Made by a program: the position numbers and the translations under genes
Notes under the pieces: model-generated
Seen by the model: only the letters and a program-made list of their open reading frames with translations
Told to the model about the DNA's origin: nothing
Databases searched by the model: none
Assembly: GCA_965197935.1 (NCBI GenBank)
Contig: CBDAOD010000003.1
Span: forward strand, 1,132,042 to 1,196,041
Reading direction: 5' to 3'
Length of the DNA: 64,000 nt
Origin: Vicinamibacterales bacterium
Lineage (GTDB): Bacteria; Acidobacteriota; Vicinamibacteria; Vicinamibacterales; CAZQMT01
Shown here: piece by piece, positions 1-64,000 of the stretch
Layout of the letters: each line of letters begins with the position of its first letter
How positions within the stretch are numbered: the stretch's first letter is position 1

Positions 1-2442
1 TCGCCGTCGGTGACGATGAGCCGCATCGACGTGGGCGCCAGCCGCGCCGGCACGCAGACCGGCTATGCGGCCTACGACACCAAGATGACGCAGCACCGAC
101 CGACCGTCGAGGGCATGGTCATGACGGAGGGGCGCGGCGGGGCGTGCTTTTACTATGACTTCGGCTCGTTCGACGAGGTGTCGATCGGGAGCGGGACGCA
201 CAGCGCCGACATGGGCTGGCCGGGTGTGCAGTCGCAGTTCATCTCCAAATCGGGCGGGAACGAGTATCACGGGACCGCGCGGGCCGACTATCAGTGCGGC
301 GACTGGCAGGCGACCAACATCAACGCCGAGCAGATCGCGCTGGGCGTCGTGGGCGGCGAGACGGTCGCGGCCAACGAAGTAAACAAGTTCCACCGCTACT
401 GGGACTTCAACGCGGACGCGGGCGGCTACTTCAAGAAGGACAAGCTGTGGGTGTTCGGATCGGCGCGGGAGTGGGACATCCGCGGGTTCCGCGCGAACTT
501 CCCGGTCAAGCCGTTCCGGACGCACCTGAACAACCTGTCGGGGAAGATGACCTACGCGATCAACCAGGACAACAAGGCCATCTTCTACTCGATGTATGGG
601 CGGAAGAACCAGGTGAACCGGACGAACACGCATCGGCTGAGCTCGAGCTCGGCGATTCACCGGAGCACCGACTCGACCTGGAACCAGCTCTACTGGGGGT
701 CGGTGACCAAGGGCGAGTGGAACTCGGTCATGAGCGACCGGGCGTTCTTCGAGATCCGGGGCGGGAAGATGGGGTATGACTGGACGAACTTCAGCTACGC
801 CCCGCAGACGTACACCTACGAGGATCTGGGGAACAACGAAGTGCGGGGCGGCAACCGCAACTGGCAGCGCGACCGGCACCGGGCGCAGGTGCTCACCTCG
901 CTGACCTACTTCCAGGACGGCTGGGGCGGCGACCACAACTTCAAGGTGGGCGCCGACTTCTTCCGGGGGATCACGCGGAACTGGCGCGGTGGATTGACAC
1001 GCAACCCTGGCGGCCGGAACCTGGTGCCCGAGCAGTACCTGTTCATGGACCTGTTCCACATCCTGGAGAACGGGGCGCCGTCGGAGGTGTACCTGTTCGA
1101 GGGCCCGTCGGTGAACGACAGCCGGCTGTGGACCTACTCGGGTTACGTCAGTGACTCGTGGGCGGTGAACCAGCACCTGACGCTGAACCTGGGCGCGCGC
1201 TATGACCGGTATCGCCATTACAGGCCGGAGCAGTCGCACAACCCGGGACGAATCCACTGCTTCAGCACCGAGTGCCTGGCGGGTGGGATCACGTATCCGG
1301 CGGAAACGATCCTGACTTGGAACCTGCTGGCACCGCGGCTCGGGGCGACCTTCGACGTCGCCGGCGACGGCAAGACGGTCATCAAGGGGAACTACGCCCA
1401 TTACTGGTGGAACCCGGCCGGCGACTTGGTCCGCAGCACGAACCCCAACTCGGATGAGTGGTATGAGCGGCGGGACTGGGCCGACCTGAACGGCAATGGG
1501 TTCTGGGATCCGGGCGAGGAGGGCGCGCTCAACTCGTTCGGTGGCGGCACGGCCGGGACGACGCTGGACCCGAACATCGACGACCAGCGGACGCGGGAGA
1601 TCGCGTTCTGGGTGGAGCGCGAGCTCATCCCGAACTTGGGGCTTCGGGGCGGCTACGTCTACCGGAAGGTCGACAACCTCTATCAGAACGGCGTCGGCAC
1701 GCGGCCCTTCGCCGCCTACAACGTGCCGATCCAGATCCAGGATCCGGGACCCGACGGGTCAACGGGGACCGCCGACGACGGGCCGCTCCTCAACGGGTTC
1801 AACCTGGACCCGGCGGTCCTGGCGCTCGGGATCATCAATCAGACGCGGAACGTGCCGGGCGAGCCGGAGTTCCACACGTTCGAGCTCAGCGGCACGAAGC
1901 GGATGGCGGACAACTGGTCGATGGTCGCGGGCTTCTCCTACCGGCTGTCCCGCGACATGGACAACAACTACTTCGGCAACACGATCCGCGGGGGCGAGGG
2001 TGGCCTCGAGAACCCGAACGAGTGCATCAACACGGGCGACGCGGACTGCCGGTTCCACTTTACGACCTGGAATTTCAAGGTGAACGCGACCTACCAGGCG
2101 CCGGGCGAGTGGATCTTCAGCCCGAACCTGCGGCACCAGGCCGGCCAGCCGTTTGGCCGGATCTTCCGGCCGCGCCTGAACTACGGCCGGCAGCGGATCC
2201 TGGCCGAGCCGATGGACACGAACCGGCAGGACAACATCACCGTCCTCGACCTGCGGACCGAGAAGGCGTTCAACATCGGTCCGAGTCGTGGCGGTCGGCT
2301 GATCGGGTTCTTCGACCTCTACAACATCACGAACTCGAACGCGGCGGAGAACATCAACGCCAACTCGGGCGGCAACTACCTGCGGCCGATCGAGATCCTC
2401 AATCCGCGGATCGCTCGGATCGGCGTGAAGTTCGAGTGGTAA
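1..2442 (+). CDS. TonB-dependent outer-membrane receptor (C-terminal ~810 aa; 5' end lies outside the window)
   Basis: The frame is open from base 1. Long Gly/Asn/Tyr/Arg-rich barrel-type sequence ending ...RIARIGVKFEW, with the terminal aromatic typical of OM barrels. A strong terminator follows. Confidence 0.75.
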   Translation, partial: SPSVTMSRIDVGASRAGTQTGYAAYDTKMTQHRPTVEGMVMTEGRGGACFYYDFGSFDEVSIGSGTHSADMGWPGVQSQFISKSGGNEYHGTARADYQCGDWQATNINAEQIALGVVGGETVAANEVNKFHRYWDFNADAGGYFKKDKLWVFGSAREWDIRGFRANFPVKPFRTHLNNLSGKMTYAINQDNKAIFYSMYGRKNQVNRTNTHRLSSSSAIHRSTDSTWNQLYWGSVTKGEWNSVMSDRAFFEIRGGKMGYDWTNFSYAPQTYTYEDLGNNEVRGGNRNWQRDRHRAQVLTSLTYFQDGWGGDHNFKVGADFFRGITRNWRGGLTRNPGGRNLVPEQYLFMDLFHILENGAPSEVYLFEGPSVNDSRLWTYSGYVSDSWAVNQHLTLNLGARYDRYRHYRPEQSHNPGRIHCFSTECLAGGITYPAETILTWNLLAPRLGATFDVAGDGKTVIKGNYAHYWWNPAGDLVRSTNPNSDEWYERRDWADLNGNGFWDPGEEGALNSFGGGTAGTTLDPNIDDQRTREIAFWVERELIPNLGLRGGYVYRKVDNLYQNGVGTRPFAAYNVPIQIQDPGPDGSTGTADDGPLLNGFNLDPAVLALGIINQTRNVPGEPEFHTFELSGTKRMADNWSMVAGFSYRLSRDMDNNYFGNTIRGGEGGLENPNECINTGDADCRFHFTTWNFKVNATYQAPGEWIFSPNLRHQAGQPFGRIFRPRLNYGRQRILAEPMDTNRQDNITVLDLRTEKAFNIGPSRGGRLIGFFDLYNITNSNAAENINANSGGNYLRPIEILNPRIARIGVKFEW

Positions 2443-2518
2443 ACCCTGGACGCTGAGACGAGCAGGTCTGGGGACCAGCCCCCCGGGCCTCCGGCCTTTG
2501 GCGTCTGACGGAATCTTG

Positions 2519-2555
2519 GGGCGTGTAGCTGTTGGGCTACACGCCCTTTCTTTTT
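2519..2555 (+). terminator. Rho-independent terminator of the receptor gene
   Basis: 11-bp perfect stem GGGCGTGTAGC / GCTACACGCCC (2519-2529, 2536-2546), a 6-nt loop, then TTTCTTTTT (2547-2555). Confidence 0.8.
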
Positions 2556-2747
2556 GGCCGGGGATGTCGCACGCGACCAGCGTGTCCAGAGAGGGTCGCA
2601 AGCTGAAATTCGCGGGCGTCTTCCGATGCTCGAGCTTGCGGTCGGCGGCATGACGGCGTTACCCTAGTGGTCGGGTGGTTCTTCGTTCCCCTTCCCGTTC
2701 TCTCCCCCATCAGAACGTCGGACTCGTCTCTCGGAGACGTTTCAACC

Positions 2748-3008
2748 GTGCGCAGCAAAGCAACAGGTCAGCCCTTGACCACCGGCGAATTCGCCGGCCT
2801 TCTCGGCGTCAGCGACCAGTTCATCCGCAACGAGATCAAGGCGGGCTACCTGCAGGCGCATCGGATCGGGCGCGGGCGCCAGCGGCAGTACCGGATCCCC
2901 TGGCAGGAGGCGAAGCGCTACGCGGGGGGGATTGGGGCTGACATCACCCGCGACGCAGCGCTGACGCATGGGTCAGGAGCGATGAGCGCGGCTGACAAGA
3001 GCCCGTAG
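2748..3008 (+). CDS. Excisionase/MerR-superfamily helix-turn-helix DNA-binding protein (~86 aa)
   Basis: GTG at 2748 preceded by GGAGAC. LTTGEFAGLLGVSDQFIRNEIKAGYLQAHRIGRGRQRQYRIPWQEAKRY is a typical excisionase-type HTH. Confidence 0.55.
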   Translation: MRSKATGQPLTTGEFAGLLGVSDQFIRNEIKAGYLQAHRIGRGRQRQYRIPWQEAKRYAGGIGADITRDAALTHGSGAMSAADKSP

Positions 3009-3098
3009 CCGCAAGTAAGAGGCAGGCGGGCGGCGGGATGGTCCCGCCGGCCGGATGGAGGATGCGAGTGGGTTGTGGCCCGCCATCCCGAGCACGCG

Positions 3099-3221
3099 GG
3101 CGGCGGCAGCCTCTTCGAAGCTCATGTTGGACGGTTTCGATACAATCGTGTACTCCACTGGCAAGCACATGTATTCACCGTAGGCACCCATTCGAAGTTT
3201 GGTGGAGCCGAAAACCTGAAT
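3099..3221 (-). pseudogene. Remnant (~40 aa) of a zinc-type/MDR alcohol dehydrogenase or quinone oxidoreductase
   Basis: IQVFGSTKLRMGAYGEYMCLPVEYTIVSKPSNMSFEEAAAA matches the conserved (D)xVFG...GAYAEY...P..LSFEEAA block of MDR dehydrogenases. It is cut at 3221/3222 by the IS21 end and loses similarity below ~3099. GC is visibly lower than the surroundings. Confidence 0.5.
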
Positions 3222-3228
3222 TGTCAAG

Positions 3229-3273
3229 GGCGGACCAAAGTTAGACCACGGTGGCGGAGGAAAATTAGACCAC
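3229..3273. repeat. IS21 terminal multi-repeat (istB-proximal end)
   Basis: GGCGGACCAAAGTTAGACCAC (3229-3249) and GGCGGAGGAAAATTAGACCAC (3253-3273). These are reverse complements of the motif found at the other end. Confidence 0.65.
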
Positions 3274-3335
3274 CCGGCCCGGTGGACGGCGTGCCTGAGA
3301 GTGGCTGCACCGCCAGCAGCTTGCGAAGGGAGGCG

Positions 3336-4107
3336 TCAGGACGCCGGAGCGGCAGCGTCGTGGCGGGCGTGCGTGCTGTGTGCGAGGCGATAGCTGTCGC
3401 CGTTCAGCTCCAGCATGTGGACGTGATGGGTCAACCTGGTCGAGCAGCGCGCCGGTCAGCCGTTGAGAGCCGAAGATCTCGGTCCATTCGTTGAAGGGCA
3501 GATTCGAGGTCACCAGCGTCGATGCTTGCTCGTAGCGCTGGGAGAAGATCGCGAACAGCAGCTCGGCGCCGGTCTTGGACAACGGCACGGAGCCGAGTTC
3601 GTCCACGATCAACAGATCCTGCTTGGCAAGCTGCTTCTGGAGGCGCAGCAGGCGCTTCTCATCCCGGGCCTCGAGCAGTTCGTTCACCAGCGCGGCGGCG
3701 GTGAGGAAGCGCCCCCGATAGCCCTTCTGACAGGCCGCCAGCCCCAACGCCAGTGCCAGATGCGTCTTGCCCGTGCCGGAGTTGCCTAACGCCAACACGT
3801 TCTCTCGGCGGTCGAGATACGCCGAGCGCGCCAGCTCCAGCACCAGGCGCTTATTCAACGACGGGATTGCGCGGAACGCGAAGGTCTCGAGACTCTTCAA
3901 GACCGGGAACTTGGCGGCCTTGATGCGGCGCTCGGGGGCGCGCTGCTCGCGATCAAGCCACTCCAGCTCGCAGAGGCGGAGCAGATAGCGCGGACAGTCC
4001 AGCCCTTCCTGGGCGCACTGCCGCGCCACTTTGTCGTACTCGCGCAGAAAGGTCGGCAGGCGCAGGGCCTTGAGCTGCGCGTCGAGCCGCAGGGTCGGTT
4101 TTGCCAT
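3336..4107 (-). pseudogene. istB: IS21 helper ATPase IstB, frameshifted near 3437
   Basis: Starts MAKPTLRLDAQLKALRLPTF, with Walker A GNSGTGKTH and DELG. After ...RLTGALLD the frame is lost. Removing one nt in CCTGGT (3435-3440) restores LTHHVHMLELNGDSYRLAHS... ending at TGA 3336-3338. The 429-aa track ORF (3265-4554) is an artefactual extension at both ends. Confidence 0.8.
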
Positions 4108-5606
4108 CACGCGGCGCCTGCCCCCAGCAGCGCCAGGTAGTCCGCTGCCGCGGTCGTCGCGCCGCGCGCGGCCGGGAGATGCGGATACTGCGCCAGGTCG
4201 AGGCGGGGCGGCCGGTGTTCGATGCGACACAGCCCCAGATGCTTGACGGCGTCGAACCCGATCACGCCCAGGGCGAGGGCGTCCCGGACAGCGCCGCTGA
4301 CGTGGGCGAACCGAAAGTCTGCGAGCAGCCGCAGCACCTGCACGTACTCGCGCGTCCCCGCCGTGCCCAGCCGGGCCTCCCACAGACGCCGTCGCCGACC
4401 AAACGCTTCCGGCAGCTCCCAGCCGGCTAGCGGCGCCGCTTGATCGAGCGCCCCGGTCTTGCGCTCCAGCAAGGCCAAGTAGTGCAGCGGCTCGAAGATC
4501 AACGCGTCCCGCTCGTAGCTGCGAGGATGGCGGGCGATTACGGTACTGCCGCACACGACCACGACGGTGTCCACGTAGCCCTTCACCACCACCTCGCGGT
4601 GGCCGTAGGCGGTCGGCACCGAGTAGGCGTTGCGGCGGTCGCGCACCAGCGACAACGACGTGACCCGCGTCGGGCGCGTGTCGCAGGCTTCATACGGGAC
4701 CGGCGGCAACGGCAACAACGCGGCGCGGTCGCGCGCGAAGCGCTCCCCGATCGTCTCGGTGTGCCGCCGCAACCGCTGCCCGCGCCGCGCGCGGCACTGG
4801 CGCTCCAAGTCGGCGTTCAACGCGTCCCAACTGGCCACGCGCGGGACCGGCACGAAGAAGTTGCGGCGGGCGTAGCCGACCCGCCCTTCCACCTTGCCTT
4901 TGTCGTTGCCCTTCCCCGGTCGTCCGAAGCGATCGTCGAACAGGTAGTGCGACTGGAGTTCGCTGAAGACTTGGGTCCGCTGGCGCGTGCCGTCACCGAG
5001 AATCCGCGCCACCGCCAGCTTGGTGTTGTCGTAGACGATGCCACGCGGTACGCCGCCGAAATAGTGAAACGCCGCGTTGTGCCCGTCACAGAACGCCTCC
5101 GTCGTCTCGGCCGGAAACGCCTGCACGAACGCGTCGGCGCTGTGCGGCAGATCCACGACCAGGTAGTGCGCCTTGCATTCGACGCCGGCGACGACCACCA
5201 GCGCTTCACCGAAGTCGGCCTGGGCGTCGCCCGGCGGGTGCACGAGCGGCACGAACATCTCTTGCCCGCCCAGCTTCCGCCGGCGCCCGTAGTCTTTGAC
5301 GATGGTGTAGCCGCCCGTGAAAGCGTGCTCCGCGCGCAAGCGCTCCCAGATGCGCTTCGCCGTGTGCCGTTGCTTCTTCGGACGCGGCTGATCGTCGGTG
5401 AGGATCTGATCGATGCCCCTGGTGAAGGCGTCCAGTTTCGGACACCGGATCGGTTTCGCCCGGCGATACCCGGGCGGCAGTCGGTCGCGCAGCATCTTGC
5501 GCACCGTCTCCCGGGCCAGCCCGAAGCAGCGCGCCGCCGCCCGCTCGCTCAACCCCTCCACATAGACGCTGCGCCGCACCTCCGCATAGAGCTCCACTCG
5601 ATACAT
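4107..5606 (-). CDS. istA: IS21 transposase IstA
   Basis: ATG 5606 preceded by AGGAGG. N-terminal HTH (MYRVELYAEVRRSVYVEGLSERAAARCFGLARETVRKML) followed by a DDE integrase-core-like region. The stop overlaps the istB ATG. Confidence 0.9.
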   Translation of the reverse strand: MYRVELYAEVRRSVYVEGLSERAAARCFGLARETVRKMLRDRLPPGYRRAKPIRCPKLDAFTRGIDQILTDDQPRPKKQRHTAKRIWERLRAEHAFTGGYTIVKDYGRRRKLGGQEMFVPLVHPPGDAQADFGEALVVVAGVECKAHYLVVDLPHSADAFVQAFPAETTEAFCDGHNAAFHYFGGVPRGIVYDNTKLAVARILGDGTRQRTQVFSELQSHYLFDDRFGRPGKGNDKGKVEGRVGYARRNFFVPVPRVASWDALNADLERQCRARRGQRLRRHTETIGERFARDRAALLPLPPVPYEACDTRPTRVTSLSLVRDRRNAYSVPTAYGHREVVVKGYVDTVVVVCGSTVIARHPRSYERDALIFEPLHYLALLERKTGALDQAAPLAGWELPEAFGRRRRLWEARLGTAGTREYVQVLRLLADFRFAHVSGAVRDALALGVIGFDAVKHLGLCRIEHRPPRLDLAQYPHLPAARGATTAAADYLALLGAGAA

Positions 5607-5656
5607 CCCTCCTGTGTCCCACAAAACACTCTCGGAATGCTCGGTGGACCACTCGA

Positions 5657-5723
5657 GCGGTCTGGTTTTCTGCCGCCCTCAAGCGCTTCCAACCGCCGCG
5701 CTGTGGTCTATTCTTGCTCCGCC
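5657..5723. repeat. IS21 terminal multi-repeat (istA-proximal end)
   Basis: GCGGTCTGGTTTTCTGCCGCC (5657-5677) and GTGGTCTATTCTTGCTCCGCC (5703-5723). Confidence 0.65.
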
Positions 5724-6006
5724 GTTCTCACAGGGTTGGCTCCGCTGCCGCGCTCGCCGACGCCGCGCTACCCGCGGGCTAGCAGTCCGTGGTGAGAGTC
5801 CTGCGTCGCACGAAGGGCGGCGCGGCGCCCGACTGACAAGGCGCGAGGAGCGAGAATACCGGGAGTATGTGACCGACGAGCAACGCAGTCAGGCGGGATG
5901 CAGCGCCGGCCGACTGCAACAGGACTTTTACTACGGGCTGCTAGTGGTGTGTCCCAAGAATAACTTTGCACTTCCCAACCTTCTCTAGAATCGTATCGAC
6001 CGTCGC

Positions 6007-7428
6007 GAGGGTGAGCGAAACTTAGTTGGAAATTGAAACGGCTCCCACACCCTGTGGTTTGATGACGTTAAGCAAAACGGCCATCAACCCACGAGAGAAA
6101 GGAGCCGAGATGAGCAGTGTCCTACGTCCTGTCAGGAAGCGCAAGAAGGGTCGCAAGCTGGGCCGGGTCGAGGTCATCCGGCGCGAGGACTACACCGCGC
6201 TGGAGCTGGACGCCAAGGTGGAGCTGATCCGCTCGCTGGTCCCGCTGGGCTTGATGCACGTGGAGGAGGTGCTCGACGAGGAGGTAACGGCGCTGGCTGG
6301 CGAGCGCTACGCCCGCAAGGCCGCGTCGATCGGGGGCCGCCGGCACGGTAGCAACCCTGGGACCGTCGGCCTGGCGGGGCAGCGGGTGCCGATTCGGGTG
6401 CCGCGGGGTCGCGGGGCGGGAGATTCCGTTGCGCGCCTACGAGGCGTTGCATGGCGACGGCGCGGTGAATGACCTCCTGCTGAAGCGCGGGCTCTATGGG
6501 ATCTCGTGTCGCAACTACGAGGCGGCCACCGAGGCGATTCCCGGCGCGATCGGGCTGTCGGGGTCGACGGTGTCCCGAGGCTTCATCGAGGCCAGCGCCG
6601 CGAAGCTTCACGAGCTCCAGGAGCGGGACCTGGCCGCTGAGGACGTCGTGGCCATCGTATTGGACGGCAAGACGTTCGCCGAGGCCACAATGGTCATCGC
6701 ACTGGGCATCACCATTTCAGGGGCGAAACACTTCCTCGGCTTCGTGGAGACGGACACGGAGAATGAGCGGGTGCTGACGCTGTTCTTGCGGTCGTTGGTC
6801 GAGCGGGGGCTGGACCTCTCGCAGGGCCTGCTGGTGATCCTCGACGGCAGCAAGGGGCTGCGGGCAGCCGTCCGGAAGACCTTCCGCCACCGCGCCCTGG
6901 TCCAACGGTGCCAGTGGCACAAGCGGGAGAACGTGGTGAGTCACCTGGCCAAGAGCGAACTGGCGGCGTGGCGTCAGCGCCTCCAGCGCGCCTACAACCG
7001 GCCGGAGTACGACGAGGCCCTCACGGCGCTCAAGACGCTCCAGGGCGAGCTCGACGAACGGAACCAGTCGGCGGCTCGGAGCTTGACAGAAGGTCTGGAC
7101 GAAACCTTAACGCTGCATCGCCTCGGGCTGTACGGGGTGCTGGGCCGGTCGCTGAAGACGACGAACTGTCTGGAGTCGGTCAATGCGCTCGTTGAGGAAC
7201 GCTGTGCGAAGGTTGACCACTGGCAGAACTCGAGCCAACGCCACCGCTGGCTGGCGACCGCGCTCCTGGACATCGAGCCGCGCCTGCGGAAGCTGATGGG
7301 CTACCGCCACCTGCCCACGCTTCGTGCCGCGTTGAAGCAAGAACTGAAGATCGACACGACGACATCGAAGAAGGCCGCATGACGAATCCGGAGCCGTAGA
7401 GAGTTTCAACTAAGAATGGGCTTGACTC
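6007..7428 (+). mobile_element. IS256-family element, copy 1, nested inside IS630
   Basis: Flanked by an 8-bp direct repeat ACCGTCGC (5999-6006 and 7429-7436). That repeat is single-copy at the equivalent site of IS630 copy 2. Imperfect terminal IRs GAGGGTGAGCGAAACTTAGTTGGAAA... / GAGTCAAGCCCATTCTTAGTTGAAA... Confidence 0.85.
6110..7382 (+). pseudogene. IS256-family (Mutator-type) transposase with an 8-bp deletion and frameshift near 6406
   Basis: Two track ORFs (6026-6472, 6429-7382) together equal the single 454-aa ORF of copy 2. Copy 2 reads GGTGCCGCGGGTGCGCGGGGTCGC where copy 1 reads GGTGCCGCGGGGTCGC. The likely start is ATG 6110 (MSSVLRPVRKRKKG) after AAGGAG. Confidence 0.85.
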
Positions 7429-8452
7429 ACCGTCGCGGTCCAGACAAAGGGTTGGGGGTTGTGTTGTAGCGCTGGAGGTAATCGTTGATGGCGGCGACGA
7501 GTTCGTCGACACTGCAAAACACCCCGCGGCGGATGCGTTTCTGCGTGAGCTGGCTGAACCAACTCTCGACGAGGTTGAGCCACGATGCGCCGGTAGGGGT
7601 GAAGTGGAGCGTGAAGCGCGGATGGGCCGCCAGCCAGGCCCGCACGGTCGGATGTTTATGCGTGCCGTAGTTGTCCAGAATGAGGTGGAGGTCGAGGCGA
7701 GAGGGGAACGCGCGGTGGAGTTGGCGAAGAAACTTCAGGAACTCCTGATGCCGATGCCGGCCGTGGCACTCGCCGATGACCTGCCCGGTCAGCATGTTCA
7801 GCGCGGCGAACAAGGTCGTTGTCCCGTGGCGCTTGTAGTCATGCGTGAGTGTCCCACAGCGGCCCTTCTTCATCGGCAGCCCGGGCTGCGTCCGGTCCAG
7901 CGCCTGAATGTGACTCTTCTCGTCCACACACAGCACGACGGCCTTCTCGGGCGGATTCATGTACAGCCCCACGACGTCCGTCAGCTTCTCCACGAACGCG
8001 GGATCGGTCGACAGCTTGAACGTCTCCACTCGATGGGGTTGGAGGCCATGCGCGTCCCAGATCCGCTGCACGGTCGAGCGACTGACCCCCTGCGCCTTCG
8101 CCATCGTGCGACAACTCCAGGGGGTCGCCCCCGGTGGCGTGCGGTGCAACGTTGCGTGGACGATGGCTTTGACCCTGCGCGCACTGATCGTCGGTTTGCG
8201 CCCGCGCCCCTCACGCATCTCGAACACCGAATCAACGCCCTCCTCTCCAAACCGGTCGCGCCAAGCCAGCACGGTCGGCCGGCTGACGTCCACGGTCGCG
8301 GCAATGCGGCTGTTGGAAACCCCCTCGGTCGCCAGCAGCAACGCCTTCGCGCGGATGACTACCCGATGCGGTGCCGACGTACTACGGGCCCACTGTTCCA
8401 GGAGTCGCCGATCCTTCGCGGCCATGGACAGAGCGGCGGCGGCCTCATTCAT
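7427..8452 (-). pseudogene. IS630-family transposase, copy 1 (1-nt deletion near 7462 and 3' end severed by IS256)
   Basis: The first ~327 aa are nearly identical to copy 2. Copy 1 reads CTACAACACAACCCCC versus CTACAACGACAACCCCC in copy 2, giving ...[13 protein letters not shown] instead of ...[32 protein letters not shown]. The last codons of the gene survive at 5941-6006. Confidence 0.85.
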
Positions 8453-9440
8453 CCCGCCTATATTGCACGCAGGTCGTTGATATGTAAATGTATTTCAGGG
8501 ACACTACACTAACGGTGGTGGCGCTCTTCGGGATGCTGCTGGGACCCACCGCCGGCGCGACAGCTGCCGAGGCTCGGCTCGCCGCAACCCCGCGCGCAGC
8601 GGGCGACCCGGACACGGACGCAAGAGCCGACCGACCGCGGGCCCGAAAGAGAGACACGGCACTGCCCGATGCCGTGGCCAAAACATCGTCTGAGCTCGCA
8701 CAGGAGCGCTCACCGTTTGCCGAACCCGTCCGGCCGATCACGCCGGAGCTCAAGCAGTTCGTGGACACAGGGTATCGACGGTCTCACACATTCCGCTCCA
8801 TCCTCGACGGTCTGGCGGGAAAGTTCGTCATCGTACACCTCGTTCCTGCGGCGTCACTACCATCCGGCCTCTCCGGCGGTCTTCAGTTCGTGACGACAGC
8901 CAACGGCTACCGCTACCTGCGGATCTCCATGCGCACCGACCTGGACCCTGCCGTGCTCATCGCCGTGCTTGGTCACGAGCTGCAGCACGCACTCGAGATC
9001 GGGCAGGCACGACACGTCGTGGATCTGGGAACCCTGCGGCACTTCTATCGCCTGACCGGCATCGAGTCCTGTCTGGACTCGAGTCAAGAATGCTACGACA
9101 CACCCCTTGCCCAAACGATGGGGCGTTCGGTCTACGCTGAAGTCCTCCATCCCTCGAGTTCCGACATCGAGGAACCCACCGCTTTCAAGTAAGCCTGTTC
9201 GCATTCGCCAGCCCGCGGACGAAGTGCTTCCCTAGCGCGGGTTGAAGCGAGCACTGAAGGCGCGCGTGCCGACAGGGCAGTAGACCATGGCGCGTGTTCG
9301 CGGTACGCTCAGGGATCGGGGGGGAGCGGCGTGGTCAGCGGAACGGCGGTGTACATGCTCGCTCACGCCAGCGTCCGCGACTGGACGCTCTGGGCCTGGG
9401 GCATGACCGCCGTGGCGATTCTCTTCAACCCCATCGAGGT

Positions 9441-9491
9441 GCTGCGTCGCTGAACCATCCGAACATCGCTGGCATCCACGGGCTCGAAGAA
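9441..9491 (+). pseudogene. Tiny remnant of a Ser/Thr protein kinase
   Basis: AASLNHPNIAGIHGLEE matches the conserved ...LNHPNIA.I(Y/H)GLEE block after the VAIK strand of bacterial Hanks-type kinases. No surrounding kinase sequence is present. Confidence 0.3.
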
Positions 9492-9811
9492 CCAGAAGAG
9501 GGTACGGAATGGCTAGACGACTCTGGACGATTGGACTGAGCATCATTTTCATGGCGGCCAGCGCGCAGGCACAAACGGACCTGCCGTTTGAAGTCGGGTC
9601 CGTCACCGCATTCGACGAGCCCTGGGCCCTGGCGTTCTTGCCGGATGGCCGCATGCTGGTGACGGAAAAGAAGGGCAACCTGCTCATCGTCACCCAGGAC
9701 GGGGAAACGTTCCGAGCGATCGGCGGCGTGCCGGACGTCGCTTACGGCGGCCAGGGCGGGCTGGGGGACGTCGCCCTGCACCCGAATTCTCCCGAGAACC
9801 ACGTGATTTAC

Positions 9812-10401
9812 TTGAACAACCCTCGCCTGAAGGCGAGGGATTCACGGGTCGACTGAAGTCGACTGAAGGGGCGTCGGCGCCCCAGCGAACTTACTCGCTG
9901 ACTCGAAAGCGCTCGTCGTCCTGGGGTTCAGCACCTTGAAGCTTGATGTACTGCTCGATGACCTCATCCGTCACATTCCCGCTGCTGCACACGAAGTAGC
10001 CGCGAGCCCACAGGTGCCGCCCCCAGAACAACGACCGCAGCTTCCGGTGATCCTGCAACAGATGGTGCGACGTCTTGCCTTTGATCGCTTGCATCACCCG
10101 ACTCGGCGCCAGGTGCGGGGGCACGCTCAACAGCAAGTGCACGTGGTCCGGTCGAATGTGCCCCTGCAGAATCTCGATGTCGTGGCTCCGGCAGATCTCC
10201 CGGATCAGGGTCCGCACCTCCGTGCCCACATCCCCACGCAGCACCGGCTTGCGATACTTCGTGATGAACACGAAATGGTAGTGCAGGGTATAGATCGTAT
10301 GGGCAGCTCGACGATACTCGCGCATCATCGGACATCGTATCGCAAGCCTCCTGAAGGCTTCGCCTGAAGGCGAGGGGGTTCACCCATCCCAGAATGTGAC
10401 C
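9812..10401 (-). mobile_element. IS200/IS605-family element (tnpA only), 590 bp
   Basis: Deleting 9812-10401 joins GTGATTTAC to CTAAGCTAC and restores the host frame HVIY-LSYAE. Subterminal hairpins CCCTCGCC-TGAA-GGCGAGGG lie at both ends (9820-9839, 10360-10377) with no terminal IRs, as expected for this family. Confidence 0.85.
9891..10328 (-). CDS. tnpA: IS200-type Y1 (HUH) transposase TnpA
   Basis: YTLHYHFVFITKYRKPVL, the HUH motif in RPDHVHLLLSVPP, and catalytic Tyr context WARGYFVCSSG. About 145 aa, apparently intact. Confidence 0.9.
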   Translation of the reverse strand: MMREYRRAAHTIYTLHYHFVFITKYRKPVLRGDVGTEVRTLIREICRSHDIEILQGHIRPDHVHLLLSVPPHLAPSRVMQAIKGKTSHHLLQDHRKLRSLFWGRHLWARGYFVCSSGNVTDEVIEQYIKLQGAEPQDDERFRVSE

Positions 10402-11397
10402 CTAAGCTACGCCGAGTCCGGTGTGGGCAATACCCGGGGGGCGGCCGTCATCCGGGCGGTCCTGACCGAGACCCGGCGCGGAGGAGAGCTGTCCGACGTC
10501 GAGGTCATCTGGCGCCAGTACCCCAAGGTCGTCGGTTTCGGGCACTACGGGCACCGGCTGCTGTTCGACGATGCGGGCTACCTCTGGATCTCGTCCGGCG
10601 ACCGTCAGAAGTTCACACTGGCCAGGACATGCAGTCGAACATGGGCAAGGTCGTGCGGTTGCGCGACGACGGTTCGGTGCCGGACAGCAATCCCTTCGTC
10701 GACTACTTCGCCGAGAACCCGTTCGTCGACGACATCGGGGTCTATCCGCAGATCTGGTCGCTGGGCCACCGTAACGTACTCGGGCTGGCACTCGACCTCG
10801 ACGGTCAGCTCTGGGAGATCGAGATGGGGCCGCGGGGCGGCGACGAGCTGAACCTGGTCAAGAGAGCAGCGAATTACGGCTATCCCATCGTCTCCAACGG
10901 CGATCATTACGACTGGCGTGAGATCGCCGACCACGACGCGCATCCGGAGTTCGGCGAGCCGGCGGTGTGGTGGACACCCGTCATCTCGCCGGGTGACCTG
11001 ATGATCTATCGCGGCGACCTGTTCTCCGACTGGCGCGGCGATGCGCTCGTCGCCGGGCTCTCGTCGCGGGCAATCGTGCGTATCGAGCTCGACGGCGAGA
11101 AGGCCCGGGAGGTCGAGCGTTACGATATGCGCGCGCGGATCCGCAGCGTCGTCGAAGGACCGGACGGCGCCCTCTGGGTCCTGGAGGACGACGAAGACGA
11201 CAGCACCGGGCGCTTGCTCAAGCTCACGCCGAAGCGCTGAGAATCAAGGCCGAACCGATGTCCTGCGAACCGGAGTCGCAGCTCGGAGCCAGCGCTTCCG
11301 CACGAGATGCGGACGGGACGGGTCCGCGGGTGCAGCCCCACAGGCGTTGATGACGCTTGGCGCTTGCTAGATCGTTCAAACGAGAATCGCAGACACG

Positions 11398-11892
11398 ATG
11401 CCCGTGACCGCCACGCGAGAGTCTCTGCCAGCCGAGCCCGACCATGCCGGCGTGGCGTTTCATCCGCCGCTCTTGCTTGTGGGGTCGTTGGTGCTCGGAT
11501 TCCTACTCCGCTGGATCGTTCCTCTCGACTTCCTGTCGTGGGAGGTGTCCGCGCTGCTTGGCCCAATCATGGTGGCCGCCTCGTTCGGCGTGTTCTTCTG
11601 GGCAGTGTTCACGATGCGGGCTGCCGACGCCTCCATACCCACCAGCGAACCGACGGATGTGATTGTGAGTCGTGGCCCGTACGGGTTCTCGCGTAACCCC
11701 ATCTACGTGGCGATGCTGGGTCTACAGCTGGGTGTTGGGATCTGGGTGGATAGCGTGTGGTTCCTCATCCTCGCAGGCATCTCGGTGCCACTTCTTTGGT
11801 GGGGCGTGATCTCGCGAGAAGAGCGATACCTGGAGCGCAAGTTTGGCGTCGAGTACCGTGAGTACCAAACACACGTGAGGCGGTGGTTGTAG
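11398..11892 (+). CDS. Isoprenylcysteine carboxyl / phospholipid methyltransferase-family membrane protein
   Basis: Multi-TM protein with [16 protein letters not shown]...[23 protein letters not shown], the ICMT/PEMT C-terminal signature. Confidence 0.75.
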
Positions 11893-12002
11893 ACCCACGA
11901 CAACGGGAGAAGAGCGTTAATGAAGTGCTACGAACGCGAGCCGCGAGACTATCGGGGGTTCTTGACGTCAGTGCCTCGGAGCGCCGAGAGAGGAGAGATG
12001 CC

Positions 12003-12570
12003 GTGAAAAGCCATGAAGTAGATTACGAGATCATTGGTGATGACATGCAGATCGTGGAAGTGGAACTGGACCCGAATGAGACGGTGATTGCCGAGGCCGG
12101 CGCCATGAACTACATGGAAGCGGGAATCGGGTTCGAGTCCAGGATGGGGGACGGCACGAATCCGAAGGCCGGCGTCATGGATACACTCCTCAGCGTGGGC
12201 AAGCGTGCGCTCACCGGGGAGAGCATCTTTCTCACACATTTCACGCACCGTGGCCCTGGCAAGAAGCGCGTCGCCTTCGCGGCCCCGTATCCTGGAAAGA
12301 TTCTGGCCATGGATCTGGACGACGTGGGCGGGGAACTCCTGTGTCAGAAGGATGCCTTTCTCGCCGCGGCCCGGGGTACGGAAGTGAGCCTTGCGTTCAA
12401 CAAGCGCCTGGGGGCCGGATTCTTCGGAGGCGAGGGATTCATTCTTCAGAAACTCCGGGGTGACGGCATGTGCTTCATCCACATCGGTGACACCGTGGTC
12501 GAGAAGCAACTCAAGGGAGAGACGCTACGAGTGGACACGGGTTGCCTGGCGGCGTTCACCTCTGGCATCG
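12003..12570 (+). pseudogene. AIM24/TIGR00266 (DUF124) family protein, 3' end lost
   Basis: GTG 12003 after [40 protein letters not shown]...[10 protein letters not shown]...[19 protein letters not shown]...[11 protein letters not shown] is typical of the family. Similarity stops at about 12570 and the track ORF continues as low-complexity read-through. Confidence 0.5.
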
Positions 12571-12802
12571 GTGATAATCAAGGAGTTGGTGACCGTAGGA
12601 GCGAAGCAGGCGGTCAGCGGCAACGGATACTTCATGGGCGAGTTCGTCGGTCTCGAAGCGACTATCAAGGATCCAGGTCATCGAAGGCCAGGGACTCTTC
12701 TTGCTCGAAGGCGACGACGTTGCGATGCAAGCGGGAGTCGTGTTGGTCGCACCCGCAGGAGCGCCTCACGGCCGAGGATGTCTCTATCATGTTGACTTGT
12801 AG
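12571..12802 (+). pseudogene. Cupin-domain gene remnant (internal deletion and frameshift)
   Basis: GTG 12571 gives [34 protein letters not shown]. After a +1 shift at about 12670 it reads [34 protein letters not shown]. The metal-binding His block expected between the two pieces is missing. Confidence 0.3.
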
Positions 12803-12947
12803 TTGTTTACACGGCAGTTGTCAGCGTCGAGCCGGCCCCTCCGCGGTCCAATCTGCCACGCGCATCGTCAACCTGACAGAGCCTTGGCGTATACTCGGAC
12901 CGCTGGGACGCGAACGCCAGGCAACCTGATCTGCGAAGGAGAGACCC

Positions 12948-14198
12948 ATGGGTTCGAAACGACCTGATCGAAGGGAATTCCTACAAGGCGGCGCCGCGTT
13001 GGCCGGGGGTTTGACCTTGGGTGCCGCGGAGCCCGTACTCGGCCAGCTCCCGGAGCCACAAACCTTCATCAAGGGCAGCGACGACCTGGTCGCCTACGGC
13101 GAGCGCTCCCGCTTCGTGACCTCGGTCCGCATCCCGCACCCGCCAGGCAGTAGGCCTTCGCCCGATGACTTTGGGCTCGTTTTTCATGTGGCGGCGCCCC
13201 TGCAGGATTCGGTGGGGACGATTACGCCATCCTCGCTCCACTTCGTGGGGACCACCCGTGGCTCCTATGTTCCGGAGATCGATCCTCGCGAGCATCGGTT
13301 CATGATCCACGGGTTGGTGGACCGTCCGCTGGTCTTCACCATGGAGGACTTGAAGCGTCTCCCTTCCGTAACCCGCCCTCATTTCGTCGAGTGCGCGGGA
13401 AACCGTTCGAGGCCCCAGCACAAGACAGTGCAGGAAACGCACGGGATGACCAGTTGCGCCGAATGGACCGGCGTGCTCCTGTCCACGCTGCTCAAGGAAG
13501 CGGGCGTGAAGGACGCGGGGAAGTGGATCGTCGCGGAAGGGGTGGAGGAGGTAAAGGGCGCTTCCAGCATCCCGATGGAGAAGGCCATGGACGACTGCCT
13601 CGTGGCCTACGGTATGAACGGCGAGGCGGTTCGTCCCCAGAACGGATTTCCACTGCGGCTGTTGGTTCCCGGTTTTGAGGGAATCTTCAACTCGAAGTAT
13701 CTCAGGCGAATCAAGGTGGTGGACCGGTACTACATGACCTACAACGACTACGGGCATCTGAGGCGAGACCCTGACGTCGCGGCGCTGGGGTACCAGATCG
13801 GACCGAAGTCGGTCATCATCTTTCCATCCGCGGGACAACAGCTGCCCGATCGCGGATTCTACGAGGTCAGCGGCTTGGCCTGGTCGGGCGGGGGCGCCAT
13901 CGGGCGGGTGGAGGTCTCCACCGACGGAGGCCGACGGTGGATGGACGCCCAGATTCAGGGCACGGCCCACCGCATGGCGCATGCGCGGTTCACCTTCCAG
14001 TGGAACTGGGACGGGAACGAGACCGAGCTCATGTCGCGCTGCACGGACGAGCTGGGCCAGGTCCAGCCGACACGAGCCGAGGTCGCCGAGTTCTTCAACG
14101 TGCCCGCGGACCCGTCCTACCGGGTGCCGGGTCAGGACAATTCCATTCAGCCGTGGCGGATCGCGAGCGATGGGAGCGTTCACAATGGGTATGCTTAG
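12948..14198 (+). CDS. Sulfite dehydrogenase/oxidase molybdopterin subunit (SorA/SoxC type), Tat-exported
   Basis: RBS GAAGGAGAG. Twin-arginine signal RREFLQGGAALAGG. Oxidoreductase Mo-binding and dimerisation-type sequence (HFVECAGN...NGFPLRLLVPGFEG...). Confidence 0.85.
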   Translation: MGSKRPDRREFLQGGAALAGGLTLGAAEPVLGQLPEPQTFIKGSDDLVAYGERSRFVTSVRIPHPPGSRPSPDDFGLVFHVAAPLQDSVGTITPSSLHFVGTTRGSYVPEIDPREHRFMIHGLVDRPLVFTMEDLKRLPSVTRPHFVECAGNRSRPQHKTVQETHGMTSCAEWTGVLLSTLLKEAGVKDAGKWIVAEGVEEVKGASSIPMEKAMDDCLVAYGMNGEAVRPQNGFPLRLLVPGFEGIFNSKYLRRIKVVDRYYMTYNDYGHLRRDPDVAALGYQIGPKSVIIFPSAGQQLPDRGFYEVSGLAWSGGGAIGRVEVSTDGGRRWMDAQIQGTAHRMAHARFTFQWNWDGNETELMSRCTDELGQVQPTRAEVAEFFNVPADPSYRVPGQDNSIQPWRIASDGSVHNGYA

Positions 14199-14745
14199 AC
14201 TTCTCCCGATTCTGTTGCTGGCGGGGGCCTCCGTGCTGGCGCAGGCACCCACCTACGGCGTGGGCAGGACCCCAACCGAAGAGGAAATCCGCGCCTGGGA
14301 CATCTCCATCAGTCCCACCGGGGAGGAGCTCCCGCCGGGGAGCGGCACCGCCGATGACGGCGCGGTGGTCTATCGGACCAGGTGCGCGCTATGTCACGGG
14401 GAGAACGGAATCGAGGGCCTGGCTCCCAGGCTGGTCAAACGCGACGCGGAACCAGGCGTCCACCCCTGGGACTTGGGACGCATCCTGCCGATCCGCGCGC
14501 CGTACGCGACGGTGGTCTGGGACTACATCAACCGCGGCATGCCGCTCGAAGAAGAAGGGACCCTCACCGCCGACGAGGTCTATGCGCTGACGGCCTATCT
14601 GCTAGTCATCAACGATGTCATCCCGGAGGACACGGTCCTCGACGCTGAGAGTCTGCCCAAGATCGAGATGCCGAATCGGGACGCGTTCTCTCGCGTCCCG
14701 GATTGGGAGCCCGGAAGGCCCAGGCTTCCGGGCTACCCCCACTAG
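14185..14745 (+). CDS. Monohaem cytochrome c partner subunit (SorB/SoxD-like)
   Basis: ATG 14185 overlaps the 3' end of the Mo subunit gene. Signal peptide MGMLRLLPILLLAGASVLA and haem motif CALCH. The upstream part of track ORF 13981-14745 is an overlap artefact. Confidence 0.8.
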   Translation: MGMLRLLPILLLAGASVLAQAPTYGVGRTPTEEEIRAWDISISPTGEELPPGSGTADDGAVVYRTRCALCHGENGIEGLAPRLVKRDAEPGVHPWDLGRILPIRAPYATVVWDYINRGMPLEEEGTLTADEVYALTAYLLVINDVIPEDTVLDAESLPKIEMPNRDAFSRVPDWEPGRPRLPGYPH

Positions 14746-14799
14746 ATCGTCAGCTTCTGGCGCCAGGGACCCGTCAGGGCAAGGAAGATTTGGCGTCCC

Positions 14800-16516
14800 C
14801 TATCTTTGCTCTGTGACGGCGTCGGGCAATCGCTCCAGCCCCACCGTTTCCCATCCGTCCGCCGTCCGGCGGAAGTAGACGATCACCGGGACCTCCCAGG
14901 CCGGATGCGCGGCGTGGCTGGCACTCACGCGGGCGCGGATGAAATCGGGCGACTCGGCCCGTAGCTCGGCCGGCACCGCGAGACGAGGGCGGGGACCGGC
15001 GCCGTCAGGGCCGACCTCGACCGCGACGCCGGTGAGGTTGTCGAACACGGCCCAGCTCGCGCGGTACGTCGAGGCCGGCGTCGCCGCGCCGGCGGCCGCG
15101 GCCGCGTTCTCGAAGGTCAGCGTCCGCGCCTCGCGGTCGAGGACGAAGTCGACGAGCGGATTCACGTTGGTCAGCCAGGTCGCGGCGATCTTGTCGCGTC
15201 GCTCGAGCAGCGTGTCCACGAGGTAGCGCTCGGCACGGCCGTCCGAGAGCCGGCCCATCCTGACCATCGCGGCGATCGCCTCGTCGGTGAAGGCCGCCAC
15301 CCGCCGGGCCGCCCAGAACGTATCGTCGGCGCGCGCGTTCTGGAAGGCGCGGTTCGGATAGTGCGGCACCCACGACTCGGGAGCGAAGGAGTCGGCCTCG
15401 AAGCGCCCGACCGACGGCAGGTCCGGGAACTCGATCGAGGTCCAGCTCGGCACCGTCAGCCCAAACGTGACCATCCGGAGGAGGCTCTGTCGGACGTCCC
15501 ACAGATATTCGTTCCCGGAGCGCCGGCTCTTCACCTCGATCCCCGCGCTGCCCAGCGTCGACCCGAAGTCCAGCAGGTTGTGCTGGATGATCCGGCGGTC
15601 GCCGGCATCGACGAGCGTATCGAGCGTGTTGATGCCGCGCGAGTCCATGTGGTTGATCCACGCGGCAAAGACCCGCATGCCGCGTAGCTCGCGCCGATGC
15701 TCGTGCGGGACAATGTCGTTGGGATCGTCTCCCCGCACGCCGAAGTAGCGGAAGGGACCCAGCGGCTTGCCGGGGAGCGCCTTGCTGGCGAGAACCCGAT
15801 AGCTCCCGTCATCGTTCCGGGCCACACCGGACAGCAGCACGTCGATGTCCTCGCGCCGCATCTGGCGCTCGTGACCGGTCACCCCGACGTAGGTCGCCTC
15901 GCTCACGTCGAGATCCTCGGGATGGAACGTCGCCACGTAGTTCTCGGGGACGTTGTAGCCGAGCGCATACATGATCTTCGTGGAGATCACCTCGGCGGCT
16001 GAGGCCATCTCGTGGTAGCCGGGCGGATCGAACTTGATGAAGAAGAGAGACCTGGCCGAGTCCCGCATCGTGAACCCGGGTGTCACGCCCTCGCGCTTGG
16101 TGGATTGCACCATCCAGGGACCCGGCGCGGGTCCCAGCGCCCGGTCCGGGCCGCGGGCGAGCTCACCGAGGGTCATCGGTCGTTCGCGGTTGCGGTTCGT
16201 GTACCAGCTCGAGTTCGGCACCTCGTCCATCGTGTTCGCGTTCTCGGCGCGGCGGTCGACCCGCTCGCCCGGAGTCAGCAACGTGTTCTCGATGAAGTCG
16301 AACCCTTCCGATGCCGGCCCGCTCGACGGCGCCGGAGGCATCCTGGGTCTCGGGGAAGCCCGCGATCGGGTCATCGGGATAGAACCGCAGAGCCCAATCG
16401 TCGTCGTCGGCGGCGGCGGCTGCCGCTAGGCCCAACGGCACGCTCAATCCCAGCATGACGAGGGCCCAGATCCCGGAAGCGATCCACGCGCGCCGGTGAG
16501 ACGGTCGATGTCGCAT
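14800..16516 (-). pseudogene. Signal-peptide-bearing protein-kinase-like-fold protein of unknown function (frame disrupted near its 5' end)
   Basis: ATG 16516 gives MRHRPSHRRAWIASGIWALVMLGLSVPLGLAAA...RFYPDDPIAGFPETQDA in one frame. The 524-aa body (14800-16374) is in another frame, and the two meet between about 16300 and 16375. The body has FFIKF, NHMDSRGIN (HxDxxxxN) and LLDFGS (DFG). Confidence 0.6.
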
Positions 16517-16522
16517 CGTCGA

Positions 16523-17794
16523 CTACCTCGACGGATCCTGGCTGGGCGATTCGCCCGGCCGACCCTGGAGCACTGGCCCGAACTTGAAGATGACGTGGGT
16601 GCCCTCGCCGCCCCCGGTGCCGATGTCGAACCTGAGAATGAAGTTGTTCCGGGTGCTCACGCGAAACCCGACGCCGTAGGACCCCTCGAGATTGCGGAAG
16701 TCCAGATGCCTGCGATCCGCGAAGACCTTGCCCGCATCCGCGAACAACGCCATGTCGAGCGCCGCAAACACCTCCCAGCGATATTCGGCGTTGAAGAGCA
16801 TCGCGTGACGATCGTGGAAGCGGTATTCCTCGAAGGCTCGCAACGTGTAGGCTCCCCCGATCCTTGGCATTAAGTAGAACGGCACGACGCGATCGTCCTC
16901 CGTCGAGGACATGGTCAGGAACGCCCGCAGGGCGATCACCCGGCGCTTGTCGAAGAACGGGATGAGCTGGGTGGTCTCGGTCTCGATCTGACGGAAGCTG
17001 TACCGGTCGAGGTCGCGGTCGCTGTAGAAGTGCATCCCGACATGATGACGCCCGCCACTCCGGGGATTGCCCGGCCGATCGTACGAATTCAGGTCGAAGA
17101 AGAGGCTGCCGTGTAGAAAATCCGGCTGCGCGTCGAGCCCGGGCGCCTCGGCCTCCGAGAACAGCTCGTCGGTCGAAGGAAAGAGCGGGTCGCGACCGCC
17201 GCCGACGTGGGGCCGCAGAAAGCGCATGCGGATGCCCACGCTGACGCCGCCCCCCGGGTTCGCGGCCAGCTCCGCCCCCAGCTCCGTCCCTCTGTAGAGG
17301 TAGGAGGTCTGGTCTTCCAGCCGGGCCTGGCCCCCCAGCCCGAAGTAGTCCTCCTGCGTGTTCTCGCGATGCCGGGCCTGGCCCTTCAGGGTGAACAACC
17401 CGCCGGCCAGGGAGCGCTCGAGCTCGACCTGCGCCAGCGTGTAGCGGTTGCGCGACACGGCGGCCGACCCGTCGAGCAGCCAGTCACGACCAAAGTGGTG
17501 GCGGTACCCGGCGCCGATCGCGAAGCCGGAGCCGCTCGGCAGCCCGCCGATGCGCGGGTAGAATCCGTCCGCTCGGATCTTGAGGCGGTCGAAGCTGCCT
17601 CGCTCTTCCAGGTAGAGCATCAGCCGCTCGATGCGACCGGGGCTCTCGGACTCGAGCCGGGCCGCCTTCTCGGCCTGGCGCTGCGCGATCGCCTCCGCTC
17701 GCGATTCCTGCGCCTGGACGCCGGCACTCGCGCCGAACCCGAGCCCGGCGAAGACGGCTGCCGTCACCCACCGGCTTGCCCTCCTGGTCAGCAT
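16523..17794 (-). CDS. Short Omp85/surface-antigen (D15) family outer-membrane barrel without recognisable POTRA repeats
   Basis: Likely start MLTRRASRWVTAAVFAGLGFGASAGVQA (17794). The C-terminal region ...FNAEYRWEVFAALDMALFADAGKVF...GSYGVGFRVSTRNNFILRFDIG is the Bac_surface_Ag signature. Confidence 0.7.
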   Translation of the reverse strand: MLTRRASRWVTAAVFAGLGFGASAGVQAQESRAEAIAQRQAEKAARLESESPGRIERLMLYLEERGSFDRLKIRADGFYPRIGGLPSGSGFAIGAGYRHHFGRDWLLDGSAAVSRNRYTLAQVELERSLAGGLFTLKGQARHRENTQEDYFGLGGQARLEDQTSYLYRGTELGAELAANPGGGVSVGIRMRFLRPHVGGGRDPLFPSTDELFSEAEAPGLDAQPDFLHGSLFFDLNSYDRPGNPRSGGRHHVGMHFYSDRDLDRYSFRQIETETTQLIPFFDKRRVIALRAFLTMSSTEDDRVVPFYLMPRIGGAYTLRAFEEYRFHDRHAMLFNAEYRWEVFAALDMALFADAGKVFADRRHLDFRNLEGSYGVGFRVSTRNNFILRFDIGTGGGEGTHVIFKFGPVLQGRPGESPSQDPSR

Positions 17795-17917
17795 CGTCAC
17801 GACCCGCCCTCCTCCGCCGACGGCGCGCACCCGTGTGGCGCTCCTGATGGACCGATCACCCATCCGTCGCTCTGCCACCGGATCATGCCAGGCATCGTGC
17901 CGTGCCAACACATCGGG

Positions 17918-18375
17918 TCAGGGCGCCAGCTCGCGAATGGTCATCGCCAGGGCCGCATTGACCCACCGCGCGCTCGCCCCCGATTCGGCGCCGGTCGGCT
18001 CGGCGAACACCCAGCCGTCTGTCCCGCGGGCGACCACCCGATAGGTGGCCGACTGCCCTCCGGCTGGCCACGTGAGCTCGTAGCTCCGGCCGGGCTGGAG
18101 AAAGCTGGGCGTCGGCACCTGCACGACCGGCGGCTGCGACAGGCTCACCTCCCACACGCCGGTCTGCAGCGCTCGAAAACCGTCGGCGTGTTGGCGACGC
18201 TGACGCTGCCCTCCACGTTCACGACGCCAGGCGCGGGCATGGGGAGATCGTAGGTCTGGGGCGTCGCGCCGCTGGGCGCCGCGGCGGAGCCGAGATGCGA
18301 CGAGGCGACCGTCGCAGCGCCGGCGAACACCGCCAGGGTGAGGACGACCGGGAGCGGATTGTCGGCAAGTCTCAT
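17918..18375 (-). pseudogene. Small secreted hypothetical protein (frameshift in an A4/T4 run at 18176-18179)
   Basis: ATG 18375 after AGGAGG. Signal peptide MRLADNPLPVVLTLAVFAGAATVASS. The frame breaks after ...VANTPT and continues in track ORF 17918-18157 (...WEVSLSQPPVVQVPTPSF...). Confidence 0.5.
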
Positions 18376-18404
18376 CGTGGAGCCTCCTGGCTCAGGGTCG
18401 CGCA

Positions 18405-20465
18405 TCACGCCGGCCGGGACGCGACCTCCTGTGTCCGTTCGAAGACCTTGTACATCATGTCCTCGGCCCACAGATAGCCCACGACCCGGCGATCGTCGCG
18501 GTCCCGAATGATCGGTGTGCCCTTCAGCCCGTGATCACGCATCGTCTCGGCCGCAACCACGCTCGAGTCGTCGCGCGTGAGCGCGATGGGGTTCGCGACC
18601 ATGAACTCCCGCACCCGGACGTTCCCACGCTGGCCCGCGGGCAGGGCGGCGACCACCTCGATGGCGTTCAGGAAGTCGGTCCGCGTCACGATGCCGACCA
18701 GCCACTCCCGGTCGTCGAGCACGAGGCAGACGTCGAGGTCGTGCTCGCGGAACAGGGCCAGGGCGTCCTGGAGCGTCTGATCGGGCCGCAGGTGGACGGG
18801 CGGCGGGGGCTCCACGAAGGTGGCCAGGGGCTCCTTGGACAGGATCTCGTGGGCGACCGGGAGCCGCAACCAGATACCCTTGGCCCGCCGCTTCACGGCG
18901 TCCGAGACGATGTGCCGCAGGGAGGTGAGCGATCGCGACACCTGCGAGAACACCTCGCGGCCGAGCACGGTCACCTCGACCGGCGTACGCGCGCGGACGC
19001 TGGCCCCACGCGGGCGGTTCTCGATCAGTGCCATCTCTCCGAAGAAGTCGCCGGCTCCCATCACCGCCACGACCTGCTCGTCGTCCTCGCCCTCGCGCCG
19101 ACGCAACACCTCGACCTGACCCTTCTCGATGACGTAGAGGCTGGTCGCCGGATCACCCGAGCGGAAGACGAAGTCTCCCGCTTCGTAGTGCGCGCTCGAC
19201 ACGCGCTCGGTCTGATCCGTCTTGAGGTGGGCCAGGTCCCGGGGGAACACGAGGTCCCACGCCCAATCGAACCCCACCTTCACGCGGCGCGGCCAGGACG
19301 GCAGCTTGAACAGGTAGACGCCCCGCCAGACGAACCACGCCAGAAACCCCGAGAGCTGAACGCCCAGGATCTCGGCCACCGCCTTGCGCCCGCCGATCGC
19401 GCAGAGCTGGCCGATCGGTTTGTAGCTGAACGATCGTGCCGCGTCGCCCCGTAGCACCCGGACGATGTTCTCGGCGGCCTGGCGGCCCTCCCGCTCGGCA
19501 AACTGACCGGTGGGTGGGCACTCCCGCCCATCGTGCGCGTTGACGATCCGCGCGCAATCACCGATCGCCCAGACGTTGGCGAATCCTTGCACTCGCAGGT
19601 CGGGATCCGTGAGGAGGCGACCGCCCTCCTTGGGGGCGTCCAGCCGCTGCACGACCGGGGACGCCGCCGTCCCGATCGTGCAGACCACGGTCGCGGCTCG
19701 AAACGCCCGGCCATCCTGAAGCACCACGCCGTCGGGGGTCGCCACCGCGACGCGTGCGTTCAAGATCACCGCGATACCCGCCTGCTCCATCATGACGCGG
19801 GCGCGCTCCCGTAGATCCGGGCTGACCTCCGGCAGCAGCTGGTCGCGGGAGTGGATGATGCTGACGCAAATGGCATCGGTGGACGTATTCGAAAAGAACC
19901 GCTGGCTGCCACGTACCAGGTCGTTGAGCTCGCCGGCGGACTCCACCCCGCTGTAGCCTCCGCCCACGACCACGAAGCTCAGATACCACCGCTGGCGGTC
20001 CGGGTCATCGCACACGTCCGCCTTCTCGAGCTGCTCCATCACGTGGGTGCGAAGCGCGAGCGCGTCGCCGATCGTCTTGAGCGGAAAGGAGTGATCGGCC
20101 ATCCCGGGCACCCTGCCGATGCTCACCGGACGACCGCAGGCAATGACGACGTGATCGTAGGACATCCGCCGGGCCAGCCCGTCGTGGCCCTCGTACTCGA
20201 CCTCTCCCGCGACGAGATCGATGGAGAGGACATCCTCGGTGCGACATCGGACCGAGGACAGCATCTGGCGCAGCGGGGCCGCCACGCAGTCGGCGTCGAT
20301 CGACGCACCCGCCACCTCCGGGAGGAGCGGGTGGAACACCATGTGGTTCTCGCGGTTGAAGAGCACCAGCTCGCAGCCCTTGGACCCGAGCCGGCGAGCC
20401 AGGGTCTTGGCGCACTTCACGCCCGCAAAACCGCCGCCGACGATCACGATGCGAGGAGGTGTCAC
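18405..20465 (-). CDS. Type-II NADH dehydrogenase-like flavoprotein fused to a cyclic-nucleotide-binding domain and a CBS pair
   Basis: GTG 20465 overlaps the RND stop (GTGA). RIVIVGGGFAGV plus a second dinucleotide fold VVVGGGYSGVE. Then YEAGDFVFRSGDPATSLYVIEKGQVEV...GDFFGEMALI...RGASVRA (cNMP domain), followed by two CBS-like repeats (...LVGIVTRTDFL..., ...VVGYLWAEDMM). Confidence 0.75.
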   Translation of the reverse strand: MTPPRIVIVGGGFAGVKCAKTLARRLGSKGCELVLFNRENHMVFHPLLPEVAGASIDADCVAAPLRQMLSSVRCRTEDVLSIDLVAGEVEYEGHDGLARRMSYDHVVIACGRPVSIGRVPGMADHSFPLKTIGDALALRTHVMEQLEKADVCDDPDRQRWYLSFVVVGGGYSGVESAGELNDLVRGSQRFFSNTSTDAICVSIIHSRDQLLPEVSPDLRERARVMMEQAGIAVILNARVAVATPDGVVLQDGRAFRAATVVCTIGTAASPVVQRLDAPKEGGRLLTDPDLRVQGFANVWAIGDCARIVNAHDGRECPPTGQFAEREGRQAAENIVRVLRGDAARSFSYKPIGQLCAIGGRKAVAEILGVQLSGFLAWFVWRGVYLFKLPSWPRRVKVGFDWAWDLVFPRDLAHLKTDQTERVSSAHYEAGDFVFRSGDPATSLYVIEKGQVEVLRRREGEDDEQVVAVMGAGDFFGEMALIENRPRGASVRARTPVEVTVLGREVFSQVSRSLTSLRHIVSDAVKRRAKGIWLRLPVAHEILSKEPLATFVEPPPPVHLRPDQTLQDALALFREHDLDVCLVLDDREWLVGIVTRTDFLNAIEVVAALPAGQRGNVRVREFMVANPIALTRDDSSVVAAETMRDHGLKGTPIIRDRDDRRVVGYLWAEDMMYKVFERTQEVASRPA

Positions 20466-23400
20466 GAAGTGGCTCGATACGCGAAGTCCTTGAAGCTGAC
20501 GCGGAAGAACAGCGAGTACAGGATCGGTACGACTCCCAGGGTGAGCACGGTGGCGAACAGCAGACCGAAGATGATCGCGATCGCCATCGGCTCCCACATG
20601 GGCCCACCGCCGAACCAGAGCGGCAACAGCCCCGCGACCGTCGTGGCCGTCGTCAGCAGGATCGGCCGAAACCGCCGCTGGGCCGCCTCGACGATCGCGT
20701 GAGGCGGATCCAGGCCATTCTCGCCGATCTCGATGTCAATCCGGTCGATCAGCACGATGGCGTTGTTGATGACGATGCCCGAGAGGGCGATGATCCCGAG
20801 CAGCGTCATGAAACCGAAATACGAGCCGGCCATCAGCAGACCGGCAACGACCCCGACGATGCCGAGCGGAATAGTCAGCAGGATCATTGCGGTCCGGCGA
20901 ATCGAGTTGAACTGCACCATCAGGAGGAGCAGGATGATCAGCCCGGCGAGCGGGAGCTGGTCCGCGATCGACTGGTTCGCCTTGACCGACGTCTCCTCCT
21001 CACCGCCGAACCCCCAGCGGTAGCCGAGCGGCCATCCCTGCCGCTGCGTCTCGAGCCAGGGCCGCAGCGCCGCCACGACCTCGCTGGGCGTCACGCCGAA
21101 ATCGAGATCGGAAGAGACGGTCACGGTCTTGAGCCGGTCGCGCCGCCAGATCTTAGACGGCTCCCATACGATTTCGGTGTCGGCCACCTGGCTCAGCGGC
21201 ACGGAGCGCCCGGTGGCTTGGGCGTAGACGTTGAGGCTGTCGAGCTTCGTGAGGTCGGTGCGGCTCGCGACCGATGACCGCAGGGAGACGGGGATGACCT
21301 CGTCCACCTCCCGATACTGGGTGGTCTCGAAGCCGCTGAGCGCCGTCTGGAGCGAGATGGCGATGTCCTGGTTGGTGACTCCAGCCCGACGCGCCCGAGG
21401 CTGATCGACATCGATCACCAGCTTCTTGCTGCGGACACCCCAGTCGTCCGTGATGTTCTTCGTGCCGGGGATCGCGCGGAGCTGGGCCTTCACGTCGTCC
21501 ACGGTGTCGAACAGCGCGTCCGACTCTCGGCCGGACAGCCTCACCTGGACGGGTGAGGTGATGGGCGGTCCCATCTGCAGAGGGTTCAAGGTGACGTCGA
21601 GATCGGGAAACTGTTCCAGAGCGAAGGCTTCGAGGCTCGGAATCAGCTCGTCGGTCATGACCGCCCGCGATGTCGCGTTGACGATCGAAAAGGCGTAGTT
21701 CGGACTACTCGGCTCCGGAGTGTGCGCCAGGTAGAATCGCGGCCCGGCGTTGCCCACGAACGTCGCCCAGTTGGTCACACCCTCGAGCCGCCCGGCCCCG
21801 GGGGAGCCGTCCGCCTGCCCGGCCGCGAGCACGGTCCCGGCTGGCGCCACGGACATCGACGTCCCGGCTACCAGCGTCTCCCGGATGTGGCCGTCGATGG
21901 CCTCGATGACCTCGACGGTCCGCTCGATCGCCGTCCCGGCCGGCAGCTCGTACTCGGCCGTGAAGATCGCCTTGTCTGAGGGCGGAAAGAAGATGTTCGG
22001 GATATAGGCGAAGCCCTGCAGCGCGACCACGAAGATGACAACGATGCCCGCCACGGCGAGCAGGCGATGGCGCAGGCCCCCAATGAGCATGCCGCGGTAG
22101 AGGCGATAGAACCGGGAGTCGAACCCTTGCCCGATGTTGGCCTGTTTGACGCGGAGAAACAGCACGCACAGCAGCGGCGTCATCGTCAACGCCAGCACCC
22201 AGGAGGACAGCAGCGTGATTGTGACGACCATGAAGAGCGGCGCCGTGTACTCGCCGGTGCTGGACTTGGCGAGGTAGATCGGTAGGAACGCGGCCGCCGT
22301 CGTCAGCGATGAGATGAGTAGCGGTGCACGCAGCTCGGACGCGGAGCCAACGGCCGCCTCCAGCGGAGGCTTGCCCTCCGACATCTGGACCATGATCGAT
22401 TCGGCCATCACGATTGCGTTGTCCACGAGCATGCCGAGCGCGATGATCAACGCCGCGAGCGACATCTGGTCCAACCCGATGCCAAGGAACGACATCACCA
22501 GCAGCGCCATGATCATCGCCATCGGCACGAGGCTGGCCACCACGAGCCCCGTGCGCAGCCCGAGGAAGAGCAACATGACCAGCAGCACGATCACGACCGC
22601 CTGCAGCAGGTTCGTGGCGAACTCCGCCACCTTGCGCTCCACGACCTCGGGCTGAAACGCGACCAGGTCGAACTCGACCCCGATCGGATAGATCGCCTGC
22701 AGCCGGTCGATCTCGCGGCGCACGCCCTCGCCCAACGTCACGATGTTGCCGCCCTCCCGCATCGACATCGCCAGGGCGAGCGCGGGCGTGCCGGACGCGT
22801 GCACGATGCTTCTCGGTGGGTCGATGTAACCGCGGGAGATCTCCGCCAGGTCCTCCAGGTAGAGGATCTCCGGTCGGCCCGGCAAGGTCACGACCGTCTG
22901 ACGCAGATCCTCGATCGACTCGAAGTTGCCGCTGGGCTCCAATGTGATCCGCTCGACGCCGGTGCTGATGTCACCGCCGGGGATGATGATGTTGGCGCTC
23001 TCGAGAATCTGTCGCAGCTGAATCGGCGACAGCCCGAGCTCCGCCAGGCGCGAATTGCTGTAGTCGACGAAGACGCGCTCCTCCTGGGCGCCGAAGATGT
23101 CGACCTTGGCCACGTCGTCCACCCGGAGCAGCTCGTCGCGCACCTCGTCGGCGACCTCCTTCAGGTCGGCGTACGAGAACCCCTCGCCGGTCAGCGTCAC
23201 GATGACCCGAACACGTCGCCGAACTCGTCGTTGACTGTCGGCCCGACGATGTCCGCAGGCAGATCCGGCACGACCTTGTCGACCTTGCGCCGCAGGTCGT
23301 CCCAGATCGGACGCATGTCCATGAACTCCTCGCGAATGTTGACCAGGACGATCGACACGCCGGTCTTCGACGTGGAGGTCACGAAATCCAGCTCGGGAAT

Positions 23401-23619
23401 CTCCTGGATCACCTCCTCGAGCTTGTCGCTGACGAGGTTCTCGACGCGGTCCGGACTGGCGCCGGGAAAGATCGTCAGGACCTGCGCGATCCGGATGATG
23501 AAGCCGGGATCCTCGGCACGGGACATCCGGGTGTACCCCGACACTCCACCCAGGATCACGACCAGGAGCGCGACCGTCGTGATCCGGTTCTTCTCGATAG
23601 CCGCGCGTGTCAGATCCAT
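20462..23619 (-). pseudogene. RND (AcrB/HAE1-type) efflux transporter, frameshift at C/G3 run 23206-23208
   Basis: Track ORFs 23197-23619 (N-terminal 140 aa) and 20462-23200 (912 aa) are contiguous parts of one RND pump. Adding one G in TTCGGGTCATCGTG restores ...DEFGDVFGVIVTLTGEGFS... Confidence 0.8.
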
Positions 23620-23622
23620 CGT

Positions 23623-24729
23623 TCAGCCCTCCTGCGCGGTCGTCAGGCGCACGTCGAGGCCATCCTGGATGCGGCTGACCCCGGCCGTGACGACGCGATC
23701 GCCGTCCGCAAGCCCATCAATGAGCTCGAGACCGTCCGGCGCGAACCCGCCGACCGTCACCGCCCGCCGGCGCGCCACGGCGCGGCCCTCGCCCGCCGGC
23801 TCGGCGACGAAGACGAACCGGCCCTCGCGATCTTCACCCACCGCCTCGGGCGGCACGATGAAGCGCTCATCGCGCCCGTCATCGGGCAGCTCGAAGGTCA
23901 CCTCGGCCGCCATCCCGGCGCGAACGTCGCCGGCGCTGTCTGGGAGGCTGGCGGTGACCGGAAATGTCGTGCCGGTCGCCGTTGCCATCACGCCCACCTC
24001 GGTGACCGCTCCATCGAAGCGGGCCCCGGTCATGGCGTCGAAGGCGACGCTGACGGGATCACCCGTCTGGATCTGCTGGATGAGCCCCTCGGGCACCGCC
24101 ACCTCGACCTCGGGCGCGACCCCGGAGGTGAGGACGGCGACCGCCTGTCCTGCGCTGACGTTCTCGTTGACCTCCGCCGGCACCTCGGCGATGGCCCCGG
24201 CCACTGGGGCAACCAGTCGCGTGTAGTCGACCTGGCGCACGGCCAGCTCCAGCCGCTTGCCGACCACCTCCACCTGCGCCTGCGCGGACGCAGCACCGGC
24301 CATGGCCGCATCGAGGTCCGCACGCGAGGCGTTGTCGTTCTCGTACAGCCCGCGCACCCGTCGGAGATCGGCATCGGCGTTTCGAGCCTGCGCCCGCGCC
24401 TGGGACAGGGACGCCTCGGCCTCCTTGACCTGGAGCTCGTAGTCCACCGGATCGAGCCGGGCGATGAGGCGCCCGACCGGCACCCGGCTGCCTACCCGCA
24501 CCGGCAGCGCCTCGATCGTGCCGGGTACCCGGAAGCTGAGCGTCGATTCGACGCCCGCTCGCGCCACGCCGGAGAACGACCGGGCGCGTCCGCCTCCCGT
24601 AGCTCGCACCTGGGTATAGCGCACCGGTCGAAGGGCCGGCGGCTCAGGCGACGGGGGCGCCGCACAGCCCCACCACACGGTCGGCGTCGAGAGCGACAGG
24701 ATCAGCCACGCGAATCGATGTCCGTTCAT
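23623..24729 (-). CDS. RND efflux periplasmic adaptor (membrane fusion protein, HlyD/AcrA family)
   Basis: Lipoprotein-like start ...TVWWGCAAP. Lipoyl/barrel-sandwich-type sequence with coiled-coil segment (LSQARAQARNADADLRRVRGLYE...). The ATG overlaps the upstream stop (ATGA). Confidence 0.85.
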   Translation of the reverse strand: MNGHRFAWLILSLSTPTVWWGCAAPPSPEPPALRPVRYTQVRATGGGRARSFSGVARAGVESTLSFRVPGTIEALPVRVGSRVPVGRLIARLDPVDYELQVKEAEASLSQARAQARNADADLRRVRGLYENDNASRADLDAAMAGAASAQAQVEVVGKRLELAVRQVDYTRLVAPVAGAIAEVPAEVNENVSAGQAVAVLTSGVAPEVEVAVPEGLIQQIQTGDPVSVAFDAMTGARFDGAVTEVGVMATATGTTFPVTASLPDSAGDVRAGMAAEVTFELPDDGRDERFIVPPEAVGEDREGRFVFVAEPAGEGRAVARRRAVTVGGFAPDGLELIDGLADGDRVVTAGVSRIQDGLDVRLTTAQEG

Positions 24730-27168
24730 GGGTCCTTCCTCGTCGGTGATTCGGGGGTCCGCGGGCTGAACCCCACCTCGGCGAAAAACAGTCTGAGACG
24801 GTCCAGGAAGTCTCGGTGCGCCTCGGGCGTCGTGAAGAAATCGAACTGTCCAGCGGCGCGTTCCACGTTCATCAGATCGACCAGGTAGTCGAACACCGCG
24901 TTCGCCGCCACCTCTTGTGCGACCAAGGCCTGGTTCTGCGCATCCAGCAGGTCCAGGATGGAGGCCGCCCCCTGCTCGTAGGCATCGGTGACCAGACCGA
25001 GGCTGCGCTGTGCCGCGTCGGCCGCGGCCTCGGCCAGCTCGATGCCGGCGTAGGAGGCACCGGCGTGGTGGAGCGTCGACCGCACCCGCTGCTCGACCTG
25101 CAAGGCCACCGCTTGCCGGCGCAGTCGGAGCTCTTCGACCTCCTCGAACGTCCGGGTGCGCTCGGCGCGTCGCGCCCCACCCGTGAACAACGGCAACGAC
25201 GCCGAGAGGCTGAGCGTCCAGTTGACCGCGTTGGGCACGGTGAGACCGGGCAGCGGGACGCCGAACTCGAAGCTGGTCCCCGCCCCACCCGTCTCGACGG
25301 CGCTCACGTCACCGTTGAAGGCGACGGTGGGCACCCAGAAGGCGCGGCGGGCCGCCGTGAGCGCGCGCTCCTGGGCACGGATGCTCGCGTCGATCTGTTG
25401 CAGCTCGGGCGAGGCGGCCAGCGCCTCGTTCGTCATGAAGTCGCGGAAGATGGCGAACGAGAAAAAGTCGTCGAGGTAGGGTCCCAGGCGAGCGGCGCTG
25501 GTCCGCAAGACCGGGTCGTCGAGCCCGGTCTCCTCGGTCTGAAACGACTCCTCCAGCGGGCGATTCAGCAGACGGTTGAGCTGGATCTCGGCCACGTTGC
25601 GCTGGGCGCTCGCATCGATGACATCGCGCCGGTTGTTCGCGATCTGGTTCTCCCAGCGAATCACCTCGGCCGACCGCGCGACGCCGATCTCCTGCCGTAT
25701 CCGCGCCAGATCGAGGTTCGAGCGGGTCACCCTGAGATTGTCCCGCTGGATCTCCTCGAAGGTCTTGGCCCGGAGCACGTCGAGGTAGCCGACCGCGGCG
25801 TCGAGCACGATGTCGAGACGGGTCTGCTCCCGCTGCTGCTGGCGCGACACTTGGAGCGCGTCCTCAATCGCGACGCTCGCCCGCGCACCGTCTGAGAACA
25901 AGAGCTGCGAGACACCCGCCGACGCCACGCCGAGCCACTGGGGTCCGGCCGAGAGCGACGCCGCGCGGTCCCGGTCGATGGTCTCGGCCAGTCCGGCGGC
26001 CGACACCTGCGGGTACCACGCGGCGCGCGCAATCCGTCGTTCCTGGTCGCCTGCGGCCACGAACCGGTCCGCCGCCAGCAGATCGAGATTGGCGGCGACG
26101 GCCTCCTGCGCCGCCGCCGACAGGGTGAGCCGGCGCTGCACCGCCCGCTGGCGTTCTCCCAGGATCTCCGCCTCGGTATAGACGCTCCACGACGGGTAGA
26201 CGCCGATGGCCCGCGCCGTTTCGATGTTGAGCGACAGTCGAAGGCGGCGCTCGAAATCTACCGGCAGCGCGCCCGCATCCTCGCCCAGCAAGATCCGCTG
26301 GATGTTCAAGGCGACCCTGCGACCCAAGCGATCAAACGCCTCTCCGAGGAAGAGGCTGGCCAAGAGCCCCGCCTCGACCTCCCGTTGTCCCCAATAGGAA
26401 AAACCAGGCAGCCGGCGCTCGATCAGCGCGAGCACCAGTCGGCTGAAATCACCGCGCGGTAGCTGCATGAGGGGAAACACGTACACGGCGTCGGTGTCGC
26501 CGGGGATCGCCGCGAGCGCGTCCTCTACCGAGATCCCGACCCTGACCGCGACCGGCTCGACGTCGAGCGCCTGCAGCCGCGCGAGCAGGTTGGCCTCGAG
26601 CTCAGGAACCGCCGCCACGACCCTCGTTGGTCAGGAAGGTCATGTGGCGAAAGGGAGCGACCTCGCGGAGTCGACGTACGTTCTCCTCGAGGTTGGACGG
26701 GAAGGTGATGTAGCTCAGGTTGGGCACACCGCTGACGCGATCGCCCCCGGCACTCGTGGCGGTGGGGATCCCCTGCACCTCCGGATCGATGACGAACGTC
26801 GCGACCAGCGGCTTGGGGAGCTCGGAGAACCGCCCGGCGTAGGTGGACGCGACGGGGCCTACCGTGAGGACCAGGTGGACCTCGGGGTCCGCCAGCAGCG
26901 CATCGACCGCAGTCGCCACGCCGGTGAGCGACCAGTCCGCCACCCGCCGCTTGGCGTCCGGAAAGGCGACGTTGAACTCGCTTCCCACCAGATCCAGGAT
27001 CTCCCTTTCGAAGATCCCCCGCACCTCGTCGTTGCGCTCCAACGGGCCATCGAGCACGACACCGATGGTGCAGGGATCGCAGGCCATCTGGCCGATCCCG
27101 TCGGCCGGAGCCAGGAGCGCCACTCCCATGGCGAGAGCCACGCACCTCCATCTACTCCAAGTGAACAT
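24726..27168 (-). pseudogene. TolC-like outer-membrane efflux protein with a ~330-aa periplasmic-binding-protein-like N-terminal extension (frameshift near 26605-26620)
   Basis: ATG 27168 (MFTWSRWRCVALAMGVALLAPA). Track ORFs 26602-27219 and 24726-26618 abut (...FLTNEG / VAAVPELEAN...). The C-terminal ~450 aa show two OEP-type repeats. The N-terminal part resembles an ABC_sub_bind-like fold, a weak call made by eye. Confidence 0.6.
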
Positions 27169-27364
27169 CCGATCCTCCAGTCGACCGTTGCTGGCGGGCC
27201 GCGCCCCCCTTCCGCACATCTCGTCGCATCGGTGGCCACGACCAATCCAGCCGCGAGCGGCCCGGACGGGGCGGGACGAGCGAGAATCTGATGATACGCG
27301 TGGAGCCCTGGCGTGTCACTCGCGGGTGAAGGGTCGGTGTACAATCGCAGTCGGCAGCTCCGCC

Positions 27365-27745
27365 ATGCACACGCACGTCAAGGTTCTGGCCGTCCTCAAT
27401 ATCGCCCTCGGCGCCCTGGGCCTCATCGCGTCGCTCTTCGTCCTCCTGATATTCGGCGGGACCGCCGGGCTGCTCGCGGTCACGGCCGAGTCGAGCGACG
27501 CCCTGATCGCCAGCCCGATCGTCGGTCTGATAGGGGGCGTGGTGGCGCTGGTCCTGTTCGCGCTGTCGGTGCCGGGCATCATCGCCGGCGTGGGACTGCT
27601 CAAGCTGCGACCGTGGGCCCGAATCCTCGGGCTCATCCTCGGCGTCCTCAACCTGCTGCACTTCCCCCTCGGTACCGTCGTCGGACTCTACGGGCTGTGG
27701 GTCCTGCTCTCACAGGAAGGCGCGGCGCTGTTCACTCCCCCGTGA
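27365..27745 (+). CDS. Small 4-TM membrane protein, unknown function
   Basis: MHTHVKVLAVLNIALGALGLIASLFVLLIFGG...GLYGLWVLLSQEG. The coherent hydrophobic pattern supports coding. The larger track ORF 26843-27745 is an upstream extension. Confidence 0.55.
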   Translation: MHTHVKVLAVLNIALGALGLIASLFVLLIFGGTAGLLAVTAESSDALIASPIVGLIGGVVALVLFALSVPGIIAGVGLLKLRPWARILGLILGVLNLLHFPLGTVVGLYGLWVLLSQEGAALFTPP

Positions 27746-30030
27746 GTCTGCCAGCGCTCGGTCTCGGCCCTTCGGGTCGCGCTCGCCGCGCGCCACGCCC
27801 GGGCGCTCGCGGCCGAAAGGGCCGCGGTGTCACGCTGGTCATCCTGGCCCTGATCGGCGCGCATCCGCCCGCGCGCGCGGCGGGCGCCGACGACGTCAGG
27901 CTACCCGACCCGTCCTACCCGCGGGTGATGGAGCGCTACCTCGCCGGCGATTCGGCCGACGCCCTGGCGCGTCTCGACCGCGCCGTGGCACAGCCGGCGG
28001 CGGACGCCCGCCCGCTCGAAGCGGTCATCCTCCGGGCACATCTGCTCGAGACGCTGGGGCGGCGGCCCGAGAGCCAGGACACCTGGGCCGAGGTGGCGCG
28101 CCGCGAGCGCACGCTCGCCTCGTTCGCGCGACGGGCGATCGTCGAGAGTCTGGTAAGTGGCGATCGCGCCGCCGACGCGGAGCGCCGGTTGGAGGAGCTG
28201 GCGGCCGCCGGACGCGGCGCGATGCCCCTCGACCTCGTCCTCGCCGTCGGGGATGCGTACCGGCGCACCGGCGACCACGCGCGCGCCCTCACCCTCTACG
28301 CCCGGGTGCTCCGCAGACAGCAGCAGGGAGACGCGGCCGATGCGGCGCGTCTCGGGCTCGCGGCCGCGTACGAGGGCCAGGGCGAGCTCGAGCGCGCCCG
28401 GCGGGCCTTCCGCGACGCCCTCTCGAAGCACGCCGTCCCGGGCACATTCGCGACCGCGTGGGAGGGCGAGCGCCGGCTCGCGCTGGCGCTGGGCGAGCCG
28501 CCCGCAGCGATCCCCGAGGACGATCTGCTCTCGCTGACGCGTCGACTTCGCGCCGCCTCGCGCTACGACGACGCGCTGATGGTGCTGGACCGATGGCGCG
28601 ACGCGCATCCCACGACCGCCCGACGCGACCTGATCGAGGCCGAGACGATTGCCACCCTCTACGACGCGCGCGCGAACGATGAGGCGCTGGCCAGATGCGA
28701 GACGTTCGCGGACCGATTCCCGCGCAGCGGCCGTCTACCGCAGGTCAAGCTGACCCAGTTCCGCCTGGCCGTTCGCACGGGCCGCACCGACCTCGTGCGG
28801 TCATGGGGCCGTCCCCTCTGGGAGGGTCGCGTCTCTCCGAGCGACTCGGTCCGGTGGAACGCCGGCGTCCTGCTGGCCGCCTACCTGGTGAGCGTGGGTG
28901 AGCTCGACGAGGGGTTGAGCGTCTACCGCGGTCTGTTCCGTCGCGCCGGGTCCCGGAGCCGCCAGCTCGACATCTTGTGGCGGGCGGGGGTCGCGGCGCT
29001 CAGGGCCGGTCAGCACGAGCGCGCCCGGAGCAACCTACAGGGCGTCGTGCGGCGCCGGCCTGGCGGCACGCTGGCCGCGGCCGCGCGCTACTGGCTCGCC
29101 ATCGCGGACGACCGGCTGGGGCAGCGCCAGGATGCACTCCGCGCGCTCGTCGCCCTCGAGCAGCAGCAGCCGTTCGCCTACCACGGCATCCGCGCACGGG
29201 AGTGGATCGCCCGGGAGACACGACCCGGGGAGGCCGAGCTCCTCCGGACGCTGCGTGAGAGATCCCGGCCGTCGGCGCTCAGCTTCCCGGCGCTCCGTCT
29301 CAGCGACGCGGCGCGCCGCCACACCGACGTCGTGGCGGCGACGCATTTGGCGCGCGCCGGGTTGAAGGTCGAGGCCGCACGGCACGTCCGGCGAGCCCTG
29401 GGCGCGCGCCGGAACGACCGCGCCCTCGCGCTGCTCGCCGCCCGCGCGTCGGCCGAGGCGGGTGCGCACCGGCGCGGGTTGGCGATCCTCGCCGATCACT
29501 TCGGCGGGTTCCTCCGCCGGCCCACCGAAGGCCTGCCGAAGGATTTCTGGCGCCTGGCGTACCCCCGGCCGTTCTGGCGCGACGTCGAACGCGCGGCGGC
29601 CAGCCACGGCGTGGATCCCGTGCTCCTGGTGTCTCTGATGCGGCAGGAATCGCGATTCGACCCGCAGGCCCGCTCGGCGGTGGGTGCGATCGGCCTGTTT
29701 CAGATCATGCCGTACACGGCCGCCGAGCTGGCGCCCAGAATCGGACTGCCGATCCCGGACGACACGCGGCTCATGGAACCGTCCATCAACGCCGCCCTGG
29801 CGGCCACGCTGCTGAGCGATCTGAGGTTGGAATTCGCCGGTGCGATTCCGCCGATCGTCGCGTCCTACAACGCCGGCGAGGACCGCGCGCACGCCTGGTG
29901 GCGCGCCGCACGCGATGTGTCGGAGGAGCTGTTCATCGACACGATCCCCTACTCCGAGACGCGCGGGTTCGTGCGCGAGGTCCTCGCCAACTACGACGCC
30001 TATCGGCGGCTGTATCCCACGGGCGACTAG
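27742..30030 (+). CDS. Soluble lytic murein transglycosylase (Slt70-like: superhelical N-domain plus SLT domain)
   Basis: C-terminal LMRQESRFDPQARSAVGAIGLFQIMPYTA...ASYNAGEDRA is the SLT catalytic signature. The proposed start GTG 27742 overlaps the upstream stop and is uncertain. The first ~140 aa of the track ORF are rejected. Confidence 0.8.
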   Translation: MSLPALGLGPSGRARRAPRPGARGRKGRGVTLVILALIGAHPPARAAGADDVRLPDPSYPRVMERYLAGDSADALARLDRAVAQPAADARPLEAVILRAHLLETLGRRPESQDTWAEVARRERTLASFARRAIVESLVSGDRAADAERRLEELAAAGRGAMPLDLVLAVGDAYRRTGDHARALTLYARVLRRQQQGDAADAARLGLAAAYEGQGELERARRAFRDALSKHAVPGTFATAWEGERRLALALGEPPAAIPEDDLLSLTRRLRAASRYDDALMVLDRWRDAHPTTARRDLIEAETIATLYDARANDEALARCETFADRFPRSGRLPQVKLTQFRLAVRTGRTDLVRSWGRPLWEGRVSPSDSVRWNAGVLLAAYLVSVGELDEGLSVYRGLFRRAGSRSRQLDILWRAGVAALRAGQHERARSNLQGVVRRRPGGTLAAAARYWLAIADDRLGQRQDALRALVALEQQQPFAYHGIRAREWIARETRPGEAELLRTLRERSRPSALSFPALRLSDAARRHTDVVAATHLARAGLKVEAARHVRRALGARRNDRALALLAARASAEAGAHRRGLAILADHFGGFLRRPTEGLPKDFWRLAYPRPFWRDVERAAASHGVDPVLLVSLMRQESRFDPQARSAVGAIGLFQIMPYTAAELAPRIGLPIPDDTRLMEPSINAALAATLLSDLRLEFAGAIPPIVASYNAGEDRAHAWWRAARDVSEELFIDTIPYSETRGFVREVLANYDAYRRLYPTGD

Positions 30031-30412
30031 CCGCCCGCATCGCGGCTATCCGCCTCGCGCGCGAGCGCGCGGCGAGCCCGCTCGAACTCGACATCGAGTG
30101 TCGCAATCCGGTCAGCGGCGCCATCGAGTGTGCCCGAACGGCCAAGCTGCTCCAGCTCCAGGCAGACCTGCTGCATGCGTGTGGCCCCGATGATCGCGCA
30201 GCTCCCCTTGAGCCCGTGCGCGGCCAGCGCGAGTCCGTCCGGCTCCCCTCGCTCGGCCGCCTCCCGGAGCGCGGCGAGTCGAGGCGGGGTGTCCGCCACG
30301 AACAGCCGAGCCAGTTCCCCGATGATGCCGGGCTCGCCGGAGACACCCAGGTCGCGCAGGGCCTCCAGCACCGTCCAGTCGATCGCCGCCGCCCCGGCTC
30401 CAGACTCGGACA

Positions 30413-30416
<4 letters not shown>
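30027..30416 (-). CDS. Histidine phosphotransfer (Hpt) protein
   Basis: AHGLKGSCAIIGATRM contains the HxxKG phospho-His motif. The start (GTG 30416 or ATG 30413) overlaps the kinase stop codon. Confidence 0.8.
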
Positions 30417-32907
<2,491 letters not shown>

Positions 32908-34049
32908 TAGTGTAGTGTCCCTGAAATACATTTACATATCAACGACCTGCGTGCAATATAGGCGGGATGAATGATGCCGCCGCCGCTCTGTCCATGGCCG
33001 CGAAGGATCGGCGACTCCTGGAACAGTGGGCCCGTAGTACGTCGGCCCCGCATCGGGTAGTCATCCGCGCGAAGGCGTTGCTGCTGGCGACCGAGGGGGG
33101 TTCCAACAGCCGCATTGCCGCGACCGTGGACGTCAGCCGGCCGACCGTGCTGGCTTGGCGCGACCGGTTTGGAGAGGAGGGCGTTGATTCGGTGTTCGAG
33201 ATGCGTGAGGGGCGCGGGCGCAAACCGACGATCAGTGCGCGCAGGGTCAAAGCCATCGTCCACGCAACGTTGCACCGCACGCCACCGGGGGCGACCCCCT
33301 GGAGTTGTCGCACGATGGCGAAGGCGCAGGGGGTCAGTCGCTCGACCGTGCAGCGGATCTGGGACGCGCATGGCCTCCAGCCCCATCGAGTGGAGACGTT
33401 CAAGCTGTCGACCGATCCCGCGTTCGTGGAGAAGCTGACGGACGTCGTGGGGCTGTACATGAATCCGCCCGAGAAGGCCGTCGTGCTGTGTGTGGACGAG
33501 AAGAGTCACATTCAGGCGCTGGACCGGACGCAGCCCGGGCTGCCGATGAAGAAGGGCCGCTGTGGGACACTCACGCATGACTACAAGCGCCACGGGACAA
33601 CGACCTTGTTCGCCGCGCTGAAGCATGCTGACCGGGCAGGTCATCGGCGAGTGCCACGGCCGGCATCGGCATCAGGAGTTCCTGAAGTTTCTTCGCCAAC
33701 TCCACCGCGCGTTCCCCTCTCGCCTCGACCTCCACCTCATTCTGGACAACTACGGCACGCATAAACATCCGACCGTGCGGGCCTGGCTGGCGGCCCATCC
33801 GCGCTTCACGCTCCACTTCACCCCTACCGGCGCATCGTGGCTCAACCTCGTCGAGAGTTGGTTCAGCCAGCTCACGCAGAAACGCATCCGCCGCGGGGTG
33901 TTTTGCAGTGTCGACGAACTCGTCGCCGCCATCAACGATTACCTCCAGCGCTACAACGACAACCCCCAACCCTTTGTCTGGACCGCGACGGTCGATACGA
34001 TTCTAGAGAAGGTTGGGAAGTGCAAAGTTATTCTTGGGACACACCACTA
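32908..34049 (+). mobile_element. IS630-family element, copy 2 (~1.14 kb)
   Basis: TA-flanked, with IRs TAGTGTAGTGTCCC... / ...GGGACACACCACTA. Nearly identical to copy 1 but in the opposite orientation. Confidence 0.85.
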
Positions 34050-34050
34050 G
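32967..34050 (+). pseudogene. IS630-family transposase, copy 2, 1-nt insertion near 33623
   Basis: Track ORFs 32967-33764 and 33625-34050 overlap. Copy 2 reads CTGAAGCATGCTG where copy 1 reads CTGAACATGCTG (...[17 protein letters not shown]...). Confidence 0.85.
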
Positions 34051-34052
34051 CA

Positions 34053-34727
34053 CTAGTACACCTGCCGCCAGACGGTGGCCCGGATCGCTGGCATCTGCGC
34101 CGCGCCAGCGCCCGGACCGCGGTCGGATTCGGCCGCGGCCAGCCCGGTGCGCGTCACCGTCACCTCTACGGCGCGGCGGCTGCCGCGCCGGCCATTCCCC
34201 TCGACGGCCTCCACTCTCACCAACAGCATGCCGTTCTCGTCGACCGAGGAATCGCCATCGGTCTCCCAAGGATCATCGGCCACCCAGGCTGAGACGTGAA
34301 CGCGGGCGAACGAGTGAATCCGGCCCGGGACGGCACCGGCGGGCAGGAGCGCCGCGACGGGGGCGTGCCCGTAGAGTCGCCAGACCGGCCGGTTGGCGTC
34401 GGTCCCGAAGAGACGGTCGGTCTCCCTCTGCAGTCGAGCCGTCCGATTCGTGAGATCCGGTGTCGGGGTGACCGGGCCCGGCCATCCCGGTCCGGCGCCC
34501 GCCCCGACGAGCCCGCCCAGCACGGGGTTCCAGTCGGAGGCCCGCATCAGCTCGTGAAGGCTGAGCTCCACACCCGCGTCGGCCGCATAGAGCATGCGCT
34601 GGGCGTCCCGGAAGTTGGCCCCGATCATCGTCTCGGTAACGCTGGTCAGGATCATCCCGAGTCCCAGGGTGGTCAGGAGCGACGTCGACAGCACGGCAAT
34701 CAGCAGGGCGGACCCTCGTTCGTTCAT
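34053..34727 (-). CDS. pilX: PilX-like type IV pilus minor component
   Basis: MNERGSALLIAVLSTSLLTTLGLGMILTSVTETMIGANFRDAQRMLYAADAGVE is a typical PilX N-terminal domain. The stop codon lies 3 nt from the IS630 end, so the native C-terminus is uncertain. Confidence 0.65.
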   Translation of the reverse strand: MNERGSALLIAVLSTSLLTTLGLGMILTSVTETMIGANFRDAQRMLYAADAGVELSLHELMRASDWNPVLGGLVGAGAGPGWPGPVTPTPDLTNRTARLQRETDRLFGTDANRPVWRLYGHAPVAALLPAGAVPGRIHSFARVHVSAWVADDPWETDGDSSVDENGMLLVRVEAVEGNGRRGSRRAVEVTVTRTGLAAAESDRGPGAGAAQMPAIRATVWRQVY

Positions 34728-34769
34728 CAGACCTTCCTACGCGCATACGCTCCCGCGTTCACGACGGTC

Positions 34770-35927
34770 TCAGCGACCGAGGTTCAAGTTACGCGGCGTG
34801 ACCTCGAAGGTGAGCGTGTAGTCGGGCACATAGCGGGCCCCGCCGGACGACAGACCGGCTCGGGCGAAGCGGCGCGGATCCCTCCCGCGCAGGGAATCCT
34901 GACTCGCCTGGACGCGGATCGTCACGCGGACCTTCCGGATTCGTAGCAAGTCGCCATCGAACCGGTTGGGTGCCACGCCGCAGACCGGTCCATCCGTCAA
35001 CTGCGCTGCCTCGAGACGCGTAAGCGTGGTGCCGCCGAGATCGGTCAGCCGTGGAGTGGGTGGAACCCCAGGGTCGTAGAGGCAACTGCGTCCGCCTGGG
35101 GCCGGGGGCGGCACCGCGGTGGGCGCCGGGTCCGCATAGTACGCAAAGTCCAGCCCGACCACGTCGTCTGCGACGACAGCCTCGAAGCGGTGGCCGTCGT
35201 AGCGCATGAGACGGCGGCTCTCGGCATCGTGGTAGTACACGCGGTGGACCACCTCGCTGACGTAGATTGGCGGGACAGCCGGGACGATCGGGGCCGGGGC
35301 GACTGGGGGCGCCGCCTGCCCATAGGCTCGAGAGAACGGAGGATGCCCGAGCGTGGCGGGCCCCACCCGATCGACCGTGAAGAGATCGTACCCCAGCCCC
35401 GCGCCGCCAGCGTCGAAGATCAGTGCACGCATACCGGGCAGGAAGCCGCAAGCCGGAAGCGGGCATCCCGGTCCGCCCGCGTGGATGGGCACGTCGCTGC
35501 CAGTCGATCCCATCGCTGCCGACAGCGTCGTTTGGCTACGTGCGTGCGTCGCGTACACGATACTGATCCGATCCCGGGCAAAGGCCAGCTCCCCATCCGG
35601 CGCCCGCAGACCACGGCGCGCCGGCCTGAGTGCAGGGAACGCGCGGCCGAGGGCACCATCGACGCCGGCACGCCCCGGCCCGCCTCCGGCCATCAGCAGG
35701 TCACCCGAGATCAGGGTCGCGGCAGCCCGCATGCGCTGCTGCACGTCGGCCGCGGCCAGCTGCGTGCGGAAACCGCTCTGGCCGCTCCCGAGCATTTCCA
35801 CGAGCGCGCCCACGGCGACCGCCATGATGCCCATCGAGACGGCCAGCTCGACCAGCGTGAACCCCGTGTCGCCGTCGGCGACCCGGCGCCCGCCGGGTCG
35901 CGTGACGGCCCGGGTCGGGTGACTCAT
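34770..35927 (-). CDS. pilW: PilW-like minor pilin (prepilin-type N-terminal methylation domain)
   Basis: ...DGDTG/FTLVELAVSMGIMAVAVGALVEML prepilin cleavage motif. The ATG overlaps the upstream stop (ATGA). Confidence 0.7.
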   Translation of the reverse strand: MSHPTRAVTRPGGRRVADGDTGFTLVELAVSMGIMAVAVGALVEMLGSGQSGFRTQLAAADVQQRMRAAATLISGDLLMAGGGPGRAGVDGALGRAFPALRPARRGLRAPDGELAFARDRISIVYATHARSQTTLSAAMGSTGSDVPIHAGGPGCPLPACGFLPGMRALIFDAGGAGLGYDLFTVDRVGPATLGHPPFSRAYGQAAPPVAPAPIVPAVPPIYVSEVVHRVYYHDAESRRLMRYDGHRFEAVVADDVVGLDFAYYADPAPTAVPPPAPGGRSCLYDPGVPPTPRLTDLGGTTLTRLEAAQLTDGPVCGVAPNRFDGDLLRIRKVRVTIRVQASQDSLRGRDPRRFARAGLSSGGARYVPDYTLTFEVTPRNLNLGR

Positions 35928-36529
35928 CGGGCCCTCCGGGTCCGCAGCGTGACGAGGTGGGTGCCGTCCGCCAGGCTGCGCCCGGGCGCACGCCCGCGCT
36001 GCTCACGATGCAGGGGAACCACGACGACCTGCAACGCGAGCACGTCAGGACTGCCCGCCAGCGGCGTCACGGCCCAGCGGCGGATGAAGGCCGTGACAGG
36101 CGGCGGTGTCGGGCCGTGTCCCACCCAGGCCCCGGAGGCGTCCACGTAATCGACGTAGGGAGGCATGTTGCGCTCGAGCGCCATGGACGGAGCGTGACCG
36201 AGCCCCGGCCCACCGTCGCCAGGAGGGTCGACGCTCAGATCGGTCGTCAGATCGGAGACGCGCCGGCCCGGGGTGCCGCCAGGCCCCAGCTCGTAGGCCC
36301 AGAGCAGCGCGCGAAGCTGTTCGATCTTCGTTCCCGCGATCATCGCGGTGGACGTCTGGCGCCGGGCGCTCGCGGTGGCGGTCACGGCCATCCCCAGGAG
36401 CTGGGCGGCACCGATGGCGCCGATGGTCATCAGGAGCACCGCGACGAGGACCTCGACGAGCGTGATGCCGGCCTGGGCAGAGGCCAGGAATCTGGTGTGC
36501 CTCCGATCGCCGGTTCCGTGTACCCGCAT
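35924..36529 (-). CDS. PilV-like minor pilin
   Basis: ...ASAQAG/ITLVEVLVAVLLMTIGAIGAAQLLGMAV prepilin-type N-terminus. The start is ATG 36529 or 36547. The upstream 50+ aa of the track ORF are rejected. Confidence 0.6.
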   Translation of the reverse strand: MRVHGTGDRRHTRFLASAQAGITLVEVLVAVLLMTIGAIGAAQLLGMAVTATASARRQTSTAMIAGTKIEQLRALLWAYELGPGGTPGRRVSDLTTDLSVDPPGDGGPGLGHAPSMALERNMPPYVDYVDASGAWVGHGPTPPPVTAFIRRWAVTPLAGSPDVLALQVVVVPLHREQRGRAPGRSLADGTHLVTLRTRRAR

Positions 36530-36613
36530 GGCTGCTCCCTGCCTCATGGCCGCGACACGGTGGCCAACACCGCCGCCTCCCCCTCGCAAGTCCGACGTCG
36601 GCGCTCCGGGACT

Positions 36614-36629
36614 TGCAAGCCGCGATCCG
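36614..36629 (-). promoter_or_regulatory. Candidate sigma-54 promoter for the minor-pilin operon
   Basis: Minus strand reads CGGATC-GCGGC-TTGCA. The GG and TTGCA elements have correct spacing, but the -24 hexamer is only 3/6 to TGGCAC. It lies 65-85 nt upstream of the pilV-like start. Confidence 0.3.
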
Positions 36630-36800
36630 ATCCGGTGAGCGCGCGGCGACGACGCCTGCGCGGGGGCGACGGTCGGCCCGACCGCCGGCGGGGGGTGCCC
36701 AGACATTGCACCGGGCGCGCGGGCATCCAGCCGACGGCAGGGCAGAAACTGCGCGGCGAGGGCCCGGAGGGGAGCACCGAGGGGATTGGGGCGGGTGGGA

Positions 36801-37568
36801 TCAGTAGAAGGAGAGATACCAGTCGATCATCGCGTCGCCCGTCAACCCGGCCCAGAGCGCCGCCACCGCAAGAAAGGAGCCGAACGGCAGCGCGTATTTC
36901 ATGCCGCCTTGACCCGCGGCGATCATCAGGACTCCGACGATCGACCCGAGCAACGAGGACAGTACCAACGTCAGGACCGCCAGCTGCCAGCCCAGGAAGG
37001 CTCCGACCATCCCCAGCATCTTGACGTCGCCCATCCCCATGCCGTCCTCCCCGCGCACCCGATAGTAGAGCTCGGCGATCGCCCACAGGCCTCCCCCCCC
37101 TATCAGGATCCCGAGCAGGGACGCCACCCACCCCGGCGGCAGAAACAGGCTGAAGACGAAGCCGCACACGATACCAGGCACGGTGACGAGGTTCGGCAGG
37201 ATGCGGTGCTCCAGGTCGGTCACGAAGAGCACCACCATGGCCGCGACGAAGACCAGCCGTGGCACCAGGAGCGGCTGCCACCCCAGCTGCCAGTAGTACG
37301 CGACGAACAGCAGAGCGGTCGTGATCTCCACGAGCGGGTATCTGATCGAGATCGGTGCGCGGCATGCCCGACACCGACCGCGCAGGAGCGCGTACCCCAG
37401 CAACGGGACGTTGTCGAACCAGCGGAGGGAGCGTCCGCACGCCGGACAGCGCGAGGCGGGGGTCACGACCGACTCCTTCCGGGGGAGCCGGTAGATACAC
37501 ACGTTGAGGAAGGACCCCAACGCGAGGCCCAGGGTGATCACCAGGAGGAGCGGTCCGCTATCTGGCAT
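36801..37568 (-). CDS. pilD: Prepilin peptidase / N-methyltransferase (A24 family)
   Basis: LGSFLNVCIYRLP, the Cys pairs CPACG...CRAC, and multi-TM peptidase A24 body with GMGDVKMLG. Confidence 0.9.
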   Translation of the reverse strand: MPDSGPLLLVITLGLALGSFLNVCIYRLPRKESVVTPASRCPACGRSLRWFDNVPLLGYALLRGRCRACRAPISIRYPLVEITTALLFVAYYWQLGWQPLLVPRLVFVAAMVVLFVTDLEHRILPNLVTVPGIVCGFVFSLFLPPGWVASLLGILIGGGGLWAIAELYYRVRGEDGMGMGDVKMLGMVGAFLGWQLAVLTLVLSSLLGSIVGVLMIAAGQGGMKYALPFGSFLAVAALWAGLTGDAMIDWYLSFY

Positions 37569-37574
37569 GAGGCA

Positions 37575-38492
37575 TCAGGGCACGGGCGCGACGCGAGGGG
37601 GCTCGGTGGGCAGGGGAAAGAGGAGCGAGTCGGCCGACAGCGCCACCGTGCCAGACCGCGGCTCCAAGAGATAGCCCGCGCCGGCGGGATCGACGGGCGG
37701 CGCCGTCACGTATCCCGCCGAGACGAGCTCGTCCCACGTGCCGGGAAACGCACCCGCGTCGAGGGCGAAGTCGTGAACGATCTCCTCGAGCCGATCCAGC
37801 TCGTCCATCGCCACGAGCTGGCTGAGCCTCCGGTCAGCCTCGGACCGTAGCCAGTCGTGATCCGCGGTTTCGCTGATCTGCTGCCACAACACACGCGACG
37901 CCTGACGATCGCCGCCGTGCGCCACGGTCGAGGCGGCGAGCGACTCGAGCCACCACGGCGAGTCTGGTATCTCGTGCGCCTTTCGGAACCACGCGGCCGC
38001 CGCACGATAGTCGTGAAGCCACCAGTAGTGCACGAAGCCGATGTCCATGGCGTACTGCCACTTCGCCGGCGTGGCCTCGAGGCCCTTTTCCAGTAGTGCG
38101 ATGGCCAGATCGGGACGACCCGGGCCGTTGGGATACTCCTCGGTCAGGAAGATCGCACCAAACCGGAACGCGATCGTGAAGTGGGGATCCAGCGATGTCG
38201 TGATGTCGAGCAGGGGGCCGAGCTGGTCATAGCGCTTGTCGGCCAACTCCGACCGCTTGACGTCCCCGTAGTGCTGGAGCGCGCGGATCCAGTACACATC
38301 GGATGCGACCTCGTCGAACGCCAGCGTCAATCGCCGCAGCGTGGCGCCGCTCGGGACGTAGAGCAGATCGGGAGACGCCGGGTCCGGCACGGCGCGCCGG
38401 TCACGGACGACCTGTAGCAGCACGCTCACCCCGAGCAACGCTGCCACGGTCGCAGCAACCCACCGTCCACTGGCCCCGACACGTCTGCCCAT
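37575..38492 (-). CDS. Membrane-anchored TPR-like repeat protein, unknown function
   Basis: N-terminal anchor WVAATVAALLGVSVLLQVV, then helical repeats rich in W/Y/A/L (...YWIRALQHYG..., ...AIALLEKGLEATP..., ...DYRAAAAWFRKAHEIP...). It sits between the ABC-2 permease and pilD. Confidence 0.5.
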   Translation of the reverse strand: MGRRVGASGRWVAATVAALLGVSVLLQVVRDRRAVPDPASPDLLYVPSGATLRRLTLAFDEVASDVYWIRALQHYGDVKRSELADKRYDQLGPLLDITTSLDPHFTIAFRFGAIFLTEEYPNGPGRPDLAIALLEKGLEATPAKWQYAMDIGFVHYWWLHDYRAAAAWFRKAHEIPDSPWWLESLAASTVAHGGDRQASRVLWQQISETADHDWLRSEADRRLSQLVAMDELDRLEEIVHDFALDAGAFPGTWDELVSAGYVTAPPVDPAGAGYLLEPRSGTVALSADSLLFPLPTEPPRVAPVP

Positions 38493-38509
38493 CGTCCACC
38501 GTCACGCGG

Positions 38510-39316
38510 TTACTTGAAATCCCTCCGGCCGAAGATCCACGCCGCCGCGACGAGCAGGGCCGACACGTAGACCAGTCCGTAGCCGATCGTCAATAGCATC
38601 TGATCCGTGTCGACCGGTAACGCGTGGACGACCCGGCCCTTCACATCGAACGGCGCGAGGTTGGGAAGCACGTAGTAGAGCGCGCGTCCGAGATACGCGG
38701 CTGGTGTGAAATCGACGACGTTCTCGAAGTGCCGCAGGTCCGCATTAAGATGCCCGACGACATACAGACCGGCCGTCAGAGCCGCAGAGAGGATGGGGCT
38801 CGAGAACGTCGAAAAGAGGACCGCAACCGCGGTCACGATCATCAGCTCGACCATGATGAGCAGCACGGCCTTCAGCATCGCCGGGTCCAGGGCCGGCGCC
38901 TCCCATCCTCTCTTGAACTCCTCGGCTTCGGTCACGTCCATGTAGCCGAGTACGGCGTACAGCGCGACCGTCATCACCGACACGTTGACCAGCAAGGTCA
39001 GCACCAGGCCGGCATACTTGCCCACGATGAGCTGGGAGCGCCGCATCGGCTTGGCGAGCACGGAGCAGATGCTGCGGCGCTCCACCTCCTTCGACACCAG
39101 CCCGATCCCGATGAAGACCGCGATGAACAGCCCAAACAACGAGATGGACGAGAGCCCCAGGTCCTTGATGATCTTGACTTCCTGGCCGGCCGTCAGCTGG
39201 CCGAGGACAATCGAAGCGGCGATCAGGAGCACCGCGAAGAAGACCAGGTTGTACAAGACCTTATCGCGGACCGATTCTCGGAAGACGTTGACGGCGATGT
39301 AGGCGATCACCCGCAC
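38510..39316 (-). CDS. ABC-2 type transporter permease (position of Myxococcus PilI)
   Basis: Six-TM-type sequence VIAYIAVNVFRESVRDKVLYNLVFFAVLL... The proposed start GTG 39316 is uncertain, and the track ORF extends artefactually to 39805. Confidence 0.7.
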   Translation of the reverse strand: MRVIAYIAVNVFRESVRDKVLYNLVFFAVLLIAASIVLGQLTAGQEVKIIKDLGLSSISLFGLFIAVFIGIGLVSKEVERRSICSVLAKPMRRSQLIVGKYAGLVLTLLVNVSVMTVALYAVLGYMDVTEAEEFKRGWEAPALDPAMLKAVLLIMVELMIVTAVAVLFSTFSSPILSAALTAGLYVVGHLNADLRHFENVVDFTPAAYLGRALYYVLPNLAPFDVKGRVVHALPVDTDQMLLTIGYGLVYVSALLVAAAWIFGRRDFK

Positions 39317-39360
39317 GCGCAGATCTCCACGCCAATCGCCCGTGATGCACTCACGGGCCG

Positions 39361-40374
39361 CTACGGTGACTGGCCGACCACGTTGCGGCTGCGCTCGCGA
39401 GTGGCGCCACGACCCGGTGTGGCGGCCTCGGCCGGGTCCTGACCCCCGGCGGCCCTGACGGTCCGCTCGAAGATGTCCTCGAGGGTATGCCGTACCGGGT
39501 TGAGCGAGACGAGCCGCGCGCCACCCGTCGAGAGATGCGCCAGCACCCGATCCGGGGTACACCCGGCCGACAGCTCGATCGCGTAGCGGCGACCCGTGAT
39601 CGGCGTGGTGCGCACGATGGCCGTCCCGAGGCCGTCGAGCGTGCTCCGATCGAGGTCGTCCACCACGAGCTCCCAACCCCGAACGTCGAACGCCAGGTCG
39701 GTCAACCTGCCCTGAGCACGCAGACGCCCCCCCACGAGGATGCCGACACGGCTGCAGACCGCCTCGGCGTCGGCCAGGATGTGAGAGCAGAAGAACACCG
39801 CGCAACCACGGTCACGCAGTCGCAGGATCAGCGACCGAACATCCTTCCGTCCGAGCGGGTCGAGGCCGGACATCGGCTCGTCGAGGAACAGCACGTCGGG
39901 GTCATTGATCAGCGCCTGGGCGATGCCGACACGCTGCAGCATCCCCTTGGAGAACCGGCGCAGCTGCATCCGTCGCTCGGCGCCGATCCCAAGCTCGTCC
40001 AGGAGCCCGGCCACCCGGCGCGTGCGATCGGCCGAGCGGTATCCGAATAGCCCGGCGAAATAGTGCAGCAGCTCCTCGGCCGTCAGGTGGTCGTAGAAGT
40101 ATGGTTGCTCCGGCAGGTACCCGATGCGGCGCTTCGACTCGACATCACCGAGCGGCCGGCCCAGGATCTCCCCATGCCCCGACGTCGGGAACACGAGCTG
40201 CAGCAGCAGCTTCAACGTGGTCGTCTTCCCGGCGCCGTTCGGGCCAAGGAATCCGAAGACCTCACCACCGTCGATCTCGAGCGTCAAACCATCCAGGACC
40301 CGATGCGACCGTGCGCGCCAGAAGCCGACCGGGTAGTCCTTGGTCAGCGTCTCGGTCCTGATCGCGTGGGTCAC
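39361..40374 (-). CDS. ABC transporter ATP-binding protein (position of Myxococcus PilH)
   Basis: GTG 40374 overlaps the upstream stop. Walker A GPNGAGKTT, signature FSKGMLQR, Walker B LFLDEPMSGLD. The track ORF N-terminal ~157 aa are rejected. Confidence 0.85.
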   Translation of the reverse strand: MTHAIRTETLTKDYPVGFWRARSHRVLDGLTLEIDGGEVFGFLGPNGAGKTTTLKLLLQLVFPTSGHGEILGRPLGDVESKRRIGYLPEQPYFYDHLTAEELLHYFAGLFGYRSADRTRRVAGLLDELGIGAERRMQLRRFSKGMLQRVGIAQALINDPDVLFLDEPMSGLDPLGRKDVRSLILRLRDRGCAVFFCSHILADAEAVCSRVGILVGGRLRAQGRLTDLAFDVRGWELVVDDLDRSTLDGLGTAIVRTTPITGRRYAIELSAGCTPDRVLAHLSTGGARLVSLNPVRHTLEDIFERTVRAAGGQDPAEAATPGRGATRERSRNVVGQSP

Positions 40375-41630
40375 CTGCCCACCCGCTTCAACTCCAGGGC
40401 GAGCGCCAAGTCGAAATACGGGCGTTCGAGCCCTCCCTGCACCTTGACCCCATTGACGAAGAAGGTCGGCGTCGCCTGCACTCCGAGGCGCCGGCCGAGC
40501 GCGATGTCGGCCTTGACGAGCTCGAGGGTGGCGTCGTAGTCGACGTCGAAGGTCTCGACACCGGCCACGTCGCGAACCGCCTCCCGGATGGCTGCGGGAG
40601 AGAGCGACGCCTGATTCTCGAAGAGCCACTCTTCCATGAGCTCGGCCTTGCCGCCCTCGCGTGCGAGCCGCACGGCCACGGCCGCCTCGCACGCCGCGGT
40701 GTGCAACCCGGTCGCCACGTTCTCGTTGCACTCCGGATCGAGGGGATAGTCCTTGGTGACGAAGACGACGTCGCCCGGATACTGCTCCTGATACCGCGCC
40801 ACGATATCCCGGTAGTTGAAGAACGTCTGGCGGCACGGTGGGCACTGGTAGTCGTTGAACTTCACGATGACGAGTGCGGCCCCCTCACCATCGACGGGAA
40901 CCTCGATCCGGGGCTGGGCAGCGTACCACCCTTCGAATTCGGTCTGCTGTCCGTCGGTCAGCGCCGGCGCAAGTGCCGCAGCCGGGGCCACCGGATCGGG
41001 TTCGGTTGTCGATGCGTCCCGGGCGAAGAACCCCATCGCCAGCGTCGCGCCGCCCAAGAACATCACCGACACCAGCGCCACGACCGGACGTCGGCCGATC
41101 TCCTGGAAGTCCCGCGCGACACGCGTCGGCAAGGACGCCATCGAAAACGGCGTGGAGGCGCCGGACACGACGAAGATGCCGGCAACCGCCACGTACACCA
41201 GGCCGCACAGAATACACACGGCACCGAGCACGAACCACGACACGTACGCCAGATACACGGTGGGTACCAGGGCGATGCCCGAGAGCGCGAACAGATACAG
41301 CGGCACACTCTCCCGATACGTGGCCGGCCCCAGGCGTTCCGCCAGGAGCAGGAGCAGGAGCAGGCCGAACCACACGGTCCCCACCAGCGCCACGGGGACG
41401 CCGCCGATCGACCCGAATCGGCTCAGATAGACGGTCGTGCAGCTCACGGTGGCGTTCACGTCGCAGAAGCTCAAGTACTCTGTCTCGGTCAGGAGCCGAT
41501 GGTGGACGTAGGTGGAAACCGCCGAGGCCACCAACCCCAGTAGCGTGAACGCGAGAAGGAGATTGCGGACTCGCCCCGTCATGAGACGAACAGTGGGTGG
41601 CATGGTCGCCTTGCGTGGGTGCTTGCTCAT
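40371..41630 (-). CDS. VKOR (vitamin K epoxide reductase) domain fused to a DsbA-like thioredoxin-fold domain
   Basis: The N-terminal 5-TM part has loop cysteines FCDVNATVSC and an active-site CILC. The C-terminal part has CPPC and the cis-Pro loop ATPTFFVNG. Confidence 0.8.
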   Translation of the reverse strand: MSKHPRKATMPPTVRLMTGRVRNLLLAFTLLGLVASAVSTYVHHRLLTETEYLSFCDVNATVSCTTVYLSRFGSIGGVPVALVGTVWFGLLLLLLLAERLGPATYRESVPLYLFALSGIALVPTVYLAYVSWFVLGAVCILCGLVYVAVAGIFVVSGASTPFSMASLPTRVARDFQEIGRRPVVALVSVMFLGGATLAMGFFARDASTTEPDPVAPAAALAPALTDGQQTEFEGWYAAQPRIEVPVDGEGAALVIVKFNDYQCPPCRQTFFNYRDIVARYQEQYPGDVVFVTKDYPLDPECNENVATGLHTAACEAAVAVRLAREGGKAELMEEWLFENQASLSPAAIREAVRDVAGVETFDVDYDATLELVKADIALGRRLGVQATPTFFVNGVKVQGGLERPYFDLALALELKRVGR

Positions 41631-41930
41631 GGAGCCCTCTGGGGCGCGGGCCGATCGGCGGACGGCGCCGCCAGAGCGCTCGGTGCGGAACGCCGCGACG
41701 AGCCACTGGCACGGTTCGGCAGAGGTTGCCGGGAGCCCGACTCATCAGCCTTCCCGGGAGGGGCCACCCGCCGGCCGACGGCCCAACATGCCACTTGTAG
41801 CGGCTCGGCCCCACGGCGTCAAGTTCGTGTTCCGCGCCGTGCTCGCTCCGCGCGCCCGGCCCGCCGGCCGCCGCGCGCCGACCCTCGCGCTCGAAACGAC
41901 CGCGGCGGGCCACCGGCCTGATGGCGCCCC

Positions 41931-41971
41931 AAAGAAAAACGAGGAGTGTCCGCTCACGCGAACACTCCTCG
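41931..41971 (-). terminator. Rho-independent terminator after the distal pilin gene
   Basis: Minus strand reads CGAGGAGTGT-(12 nt)-ACACTCCTCG followed by TTTTTCTTT, 25 nt after the pilin stop. Confidence 0.8.
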
Positions 41972-41995
41972 GCCGAATTCCGATCGATCCCCGCA

Positions 41996-42523
41996 CTACT
42001 GGATTGGGTTTGAACCCGCGGGCGCACCGTTTTGCGTGACCACGACCTGCGCAGTGCTCTGGTAGATCGTGCCACCCTGATTCGTGCCGAAGAATCGCGC
42101 GCCGGCTCCGGCCGTGGGATCGCCGCCCACGAAGTACGTTCCGACCACGGTGCCGGCAGCCGCGCCGTTACAGGACGCGGGAGCACCCGCAGCCGCCGCG
42201 CCAGCGGTCAGGGCAACCGTGTAGCCACTCTTGACCGAGGGATCGGTCGCCAGGTCCGGGCCGATGAAGCCGTCACCGCCGGCCACGGTCGGTGGCGTTG
42301 CCAGCCGCACGAGCGACGGGGCGTAGAAGCCACTGCCGCAGCTGGACGCGAAGGTCGACTGGGCGCTGTTGATAGCCCTGAGCGACCCGATGGCCGAAGC
42401 CTCGTTGCCCGACATTCGGGCCCGCAGTAGACCCGGTACCGCGATGGCCGCGATGATCCCGATGATCGCCACGACGATCAGAAGCTCGATGAGCGTGAAC
42501 CCTTTGTTGTCCCGTGCCTTCAT
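41996..42523 (-). CDS. pilA: Type IV major pilin, paralogue 1
   Basis: MKARDNKG/FTLIELLIVVAIIGIIAAIAVPGLL prepilin motif. Two Cys (SSCGSG, PASCNG). The track ORF start at 42649 is an upstream extension. Confidence 0.85.
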   Translation of the reverse strand: MKARDNKGFTLIELLIVVAIIGIIAAIAVPGLLRARMSGNEASAIGSLRAINSAQSTFASSCGSGFYAPSLVRLATPPTVAGGDGFIGPDLATDPSVKSGYTVALTAGAAAAGAPASCNGAAAGTVVGTYFVGGDPTAGAGARFFGTNQGGTIYQSTAQVVVTQNGAPAGSNPIQ

Positions 42524-42627
42524 TGCTTTGCTCCTCGCTGTGTATCCTGCCGCGTTTGTAAGCGCCCAGGTCGTCGCCTCGGCTGGTTCAACGACGCTGT
42601 TCTCGGCTCGAACCTGCCCAGACGAGA

Positions 42628-42643
42628 AGCAAGCGGGATGCCA
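42628..42643 (-). promoter_or_regulatory. Sigma-54 (-24/-12) promoter of pilin paralogue 1
   Basis: Minus strand reads TGGCAT-CCCGC-TTGCT, against consensus TGGCAC-N5-TTGCW. It lies about 105 nt upstream of ATG 42523 and downstream of a PilS/PilR-type NtrC-family pair. Confidence 0.75.
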
Positions 42644-42848
42644 GGCCACACCCTTGTCAGGAAATGGCCCTTAACTTACTGAGAGCAAGTCACTTGATGA
42701 GACGGGTCGGGACGGCGGAACGCCGACCGTCGCGGGCGGCCCTCCGTGACGCGACAGAAAGTGCCGCCCGGGTGACAACGAGCGTCAGTTGGGCGTCCGC
42801 TGCGCGGCCGCAGGTGCCCTGTGTTGGAGCAGGAGGATGCGCCAGGAC

Positions 42849-43376
42849 CTACTGGATCGGCGTGGCGCCCGCAGGCATACCGTTCTGGGTCACGACGACC
42901 TGCGCCGTGCTCTGGAAGATCGTGCCACCTTGGTTCGTGCCAAAGAACCGCGCCCCCGCCCCCGGTGTCGGGTCGGCCCCGACGAAGTAGGTCGTCGTGA
43001 CGGCACCCGCGGCCGCTCCGTTGCACGACGCAGGGGCTCCGGCAGCAGCTGCACCTGGAGTCAGCGTCACGCTGTAGCCGCTTTTGGTCGAGGGGTCCAC
43101 GGCCAAATCGGGTCCGATGAAACCGTCGCCACCGGCGACGGTCGGGGGTGCCGCCAGCCGCGCCAGCGACGGGGCGTAGAAGCCGCTCCCGCAGCTGGCG
43201 GCGAAGGTGGACTGAGCACTGTTCACGGCCCGCAGCGATCCGATTGCCGACGCCTCATTGCCCGACATCCGGGCTCGCAGCAGACCCGGCACGGCGACGG
43301 CCGCAATGATGCCGATGATTGCCACGACGATGAGCAGCTCGATTAGCGTGAAACCGCGCGAATTCTGCAATCTCAT
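42849..43376 (-). CDS. pilA: Type IV major pilin, paralogue 2
   Basis: MRLQNSRG/FTLIELLIVVAIIGIIAAVAVPGLL. Colinear with paralogue 1 along the whole length, roughly 85% identical by eye. Confidence 0.85.
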   Translation of the reverse strand: MRLQNSRGFTLIELLIVVAIIGIIAAVAVPGLLRARMSGNEASAIGSLRAVNSAQSTFAASCGSGFYAPSLARLAAPPTVAGGDGFIGPDLAVDPSTKSGYSVTLTPGAAAAGAPASCNGAAAGAVTTTYFVGADPTPGAGARFFGTNQGGTIFQSTAQVVVTQNGMPAGATPIQ

Positions 43377-43460
43377 GACCCGTCTCCTTCCGTCCGCCAG
43401 CACCGTCACAAAACCCAATACAGGCCCGGAGGAGAGCCTCATGGCGTCGGTCTTGCGGTC

Positions 43461-43481
43461 GACTGATACCTAGTGTCGGTA

Positions 43482-43487
<6 letters not shown>
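43461..43487. promoter_or_regulatory. Perfect 10-bp inverted repeat overlapping the pilR stop codon (regulator site or U-tract-less hairpin)
   Basis: GACTGATACC-TAGTGTC-GGTATCAGTC. Noticeably AT-richer than its context. Confidence 0.35.
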
Positions 43488-44909
<1,422 letters not shown>

Positions 44910-44982
44910 TCGTGACGTCGTCGGTCCGTGCTGGCTTGACGCCTCGGTCCCATCGTTTCGCTCTCGCGGAGACTCCGGCCGC

Positions 44983-46605
44983 TCACGCCGACCTGGCCAT
45001 GGCGCTGGCGGGCAGCCGCACGCTTACGGTCGTGCCGGCGCCCGGCGACGAGCGGACCTCGAGCTCGCCTCCGTAGTCGCTCGCGATGCGGTCGACAATC
45101 GCCAGCCCCAGACCGCTGCCCTTCGGAAAGGCCCCGCGGAACGGCTGCCGCATCTCGTCCAGCCGGTCCGCCGGAATCCCGACCCCCTCGTCGCCGACCA
45201 TCAGGACCACGGCGTCCTGCTCGTCCCGGGCGGACATCACGAGCCGGCCACCCTCCGGCATCGCCCGCAACCCGTTGCTGGCCAGATTCCAGATGACCTG
45301 GCGGATCTGGCCCTCGTCGGCCTCGTACCACACGCCAGTCTCCGGCCCCTGGACCTCGATGCTGTGGCGGGGCCCCACGGCCGAGCTGTTCCTGAGCAGG
45401 AGCGCGGTGTCGCTCATCAGTGCCCGCACGTCCAGCCGGGTGGTCGCGAAGCGCTGCGGTCGGGCGTAGTCGAGCAGGCTACGGATGCTGTCGTTGAGCC
45501 GGCCCGACTCCCGGAGCACGATGTCCATGAGCTGCACCTGCTCGTCCGTCAGGGTCAGCTCGCGCCGAAGAATCTGGATCGACCCGGACATCGACGCCAG
45601 CGGGTTGCGGATCTCGTGCGCGATGCCGGCGGCCATTTCGCCCACGGCAGCGAGCCGCTGCTGGATACGTGTTGCTCGCTCGAGCTTCTTCGGATCGGTC
45701 ACGTCCCGAAACGTGTACACGAATCCGGCCTGGCCGAGCGACGTCACCAGGGGCGTCGCGCTCAGCCCGACCTCGATCCGGTCGCCCCCGTCCTTGGCGA
45801 AGATGTAGTCGACCCGCGGCCGGCCGCCACCCCGCCGAGTGTCGTCCAGCGACCGAGTGAACTCGACGGGGAGCTGCAGCACGTCCTCGACGCCGCGACC
45901 GGACACATCCGTCGCCCGCATCCCCGTGATGGCCTCGGCGCCGGGGTTGAAGGTGAGTATCCGACCCTCACGGTCGGTGGTGACCAGTCCGCTCGTGAGA
46001 CTCTCGATGACATGCTGGTTCAGCGCCTGCAGATCGGCGATCTCGGTCGATGCCCGCCGGAGCCCCTCGGCCAGGTAGCCACTGAGAATCGCGACCGACA
46101 CGAACCCGGAGACGTTGAGCCCCACGGTGAACAGGGCCACGCGGGCCGGGGGAAGCAGCACGGCGGGGCGCGCCAGGGCTCCGGGCCAACCCGCATACTG
46201 CTCCGCCACCACCCACACGTAGGCCACGGCGCTCAGCCCGGCCACGAGCAGGCCGGCGCGTCGCGACCGAACGATGCTGGCCGCGATCACGGGCAGGAAG
46301 TACAACGACGTGAAATAGCTCCCGACGCCGCCCGTAACCCCGATGATGGCCGTGATGATGCAGGCGTCTATTCCGAGCTGCACCTCCACCAGCCATCTCC
46401 GACGCTCGCAGAGCCCCACCGTCAGACGGTAGACGAGGGTCAGGGCGTAGGTCAGGCCAATCAACCCGATGAAGGATCCCTCGGGGGCTTCGCCCGGTAT
46501 CCCGAACGGCACCAACGTCGCGGGCCCGAGCACCGCCGTCACCGTGAACGCCTGGATCCCGATCAACCAGAGCAGCTTGCGTCTGAGCTCGGATCCCGTG
46601 GTCAT
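44983..46605 (-). CDS. pilS: Membrane sensor histidine kinase, PilS-like
   Basis: ATG 46605 (MTTGSELRRKLLWLIG), six predicted TM helices, a PAS-like segment, H-box AAGIAHEIRNPL and HATPase_c (GSGLGLAIV). Confidence 0.75.
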   Translation of the reverse strand: MTTGSELRRKLLWLIGIQAFTVTAVLGPATLVPFGIPGEAPEGSFIGLIGLTYALTLVYRLTVGLCERRRWLVEVQLGIDACIITAIIGVTGGVGSYFTSLYFLPVIAASIVRSRRAGLLVAGLSAVAYVWVVAEQYAGWPGALARPAVLLPPARVALFTVGLNVSGFVSVAILSGYLAEGLRRASTEIADLQALNQHVIESLTSGLVTTDREGRILTFNPGAEAITGMRATDVSGRGVEDVLQLPVEFTRSLDDTRRGGGRPRVDYIFAKDGGDRIEVGLSATPLVTSLGQAGFVYTFRDVTDPKKLERATRIQQRLAAVGEMAAGIAHEIRNPLASMSGSIQILRRELTLTDEQVQLMDIVLRESGRLNDSIRSLLDYARPQRFATTRLDVRALMSDTALLLRNSSAVGPRHSIEVQGPETGVWYEADEGQIRQVIWNLASNGLRAMPEGGRLVMSARDEQDAVVLMVGDEGVGIPADRLDEMRQPFRGAFPKGSGLGLAIVDRIASDYGGELEVRSSPGAGTTVSVRLPASAMARSA

Positions 46606-46621
46606 GGCCAGTCCGGCGTCC

Positions 46622-47824
46622 TCACGCGAGCTGGTTGATGAGCTCGAAGATCGGTAGGTACATCGATATGACGATTCCGCCGACGACAACGCCCAGAACG
46701 AAGATCATGATCGGCTCCAGGAGGGTGAGCAGGCCGGCCACCGCCGCATCGACCTCCTCCTCGTAGAACTCGGCGATCTTGGACAGCATCGCGTCCAGCG
46801 CACCCGTGGTCTCACCGACGTTGATCATCTGGCTGACCATCGGCGGGAAGACCGCGGTACTCTTGAGCGGACCAGAGAGCGACTCGCCACGCTCGAGACT
46901 GGTGCGCGTGAACATCACGGCATCCCGGATGATCGCGTTGCCTGCCGTCTTCGCCGTGATCTCCAGCCCGTCCAAGATCGGCACACCCGAGGCGATGAGC
47001 GTCGAGAGGGTGCGGCAGAATCTGGCGACCGCCACCTTCCGCAAGATGTTGCCCAGCACGGGCGCCTTGAGCATTAGTCGATCCACGACTCGCTCTCCGC
47101 GCTCAGTGCCGTAGCACTTCTTAAACAGGAACGTCAGAGCGATCCCGCCCAGGAGCATGAACGGCATCCAGGCGATCAATCCGTTGCTGGCCGCGATGAC
47201 GATTCGGGTCGGCAGCGGCAGCTCCGCGCCCAGCCCTTCGAACAGCGTCGCGAAGGTCGGAATGACCTTCCACAGGATCGCCGCGACGACGACGGCGGCG
47301 ATCACGATGACCGCGATCGGATAGATCATCGCGGACTTGACCTGGCCCTTGAGCTTGACGGACTTCTCGATGTACTCGGCCAGCCGCTTGAGGATGGTGT
47401 CGAGGATGCCCCCGGCCTCGCCGGCGGCCACCATGTTCGAGTAGAGCTGGTCGAACGCTGCGGGCGACTTCCGCATCGCTTCGGCGAGAGACGCGCCGCC
47501 CTCGACATCCTCGCGCGTCTTCAGGATCATCTTCGCGAATCTGGCGTCCTCCTCTTGCTTGCCCAGGATGTCGAGGCACTGCACGAGTGGGAGCCCTGCG
47601 TCGATCATCACCGAGAACTGTCGGGTGAACACGGCCAGGTTCTTGCTCGGGACGGCCCGCCCCTTCTTCGGTGGTTTCGCCTTCGCCTTCACCGGGTCGA
47701 TCCGGGTGACCAGCACCTGCTCTCGACGAAGCCCGGAGACGACAACCTGCGAGGTGTCGCCACTGCGCTCGCCGCTCACGAGCTCTCCGGTTCGCGTTCG
47801 GCCGGAGTACGCAAAGGTCGGCAT
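46622..47824 (-). CDS. pilC: Type IV pilus platform protein PilC
   Basis: Two GspF-type repeats and the canonical C-terminus ...VGGIVISMYLPIFELINQLA. Confidence 0.9.
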   Translation of the reverse strand: MPTFAYSGRTRTGELVSGERSGDTSQVVVSGLRREQVLVTRIDPVKAKAKPPKKGRAVPSKNLAVFTRQFSVMIDAGLPLVQCLDILGKQEEDARFAKMILKTREDVEGGASLAEAMRKSPAAFDQLYSNMVAAGEAGGILDTILKRLAEYIEKSVKLKGQVKSAMIYPIAVIVIAAVVVAAILWKVIPTFATLFEGLGAELPLPTRIVIAASNGLIAWMPFMLLGGIALTFLFKKCYGTERGERVVDRLMLKAPVLGNILRKVAVARFCRTLSTLIASGVPILDGLEITAKTAGNAIIRDAVMFTRTSLERGESLSGPLKSTAVFPPMVSQMINVGETTGALDAMLSKIAEFYEEEVDAAVAGLLTLLEPIMIFVLGVVVGGIVISMYLPIFELINQLA

Positions 47825-47898
47825 GTCTTCGGTCTCTGATGATGGACGGCCTCACGCGGAAGTCGAGGCGCGATGTTTGGACGGCCAGGCGCCGCGGG

Positions 47899-49050
47899 TC
47901 ACGGCCGCCGTGGTCGAGACATTGGCTCGGCGGCCGACGGCCGGGAGCCGCCGAACCGGGCTCCCTCTCGCCGGACGACGACGTCCTCACCGCGCTTGAT
48001 CATCTCCTGCAGCTCTTCCTTGAGCGAGGAGGCCGCCATGGCGGTCCCGATCGAGATTCGCTTGCGCTGGAAGAGCGTGGCGAGCGCCTGATTCATGGTC
48101 TGCATGCCGAGTCGGTCCTGCCCGGACTGCATGGCCGAGTAGATCTGGTGGATCTTGTCCTCGCGGATGAGATTCCGGATCGCGCTGGTCGGCACCATGA
48201 TCTCGAGCGCCGGCACCCTGCCCTGACCGTTCGAGGTCGGAAGCAGCGACTGGCACACAATGCCTTCGAGTACGAACGAGAGCTGGGTGCGAACCTGCGG
48301 CTGCTGGTGAGCCGGGAAGACATCGATCATGCGGTTGATCGACTGCGCGGCCGAGTTGGTGTGCAGCGTGGCGAACGTGAGATGCCCCGTCTCGGCGATC
48401 CGCAGGGCCGCCTCGATCGTCTCGAGGTCTCTCAGCTCTCCGATTAACACGATATCCGGGTCTTCACGCAGCGCCGACCGGAGGGCCGGCGCGAATCCGT
48501 GTGTGTCGCCACCCACCTCTCGTTGGTTGACCAGGCACCCCTTGTGCTCGTGCAGATACTCGATGGGGTCCTCGACCGTCAGGATGTGCTGGCGTCGCGA
48601 AAGGTTGATCTTGTGGAGCAGCGCCGCCAGCGTGGTCGACTTGCCGCTACCGGTGGGCCCGGTCACCAGAACGAGGCCGCGCGGTCGCTCGGCGAGCTCG
48701 GCAATGACCGGAGGGAGGCCCAGTTCTTGAAATCCATGGATCTTGTCGGGGATCAGTCGGTAGACCGCCCCGACGGAGCCACGCTGGCTGAACACGTTGC
48801 AGCGGAAGCGACCGATGCCGCGGACGCCGAAGGCGAGGTCCAGCTCTAGGGTCTCCTCGAAACGCTTCTTCTGTCCGTCGGTGAGCACGCTGTAGGCCAG
48901 CCGCTTGGTGTCGGCCGGCGTCAGCTTCGGCGCATCGAGCGTCCGGAGCTCGCCATGAACGCGAACCTGGGGCGGGGTGCCGGTCGCGAGGTGCAGATCG
49001 GATCCACCGAGCTCGCTGGTCGTCTTGAGTAGTTCGGGCAGTGTCGGCAT
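47899..49050 (-). CDS. pilT: Type IV pilus retraction ATPase PilT
   Basis: ATG 49050 (MPTLPELLKTTSELGGSDLHL). Walker A GPTGSGKST, and AHQQPQVRTQLS plus the GMQTMNQAL region typical of PilT. The upstream 108 aa of the track ORF are rejected. Confidence 0.9.
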   Translation of the reverse strand: MPTLPELLKTTSELGGSDLHLATGTPPQVRVHGELRTLDAPKLTPADTKRLAYSVLTDGQKKRFEETLELDLAFGVRGIGRFRCNVFSQRGSVGAVYRLIPDKIHGFQELGLPPVIAELAERPRGLVLVTGPTGSGKSTTLAALLHKINLSRRQHILTVEDPIEYLHEHKGCLVNQREVGGDTHGFAPALRSALREDPDIVLIGELRDLETIEAALRIAETGHLTFATLHTNSAAQSINRMIDVFPAHQQPQVRTQLSFVLEGIVCQSLLPTSNGQGRVPALEIMVPTSAIRNLIREDKIHQIYSAMQSGQDRLGMQTMNQALATLFQRKRISIGTAMAASSLKEELQEMIKRGEDVVVRREGARFGGSRPSAAEPMSRPRRP

Positions 49051-49525
49051 GGCTACATCACCGTTTCGCGCACGACCTCCTCGACGGTCGTGACGCCCGC
49101 TGCGATCTTTCTCAGTCCGCTCCCGCGCAGCGAGATCATCCCTTCCTCGAGGGCCTTTCGACGCAGCTCCAACGAGGACGCGCCAACAAGGATCAGCTCC
49201 CGCAGGCTGTCCGTCACCTCCATCACTTCGTACAGCCCGACGCGCCCCTTGTATCCCGTGCGATCGCACTTCTCGCACCCGGCGCCCTCGCTGGGGATCA
49301 CCCGATCTGCGTCGTCGGGCGAGAACCCGATCTTCTGCAGGGCCTCCCCGGGCAGAGGGCTGGGCTGGACGCATTCGCCGCAGACGCGGCGAACCAGGCG
49401 CTGGGCGCAGATCAGATTGACCGAGCTGGCCACGAGAAAGGGCTCGATCCCCATGTTCATCAATCGGCTGATCGTGCTTGGAGCGTCATTCGTGTGAAGG
49501 GTCGAGGAGTCAAGCCCATTCTTAG

Positions 49526-49683
49526 AGTCTCCCTCTGGGATGGGTGAAACCCCTCGCCTTTAGGCGAAGCCTTCAGGAGGCCGCAGGGCCGGACCTCTTC
49601 GGGCTCTGGGACGTGCGCCGTGATAGTCGGCTTCAGCCGACGCGGCGCACTGATTCCCTCGCCTTCAGGCGAGGGAGACTCAA
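49526..49683 (+). mobile_element. Non-autonomous IS200/IS605 derivative (PATE/MITE-like), 158 bp, no ORF
   Basis: It splits the IS256 IR CATTCTTAG|TTGAAACTC. 49535-49581 matches the tnpA-proximal end of the IS200 element (reverse complement of 10345-10392). 49655-49676 matches the other end (reverse complement of 9820-9840), including the CCCTCGCC..GGCGAGGG hairpin. Confidence 0.75.
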
Positions 49684-49710
49684 TTGAAACTCTCTACGGC
49701 TCCGGATTCG

Positions 49711-50991
49711 TCATGCGGCCTTCTTCGATGTCGTCGTGTCGATCTTCAGTTCTTGCTTCAACGCGGCACGAAGCGTGGGCAGGTGGCGGTAGCCCATCAG
49801 CTTCCGCAGGCGCGGCTCGATGTCCAGGAGCGCGGTCGCCAGCCAGCGGTGGCGTTGGCTCGAGTTCTGCCAGTGGTCAACCTTCGCACAGCGTTCCTCA
49901 ACGAGCGCATTGACCGACTCCAGACAGTTCGTCGTCTTCAGCGACCGGCCCAGCACCCCGTACAGCCCGAGGCGATGCAGCGTTAAGGTTTCGTCCAGAC
50001 CTTCTGTCAAGCTCCGAGCCGCCGACTGGTTCCGTTCGTCGAGCTCGCCCTGGAGCGTCTTGAGCGCCGTGAGGGCCTCGTCGTACTCCGGCCGGTTGTA
50101 GGCGCGCTGGAGGCGCTGACGCCACGCCGCCAGTTCGCTCTTGGCCAGGTGACTCACCACGTTCTCCCGCTTGTGCCACTGGCACCGTTGGACCAGGGCA
50201 CGGTGGCGGAAGGTCTTCCGGACGGCTGCCCGCAGCCCCTTGCTGCCGTCGAGGATCACCAGCAGGCCCTGCGAGAGGTCCAGCCCCCGCTCGACCAACG
50301 ACCGCAAGCACAGCGTCAGCACCCGCTCATTCTCCGTGTCCGTCTCCACGAAGCCGAGGAAGTGTTTCGCCCCAGAAATGGTGATGCCCAGTGCGATGAC
50401 CATTGTGGCCTCGGCGAACGTCTTGCCGTCCAATACGATGGCCACGACGTCCTCAGCGGCCAGGTCCCGCTCCTGGAGCTCGTGAAGCTTCGCGGCGCTG
50501 GCCTCGATGAAGCCTCGGGACACCGTCGACCCCGACAGCCCGATCGCGCCGGGAATCGCCTCGGCGGCCGCCTCGTAGTTGCGACACGAGATCCCATAGA
50601 GCCCGCGCTTCAGCAGGAGGTCATTCACCGCGCCGTCGCCATGCAACGCCTCGTAGGCGCGCAACGGAATCTCCCGCCCCGCGACCCCGCGCACCCGCGG
50701 CACCCGAATCGGCACCCGCTGCCCCGCCAGGCCGACGGTCCCAGGGTTGCTACCGTGCCGGCGGCCCCCGATCGACGCGGCCTTGCGGGCGTAGCGCTCG
50801 CCAGCCAGCGCCGTTACCTCCTCGTCGAGCACCTCCTCCACGTGCATCAAGCCCAGCGGGACCAGCGAGCGGATCAGCTCCACCTTGGCGTCCAGCTCCA
50901 GCGCGGTGTAGTCCTCGCGCCGGATGACCTCGACCCGGCCCAGCTGGCGACCCTTCTTGCGCTTCCTGACAGGACGTAGGACACTGCTCAT
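49711..50991 (-). CDS. IS256-family (Mutator-type) transposase, intact copy
   Basis: Single ORF. The likely start is the ATG for MSSVLRPVRKRKKG (50991). The DDE-type core includes ...VLDGKTF...ILDGSKGL...QRCQWHKRENV... Confidence 0.9.
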   Translation of the reverse strand: MSSVLRPVRKRKKGRQLGRVEVIRREDYTALELDAKVELIRSLVPLGLMHVEEVLDEEVTALAGERYARKAASIGGRRHGSNPGTVGLAGQRVPIRVPRVRGVAGREIPLRAYEALHGDGAVNDLLLKRGLYGISCRNYEAAAEAIPGAIGLSGSTVSRGFIEASAAKLHELQERDLAAEDVVAIVLDGKTFAEATMVIALGITISGAKHFLGFVETDTENERVLTLCLRSLVERGLDLSQGLLVILDGSKGLRAAVRKTFRHRALVQRCQWHKRENVVSHLAKSELAAWRQRLQRAYNRPEYDEALTALKTLQGELDERNQSAARSLTEGLDETLTLHRLGLYGVLGRSLKTTNCLESVNALVEERCAKVDHWQNSSQRHRWLATALLDIEPRLRKLMGYRHLPTLRAALKQELKIDTTTSKKAA

Positions 50992-52494
50992 CTCGGCTCC
51001 TTTCTCTCGTGGGTTGATGGCCGTTTTGCTTAACGTCATCAAACCACAGGGTGTGGGAGCCGTTTCAATTTCCAACTAAGTTTCGCTCACCCTCGGGTCG
51101 AGAGCACGAGGTGGCCCGTCAAGGCCGCCTTGACGGCGATCTCGGCCGTTTCGAAGTCCCGAATCTCCCCCACCAGAATGATGTTGGGATCCTGCCGGAG
51201 GAACGACCGCAGGGCCGCCGCAAAGTTCAGGCCAATCGCTTCCCGTACCTGCACCTGATTGACACCCGGCAAGTTGAACTCGACCGGATCCTCGGCCGTC
51301 ATGATGTTGGTCTGCGGTGTATTGATGCGAGCCATGGACGAGTAGAGCGTGTTGGTCTTCCCGCTGCCGGTCGGACCCGTGACGAGCACCATCCCCCACG
51401 GACGCTCGATGGCCGCCTCGTAGACGGCGAGCGATTCCCGCTCGAAGCCCAGGCCGGTCATGTCCAGCATGAGCTTGTCCCGGTCCAGCAGGCGCAACAC
51501 GATCTTCTCGCCGAACAGCGTCGGCAGGCACGACACACGGAAGTCGATCTCCTTCGAACGCCCCTTGTCGTTGAACCGGATCTTGATGCGCCCATCCTGG
51601 GGCAAGCGCTTCTCCGCGATGTCCAGCTTCGCCATGATCTTGAGCCGCGATGCGATCGCATCGCGCAAGCTCAGGGACGGCTCCATCACCTGATAGAGGA
51701 TCCCGTCCACCCGAAACCGCACGCGCAGCTCGCGTTCGTATGGCTCGATGTGGATGTCGCTGGCGCCCTTCTGGATCGCGGACATCAGAATCAGGTGCAC
51801 CAGCCGAACGACCGGGGCCTCGTTCCCCTGCTTCTCCAGCGTGGCGACGTCGAGCTCCGCCAAATCCTCGAGCTCTTCCACCTCGTCCGCCGGCGGCATG
51901 TCCTCGAGCGCCCTGGTGGCGATCTCGAGCGTGCTGGCGTGTTCCTTTTGCTGGGCGACGCCGTAGTAGGTCTCGATGGCAGCGAGAATCGCGCTCTCCG
52001 GCGATACGACCGGCTCGACGTTGTACCCCGTCATGAACTTGATGTCGTCCATGGCGAACACGTTCGTCGGGTCCGTGATCGCGATCGTCAGCGTCCAGCC
52101 GACACGGCTGAGCGGCACGAACCGATACCGCATCGCGGTCTCGGCCGAGACGACCTTGATGACCTCCGCGTCGATCTCGAACAGCGACAGATTGATCGAC
52201 GGGACACCGTAGTGCCGGCTCAGCACGGCCGCGATCTCGTCGTCGGTGACGCATCCGAGACTCACGAGGCTGGCGTCGAGCGTGCCCCCCTTGGATCGCT
52301 GATGCTCGCTCGCGTCCTCGAGCTGCGCCGCGGTGACCCGACCCTCCTTGAGCAGGAGATCGCCGATCTCTACGACCATCGTCCGGGGGAAGACCTCAGC
52401 AGTCCGTGATGAAAGTCCGGCGTCGCACCGGTGCGGCGCGCCGCAGGCAAGGCGCGAGGAGGAAGAATGAGGGTGCGCGGAGGAAGGATGTCCG

Positions 52495-53580
52495 CTAGAA
52501 CTGGACGCTGGCCGCGAGGCCCCAGCCCCGGTCGGCGCCCTCGGGGCCCCGGGTGACCTGTCCCGCGATGGCTACACGTGACCAGGCCCGCATGCTGAGG
52601 CCGCCCGCCGCCACGACCCGGGCCGCGTCGATGGTGTTCGCCCGAAGTCCGCCCCGGACCGCCACCCGTCTGTCTAGCCACCATCGTTCGGCTCCGATCG
52701 CGATATTGCGCCGCTCGCCGACGGCGGTGACGCTCCGGCTCAGATCGACATCGCAGGCGATCGTCAGCCGGTCATCCGCCATCACGGCCACACCGGCGCG
52801 CACGAGCCGTTTCGGCCCAAGCTGGACGCCGGTCGGCGTCTCGAACACGGGCTCCCGGAGGTTCCGCACGACGAGGCCCCCTCGGAGGCGACCGATCGCC
52901 ACCATGGCACCCGCATCGAGATCGAACGTGCTCCGAGACCGCCGTTCGAGTCGGCCCAACTGGCCCAGCTCGTCCGAGAGATCCTGCACGTCCGGGCGGT
53001 CCTCCAGGCCGGCGGAGCCCCTGACGAATCGGAAGGTGGCTCCGACCGCGACACCCTGCGCCAGCGACTGCACCATGCTCACGCCTGCATGGTTCGTCAC
53101 GAGCGAGGCCGCCTGGACCACTGGCCCTCTCTCCTCTTTTCGGCCAGACCCGGCCTCGGCTCCAACGTCCTGGTGCGGGAGAAGCTCACGCGAGCTCAGC
53201 TGGTAGTAGGTAAGGCCCAGCGGTGGCGTCCCGAGCGCGATGATCGTGGCGCCGGCACGATAGCCACCCTGGGTGGGGTCGTCCGGGGGGGAGGTCGCCT
53301 CGGTCGTCTGGCGTTCACCCAGGAGGGTGAAGAAGGGTCCGGTCGCCAACCCGGCGGGGTTCCAGTAGACCGCCGTGGCATCGTCGGCCACGGCCACGAA
53401 CGCTCCCGCCATGCCCAGGGCCCGCACGCCCACGGTCTCGAAGCTCTGGCCCCGGGCAGGCACCGACGACACGAGGCAGAGCGCGACCGGAATCAGGGCG
53501 ACGACGAGAACGGCAGGCCGGCGCGGGCCGGCTGGAGCCACCACCTCGGCGGCGCGGGAAGGGGCGGAGAAGCCGCACAC
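52495..53580 (-). CDS. Putative outer-membrane beta-barrel protein, unknown function
   Basis: Signal-like N-terminus, GVRALGMAGAFVAVADDATAVYWNPAGLA motif, alternating beta-strand pattern, and terminal ...GWGLAASVQF (C-terminal Phe). Confidence 0.55.
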   Translation of the reverse strand: MCGFSAPSRAAEVVAPAGPRRPAVLVVALIPVALCLVSSVPARGQSFETVGVRALGMAGAFVAVADDATAVYWNPAGLATGPFFTLLGERQTTEATSPPDDPTQGGYRAGATIIALGTPPLGLTYYQLSSRELLPHQDVGAEAGSGRKEERGPVVQAASLVTNHAGVSMVQSLAQGVAVGATFRFVRGSAGLEDRPDVQDLSDELGQLGRLERRSRSTFDLDAGAMVAIGRLRGGLVVRNLREPVFETPTGVQLGPKRLVRAGVAVMADDRLTIACDVDLSRSVTAVGERRNIAIGAERWWLDRRVAVRGGLRANTIDAARVVAAGGLSMRAWSRVAIAGQVTRGPEGADRGWGLAASVQF

Positions 53581-53677
53581 ATCGGCACCTCGGACGCGGC
53601 GTCACCGGCCGGGTGACGGGCGGCATTCAGGGCAGGACCGGAACACGAGCAGCGGCGGGCCGAGACGGCCCTTGCGC

Positions 53678-54229
53678 CTACCGGACGATGACCGCCGCCG
53701 CGATCACGGTCGTCCACAGCCCCTTCTTGTCGCCGACCGCGGTCTGGGTCACGTTCTGGGTGCGGACGATCCGGTCGGACAGCCGGTAGACCTCCTTCTT
53801 CTCGTCCCAGCTCGTATCCGGATCGAAGTCGAGACCCAGCGTCGTCGCGAGCATCTCGGCGGCCAGGTCCTCGGCGTAGTCCCCTGCCGTCTTCTCGTTC
53901 TCACCGAAGCTGTGATGCTCCGAGAGATAGCCGTAGAGCTTGGAGTCGCGCGGGATCGCGACGCCAACGGTCGCCGCAACCAATCGATGGGGCTCCCGGG
54001 TGGCGGCCTCGGACATCACGACGAAGGTGACCTGTCCGTCCTTCAGCCGCCGCACGCCCTCTCCCCTGGAGACGATGCGGCAGCCCGGGGGAAAGATGCT
54101 CGACACACGCACGAGGTTGCAGGCGGCAATTCCCGCGGCCCGCAGCGCGAGCTCGAAGGACGTCAGCTTCTCTCGGTGCTTGCCGACGCCCTTCGTGAAG
54201 AAGAGCTCTTTCGGAACGAAGCCCGCCAC
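53678..54229 (-). CDS. pdaD: Pyruvoyl-dependent arginine decarboxylase
   Basis: VPKELFFTKGVGKHREKLTSFELALRAAGIAACNLVRVSSIFPPGC is the PvlArgDC signature, including the self-cleavage Ser-Ser region. GTG 54229 follows AGGAG. Confidence 0.85.
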   Translation of the reverse strand: MAGFVPKELFFTKGVGKHREKLTSFELALRAAGIAACNLVRVSSIFPPGCRIVSRGEGVRRLKDGQVTFVVMSEAATREPHRLVAATVGVAIPRDSKLYGYLSEHHSFGENEKTAGDYAEDLAAEMLATTLGLDFDPDTSWDEKKEVYRLSDRIVRTQNVTQTAVGDKKGLWTTVIAAAVIVR

Positions 54230-54505
54230 AACATGCTCCTCGCACGACTGAAACTCCAGATGCCAGACGACACCGAACCGACGTGCATCCTAAGCAACAT
54301 CGGCTCCGCTGTCAACAATCCTCGCCCGACTCCTGGCATGACTCCGTCGAATCGGTCCGCAGTGGCGCGACGCGGGTCCGACGCGACCGGCGAGCGCCTT
54401 GGGAGTGACACAGGCAGCCCACTCCTGGTGCCCCGAATCAGGTAGAATTGTGGCTTTGGACAGGCGGTAAGTGGCGTTGCGAATCCGGTAGGAGGAGACT
54501 GGCTC

Positions 54506-56605
54506 ATGAAGGTGTATGAGACGGAGAGCATTCGGAACGTGGCTGTGGTCGGGCACGGGGGGGCGGGCAAGACTCAGCTCACCGCGGCCATTCTGTTCGA
54601 TGCCGGAATGGTGAATCGTCTGGGCCGGGTCGACGACGGAACGACCGCGACCGATTTCGACGAGGAGGAGATCGCCCGCCACCACACCCTGTCGGCCAGC
54701 CTCGCCTACGCCGAGTGGCGCAAGCACAAGATCAATCTGATAGACACGCCCGGGTTTGCCAACTTTCTCAGCGACGCCCGCGCCGCTCTTCGCGTCTGCG
54801 ACACTGCCCTGGTCGTGGTCGACGCCGTGGCCGGCGTGGAGGTTCAGACCGAGAAGGTCTGGTCGACCGCGGAGGAACTCGAGCTGCCGAGAATCGTCGT
54901 GCTCAACAGGTTGGACCGCGAACGCGCCAGCCTGGAGCGCTCGCTCGAGTCCCTGCAGGCCGTGTTCGGACGAACGGTGATCCCGGTCCAGCTACCCATC
55001 GGAGACGAAAAGGCCTTCCACGGCGTGATCGACCTGGTGGGCATGAAAGCAATCACGTTCGAGTCGGACGGCACCGGCACACTCACCGAAGCGGAGATTC
55101 CGGAAGACCTCAAGGCGAGCGCGGAGGCGGCCCGCGAGGCGCTGGTCGAGATGGTCGCAGAAGCCGATGAGGCCCTGCTGGAGAAGTTCTTCGAGGCCGG
55201 AACGCTGACACAAACCGATCTCGTGGCAGGACTGCGGACGGCCACGATCGAGCGGAGGATCTTTCCGTTGTTCTGCACGTCGGCGCTCCTGAATATGGGC
55301 GTCCAGCCGCTGCTCGACGGTCTCACTGCGCTGGCGCCTTCCCCGGCCGAGCGGGTGCTCAAGGCCACCAAGCCCGGAAGCGAGGAGGTCGTGGAATGTC
55401 AGGCCTCTCCGGACGCGCCCCTCGTCAGCTTCGTCTGGAAGACGATCGCCGATCCCTTCGCTGGCCGGATCACGCTCTTCCGTGTCGTCTCGGGCACGCT
55501 CAAGGCCGACGGCACCGTGACCAACCTGACCAAGGGCTCGACCGAGCGCATGGGAAGCCTGCTGCTCTTGCAGGGAAAGACTCAAACGGGCGTACCCGAG
55601 CTACGCGCGGGCGACCTCGGCGCGGTGGCCAAGCTGAAGGATACGCAGACCTCCAACACCCTCGCCGACAAGGGCGCGGAGGCCGTCCTCCCACCGATCA
55701 AGTTCGCCGAGCCGGTCCTCGCGTACGCGATCGAGCCGAAGAGCCGTGGTGACGAAGAGAAGATCAGCACCTCGCTGCACCGCCTCCGGGAGGAGGATCC
55801 GACCATTCGATACAGTCGCGACGCCCAGACCAACGAGCTCCTTCTCTCGGGTCAGGGTCAGCTACACATCGAGGTGACCGTCGCCAAGCTCAAGCGGCGC
55901 TTCGGTGTCGAGGTGAACTTGAAGCTCCCGCGCGTGCCGTATCGAGAGACGATCACGGCGGCCGCCGAGGCGCACGGGCGGCACAAGAAACAGACCGGTG
56001 GCCACGGACAGTTCGGCGACTGCAAGATCCGCCTGGAGCCGCTGCCTCGCGGCGCCGAGTTCGAGTTCGTGGACGATATCTTCGGTGGGGCGATCCCGAG
56101 GCAGTTCATCCCCGCGGTCGAGAAGGGGATCCAGGATGCTCGCCGCCGGGGCTACGTGGCTGGCTATCCCGTCGTAGATTTCCGCGTGACCCTCTTCGAC
56201 GGATCATTCCACCAGGTGGATTCGAACGAGCTGTCGTTCAAGATGGCCGGGTCGCTGGCTTTCAAGGATGGCATGTCGCGCGCGCGCCCGACACTTCTGG
56301 AGCCGGTGATGACGGTCGAGGTCTACGCCCCGAACGACTTCGCCGGTGACCTGATGGGGGATCTCAACGGCCGGCGCGGGCGGATCGCCGGGATGGAGAC
56401 ACGTGGCGCCACGACCATTATCAAGGCCCAGGTCCCCATGGCCGAGATGCTCACCTACGAGCAGCATCTGACATCGGTGACAGGCGGCCGTGGCTCCTAT
56501 CACATGGAGTACTCGCACTTCGAGGAAGTGCCAGTGCACCTGCGATCGAAGATCGTCGCTGCGGCCAAGGCGGAGCGCGGCGAGGCGGCGGAGACCAACG
56601 GGTAG
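54506..56605 (+). CDS. Elongation factor G paralogue (EF-G2-like translational GTPase)
   Basis: RBS GGAGGAG. G1 VVGHGGAGKT, DTPG and NRLD motifs, and full five-domain length (699 aa). Confidence 0.85.
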   Translation: MKVYETESIRNVAVVGHGGAGKTQLTAAILFDAGMVNRLGRVDDGTTATDFDEEEIARHHTLSASLAYAEWRKHKINLIDTPGFANFLSDARAALRVCDTALVVVDAVAGVEVQTEKVWSTAEELELPRIVVLNRLDRERASLERSLESLQAVFGRTVIPVQLPIGDEKAFHGVIDLVGMKAITFESDGTGTLTEAEIPEDLKASAEAAREALVEMVAEADEALLEKFFEAGTLTQTDLVAGLRTATIERRIFPLFCTSALLNMGVQPLLDGLTALAPSPAERVLKATKPGSEEVVECQASPDAPLVSFVWKTIADPFAGRITLFRVVSGTLKADGTVTNLTKGSTERMGSLLLLQGKTQTGVPELRAGDLGAVAKLKDTQTSNTLADKGAEAVLPPIKFAEPVLAYAIEPKSRGDEEKISTSLHRLREEDPTIRYSRDAQTNELLLSGQGQLHIEVTVAKLKRRFGVEVNLKLPRVPYRETITAAAEAHGRHKKQTGGHGQFGDCKIRLEPLPRGAEFEFVDDIFGGAIPRQFIPAVEKGIQDARRRGYVAGYPVVDFRVTLFDGSFHQVDSNELSFKMAGSLAFKDGMSRARPTLLEPVMTVEVYAPNDFAGDLMGDLNGRRGRIAGMETRGATTIIKAQVPMAEMLTYEQHLTSVTGGRGSYHMEYSHFEEVPVHLRSKIVAAAKAERGEAAETNG

Positions 56606-56628
56606 CGGACGAGCGCGAGGCGACTCCG

Positions 56629-57282
56629 CTACTTCGACTTCTTCGGTGCGGCCTTCCTCGCCGACTTCTTCGCCCCCGGCTTGCTCGAGGGTTTCTTCGC
56701 CGCGCCGGCTCGAGCACCGCCCCGCTTCTCCTGCTGGGTCTCGCTCTCGTCGGCCTTGGCCTCCGGCGCTTTCTTCCCGCGAATCCGGCTGGCGGCCGCA
56801 CGCAGCCGACCACCCACACCCTGGTCCGCGGCCTTCGTCGCGGTGTCCGACCCCGCCGCATCACCCTTGACGGCGTCTTTCGCGTCACCCCGGGCCGAGA
56901 ACTCGCTGCCCACGAGCTCCACCTGGGCCATCTCCGCACTGTCGCCGCGCCGGTAGCCGATGCGGAATAGCCGCGTGTACCCGCCCGGTCGGGAGGCGAA
57001 ACGGGGTGCAATCGAGTCGAACAGCTTGCTCACCACGGCCTTGTCCGGGATATCCCGGAGCACGATCCGGCGGGCGTGGAGGGCCGAGCCGTTCCCCTCG
57101 ACCGCCAAGCTCCGCTTGGCGATCGTGATCAGGCGCTCGACGAAGGGTCTTAGCTCCTTGGCCTTGGGAACCGTGGTCGCGATTCGCTCGTGGCGGAGCA
57201 AGGCCAGCGCCTGATTCCGCAACAACGCGATCCGGTGCTCCGTGACCCGGCCAAGCTTCCGGTGTGCGACTCGATGACGCAT
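56629..57282 (-). CDS. rplQ: 50S ribosomal protein L17 with Lys/Ala-rich C-terminal extension
   Basis: [37 protein letters not shown]... followed by a ~90-aa basic tail. Confidence 0.95.
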
Positions 57283-57333
57283 GTGTCTTCCTCGAACTTC
57301 ACTCGAACCTCACCGCACGACGGGCGGTGCCGC

Positions 57334-58323
57334 TCACTCCTGCGACGTCTGGGCGGCCGGCTGATCCAGACGCATGCCGAGCCCGAGCCCCATGCTGGTG
57401 AGAATCTCCTTGATCTCGTTCAGCGACTTGCGGCCGAAGTTCTTCGTCTTCAGCATGTCGGCTTCGGTCTTGTGGACCAGCTCACGAATCGTCGTGATGT
57501 TCGCATTCTTCAGGCAGTTGTACGATCTCACCGAGAGCTCGAGCTCCTCGACGCTCTTGTCGAGATTCTCGTTGAGCACCGCCCCTGGCTGTTCGGCCGT
57601 GGACTCCGCCTGCAGCTCGGCCGACTCCTCGAGGTTGATGAAGATGCTCAGGTGATCCCGGATCAGCTTCGCACCGAGCGAGACCGCGTCGCGCGGACTG
57701 ATCGAACCGTTGGTCCAGATGTCGACTGTCAGCTTCTCGTAATCGGTCGTCTGGCCAAGACGCGCGGCCTCCACCAGGTAGTTGACCTTCTTGATGGGCG
57801 CATGAACCGAGTCGACGGGAATCCATCCGATTCCCAGATCTTCGTCGAAGTTCTTGTCCGCCGACACGTAACCGCGACCGCGCTTCACGCGCATCTCCAT
57901 CTGCAGGCTACCGCCCTCGGCAACCGTGGCGACGTGAGCGTCTGGCTCGAGGATCTCCACGTCGGCGTCGGTCTCGATGTCTCTCGCCTTGATCTCGCCG
58001 GCCTTCCCCGCACGCACGTACAGCGTCTTGGTCTGGTCGACATACGACTTGAGCGGAATCTGCTTCAGGTTCAGGATGATGTCCGTCGCATCCTCCACGA
58101 CCCCGGAAATTGGCGAAAACTCGTGCAGCACACCCTCGATCTTGACCGCGGTGACTGCCGCTCCCTCGATCGACGACAGCAGCACGCGCCGCAGCGCGTT
58201 GCCGATCGTGGTGCCAAAACCACGCTCGAAAGGCTGCGCATAACAGCGCCCGAACCGATCGGTCGAGGTCTCGCGCTCGAATTCCAGCCGCTTGGGTCGC
58301 TGGAAACCTTTCCAAAGCATCAA
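57334..58323 (-). CDS. rpoA: DNA-directed RNA polymerase alpha subunit
   Basis: Full-length NTD and CTD (…[23 protein letters not shown]...). Confidence 0.95.
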
Positions 58324-58372
58324 CTCAATCCTTTCAGCATTCGACCTCTGGCCTCGGCCAGGGGCTTCCGCG

Positions 58373-59002
58373 CTACTTCGAGTACAGCTCGACGATCAGC
58401 TGCTCCTGCACGGGCAGGTTGATCTGCTCCCGGGTCGGCAGAGACACCACCCGACCAGACGTCCTCTCGACATCGAAAGCCAGCCAGTCCGGAATCCCAC
58501 GCCCCTTGACCTCTTCCATCGCATGCGCGATCGACTGGCTCTTGAGGCTCGATTGCCGCACGCTCACGACGTCGCCAGCACGCACCGAGTACGATGGGAT
58601 ATCGACCTTCCGCTCGTTCACGAGCAGGTGTCCGTGCCGAACGAGCAGACGCCCCTGGGAACGTGAGGTCGCCAGACCCAGGCGGTACGCCACGTTGTCC
58701 AGGCGGCGCTCGAGTAGCTGCAGCAGGGTCTCGCCCGTGATCCCGCGCTGCCGCTCGGCGGCCTCGAAGTAGCGACGAAACTGGTTCTCGAGCACGCCGT
58801 AGATGCGCTTCACCTTCTGTTTCTCACGCAACTGCAGGCCGTACCCGAGCAGCTTCGCCCTCCGGGTCTTGCCGTGCTGACCCGGTGGGACATTCCGCTT
58901 CTCGATGGCGCACTTCTCGGTATAGCAGCGCTCACCCTTGAGAAAGAGCTTCATCCCCTCGCGTCGGCAGAGCCGACAGACGGGCCCGATGTATCTAGCC
59001 AT
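58373..59002 (-). CDS. rpsD: 30S ribosomal protein S4
   Basis: [26 protein letters not shown]... Confidence 0.95.
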
Positions 59003-59053
59003 GAATGCGCATCCTCGTCCTTGTTCGCGTTCTTGCTCGCGTCCTCGTCCGCT

Positions 59054-59479
59054 CTACACGCGACGGCGCTTGGCGGGGCGGCATCCGTTGTGGGGAATGG
59101 GCGTCAGGTCCCTGATGGACTTGACATCCAGGCCGACCGTCTGGAGCGCCCGGATGGCCGACTCGCGACCCGAGCCTGGCCCCTTGACACGCACCTCGAG
59201 CGACCGCATGCCGAACGACTTGACGGCGTTACCGACGTTGATGGCCGCCTGCGTCGCCGCGAACGGGGTGCCCTTGCGCGATCCCTTGAACCCGATGCCC
59301 CCGGCACTGGACCAGGCAACGACATTGCCCTCGGCATCCGTGATCGTGATGATCGTGTTGTTGAATGACGCCTGAATGTGCGCGACACCTTGATGGATCA
59401 CGCGCTTCTCGCCACGTTTCTTCTTGAAGGTCTTGCGCCGCGCCGGCTTGCCGGCGCCACTCGCCTCTGACTTGGCCAT
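59054..59479 (-). CDS. rpsK: 30S ribosomal protein S11
   Basis: ...[18 protein letters not shown]...[10 protein letters not shown]... Confidence 0.95.
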
Positions 59480-59482
59480 ACT

Positions 59483-59857
59483 CTACCCCGTCTTCTTCTT
59501 TGCGACGGCGCCCTTGCGGGGCCCCTTCCGGGTACGTGCGTTCGTCTGGGTCCGCTGGCCTCGCACCGGCAGACCCCGACGATGACGCATGCCACGGTAG
59601 CTCCCAATCTCCATCAGGCGCTTGATGTTCATCGAGATCTCTTTGCGCAGATCACCCTCGACCCCGCCCGCGTCCTCGATGACCCGGCTGATCGTGCGTA
59701 CGTTCTCCTCCGACAGGTCCTTGACGCGCAGGTTGGGATCCACGCCGGCGTCGCGCAAGATGTCGTTCGAGCGCTTCCGACCGATTCCGTAGATGTAGGT
59801 CAGCCCGATCTCGATTCGCTTTGGTCTCGGCAGATCCACGCCGGCGATTCGTGCCAT
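59483..59857 (-). CDS. rpsM: 30S ribosomal protein S13
   Basis: [26 protein letters not shown]... Confidence 0.95.
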
Positions 59858-59867
59858 CTGGTGCTCC

Positions 59868-59981
59868 CTATCCCTGTCGTTGCTTGTGCTTCGGGTTCGG
59901 GCAAATCACCCGCACCACACCCCGTCGTCGAATGATCTTGCACTTGTCGCACATGCGCTTCACGGACGCTCTGACTTTCAT
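59868..59981 (-). CDS. rpmJ: 50S ribosomal protein L36 (not in the ORF track, 37 aa)
   Basis: Translating the minus strand from ATG 59981 gives [37 protein letters not shown], with stop at 59868-59870. Confidence 0.9.
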
Positions 59982-60241
59982 GATACATCCTGTCCACTTC
60001 GGTCGGCGACGGAGTCGACGTCGCCGACGCCCGCCCGCCGCACCACCCGTCCGCGTGTCGCGTCCTGCCGCGTCAGTTCGACGAGCACCCGGTCACCGGC
60101 AAGAATTCTGACGAAGTTCCTCTCCGGGCTGCCCGACAGATGCGCGAGGACCCGGCGCCCACCTTCCAGCTCGATGCGAAACAGGGCGTTGGGGAGCCGC
60201 TCGATCACCGTGCCCGGCAGCTCCAGACCGTGCACCGTCAT
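59978..60241 (-). CDS. infA: Translation initiation factor IF-1
   Basis: [28 protein letters not shown]...[14 protein letters not shown]1-like fold. There is a ~15-aa C-terminal extension, and the stop overlaps the rpmJ ATG (ATGA). Confidence 0.85.
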
Positions 60242-61041
60242 CTGCCGAGCATCTCGGCCGGCCGAACCCCACCACCATCGGGCTCGGGGGCTTCGCGAAC
60301 CGTCAAGACCGCCGGCGCGTCGGCGGTCGTCACCACGACCGTGTGCTCGAAGTGCGCCGCGAGGCTGCCATCGCGGGTCACCGCCGTCCAGCCGTCATCG
60401 AGCACCCTGACGCCCGGTCTGCCCATGGTCACCATCGGCTCGATCGCCAGCACCATGCCCTCGGCGAGCCGCGGTCCACGCCCGGGCTCACCGTAGTTCG
60501 GAATCTGGGGCTCCTCGTGGAGCGACGCCCCTATCCCATGCCCGACGAATTCTCGAACCACCGAGAACCCGTGCGCCCCGACGTGGCTCTGCACCGCGTG
60601 CCCCAGATCGGACAACCGCGCCCCGACCCGCACCGTGGCGATTGCCAGGTCCAGCGATTCCTGCGTGACCTTCAGGAGGTCGGCCGTGCGTGGTTCGATG
60701 TGTCCCACGCCCACGGTCACGGCCGAATCCCCGTAGAACCCGTCGAGCAGCACGCCCATGTCCAGCGAGACGATGTCGCCCTCGACCAGCCGGCGGTTGC
60801 TCGGAATACCGTGAACCACCTGTTCGTTGACCGATGCACACAGCGTCGACGGGTATCCGCGGTATCCCTTGAACGCAGAGGCCGCTCCAGCCTGCCGAAT
60901 CATCTCGTCTGCGATGCGATCGAGCGCCTCAGTCGTCACACCTGGCTCGACCGACGCCGCGAGTGCCCCGAGGATCTTGGCGACCAGGGCGTTTGCCGCG
61001 CGCATGCGCTCGATCTCGGCGGCAGACTTGCAAATGATCAT
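60238..61041 (-). CDS. map: Methionine aminopeptidase type I
   Basis: Metal ligands in context ...GDIVSLDMG..., ...HGIG..., ...LAIEPM..., ...AAHFEHTV... Confidence 0.95.
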   Translation of the reverse strand: MIICKSAAEIERMRAANALVAKILGALAASVEPGVTTEALDRIADEMIRQAGAASAFKGYRGYPSTLCASVNEQVVHGIPSNRRLVEGDIVSLDMGVLLDGFYGDSAVTVGVGHIEPRTADLLKVTQESLDLAIATVRVGARLSDLGHAVQSHVGAHGFSVVREFVGHGIGASLHEEPQIPNYGEPGRGPRLAEGMVLAIEPMVTMGRPGVRVLDDGWTAVTRDGSLAAHFEHTVVVTTADAPAVLTVREAPEPDGGGVRPAEMLGR

Positions 61042-61717
61042 CGTCGGCCATTCCCGTGGGGTACCCCGGAGCCGATCGCCGCCTCAGCGACCGACGCGAT
61101 CGCGGTTTTCAGCGCAGCAGCGACCTCGTCAGGCTGCCGATCACCCGCGACTTCACGAAACGTCGGTCGACGGCCGTAGTACTCCACCAGGGGTTGCGTG
61201 CTCCGTGCATAGACTCTCAGCCGTTCGGTGATCACGGCGCGCGCGTCGTCGTTGCGCTGGGTCAATTCTCCCCCGCAACGTCGGCAGCGCACCTCCCGCG
61301 TCGCGCCGGCACCGAGCGCGCCACAGCGCCGGCAGACCCGGCGCCGAAGCAGTCGACGCAACAACTCGTCCTCCGGCACGACCAAATTGACGACCACCAG
61401 CGGATCCCGGCCCGCCATGAGCTCGTCGAGCGCCACGGCCTGCGCGGTCGTTCGTGGGAACCCGTCCAGGACGAACCCGCGCTGTGCGTCGTCATCGGTC
61501 AGCCGCTGCCTGACCAGCCCGATCGCGACCTCATCGCTGACGAGCCGGCCCGCCTCGAGGCTCGCGGCCACCGATCGGCCGACGTCGGAACCCTCGGCCA
61601 CCGCAACCCGAAGAATGTCCCCCGTCGCAATCCGCGGCACCCCTCGCTCGACGGCTACCCGCTCTCCCTGGGTGCCCTTTCCGGCGCCGGGTGGTCCCAG
61701 TATGACGAGATGCAGCT

Positions 61718-61721
<4 letters not shown>
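61038..61721 (-). CDS. adk: Adenylate kinase (Zn-lid type), apparent CTG start
   Basis: The P-loop (L)KLHLVILGPPGAGKGTQ lies upstream of the track ORF start (GTG 61640) in the same frame. No ATG/GTG/TTG lies between it and the preceding in-frame stop. Lid CRRCG...CRRCG. Confidence 0.85.
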
Positions 61722-63106
<1,385 letters not shown>

Positions 63107-63133
63107 GGCGGAACCTCGTTGTGCGGACGCGCC

Positions 63134-63607
63134 TTACCCGGCGTCGGCGACCGCCGCCTGCCCTCCGAGCGTCTCCGTCGCCCCACCCGCCGCCGCGATC
63201 TTCTCGGCAGCCTTGGCACTGAAACGATGGGCGTGGATCGTCAGCGCCTTGTCCACGTCGCCTCGAGCGAGGACCTTCACCCGCAGGCGCTTCCTTCGGA
63301 CCAACCCTCGATCACGCAGGCTCTCCGGCGTGACGACCGCGCCCGCCTCGAACCACTCGGCGATCGTATCGAGGTTCACGACGGCATATTCGACGCGGCA
63401 GGGGTTCGTGAACCCGCGTTTGGGCACACGACGATGCAAGGGCATCTGACCGCCCTCGAATCCGCGTTTGCGTCTGAACCCCGACCGGGACTTCGCGCCC
63501 TTGTGGCCGCGCCCCGCGGTCTTGCCGGTACCCGAACCCGGTCCCCGCCCGATTCGCTTCTTCCGTCCCTTGGCTCCATCGGGTGGACGCAAGTCATTCC
63601 GACTCAT
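63134..63607 (-). CDS. rplO: 50S ribosomal protein L15
   Basis: ...[21 protein letters not shown]... Confidence 0.95.
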
Positions 63608-63861
63608 CTCGGACTCCCGGTCCCGGCGCCACCGCTCGCGTCGGTCTCCTCGACGACCACGAGATGGCGCACCTTGCGAATCATGCCGCGCATGGCCGGG
63701 TGATCGACGACGTCGACCGCGTGGCCGATCCGGCGGAGCCCCAGCCCACGCACCACCAGCGCCTGAGAGCGGTTGTACCCGATGGTGCTCTTGACCAACC
63801 GTACCCGGATCGTGCCAGGCGAGCCCTTCTTCGGTCCACGGCGCTTGGCTTCCGCTGTCAT
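63604..63861 (-). CDS. rpmD: 50S ribosomal protein L30
   Basis: ...[30 protein letters not shown]... Confidence 0.9.
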
Positions 63862-63920
63862 AATCGCTCCGCCCGGCGCTCGTCCCGCGGTGGGCCGGCG
63901 CCGGATGTCATCAGGGGTTG

Positions 63921-64000
63921 CTATGTCCCGATCAGCTGCTCGACGTCCTTGCCCCGTAGACTGGCCACCGCCACGGGGTCCTGCAGGCTCATCAGCCCGG
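63921..64000 (-). CDS. rpsE: 30S ribosomal protein S5, C-terminal end only (continues beyond the window)
   Basis: The minus-strand translation ends ...GLMSLQDPVAVASLRGKDVEQLIGT*. It sits in the canonical position upstream of rpmD. Confidence 0.8.
   Translation of the reverse strand, partial: GLMSLQDPVAVASLRGKDVEQLIGT

Follow-up and report, generated by a model that had tools for sequence, protein, structure and literature searches.

Seven genes that lie head to tail on the minus strand of a 64-kb stretch of DNA from a Vicinamibacterales bacterium (the window) are best explained, with a probability that we put at about three in four, as a stack of three evolutionarily independent units that are partly read together, with frame breaks in four of the genes that stem from homopolymer errors of the assembly. 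The gene identities and their layout are directly observed, as is the fact that each unit is conserved alone and that the joints between units are not. The first unit would be a tripartite RND efflux operon in the order outer-membrane factor (OMF), membrane-fusion protein (MFP) and RND permease, the OMF carrying an N-terminal periplasmic-binding-protein domain. The second would be a regulated NDH-2 fusion with a small secreted protein behind it, and the third an Omp85-like barrel with a signal-peptide-bearing enzyme of kinase fold. In an IS-rich genome the three would have come onto one strand, where they are probably read, at least partly, from a promoter upstream of the pump, and translation of the NDH-2 gene appears to begin by termination-reinitiation at the stop codon of the RND gene. 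As far as sequence comparison can tell, the run appears to be a local arrangement of the kind produced by ordinary operon stacking and not a new system.

Layout and expression signals of the block

From 27168 down to 14800 the coding potential lies entirely on the minus strand, and the genes are, in order, the TolC fusion, the MFP, the RND permease, the NDH-2/cNMP/CBS flavoprotein, the small secreted protein, the Omp85-like barrel and the kinase-like protein. Once each gene is read to its true end, the junctions are -4, +3, -4, +29, +123 and +6 nt, and in its common strand and its short or overlapping junctions the block resembles a conserved operon. Order, domain content and junctions had all been given in an earlier sequence-only reading of this DNA and were reproduced here; its layout and identities stand, though it had missed the frame breaks in four of the seven genes. 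One of the two 4-nt overlaps joins the TolC fusion to the adaptor (24729/24726). The other joins the RND gene to the NDH-2 gene, where a GTG start at 20465 lies over the TGA at 20464-20462 (GTGA). Across the window only about 3 of some 28 gene pairs on a common strand overlap in this way. No Shine-Dalgarno sequence precedes the GTG at 20465, and a clear one is present at five of the six other starts, that of the kinase-like gene being weak only.

Promoters and terminators were predicted with E. coli-type consensus scans not validated for this phylum. A sigma-70-like sequence at 27291..27319 on the minus strand (GTGACA-17-TATCAT; 10 of 12 positions, a consensus match only) lies upstream of the first gene and is the sole minus-strand promoter-like site between 14000 and 28000, the promoter scan having returned 2 sites where 0.9 were expected. 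No terminator-like hairpin was found by the E. coli-type scan in any intergenic gap of the block, the 123-nt gap is unstructured (z = +1.2, no special fold), and an Rfam search of the 64-kb window gave no matches. Co-transcription is plausible here because of the GTGA overlap, the missing Shine-Dalgarno sequence of the NDH-2 gene, the one upstream promoter-like site and the lack of intergenic terminators. From these signals we infer that in this genome the RND and NDH-2 genes probably share a transcript and are coupled in translation, which bears out the earlier argument that the overlap speaks for co-translation. Taken together, the overlap and the absent Shine-Dalgarno sequence imply that expression of the NDH-2 gene depends here on expression of the pump, a point that counts against pure stacking, and selection may have favoured that dependence.

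Frame breaks in four genes

In the deposited sequence four of the seven genes cannot be read as one open frame, being shifted at short homopolymer runs. For the TolC fusion, the RND gene and the kinase-like gene the positions were set by tblastn with intact homologues: near 26622 in the first (GAGGGTC, two bases short), near 23204-5 in the second (TTCGGGTC, one base short in a G-run) and near 16318 in the third (GCGGGCC, one base extra), all on the minus strand. In the small-protein gene, also on the minus strand, a switch of the GC3 frame places the break in the T-run 18176-18179 (about 18177). Public gene calls of the same 3.36-Mb contig show at least two of the four breaks; they hold split pieces (a 630-aa TolC part, a 912-aa RND part and a 79-aa fragment of the small protein), so the breaks are part of the deposited record. 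The public call for the kinase-like gene, at 513 aa, is likewise short at the N-terminus. On either side of all four breaks the frames are open and GC3-rich, and the domains run across them. Most simply, they would be homopolymer-length errors in a low-coverage long-read assembly, and such indels in a public assembly split genes in its annotation. Elsewhere in the window, the intact long genes include EF-G, two histidine kinases and a 905-aa transglycosylase.

The pump operon

The outer-membrane factor (24726..27168, minus strand) has a signal peptide, a PF04392-type binding-protein fold of about 300 aa and a TolC/OprM channel, and is split near 26622, inside the binding domain. Its OEP match (153 bits) lies behind the ABC_sub_bind-type head; structurally, the 455 residues at the C-terminus fit TolC, OprM and CusC (TM 0.73-0.81), and for the N-terminal domain Foldseek returns 3lkv, 3lft and CD0873 (TM about 0.78). 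We find at least 550 homologues of this RND outer-membrane factor with a fused binding-protein domain, and relatives are one gene of 780-825 aa. The head and the channel were suspected of being two genes that overlap, or of being linked by a programmed frameshift, as the frame changes in one relative (L005) within about 10 codons of the break in the window. This was rejected: among the 120 best homologues about 115 are undivided proteins of 780-825 aa, the binding-protein fold of the AF2 model is continuous through the break, and the breaks in L005 and in the window are both changes of length in a G-run. A literature search for PF04392-TolC fusions found nothing relevant.

The RND periplasmic adaptor, or membrane-fusion protein (23623..24729, minus strand), is intact, with matches to TIGR01730 (221 bits) and to HlyD_3/HlyD_D23, and its ATG overlaps the TolC stop codon by 4 nt. 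The RND permease (20462..23619, minus strand) matches ACR_tran in two pieces, of 140 aa (positions 3-126 of the model) and 912 aa (from 151 onward), separated by the 1-nt shortfall. Save for this one break it is colinear with intact relatives of 1047-1063 aa, the relatives overall having 1009-1063 aa. Its top match among models is the HAE1 multidrug type, under the curated cut-offs because the query is truncated; the top NCBIfam score is that of RND_permease_2. With a permease of about 1050 aa that covers full-length ACR_tran, and with an adaptor and a TolC-fold OMF alongside, the three genes appear to form a self-contained tripartite RND efflux operon. No TetR-type regulator was seen locally near the pump.

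The NDH-2 fusion and the small secreted protein

The flavoprotein gene (18405..20465, minus strand) is intact and encodes 686 aa from a GTG start that agrees with the public 686-aa call and with the N-termini of homologues. Its NDH-2-type core is extended by a single cyclic-nucleotide-binding domain and a CBS pair. Over residues 1-410 the protein matches NDH-2 enzymes of solved structure (4nwz, E = 8e-41), and the domain matches (Pyr_redox_2 156 bits, Pyr_redox 46 bits, NDH2_C 39 bits with a cut-off of 27.7) give the two-dinucleotide-fold flavoprotein core and C-terminal membrane-anchor domain by which an NDH-2 is recognised. The cNMP_binding domain scores 85 bits, with the phosphate-binding cassette (FGEMAL...RGAS) visible in the sequence, and is accompanied by two CBS domains. 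Homologues with the same domain string are spread over many phyla (5054 at E<=1e-50; best non-self match 63%), and a literature search on the NDH-2/cNMP/CBS architecture found nothing relevant. The fusion is best read as a stand-alone membrane NADH:quinone oxidoreductase, and the cNMP and CBS domains are presumably the route by which cyclic nucleotide and adenosine ligands tune its activity.

The small secreted protein (17918..18375, minus strand), about 152 aa when repaired, consists of a signal peptide and a domain of about 75 aa that is found in proteins of 130-157 aa and is repeated in giant proteins. Its closest homologue follows a phosphofructokinase-like gene (named from a sequence motif), not an NDH-2 gene.

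The barrel and kinase-like pair

The barrel (16523..17794, minus strand; 423 aa, intact, with a signal peptide) belongs to the Omp85 superfamily by its C-terminal 16-strand barrel domain (PF01103, residues 235-393, 35 bits with a cut-off of 24). No POTRA or ShlB family was detected at E<=0.01, nor a PDB sequence match, and NCBIfam Omp85_fam, which has a cut-off of 200, gives 84 bits. The gene that follows (14800..16516, minus strand; about 571 aa when repaired at the break near 16318, which lies in a G-run) encodes a secreted kinase-like protein with a signal peptide and a C-terminal beta-sandwich. Searches of Pfam, NCBIfam and PDB sequences returned no match, and thereby none to a curated kinase family. 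The AF2 model (pLDDT 91) has the bilobal kinase fold, and its top Foldseek matches are Fam20C, CtkA, PINK1 and Rio2, with probability up to 1.0. In the family alignment K162, E176, N297, D300 and D317-F318 are invariant, and H290, D/E292 and G319 are kept in 71, 74 and 71 of the 74 sequences, which preserves the catalytic set of beta3 Lys, alphaC Glu, H-x-D/E-x4-N loop and DFG. Going by this set and the modelled fold, the protein is probably an active enzyme.

The kinase-like family has 7417 homologues, and at all 71 loci with enough upstream DNA the gene immediately upstream, on the same strand, is Omp85-like; the pairing is also seen in L084, L085 and L087. The two genes therefore look like an obligate two-gene module, in which the most likely role of the barrel is to insert or export the kinase-fold enzyme at the outer membrane. 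A PAP2-like phosphatase was considered as a conserved third partner and rejected as not universal, since sequence clustering of flanking ORFs places it downstream of the pair in only 11 of 49 loci (the assignment is confirmed by Pfam only in L085-L087 and L172). A literature search on Omp85-linked secreted kinases found nothing relevant.

Conservation of the units and of their joints

The closest genomes that we compared are at about 75-80% protein identity. The pump block is kept on five other contigs at 71-88% identity, and in these five closest pump loci the TolC fusion is 71-76% and the RND protein about 76-81% identical. In all five the gene after the RND gene differs each time, and it is never the NDH-2 fusion: we find a 209-aa protein of unknown type with a Ser/Thr kinase (L088), an outer-membrane barrel with a TonB receptor (L089/L090), genes on the opposite strand (L091), and an FAD_binding_3 gene (L172). 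A similar picture emerges from the NDH-2 side, where the closest fusion loci (L081, L082/83; 61-63%) are without pump, barrel and kinase. The RND-NDH-2 joint is absent from all five pump relatives and all three close NDH-2 relatives, the outcome that had been named beforehand as speaking against a conserved link, and the claim that the seven genes act as one unit joining pump, sensor and Omp85/kinase module is not supported. Nor does the NDH-2 fusion gain a conserved partner when flanking ORFs are clustered over 80 genome loci, which recovered only the synteny of one lineage. Among 80 kinase-like loci, neither the NDH-2 fusion nor the small protein occurs, and an RND gene occurs once. The window holds five transposase genes, two of them beside broken genes, a setting prone to rearrangement.

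Two observations count against stacking by chance. An RND gene lies within 10 kb of the NDH-2 fusion at 12 of 80 genome loci, compared with a control density of roughly 1 RND gene in 400 kb of flanking DNA. For instance, three Nitrospira loci (L014, L015, L019) have adaptor, RND and OMF genes directly downstream of the fusion on the same strand, and in a Dadabacteria/Thermodesulfobacteriota group an orthologous pump subfamily is convergent with the fusion, 2.5-6 kb away. In L172, moreover, only 1.5 kb separates the pump from an Omp85/kinase-like module, which is divergent and lies beyond an IS element.

Alternative explanations

The frame shifts might be real mutations, which would make the pump, the small protein and the kinase-like gene recent pseudogenes amid IS expansion and gene loss. 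We regard this as possible, though clearly the less likely account. It would fit the concentration of four breaks in 12.4 kb when eight other long genes of the window (about 16 kb, checked for domain completeness) are intact, as well as the transposase genes, a glucose/sorbosone dehydrogenase gene that an IS200-type element interrupts and a truncated PilB-like ATPase beside a Mutator-type element. However, each break is a change of 1-2 nt in a short homopolymer, the sequence downstream is free of nonsense codons, deletions and lost codon bias, and the RND reading frame continues uninterrupted over 912 codons at about 80% identity to relatives. Related contigs, assembled in a similar way at 2x coverage, show the same type of break (L172), and a local dip in read depth could explain the clustering in a record that is one 3.36-Mb contig. 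Poor consensus quality, as the four indels seem to indicate, in a genome rich in repeats and IS could also mean that the pump and the downstream genes were misjoined and are not adjacent in the organism. This we consider highly improbable, as the joint is a precise stop/start overlap between two proteins that are full length against homologues, no repeat or IS was found at the junctions inside the block, and GC and GC3 are uniform across it.

It is unlikely, in our view, that the NDH-2 fusion is a working accessory of the pump whose coupling was selected, although such an accessory could make efflux respond to the respiratory or redox state or to cyclic-nucleotide signalling, or could detoxify a redox-active pump substrate. 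The start without a Shine-Dalgarno sequence in an overlap of a kind rare in the window argues for it, as do the other flavoprotein after the RND gene in L172 and the presence of RND operons near NDH-2 fusions in 3-4 of about 25 NDH-2 lineages, compared to 1 of 80 control loci. Yet this excess by lineage is marginal, RND genes are missing from the vicinity of most of the 80 NDH-2 loci, and the joint is kept in none of the closest loci of either partner. Other lineages are arranged differently (upstream, or convergent several genes away), and the Nitrospira RND protein is of a different subfamily (23% identity). Slightly less probable still is the broader proposal that these flavoproteins are recurrent RND accessories and that the whole block, Omp85/kinase pair included, is one envelope-stress unit; it may draw on the RND operons beside or near fusions here, in Nitrospira and in the Dadabacteria/Thermodesulfobacteriota group. 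If true, the flavoproteins could link efflux to the state of the quinone pool and to cyclic-nucleotide signalling. Under the preferred reading, of three independent units stacked and partly co-read, the block as a cluster has little significance; it would show that in a genome prone to rearrangement unrelated genes can come to be tightly packed and even to share a stop/start overlap. The value of the locus would lie in three abundant and widespread families for which we found no description: the OMF fusion (at least 550 members), the NDH-2 fusion (more than 5000) and the Omp85/kinase pair (more than 7000), the last being the best experimental target of the three.

Comparison with known systems

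The OMF-MFP-RND order, with its 4-nt and 3-nt junctions, resembles the CzcCBA layout and the MexAB-OprM and AcrAB-TolC machinery, but the OMF has an additional N-terminal PF04392-type domain of about 300 residues and, in this genome only, a fourth, unrelated gene is probably coupled translationally to the permease. The flavoprotein shares Pyr_redox_2 and the NDH2_C membrane anchor with the enzymes of Caldalkalibacillus thermarum (4NWZ) and S. aureus (5NA1), to which it adds a C-terminal cyclic-nucleotide-binding domain (PKA-R-like) and the CBS pair. For the kinase-like protein the best structural matches are Fam20C (4KQB) and Helicobacter pylori CtkA (3AKK), with E about 1e-5 and probability 1.0, though with low TM-scores (0.24-0.55) and no detectable sequence similarity; it differs from both in its extra C-terminal beta-sandwich and in being always encoded after an Omp85-like barrel. 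In that strict pairing, a gene for an Omp85 barrel directly followed by one for a secreted protein, the module recalls the TpsB/TpsA, TamA and BamA partner systems, from which it is set apart by a barrel of about 420 aa with no POTRA- or ShlB-type domain detected and by a partner without a TPS domain.

Structure and setting of the block

The block of seven minus-strand genes is real. From 27168 down to 14800 the coding potential lies entirely on the minus strand by ORF listing and six-frame translation, as a sequence-only reading had claimed, and we obtained again its junctions of -4, +3, -4, +29, +123 and +6 nt. Its GTGA overlap was likewise recovered: the GTG at 20465 that starts the fourth gene overlaps the stop of the third, in agreement with the 686-aa public call and with the position at which homologues begin. 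Pfam and NCBIfam identify the first gene (24726..27168) as an OEP/TolC protein, the second as an HlyD-type adaptor (TIGR01730 at 221 bits), the third (20462..23619) as an RND permease with an ACR_tran match, the fourth (18405..20465) as Pyr_redox_2, NDH2_C, cNMP_binding and two CBS domains (the NDH-2 fusion), and the sixth as an Omp85 barrel; they give no family match for the head of the first gene, the small fifth protein or the last gene.

The same reading had joined these genes into one cluster, which comparison with relatives contradicts, as the pump, NDH-2 fusion and Omp85/kinase genes are unlinked there. No joint between them is conserved: the block consists of three units, each conserved independently, that are stacked in this genome only, within an IS-rich region.

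An IS-rich stretch of the window (4107-11240) contains transposases of four types: Mu-like (4107-5678), Mutator-family (6288-7382, truncated), DDE_3 (7427-8494) and IS200-type Y1 (9891-10379), the last of which interrupts a glucose/sorbosone dehydrogenase gene (pieces at 9407-9856 and 10368-11240). Another Mutator-family transposase (49711-51075) lies in 47899-52571, part of a type IV pilus cluster with PilS/PilR-like, T2SSF, prepilin peptidase and pilin genes; here a PilB-like ATPase gene ends abruptly at the transposase after MshEN and T2SSE (positions 3-242) and is followed by another T2SSE-type ORF, whose N-terminus is odd.

Conservation of the units

The three pump genes occur together on the comparison loci L088, L089/L090, L091 and L172, where the TolC fusion is 71-76% identical to that of the window, the adaptor 73-80%, and the RND permease about 76-81% in its main part and 83-88% over its first 138 residues. 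What lies 3' of the permease differs at every one: a 209-aa unknown and then a Ser/Thr kinase (L088), an OMP barrel and then a TonB-dependent receptor (L089), opposite-strand genes (L091) or a FAD_binding_3 gene (L172). The NDH-2 fusion is found at none of these loci. IS1595 and IS110 transposases precede the pump block on L091, and an rve integrase does so on L172. One caveat runs against independence, however: on L172, a contig of 2x coverage, an Omp85/kinase/PAP2 module lies 1.5 kb from the pump, divergently, with an intervening IS that truncates both. The order there (1893-12690) is PAP2, kinase-like and truncated Omp85 genes pointing left, the rve-type IS, then the TolC fusion with its head deleted, adaptor, RND and FAD_binding_3 genes pointing right.

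The NDH-2 fusion is itself widespread, with 5054 proteins of identical domain string at E<=1e-50 in many phyla. Its closest contexts lack pump, barrel and kinase altogether: the best non-self match (63%, L081) lies between a gene with a weak guanylate-cyclase-domain match upstream and BshC downstream, and a 61% homologue (L082/83) between PQQ and M3-peptidase genes upstream and Mo-oxidoreductase and cytochrome c genes downstream. The weak guanylate-cyclase gene (within L081 7481-9994) is a possible cNMP source, and a 172-aa ORF in the same upstream segment, which shares 30% identity with the binding-domain head of the window, possibly a free-standing head-like protein. A sulfite-oxidase-like molybdoenzyme and cytochrome c lie convergent with our block (12930-14745, plus strand) and, at 43-45% identity, just downstream of the 61% homologue (L082 8990-10988), possibly the trace of an earlier gene neighbourhood.

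Among 80 NDH-2-fusion genome loci, no homologue of the window's Omp85, kinase-like or small protein occurs within 10 kb, and an RND gene does so in 12. For instance, in Nitrospira (L014, L015, L019) adaptor, RND and OMF genes follow the fusion immediately on the same strand, with an RND protein of a distant subfamily (23% identity); in a Dadabacteria/Thermodesulfobacteriota group the orthologous pump subfamily lies convergent, 2.5-6 kb off, and in L005 includes the binding-domain TolC. Clustered by NDH-2 identity these loci represent 3-4 of about 25 lineages, against a control density of one RND gene in about 400 kb of sequence flanking kinase-like genes; this is no more than suggestive.

The Omp85-like barrel and the kinase-fold protein, which bears a signal peptide, are an obligate pair (14800-17794, minus strand). 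Homologues of the last gene number 7417, are about 545-570 aa long and belong to no Pfam or NCBIfam family. The Omp85 gene abuts it in L084 (73% identical), L085 and L087, and of 80 metagenome loci examined (L092-L171) all 71 with enough upstream DNA have an Omp85-like gene directly upstream on the same strand. These 80 loci hold neither the NDH-2 fusion nor the small protein, and an RND gene in one. A PAP2-like phosphatase gene, assigned by sequence cluster rather than Pfam, lies 3' in 11 of 49 loci; in L085-87 and L172 this place is taken by a PAP2 gene that Pfam does annotate.

The nearest homologue of the small secreted protein (17918-18375, minus strand) sits 3' of an apparent phosphofructokinase gene, judged from sequence. 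Its domain of about 75 aa, which has no Pfam family, also occurs in 4-10 tandem copies in giant proteins of up to 4853 aa, an observation that covers the window's protein and P0364, P0379 and P0392.

Expression

Promoter and terminator prediction, which the sequence-only reading had proposed for defining transcription units, finds with E. coli-type consensus a sigma-70-like site (27319-27291) upstream of the first gene as the only minus-strand one in 14-28 kb, and seven terminator-like hairpins, all within coding sequence and none intergenic. Predicted folding of the 123-nt gap does not exceed that of shuffled sequences. Clear Shine-Dalgarno sequences precede the TolC fusion, adaptor, RND, small-protein and Omp85 starts, a weak one the kinase-like start, and none the GTG at 20465, which is consistent with reinitiation at the RND stop. 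Co-translation, argued earlier from the GTGA overlap, is probable; about 3 of some 28 same-strand gene pairs in the window overlap by 4 nt. Taken together, the single upstream promoter-like site, the lack of intergenic hairpins and the GTGA without Shine-Dalgarno make co-transcription of at least the pump and NDH-2 genes likely.

Frame breaks

In four of the seven genes the reading frame is broken, which had been overlooked. By tblastn alignment of intact homologues, breaks were placed in the binding-domain/TolC gene at ~26622 (GAGGGTC, one base remaining where a codon is expected), the RND gene at ~23204-5 (TTCGGGTC, one base short) and the kinase-like gene at ~16318 (GCGGGCC, one base extra). 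In the small-protein gene a GC3 frame plot and homologues show a frame switch at the T-run 18176-18179, across which homologues of 130-157 aa read ...NTPxV(R/F)A.Q.G.W.V... uninterrupted. Exact-sequence look-up shows split products as the public calls for the 3,358,334-bp contig (a 630-aa TolC part, a 912-aa RND part and a 79-aa small fragment), and the 513-aa public kinase-like call fits the same split; the deposited record therefore contains the breaks.

Each of the four is a change in homopolymer length with open, codon-biased frame on both sides, and we consider errors in the consensus of a long-read assembly at low coverage the likelier origin. Real recent pseudogenisation may lie behind them instead, in favour of which are the five transposase genes of the window, two genes broken beside IS elements, and the intactness of eight other long genes. 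As a separate observation, three independent lesions fall within about 10 codons of one spot in the binding-domain/TolC gene (residues 156-165 of P0244, its closest homologue): the frame shift at ~26622, one caused by insertion of a G in a MAG of Dadabacteria (L005 ~21045), and an IS/rearrangement accompanied by duplication of 42 codons (L172 5575-6590). The frame of the sigma-54 response regulator (43482-45023, minus strand) offers no ATG, GTG or TTG ahead of the receiver domain; a start first appears 47 codons inside the open frame, which may reflect a further lesion of the sequence or a start codon of an unusual kind.

Comparison with known systems

We found no paper on any of the three unusual families: the PF04392 binding domain fused to an RND outer-membrane factor (~800 aa), the NDH-2/cNMP/CBS proteins, or the Omp85-linked kinase-fold proteins. 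The description of the first gene as TolC-like with a binding-protein head was correct. A search with a frame-repaired query gives at least 550 homologues (P0244-P0362 among them), of which almost every one is a single protein of 780-825 aa with PF04392 (ABC_sub_bind) and PF02321 (OEP). The AlphaFold model of P0244 (76% identical; pLDDT 88) has an unbroken alpha/beta binding-protein fold at 15-320, resembling the PF04392 structures 3lkv, 3lft and CD0873 (Foldseek TM ~0.78), and a channel at 332-790 resembling TolC, OprM and CusC (TM 0.73-0.81). Over residues 1-410 the NDH-2 fusion corresponds to NDH-2 enzymes of solved structure (4nwz, E = 8e-41), and its cNMP domain resembles PKA regulatory subunits. 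The kinase-like protein, modelled from 74 sequences (pLDDT 91), is nearest in the PDB to Fam20C, H. pylori CtkA and PINK1 (E ~1e-5); its catalytic residues, including an HxD/ExxxxN loop, are conserved, with no variation at the catalytic Lys and Glu, at N297 and D300 or at the Asp-Phe of DFG, and hardly any at H290, D/E292 and G319. Fold and catalytic residues thus support the earlier kinase-like label and make activity probable, and together with its barrel this protein looks like an undescribed outer-membrane kinase system.

Follow-up and report, generated by a model that had tools for sequence, protein, structure and literature searches.

A VKOR-DsbA fusion gene in the pilA-pilD interval of a Vicinamibacterales type IV pilus cluster

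Results

The window analysed here is a stretch of 64,000 nt from a soil bacterium of the Vicinamibacterales (Acidobacteriota), and all positions below refer to it. It contains a type IV pilus gene cluster of which all genes lie on the minus strand, in the order pilB (split), pilT, pilC, pilS, pilR, pilA1, pilA2, a VKOR-DsbA fusion, an ABC ATPase, an ABC-2 permease, a TPR-like protein, pilD and minor pilins. The genes pilT (47899-49050), pilC (46622-47824), pilS (44983-46605) and pilR (about 43482-44930) precede the pilin genes. pilB (49053-52379) is disrupted by an IS256-family element of 1,588 bp (49507-51094, transposase ORF at 49711-51075) with an 8-bp target duplication, CTCGACCC, which separates an N-terminal part (51095-52379) from a C-terminal part (49053-49506). 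The initial annotation gave the upstream order pilB-pilT-pilC-pilS-pilR-pilA correctly and was silent on this insertion, which is shared by a public contig (L081). Because pilB is disrupted, the pilus may not be made at all in the genome of the window.

Two tandem genes, pilA1 (42849-43376) and pilA2 (41996-42523), encode major pilins as 175-aa precursors that are 86% identical to each other. Both pilins carry a prepilin leader, the GFTLIE motif and an N-terminal methylation domain (N_methyl, 5e-10 and 2e-9), and their N-terminal helix matches the pilins of Geobacter, M. xanthus and PAK. A type IVa pilus of the Myxococcus/Geobacter style is the best explanation for the cluster. As annotated initially, each pilin has exactly two Cys, located within SCGSG and PASCNG at mature positions 54 and 110. 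Cys 54 marks the end of helix alpha-1, and Cys 110 (of 167 residues) is followed by 57 Cys-free residues, such that the Cys pair near the C-terminus that forms the classical type IVa disulfide loop (D-region) is absent from the window pilins. The majority of T4a pilins contain a disulfide (PMC11046646). The AlphaFold pilin model has a pLDDT of 45. Across the Vicinamibacterales loci, 101 of 103 neighbouring pilins have exactly two Cys, always at two of three positions (54-110, 70-110 or 54-70), and position switches are compensated with the pair kept. This regularity indicates that the pair probably behaves like a disulfide. More broadly, the exported proteins of the locus have 0, 2 or 4 Cys, with four in the 385-aa minor pilin or PilX-like protein.

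Two putative regulatory elements surround pilA2, both on the minus strand. An intrinsic-terminator-like hairpin (41940-41971), consisting of a 14-bp stem followed by TTTTTCTTT, lies just 3' of the gene and would attenuate transcriptional read-through towards fusion-ABC-TPR-pilD. A sigma-54-type -24/-12 element, TGGCATCCCGCTTGCT (42628-42643), precedes the start codon of pilA2 by about 105 nt; it is the sole match in the window, where about two are expected by chance, and its position rather than its rarity is the evidence for it.

Exactly four genes lie between pilA2 and pilD, which narrows the three to four proposed initially. These encode the VKOR-DsbA fusion (40371-41630, 419 aa), a DrrA/GldA-like ABC ATPase (39361-40374, 337 aa; ABC_tran, 2.2e-27), an ABC-2 type permease (38510-39316, 268 aa; ABC2_membrane_2, 1.6e-9) and a TPR-like protein (37575-38492, 305 aa) without Pfam match at threshold. 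They are followed by the prepilin peptidase/N-methyltransferase gene pilD (36801-37568; A24_N_bact, 1.8e-36; Peptidase_A24, 4.7e-20) and three minor-pilin/PilX-like genes (35924-36706, 34770-35927 and 34053-34727). The reported GTGA overlap between the fusion stop and the ATPase start is real according to the coordinates (ATPase GTG at 40374-40372, fusion TGA at 40373-40371), and both the 337-aa ATPase and the 4-nt overlap recur when genes are called independently on a nearly identical public contig. Gaps are tight and conserved, with medians of about 13, 1.5 and 1 nt for fusion to ATPase, permease to TPR and TPR to pilD, respectively. The region is best explained as a tightly packed operon directly after the tandem major-pilin genes, the co-transcription of which we infer.

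The predicted fusion of a VKOR domain to a DsbA-like domain is borne out by Pfam profiles and alignment, with both parts scoring above the curated cut-offs. The VKOR domain (PF07884) spans residues 24-156 (84 bits, cut-off 27.5), and residues 248-400 match Thioredoxin_4 (PF13462; 49.7 bits, cut-off 23.2; 6.3e-13) and DSBA (PF01323; 33.9 bits, cut-off 25.6; 3.6e-8), the E-value of the VKOR match being 1.3e-23. In the PDB, the VKOR part matches 6wv9, 6wv3 and 3kp9 by sequence, while the best matches of the C-terminal domain are of the ScsC type (6mhh, 4xvw and 6nen; E about 1e-9), with BdbD also among the matches. The loop pair C56 and C64 and the C139-ILC-142 motif belong to the VKOR domain, and all four Cys are invariant in an alignment of 25 homologs. 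The DsbA-like domain contains C263-PPC-266, TPTFF with T387 and the cis-Pro P388, and a second conserved pair, C301/C314. The eight Cys and the cis-Pro are conserved without exception in 80/80 readable fusion sequences (the window and 79 loci, L075 left out). Five hydrophobic segments are visible in the hydropathy profile, the fifth of which (residues 183-201) follows the 4-TM VKOR core. This suggests a topology in which the protein crosses the membrane five times and places its DsbA-like domain in the periplasm.

The TPR-like protein belongs to a family of 4,770 representatives without a Pfam model, and weak TPR_14 matches below the Pfam threshold were detected in 31 of 36 homologs. Its AF2 model (pLDDT 83.6) comprises an N-terminal TM helix (residues 8-32), about nine hairpin helices and a small C-terminal beta hairpin, and the Foldseek matches of this model are weak and of a generic TPR kind (E about 1e-3, TM about 0.33). 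A role as a Tgl/PilF-like assembly factor had been suggested. Like the outer-membrane TPR lipoproteins Tgl, PilF and PilW, which serve the PilQ secretin, the protein is encoded in a pilus cluster, presumably periplasmic, and modelled with helical hairpin repeats that may be of the TPR type. Unlike them, it has a TM anchor and no lipobox Cys (indeed no Cys at all, in line with the initial annotation), its fold matches comprise generic TPR proteins only, and its presence is tied to the ABC genes. A pilotin identity is not supported. The genes for ATPase, permease and TPR-like protein are all present in 58 loci and all absent from eight, and in other lineages the TPR-like gene keeps its slot after the permease, with its start overlapping the permease stop by 1-4 nt. 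From the missing lipobox, this joint presence and absence, and the start-stop overlap, the protein is predicted to be an inner-membrane-anchored periplasmic partner of the ABC transporter rather than an outer-membrane pilotin.

The fusion loci and their neighbourhoods were examined in 80 Vicinamibacterales species genomes, all from one order. As had been anticipated, the fusion is syntenic with pil genes in these relatives: of 68 informative loci, 62 have a pilin gene as the immediate upstream neighbour, and pilD follows downstream in 62 of 66, either after ABC-permease-TPR (58) or directly (4). The unrelated flanking genes EF-G, ArgDC, aroB, proS and tatC are equally collinear across the order. 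Since all 80 loci come from this one order and unrelated flanks are collinear too, synteny is weakened as evidence of function. Within the collinear block, the fusion is the only gene that is never lost in a nested series of deletions. In L003 and L005 pilBTCSR are missing; L001, L034 and L052, from mutually divergent genomes (43-46% identity), keep pilA-fusion-pilD; L070 keeps pilA-fusion; and L011, L013 and L021 keep the fusion alone, intact with eight Cys and the cis-Pro and lacking any pil gene within 10 kb. The fusion proteins of these last three are 96-97% identical, and the three loci therefore represent one loss event. L024, L054 and L069 differ in their upstream context, yet the fusion is still joined to ABC-TPR-pilD in them, a pattern that fits a functional tie of the fusion to the pilus operon.

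The module pilA-ABC-permease-TPR also occurs without any VKOR or DsbA gene, namely in Candidatus Eisenbacteria (L085) and in three unplaced metagenome or MAG loci (L084, L086 and L087), where the neighbouring pilins have 0, 1, 4 or 6 Cys. The link between the fusion and the pilus module thus does not appear to be a necessary one. ATPase, permease and TPR-like protein are best explained as a module of their own, with a conserved place immediately 3' of pilA across phyla.

Discussion

M. xanthus PilG, PilH and PilI are required for pilus assembly. As in that system (TCDB 3.A.1.144.5), an ABC_tran ATPase, an ABC2_membrane_2 permease and an accessory gene lie between pilA and pilD of a pilB-T-C-S-R-A cluster in the window. 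The resemblance to the M. xanthus pil locus that was recognized initially therefore stands, with ATPase and permease matching PilH and PilI at the Pfam level and in the same interval (PMC6060248 supplement). M. xanthus has the order pilA-pilG-pilH-pilI-pilD, whereas the window has pilA-[VKOR-DsbA]-ATPase-permease-TPR-pilD, with the fusion in the slot of PilG. PilG has no Pfam domain (PMC6060248 supplement) and is thus not a VKOR or DsbA protein. VKOR, thioredoxin and DsbA domains are likewise absent from the domain tables published for the pil clusters of myxobacteria and other deltaproteobacteria (same supplement).

VKOR proteins that carry an additional, fifth TM helix and end in a Trx-like domain are already known (PMC4555120). 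The fusion shares with Synechococcus VKOR (PDB 3KP9/4NV2) the loop Cys pair, the CXXC in the last core helix, the extra TM segment and the predicted periplasmic Trx fold, and like it would replace DsbB and DsbA by a single polypeptide. It differs in that its fused domain scores as DsbA-like, closest to the ScsC/BdbD type, in its second conserved Cys pair, and in the location of its gene inside a type IV pilus operon.

We consider the fusion to be the general envelope oxidase of this lineage, a DsbA/DsbB equivalent inserted in the pilus operon with the pilins as likely clients, and assign this reading a probability of roughly 60%. The periplasmic DsbA-like domain would oxidise the Cys pairs of exported proteins with its CPPC motif, from which electrons would pass to the VKOR loop pair C56/C64, on to the membrane CXXC (C139/C142) and finally to quinone as the predicted acceptor. 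The neighbouring two-Cys pilins are probable abundant clients; because pilins are membrane-anchored before assembly, an oxidase that is itself tethered to the membrane would encounter them within its own plane. After oxidation, PilD would cleave and methylate them. The ABC-TPR module may act on the inner-membrane pilin pool, as claimed for PilGHI. A comparable pairing of a DsbA-like oxidase with a membrane quinone reductase, proposed here for a pilin disulfide, exists in B. subtilis, where BdbD/BdbC act on the competence pilin ComGC (PMC10246001), and in Gram-negative bacteria with DsbA-dependent pilins, although those oxidases are separate proteins with DsbB-type partners rather than one fused polypeptide. 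To our knowledge, they are not encoded in the pilus operon.

The initial annotation had favoured a dedicated module, in which the fusion forms the pilin disulfide in one maturation line with PilD and other enzymes perform general oxidation. The position directly beside pilA in 62/68 loci, the packing in one operon with pilD, the invariant Cys pair of the neighbouring pilins, the minimal trio pilA-fusion-pilD in three divergent genomes and the cohesion of the module under a changed upstream context all agree with such a role. We nevertheless regard it as unlikely. The fusion alone is always kept in the collinear deletion series, which argues for a general rather than a pilin-dedicated role, and it remains intact in the three loci where neighbouring pil genes are gone. 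The modules without fusion argue in the same direction, as they lack it even where their pilins have 4-6 Cys, and the synteny comes entirely from one order in which unrelated flanks are equally collinear.

That collinearity, which extends order-wide over EF-G, ArgDC, the pil genes, the fusion, aroB, proS and tatC, could also mean that the neighbourhood reflects descent only, with a housekeeping oxidase in a frozen gene order and neither co-regulation nor preference for pilins. The strong terminator-like hairpin and the 365-nt spacer between pilA2 and the fusion in the window are in line with this, as is the fast evolution of the fusion, which has a median identity of 48% to the window sequence and shows no sign of tracking the pilin (up to 88%). 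However, the fusion lies within the pil genes rather than next to them, its spacing to ABC-TPR-pilD is overlapping or close to zero, and the fusion-ABC-TPR-pilD unit holds together in altered contexts; two-Cys pilins would moreover be substrates of a general oxidase anyway. This explanation therefore seems quite improbable to us. A reducing or isomerising role of the DsbA-like domain, as in ScsC or DsbC (for example under copper stress, or in repairing incorrect disulfides), would fit the ScsC-type best PDB matches and the Thr-Pro cis-Pro loop, but is very improbable given a VKOR core whose intact loop Cys and CXXC set an oxidising electron path to quinone, the presence of the oxidase BdbD among the matches and the lack of any ScsB/DsbD-like reductant gene seen in the operon.

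Beyond the general oxidase reading, we offer the tentative and rather doubtful proposal that the pilus line of the Vicinamibacterales recruited its own membrane-tethered oxidase: the fusion, co-expressed with PilD and a PilH/PilI-like ABC-TPR machine, would form a disulfide from alpha-1 to the sheet in membrane-anchored pilins before assembly. If true, this pilin disulfide would be unusual, connecting positions 54 and 110 and being movable to 70-110 or 54-70. Separately, the pilA-ABC-permease-TPR module, with its Pfam-less protein family and its occurrence in at least two phyla, may offer a new way into the function of PilGHI.

Organization of the pilus locus

Every relevant gene lies on the minus strand, in a region of about 66-70% G+C. 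In transcription order, the interrupted pilB gene is followed by pilT (47899-49050), pilC (46622-47824), pilS (44983-46605), pilR (about 43482-44930) and two pilin genes with Pfam N_methyl matches, pilA1 (42849-43376) and pilA2 (41996-42523). Beyond a spacer of 365 nt lie the VKOR-DsbA fusion gene (40371-41630; Pfam VKOR 1.3e-23, Thioredoxin_4 6.3e-13, DSBA 3.6e-8), an ABC ATPase gene (39361-40374; ABC_tran 2.2e-27), an ABC-2 permease gene (38510-39316; ABC2_membrane_2 1.6e-9), the gene of a 305-aa protein (37575-38492), pilD (36801-37568; A24_N_bact 1.8e-36) and three minor-pilin or PilX-like genes (34053-36706). The TGA stop of the fusion gene overlaps the GTG start of the ATPase gene (GTGA), and this 4-nt overlap is also seen in a gene call made independently on a public contig of near-identical sequence. 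The gene order, the fusion, this overlap and the two-cysteine pilins had been described in the initial annotation; Pfam matches, gene calls and cysteine counts agree with it throughout. Directly upstream of pilB, a gene for a predicted 361-aa outer membrane protein (52495-53580, minus strand) matches TraF_2 (PF13729), and a gene of this type is kept at that position in many related loci. An Rfam scan of the whole window returned no match, and in NCBIfam none of the fusion, permease and TPR-like 305-aa protein matched a family specific to it.

The pilB gene (51095-52379 and 49053-49506) is split after the ...GHLVLST codons by an IS256-family element of 1,588 bp (49507-51094). Its transposase ORF (49711-51075, minus strand) matches Transposase_mut at 7.9e-35, and the element is flanked by the 8-bp target duplication CTCGACCC (51102-51095 and 49506-49499). 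An independent public assembly of nearly identical sequence (contig L081) carries this insertion too. The gene for the pilus extension ATPase is thus disrupted, and the strain probably cannot extend a pilus unless another pilB exists; gene identities are unchanged by the disruption. Insertion sequences are numerous in the window (4107-10328 and 32284-34050), among them an IS21/Mu-like transposase (4107-5624), a second, frameshifted copy of an IS256-family transposase (6026-7382), an IS200-type Y1 transposase (9891-10328) and two IS630-type copies (7427-8452 and, frameshifted, 32967-34050).

A strong terminator-like hairpin (41971-41940, minus strand) lies 3' of pilA2, and a sigma-54-type -24/-12 element (42628-42643, minus strand) about 105 nt upstream of the pilA2 start codon. 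This putative element is consistent with PilR having a Sigma54_activat domain; the evidence for it is positional, since about two chance matches are expected in the window. A similar element was not found ahead of pilA1, and expression of the tandem pilin genes may therefore differ.

The VKOR-DsbA fusion protein

Profile matches to both domains, together with intact CXXC and cis-Pro motifs, support the first description of the protein as VKOR plus DsbA-like. Eight cysteines are invariant when 25 homologs are aligned, namely the VKOR loop pair C56 and C64, the CXXC of the last core helix (C139 and C142; CILC in the window), the CXXC of the Trx fold (C263 and C266; CPPC in the window) and an extra pair within the DsbA-like domain (C301 and C314). 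The T387-P388 cis-Pro loop is invariant as well. Five hydrophobic segments and a basic N-terminus fit a predicted topology in which the N-terminus is cytoplasmic, a four-TM VKOR core is followed by a fifth helix, and the C-terminal domain is periplasmic. By sequence match, the N-terminal part is similar to VKORs of known structure, the Synechococcus VKOR-thioredoxin protein among them, and the C-terminal part to ScsC-type DsbA-like proteins and B. subtilis BdbD. [quoted passage not shown] The fusion is therefore a known kind of enzyme, a single polypeptide replacing DsbB and DsbA. A plasmid collection queried with the fusion protein gave no match.

Conservation of gene order in relatives

A species-level scan (one genome each) found 345 relatives, and the best 80 loci were analyzed with the window's proteins. 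The best 120 proteins and the best 80 of the 345 loci are all Vicinamibacterales-type. Nearly all of these 80 loci are labeled Vicinamibacterales/Vicinamibacteria or unclassified Acidobacteriota, with five exceptions. The public labels of these five (L049, L013, L021, L066 and L078) name Bifidobacterium breve, Woeseiaceae, Acidimicrobiia and Acidobacteriaceae; the loci themselves are Vicinamibacterales-type, and the odd labels are probably binning or labeling errors.

The initial annotation had made its reading depend on synteny of the fusion with pil genes in relatives, and this synteny is present. In 62 of the 68 loci with enough upstream sequence, the end of a same-strand pilin gene is found no more than 1.5 kb upstream of the fusion. 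Downstream, the fusion is followed by ATPase, permease, 305-aa protein and pilD genes in 58 of the 66 loci with enough sequence, by pilD directly in four, and by none of these genes in the other four. Approximate median gaps are ~13 nt (fusion to ATPase), 1.5 nt (permease to 305-aa gene) and 1 nt (305-aa gene to pilD), while the estimate between ATPase and permease is unreliable because the ATPase C-terminus is variable. Gaps near zero suggest that the genes from the fusion through pilD form an operon. The block is collinear across genomes, unrelated genes included, running from rpoA/rplQ, EF-G and ArgDC (pyruvoyl arginine decarboxylase) through pil genes, the fusion and more pil genes to aroB, proS and tatC. 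This aroB-proS-tatC backbone was not seen 3' of the window's minor pilins, where an IS630-type copy is found instead.

Pilin cysteines

A type IV pilin generally requires a disulfide, which is normally introduced by a housekeeping oxidase whose gene lies elsewhere. Both window pilins have two cysteines, as first noted, at mature positions 54 and 110 of 167. The count is general in relatives: among 103 pilin-like ORFs from 67 loci, lying up to 4 kb upstream of the fusion, 101 have exactly two. When the relatives' pilins and the two window pilins are tallied by position, 87 carry the pair 54 and 110, 13 the pair 70 and 110, and two the pair 54 and 70; of the others, one has three cysteines, one is truncated with a single cysteine and one is apparently frameshifted. 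No intact pilin with a single cysteine occurs in the aligned set. Loss of one position is accompanied by gain at another of the three, with shifted pairs found upstream of the fusion in L022, L026, L036, L053, L071, L072, L074 and L079, although probably no more than about three events underlie these switches. Such a pattern would be expected if a structural disulfide formed among three neighboring positions, and positions 54, 70 and 110 are probably close in the pilin fold. Alignment to M. xanthus and other pilins places position 54 at the end of the N-terminal helix; PDB sequence matches cover this helix only, and an AlphaFold2 model built from 31 close homologs reached a pLDDT of 45. Most T4a pilins are described as having the classical C-terminal D-region disulfide loop (PMC11046646). 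The window pair is not such a loop, as the last 57 residues lack cysteine. Other exported proteins of the locus have 0 or 4 cysteines, which fits an oxidizing periplasm.

The major pilin is much better conserved than its neighbors, as seen with loci L012, L003, L001, L051 and L005. The best non-self matches of the pilins are 88-91% identical versus 65% for VKOR-DsbA, and in L012 and L003 a pilin 82-88% identical to the window's stands beside a fusion with 52% identity. Such conservation, odd for a surface pilin, suggests that the protein is under strong constraint or that pilin alleles are exchanged.

The ABC module and its TPR-like partner

In M. xanthus DK1622, pilA is followed by pilG (no Pfam domain), pilH (ABC_tran), pilI (ABC2_membrane_2) and pilD (PMC6060248 supplement), and PilGHI is described as an ABC exporter complex on which assembly of the pilus depends (PMC3546991; PMC3724824; TCDB 3.A.1.144.5 in PMC3924187). 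The Myxococcus-like order initially proposed holds for PilH and PilI, which the window's ATPase and permease resemble in position and Pfam families, but not for PilG, whose slot is filled here by the fusion; PilG itself is not a VKOR-DsbA protein. The domain tables of myxobacterial and other deltaproteobacterial pil clusters contain no VKOR, thioredoxin or DsbA domain (PMC6060248 supplement), and our literature search found no specific report of VKOR in a type IV pilus locus or of Vicinamibacter pili. A TPR_16 protein is listed beside PilI in Anaeromyxobacter, which we treat as a lead only.

The 305-aa protein contains no cysteine and matches no Pfam family at threshold. Its AlphaFold2 model (pLDDT 83.6) has an N-terminal TM helix (residues 8-32), a disordered linker, about nine helices in hairpins and a small C-terminal beta hairpin. 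Weak Foldseek matches, to generic TPR proteins only, and below-threshold TPR_14 matches in 31 of 36 homologs make 'TPR-like' a reasonable name. The beta hairpin carries a conserved C-terminal motif (37575-37700), P-x-D-P-x-G-x-P-Y-x-L-D-P...G, which may resemble the DPWG-x-x-Y motif of GspG-type pseudopilins. An earlier proposal that this protein could be a Tgl/PilF-like assembly factor was rejected, because it has no lipobox and its gene is coupled to the ABC genes: ATPase, permease and 305-aa protein occur together in 58 of 66 informative loci and are all absent in the other eight.

The family is large and has no Pfam model. A search with its profile found 4,770 representatives at E ≤ 1e-3 (50% clustering) and 545 at E ≤ 1e-30; by cluster look-up, distant members are almost all named 'hypothetical protein'. 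Four further loci encode the module without a VKOR/DsbA gene. L084 (forest soil) has the order pilT-C-S-R-pilA-ATPase-permease-homolog; L085 (Ca. Eisenbacteria) has pilB-T-C-S-R-pilA-ATPase-permease-homolog, followed by a second histidine kinase and regulator and by minor pilins; L086 (not placed) has two pilins-ATPase-permease-homolog; and L087 (metagenome) has pilB-T-C-S-R-pilA-ATPase-permease-homolog-kinase-pilM-N-O-(P)-Q. The homolog's start overlaps the permease stop by 1-4 nt in L084, L085 and L087, with a 21-nt gap in L086. L082, L083 and L088, from noisy long-read assemblies, are of the Vicinamibacterales type with the fusion present. What is conserved across phyla is thus the unit pilA-ATPase-permease-TPR-like protein, into which a single lineage has the fusion inserted. 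Cysteine counts of the pilins in fusion-less loci are 6, 0, 4, 4 and 1. An adjacent oxidase gene and pilin cysteine content are not tied to each other.

Gene loss and the role of the fusion

The collinear block shows a nested deletion series. L003 and L005 are without pilBTCSR, L066 retains pilBTC-pilA-fusion-pilD, L001, L034 and L052 retain pilA-fusion-pilD only (fusions mutually divergent, 43-46%), and L070 retains pilA-fusion. In L011, L013 and L021, the fusion stands alone between ArgDC and aroB, and the 10 kb around it are free of pil genes; these loci count as one event, since their fusions are 96-97% identical to each other. The fusion is the sole gene of the block lost in no locus, and its eight cysteines and cis-Pro are retained in 79 of the 79 loci that could be read.

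We favor, with a probability of roughly 0.6, the reading that this lineage has the fusion as its general envelope disulfide oxidase. On this view, electrons would pass from substrate cysteine pairs to CPPC, then to C56/C64, C139/C142 and quinone. The gene would now lie within the pilus operon, probably co-transcribed with the pilus genes, and the abundant membrane-anchored two-cysteine pilins would be major clients. With the hairpin after pilA2, far more pilin could be produced than of the enzymes encoded downstream, and the ATPase-permease-TPR module would be a separate, older, pilin-linked system.

A truly pilin-dedicated oxidase, as the initial annotation had suggested, is possible but doubtful. 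The fusion does stay with ABC-TPR-pilD in L024, L054 and L069, where the upstream EF-G/ArgDC backbone is missing; however, the deletion series, in which it is never lost and persists alone, and the pilin-linked ABC modules of other lineages without a fusion both disfavor this role. Nor does synteny by itself prove a pilin-specific role: unrelated genes are collinear too and 80 of 80 loci belong to one order, so inherited gene order suffices to explain the pattern. Pure neighborhood by descent, without any tie to the pilins in regulation or kinetics, appears unlikely. A reducing or isomerizing ScsC-like role is highly improbable, given that the DsbA-like domain is fused to VKOR.

The components of the locus are all of known kinds. 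Two features are new: a VKOR-DsbA fusion stands order-wide between pilA and genes like those of PilH and PilI, and the module of these genes is recognized to have a third, TPR-like partner that is conserved in two or more phyla. Across the order, a one-polypeptide equivalent of DsbA/DsbB is thus encoded between pilin genes and pilD. Should the fusion simply be a general oxidase, the arrangement is ordinary biology from a phylum that has been little studied. Were the link functional, the locus would provide an example from nature of a surface-filament operon with its own oxidative-folding enzyme, and the fusion would be a compact, portable oxidase module. The conserved third partner offers a concrete target for the role of M. 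xanthus PilGHI, which has been unclear since 1998.

Follow-up and report, generated by a model that had tools for sequence, protein, structure and literature searches.

The pilB gene of a Vicinamibacterales-like acidobacterium is interrupted by an insertion sequence (IS) of the IS256 family, one terminal inverted repeat of this IS is itself split by a 158-bp PATE (palindrome-associated transposable element), and the same PATE fills rare CTTAG sites across the copies of the IS, an overall reading to which we assign a probability of about 80%. An earlier note on the window (the whole stretch of 64,000 nucleotides that was analysed) had presented the nesting as a one-off accident in three steps, a view that did not survive the comparison with related contigs, where the PATE was found at the CTTAG of an inverted repeat, right (IRR) or left (IRL), in 10 of 11 distinct IS copies and at 13 of their 22 ends. 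All elements are of known kinds, and the nesting at the single locus is ordinary. The pilB case is one instance of a systematic association between PATE and IS, since 13 of the 22 IS ends hold the PATE, 15 of its copies are identical, and PATE-bearing IS copies with target-site duplications (TSDs) occur at several loci. The features of pilB and its surroundings are as follows.

46622-47824, minus strand: pilC; the pilT-pilC block (46622..49050) lies downstream of pilB on the same strand
47899-49050, minus strand: pilT, directly downstream of the interrupted pilB and on its strand
49053..49498, minus strand: pilB 3' fragment, from LHTNDAPS... to the stop, encoding the second His-box half and the tetracysteine domain at the C-terminus
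49499..49506, no strand: left copy of the TSD, 8 bp, GGGTCGAG
51095..51102, no strand: right copy of the TSD, 8 bp, GGGTCGAG
51095..52379, minus strand: pilB 5' fragment, codons 1-428, ending ...TGHLVLST and including the right copy of the TSD

The break lies on the minus strand inside the His box of pilB, between ...TGHLVLST and LHTNDAPS..., where an IS256-family element of 1430 bp (its own insert not counted) is flanked by an intact 8-bp duplication, as had been claimed. When 52379..51095 and 49498..49053 are joined with one copy of the duplication taken out, a 576-aa open reading frame (ORF) without stop or frameshift results, which matches the PilB equivalog model TIGR02538 over its full length with 756 bits (cutoff 675.65) and aligns to an intact homologue without a gap at the junction and with a stretch of 20 identical residues. 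As it stands, the two parts of the ORF are separated by 1596 bp, leaving no intact, expressible PilB gene at the locus; the 5' fragment reads on into the IS and stops after 430 aa (...LSTRG*), giving an N-terminal product with neither a completed His box nor the C-terminal Cys4 domain. The gene for the pilus assembly ATPase thus appears, as the earlier note had proposed, to be non-functional at this locus, because the product lacks its C-terminal zinc-binding domain and one half of the His box, while a second pilB may be present elsewhere in the genome. Downstream lie pilT, pilC, pilS/pilR-like genes and two pilin genes, together forming a pilus gene cluster, and the insertion may have polar effects on pilT and pilC. 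The insertion events are probably recent, because the ORF shows no decay once rejoined and the copies of the IS, like those of the PATE, are nearly identical. A search of 5.8 billion proteins returned no uninterrupted pilB allele of this lineage, the best intact PilB being 76% identical. Exact-protein look-ups of the window's transposase, TnpA, pilT and truncated PilB matched no record, and that of pilC alone led to a related contig. Nested IS insertions and the loss of type IV pili through IS are known, and the present case resembles them in that one element sits within another within a gene and an intact TSD marks the inactivation; nothing fundamental sets it apart, the only unusual trait being the repeated use of one and the same site, in copy after copy of the IS, by the innermost insertion.

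We considered whether repeats had been mis-joined during assembly, so that pilB, IS and PATE would not be contiguous in any real molecule. The genome is rich in IS (near-identical transposases occupy at least about 31 places), some related contigs of low coverage (L077, L078) have no matching TSDs, and frameshifts shared in pilR may reflect homopolymer errors. Against this, the TSD is exact, pilB rejoins in frame, the PATE boundaries follow the TTAG/TCAA rule of its family (below), and the pilB/IS/PATE junctions recur in a second, independent and non-identical assembly (ENA ERZ25072076, L001; 99.6-99.9% identity). An artefact is therefore very improbable. The organisation of the interrupting element is given below, together with that of a second copy in the window.

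49507..51094, minus strand: IS256-family IS, 1588 bp in all, of which 1430 bp are the IS and 158 bp its insert; the transposase is read in the direction of pilB
49507..49525, plus strand: outer half of the IRR, bp 1-19, ending in the PATE target CTTAG (49521-49525)
49684..49703, plus strand: inner half of the IRR, bp 20-39, moved 158 bp away from the IS tip
49711..50991, minus strand: transposase gene of the IS256-family, Mutator-type DDE class, 426 aa, uninterrupted
51056..51094, minus strand: IRL, intact, with an unoccupied CTTAG at bp 15-19
6007..7428, plus strand: second IS256-family copy (copy A), both inverted repeats PATE-free, the reference for intact ends

That the interrupting element belongs to the IS256 family and retains an uninterrupted transposase ORF, as stated in the earlier note, is borne out by a match of this ORF to NF033543 (IS256 family) with 200 bits (cutoff 150) and to PF00872 with 121 bits (cutoff 21), the latter covering positions 20-371 of 379. 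Without the PATE it is a 1430-bp element with a single ORF, imperfect terminal repeats (24 of 39 positions match between IRL and IRR) and an 8-bp TSD. Such duplications also flank copy A (ACCGTCGC at 5999-6006 and 7429-7436), the copies on contigs L076, L079, L086, L087 and L088, and relatives of 90% identity on L080, L082, L083 and L084; the 90%-identical relatives in other samples have clean inverted repeats that carry CTTAG. The IRR is cut after bp 19 (CTTAG|TTG) by the 158-bp element. When 49526-49683 is removed, the IS aligns end to end with copy A, including the restored junction ...CATTCTTAG|TTGAAACTC..., with six substitutions and an 8-bp deletion in copy A that shifts the frame of its transposase, so that the splitting of a terminal repeat by a 158-bp ORF-less element is confirmed. 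The same window contains another nesting, of an IS256-type copy within an IS630-type element. The element resembles IS256 and ISCth4 in its Mutator-type DDE transposase of about 420 aa, its length of about 1.4 kb, its imperfect terminal repeats with 8-bp target duplications and the many near-identical copies per genome, in a family that transposes by a DDE-catalysed copy-out/paste-in route (PMC7780238). Its two repeats have CTTAGTTG and ACGGCTCC blocks in common in place of the TGTAAA motif known from the IS256 family, and, unlike in IS256 and ISCth4, most copies have one or both repeats split at bp 19/20 by a foreign 158-bp element. A literature search found no report of IS256-type repeats split in this way in most copies.

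The small element and its relative in the window comprise the following parts.

49526..49683, plus strand: PATE, ORF-less and non-autonomous, IS200/IS605-type, 158 bp, its top strand being the plus strand of the window; starts AGTCTCCCTC, ends GAGGGAGACTCAA
49551..49570, plus strand: subterminal hairpin of the PATE left end (LE), CCCTCGCC TTTA GGCGAAGC, imperfect
49613..49650, plus strand: long central hairpin of the PATE, GTGCGCCGTG...GTCGGC TTCA GCCGAC...CGCGGCGCAC
49656..49675, plus strand: subterminal hairpin of the PATE right end (RE), CCCTCGCC TTCA GGCGAGGG, the same as in the IS200-type element
9812..10401, minus strand: IS200-type element with tnpA only, 590 bp, CTTAG at the LE flank, ending TCAA, no duplication
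9891..10328, minus strand: tnpA, a 145-aa Y1 (HUH) transposase with the HVH motif and the GYF tyrosine

By its ends and flanks the 158-bp element is a PATE of the IS200/IS605 family, because the 5' flank (CTTAG) and the last bases (TCAA) of the IS200-type copy are common to both. After its RE hairpin come AGAC and, at the very end, TCAA (49680-49683), and its junctions read CTTAG|AGTCTCC...GACTCAA|TTGAAAC, without any duplication, such that excision restores an intact IRR exactly. It has no coding capacity, and its LE and RE hairpin ends are homologous to those of the autonomous element, whose rule for targets and ends it follows. In the alignment that the earlier note had proposed (49526-49683 against 9812-10401), the matching of the ends to the two hairpin-bearing ends of the element 40 kb away goes beyond chance: on the LE side, 49521-49581 is 90% complementary to 10346-10406 over 61 nt, on the RE side 49651-49688 is 82% complementary to 9807-9844 over 38 nt, and the motifs common to both would be expected 0.00-0.01 times in the window. 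In the central hairpin, GTCGGC/GCCGAC of the PATE corresponds to GTCGAC/GTCGAC of the IS200-type copy, a compensatory change, and such changes are also seen in relatives. As single-stranded DNA the PATE is predicted to fold with -49 kcal/mol (z = -6), its first 11 nt pairing with its last ones, and its termini are complementary over 10 nt. The GATT (for GAAT) just 5' of the RE hairpin was considered as a disabling mutation and rejected, given that 15 identical copies elsewhere carry GATT. Likewise, a described RNA family was rejected for the element, as an Rfam scan of 49000-52500 at E<=1 gave no match.

The complementary termini and the strongly palindromic sequence, together with the existence of a 53-nt single-hairpin form of REP-like look (L061), could point to a classical miniature element (MITE) of a DDE transposon or to a repeat of the REP/RAYT type. 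However, no insertion site examined shows a target duplication (at pilB, CTTAG precedes the element and TTGAAAC follows it), its ends have their homologues in the LE and RE of an element with a Y1 tnpA, and the insertions obey a TTAG-specific rule, while the local TnpA scores only 38.9 bits on NF047646, the REP-associated tyrosine transposase model (cutoff 80), as against 155.6 on the IS200 model. We thus consider either assignment extremely improbable. A different possibility is that a full-length IS200-type element entered the repeat and later lost its tnpA by internal deletion in place. This would agree with the homology of its ends to those of an element that bears tnpA elsewhere in the window, but exactly the same 158 nt are present in 15 copies at other loci, and JGI soil metagenomes have, at unrelated loci that are all devoid of tnpA, homologous elements without an ORF that share these ends and are 153-167 nt long. 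The copies elsewhere place the tnpA deletion before the insertion at the pilB locus, effectively refuting a deletion in place, which we regard as scarcely probable at all. Besides the 153-167-nt and 53-nt forms, the element occurs as a head-to-tail dimer and in a 243-nt version that has two REs, and at the very same pilB site two assemblies differ in having the 158-nt or the 243-nt form with its second RE. In being short, ORF-less, equipped with IS200/IS605-type hairpin ends, multi-copy and presumably mobilised in trans, the PATE resembles those of Haloquadratum walsbyi and Halanaerobium hydrogeniformans (PMC3119063; PMC7290912). The latter derive from IS1341/IS605 elements with tnpB, the present one from a tnpA-only IS200 type; it also differs from them in being very homogeneous (15 identical copies), in apparently filling a rare target and in occurring as size variants, and its 10-nt complementary termini are absent from its autonomous relatives.

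With respect to mobilisation, the TnpA encoded 40 kb from the PATE scores 143 bits on PF01797 and 155.6 bits on NF033573 (IS200; cutoff 55), and its element, which has hairpins at 10357-10376 and 9820-9839 and no terminal inverted repeats, leaves flanking sequence in frame (...VIY|LSYAE...) without repeated bases when 9812-10401 is taken out. The LE of this copy is 90% identical to that of the PATE, whereas other lineages reach up to 96.7%, and the copy is thus best seen as a relative of the parent of the PATE, not the parent itself. Since tnpA is intact and the RE hairpin and cleavage motifs are the same, IS200-type copies such as 9812-10401 are probably the source of TnpA in trans, although 9812-10401, the nearest element in the window to encode a TnpA, has ends that agree with those of the PATE at no more than about 90% (LE) and 82% (RE) of positions. 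PATE and IS200-type copy are oppositely oriented, and the GC skew, examined for a lagging-strand orientation bias, was weak, with a sign change near 16 kb, and confounded by gene orientation. Members of the IS200/IS605 family such as IS608 and ISDra2 transpose as single strands by "peel and paste", catalysed by a Y1 HUH TnpA; the target of IS608 is TTAC and that of ISDra2 TTGAT, and IS608 ends in TCAA, as does the window element. The 590-bp tnpA-only relative and the PATE share with them subterminal hairpins (the LE imperfect, the RE perfect), an autonomous copy without terminal inverted repeats, the lack of target duplication and insertion 3' of a fixed tetranucleotide; they differ in their TTAG/CTTAG target, in having no tnpB, in their Acidobacteriota host and in that mobilisation in trans is inferred. 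By analogy with the family, the PATE would move as single-stranded DNA by peel and paste: a Y1 transposase acting in trans would recognise its left and right subterminal hairpins and place it 3' of TTAG, preferably CTTAG, without duplication, the element ending in TCAA.

The target rule was derived from distinct-flank insertions of the LE motif in Acidobacteriota genomes and metagenomes: TTAG lies 5' of the LE in 54 of 65 such independent insertions, against a background of 0.00075 per position, and CTTAG in 39 of the 65. CTTAG is rare in this 66% GC DNA, with 10 sites in the window on both strands, and each inverted repeat of the IS has one (CTTAG|TTG). Further copies of the 158-bp element, for which the earlier note had suggested a search of the whole genome, were found in related contigs: 15 copies with 100% identity lie in L074-L079 and L086-L088 plus the window, and some of these are not within an IS. 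Coverage is no more than 2-4x in most of the contigs compared. In the contigs, 11 of 20 intact inverted-repeat CTTAG sites are occupied, compared with 5 of 14 other CTTAG sites (~36%). Strong hot-spot targeting of the IS repeats is unsupported (13/22 repeat ends versus 4/13 other CTTAG sites, Fisher p = 0.16). A metagenome scan for the PATE 5' end, made to look for junctions that would attest a mobile composite, returned 13 loci, none of them at an IS256 end.

The sequence of the pilB locus alone gives no order for the entry of PATE and IS. In the reading that we favour overall, an IS256-family IS inserted into the pilB His box, making its usual 8-bp duplication, and the PATE has filled a large share of the rare inverted-repeat CTTAG sites across IS copies, the pilB copy among them. 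Alternatively, the PATE may have entered an IS repeat once or twice, earlier and elsewhere, and a transposition-competent composite of IS and PATE may then have jumped into pilB. It is tempting to speculate that the PATE is in this case a hitch-hiker (hyperparasite) in the CTTAG of both terminal repeats, spreading with an IS that is not immobilised and still moves by copy-out/paste-in; we regard this as possible but rather unlikely. Six PATE-bearing copies at different loci (at pilB and on L076, L086, L087, L088 and L079) have perfect 8-bp TSDs, among them L079, a 22x circular plasmid contig from another sample with PATEs in both repeats; the only PATE-free copy among the 11 is the one with the frameshifted transposase; and the IS copies differ by no more than 0.3%, indicating a recent burst. 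Tolerance of the insert is also conceivable, in that the paired ends of the PATE (AGTCTCCCTC/GAGGGAGACT) may allow it to extrude and rejoin the repeat halves, as suggested by the pairing in the single-strand fold, and one truncated terminal inverted repeat (TIR) is tolerated by ISCth4 in junction integration (PMC7780238). On the other hand, perfect TSDs are equally expected if the PATEs came after each IS insertion, the occupancy states of IRL and IRR look independent, and the occupancy of other CTTAG sites in the same contigs makes a special mechanism unnecessary. The two PATE variants at the same pilB site likewise speak against a joint arrival, and a SNP phylogeny of nine IS copies (22 variable columns, mostly singletons or a shared 8-bp deletion) gave no clade signal for PATE-bearing copies. 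Taken together, independent insertion of the PATE into resident IS copies is slightly favoured over co-transposition.

The IS itself had been held in the earlier note to be probably immobilised by the damage to its end. This is a reasonable, if unproven, conclusion, because the ISCth4 transposase contacts bp 7-11 and 14-25 of its repeats and integration is poor with TIRs of less than 25 bp (PMC7780238), findings that also argue against a mobile composite. However, if PATE-bearing copies are dead, it is awkward that 10 of 11 copies carry the PATE and that the clean one is frameshifted, as the expansion of the IS would then require masters that are no longer seen.

For the organism, a soil acidobacterium not in culture, the break in pilB documents that the pilus extension motor was lost recently, amid a burst of IS activity, a loss that would affect twitching motility, adhesion or DNA uptake. 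While the single locus is routine for the biology of mobile DNA, the pattern behind it is more useful. The definition of a new, very homogeneous PATE family and of its target rule aids the annotation of metagenome-assembled genomes (MAGs) of Acidobacteriota, and the occupation, by a TTAG-specific single-strand transposon derivative, of terminal repeats in most copies of a DDE IS provides a natural test of end tolerance in the IS256 family, and of whether one transposon can ride on, or silence, another. If the PATE does ride on the IS, the composite has terminal repeats of up to 177 bp that are near-perfect, and the PATE is copied by a DDE transposase not its own as well as by TnpA. The mirror reading would be that a burst of PATE insertion split the sites to which the transposase binds, so that almost every copy of an expanding IS was put out of action.

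The pilB gene, which encodes the type IV pilus assembly ATPase, lies on the minus strand; its ORF starts at 52379 and is PilB-like as far as ...ALTGHLVLST, beyond which it continues into foreign DNA (...STRG*), and the PilB frame picks up again at 49498 with LHTNDAPS... and reaches a stop at 49053. The insert, 1588 bp between its flanking target duplications, is bounded by the octamer GGGTCGAG (49499-49506 and 51095-51102). Joining 52379..51095 to 49498..49053 yields a 576-aa ORF without a stop, which scores 756 bits against the equivalog TIGR02538 (cutoff 675.65), contains the MshEN and T2SSE domains and aligns to an intact homologue with no gap over the junction. The exact octamer pair and the rejoined ORF bear out the claim of an earlier note that an IS256-family element with an 8-bp duplication had split pilB between ...TGHLVLST and LHTNDAPS..., and the transposase ORF is uninterrupted, as that note had also stated. 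A tblastn search with the rejoined PilB found no other pilB in the window. The features concerned are:

49711-50991, minus strand: uninterrupted IS256-family transposase ORF (426 aa), scoring over the cutoffs of PF00872 and of the IS256-family model in NCBIfam
6007-7428: second copy of the IS256-family element, with its own 8-bp duplication, ACCGTCGC
downstream of pilB, also minus strand: pilT and pilC, recognized by profile matches

Two further observations concern pilus genes. A pilR-like sigma-54 activator gene (43482-44882) has its C-terminal Fis-type HTH (...AAARLGMSFRSFRYYVKKYELS*) out of frame with the remainder, the shift being placed at a G5 run at about 43600-43625; since the sequence there is identical in an independent ENA contig (ERZ25072076, L001), this is either a real pseudogene, with the pilus regulon decaying further, or a systematic homopolymer error. 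Two tandem pilin-like genes (41996-43442, N_methyl domain, 853 bp start to start) of 78% DNA identity are located downstream of the pilSR-like genes.

After removal of 49526-49683, the pilB copy of the IS aligns end to end with the second copy, CATTCTTAG|TTGAAACTC included, confirming that a 158-bp ORF-less element splits one of its repeats; the repeat concerned is the right one, which is cut at bp 19/20. The two copies differ by six substitutions and an 8-bp deletion that frameshifts 6007-7428. The terminal repeats of the IS agree at 24 of 39 positions and share CTTAGTTG at bp 15-22. The second copy is itself nested in an IS630-type element (region 5939-8511), near the 3′ end of a DDE_3-like transposase ORF, and this element has an uninterrupted inverted copy at 32908-34052 (arms 99% identical). 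The GC skew of the window switches sign near 16 kb, from positive to negative, possible causes being gene-strand bias and a replication landmark.

The 158-bp element, a PATE without coding capacity, matches a tnpA-only IS200-type element at 9812-10401 at both ends, as the earlier note had proposed: its first 56 nt correspond to the left end (LE) and its last ~70 nt to the right end (RE). The two elements share the RE hairpin, CCCTCGCC-TTCA-GGCGAGGG, without any difference, and a second hairpin carries a compensatory pair (GTCGGC/GCCGAC in the PATE, GTCGAC/GTCGAC in the IS200-type element). Both are preceded by CTTAG, end in TCAA and lack a target duplication, and the motifs that they share have a chance expectation of about 0.00-0.01 in the window. 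As single-stranded DNA the PATE folds at −49 kcal/mol (z = −6), with its two ends pairing together, and the product of the larger element is a Y1 transposase of 145 aa that has the HUH and Tyr motifs. Such features define the IS200/IS605 family and its non-autonomous PATEs, as PMC7290912 summarizes; the names given in the note, IS256 family included, are correct. The IS200-type element splits in frame (VIY|LSYAE) a PQQ/sorbosone-dehydrogenase-like gene (9509-11240), which also seems to be frameshifted near 10610-10630, where ORF 10396-10851 overlaps ORF 10629-11240, which is read in another frame.

The LE core occurs in at least 59 stretches in GTDB species representatives, and the matches listed are almost all in Acidobacteriota or Vicinamibacterales MAGs and mostly ~599-bp tnpA elements. 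A metagenome scan found the PATE's own 5′ end in 13 soil contigs, none of which (0/13) carries tnpA; among the elements in them are relatives of 153-167 nt that lack an ORF but share the termini, as well as a 53-nt form with a single hairpin. Among the matches listed, TTAG stands directly 5′ of the LE in 54 of 65 insertions with distinct flanks, and CTTAG in 39 of 65, against a background frequency of 0.00075 per position, which establishes the target rule firmly. The PATE represents a mobile family rather than a local deletion product. Minimal forms of about 53-55 nt with one hairpin look REP-like; they consist of the LE 5′ end, that hairpin and an RE tail ending in TCAA, and are preceded by TTGG in contig L061 (Ga0184623_10018666) and by TTAG in contig L047. 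In three soil metagenome contigs (L068, L071, L073), PATE relatives are interrupted inside or just after a hairpin by other DNA, which in L068 starts with GTGCAGCG... and is possibly a group II intron.

The assembly around pilB is backed by the independent contig L001, which agrees with the window at 99.6-99.9% identity over 15 kb; the pilB/IS junctions are shared, and a PATE again occupies this site. In L001 an additional RE-only unit of 85 bp turns the PATE (2118-2360) into an LE-RE1-RE2 form, with 243 nt between the repeat halves, compared with 158 nt in the window. RE2 is 96% identical to RE1, with GAAT rather than GATT before the hairpin, and the two-RE variant recurs at a non-IS site in contig L075 (4933-5176). 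In contig L077 (112-427), two 100%-identical PATEs stand in perfect head-to-tail tandem (...GACTCAA|AGTCTCC...), which reproduces the RE-LE junction that an excised circle would have.

The IS transposase has 16 or more near-identical variants, spread over about 31 places, with contigs of 3.36 and 2.65 Mb among them. Among 11 distinct IS copies compared (two in the window and nine in contigs L074-L079 and L086-L088), the identical 158-bp PATE sits in the right-repeat CTTAG of seven and in the equivalent left-repeat CTTAG of six, the latter including one degraded and one with its outer repeat replaced, so that 13 of 22 ends are occupied. The sole PATE-free copy is the frameshifted one at 6007-7428, and 90%-identical IS relatives from other samples have clean repeats with CTTAG still present. 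Six PATE-bearing copies (pilB, L076, L086, L087, L088, L079) have perfect 8-bp duplications. The copy in L079 (ENA ERZ25067264 ctg828125_22x_c; 77,804 bp, 22x, circular by its name, from a different sample) has PATEs in both repeats, the duplication AAGGACGC and a transposase with the 8-bp deletion of 6007-7428 plus a 1-bp deletion restoring frame (423 aa). It adjoins a RepA_C gene; the contig looks like a plasmid, and the arrangement suggests a route for horizontal spread. In L074 (about 2240-2260 and 5249), ...GGATCCCACCTTAG stands before the left-end PATE of the IS, where the outer left repeat should be; the context resembles the terminus of a neighboring IS3-type element, which suggests a mobile-element rearrangement or one PATE common to two abutting ISs.

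The window holds 10 CTTAG sites on both strands, four of them in IS repeats. Across the window and the related contigs compared, PATEs occupy 11 of 20 intact repeat sites and 5 of 14 other sites, a difference that is not significant, and left and right repeats look independently occupied. The simplest account is a recent, very homogeneous PATE burst that would have filled much of its rare CTTAG target space, within which the IS repeats would be neutral landing sites. Alternatively, the IS may continue to transpose with a PATE inside its repeat, a reading favored by the near-absence of clean IS copies. In ISCth4, of the IS256 family, transposase contacts lie at bp 7-11 and 14-25, integration is poor for ends below 25 bp, and junction integration tolerates the truncation of one end (PMC7780238); an end cut at bp 19/20 should accordingly be impaired, and an IS with one such end may retain activity. 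Immobilization of the IS, which the earlier note had thought probable, is one possible outcome. Each component is of a known kind, namely the IS256 family, the IS200/IS605 family with its PATE, and IS-mediated gene loss, and the recurrent occupation of an IS's own terminal repeats by a PATE is the one feature that a specialist might follow up.
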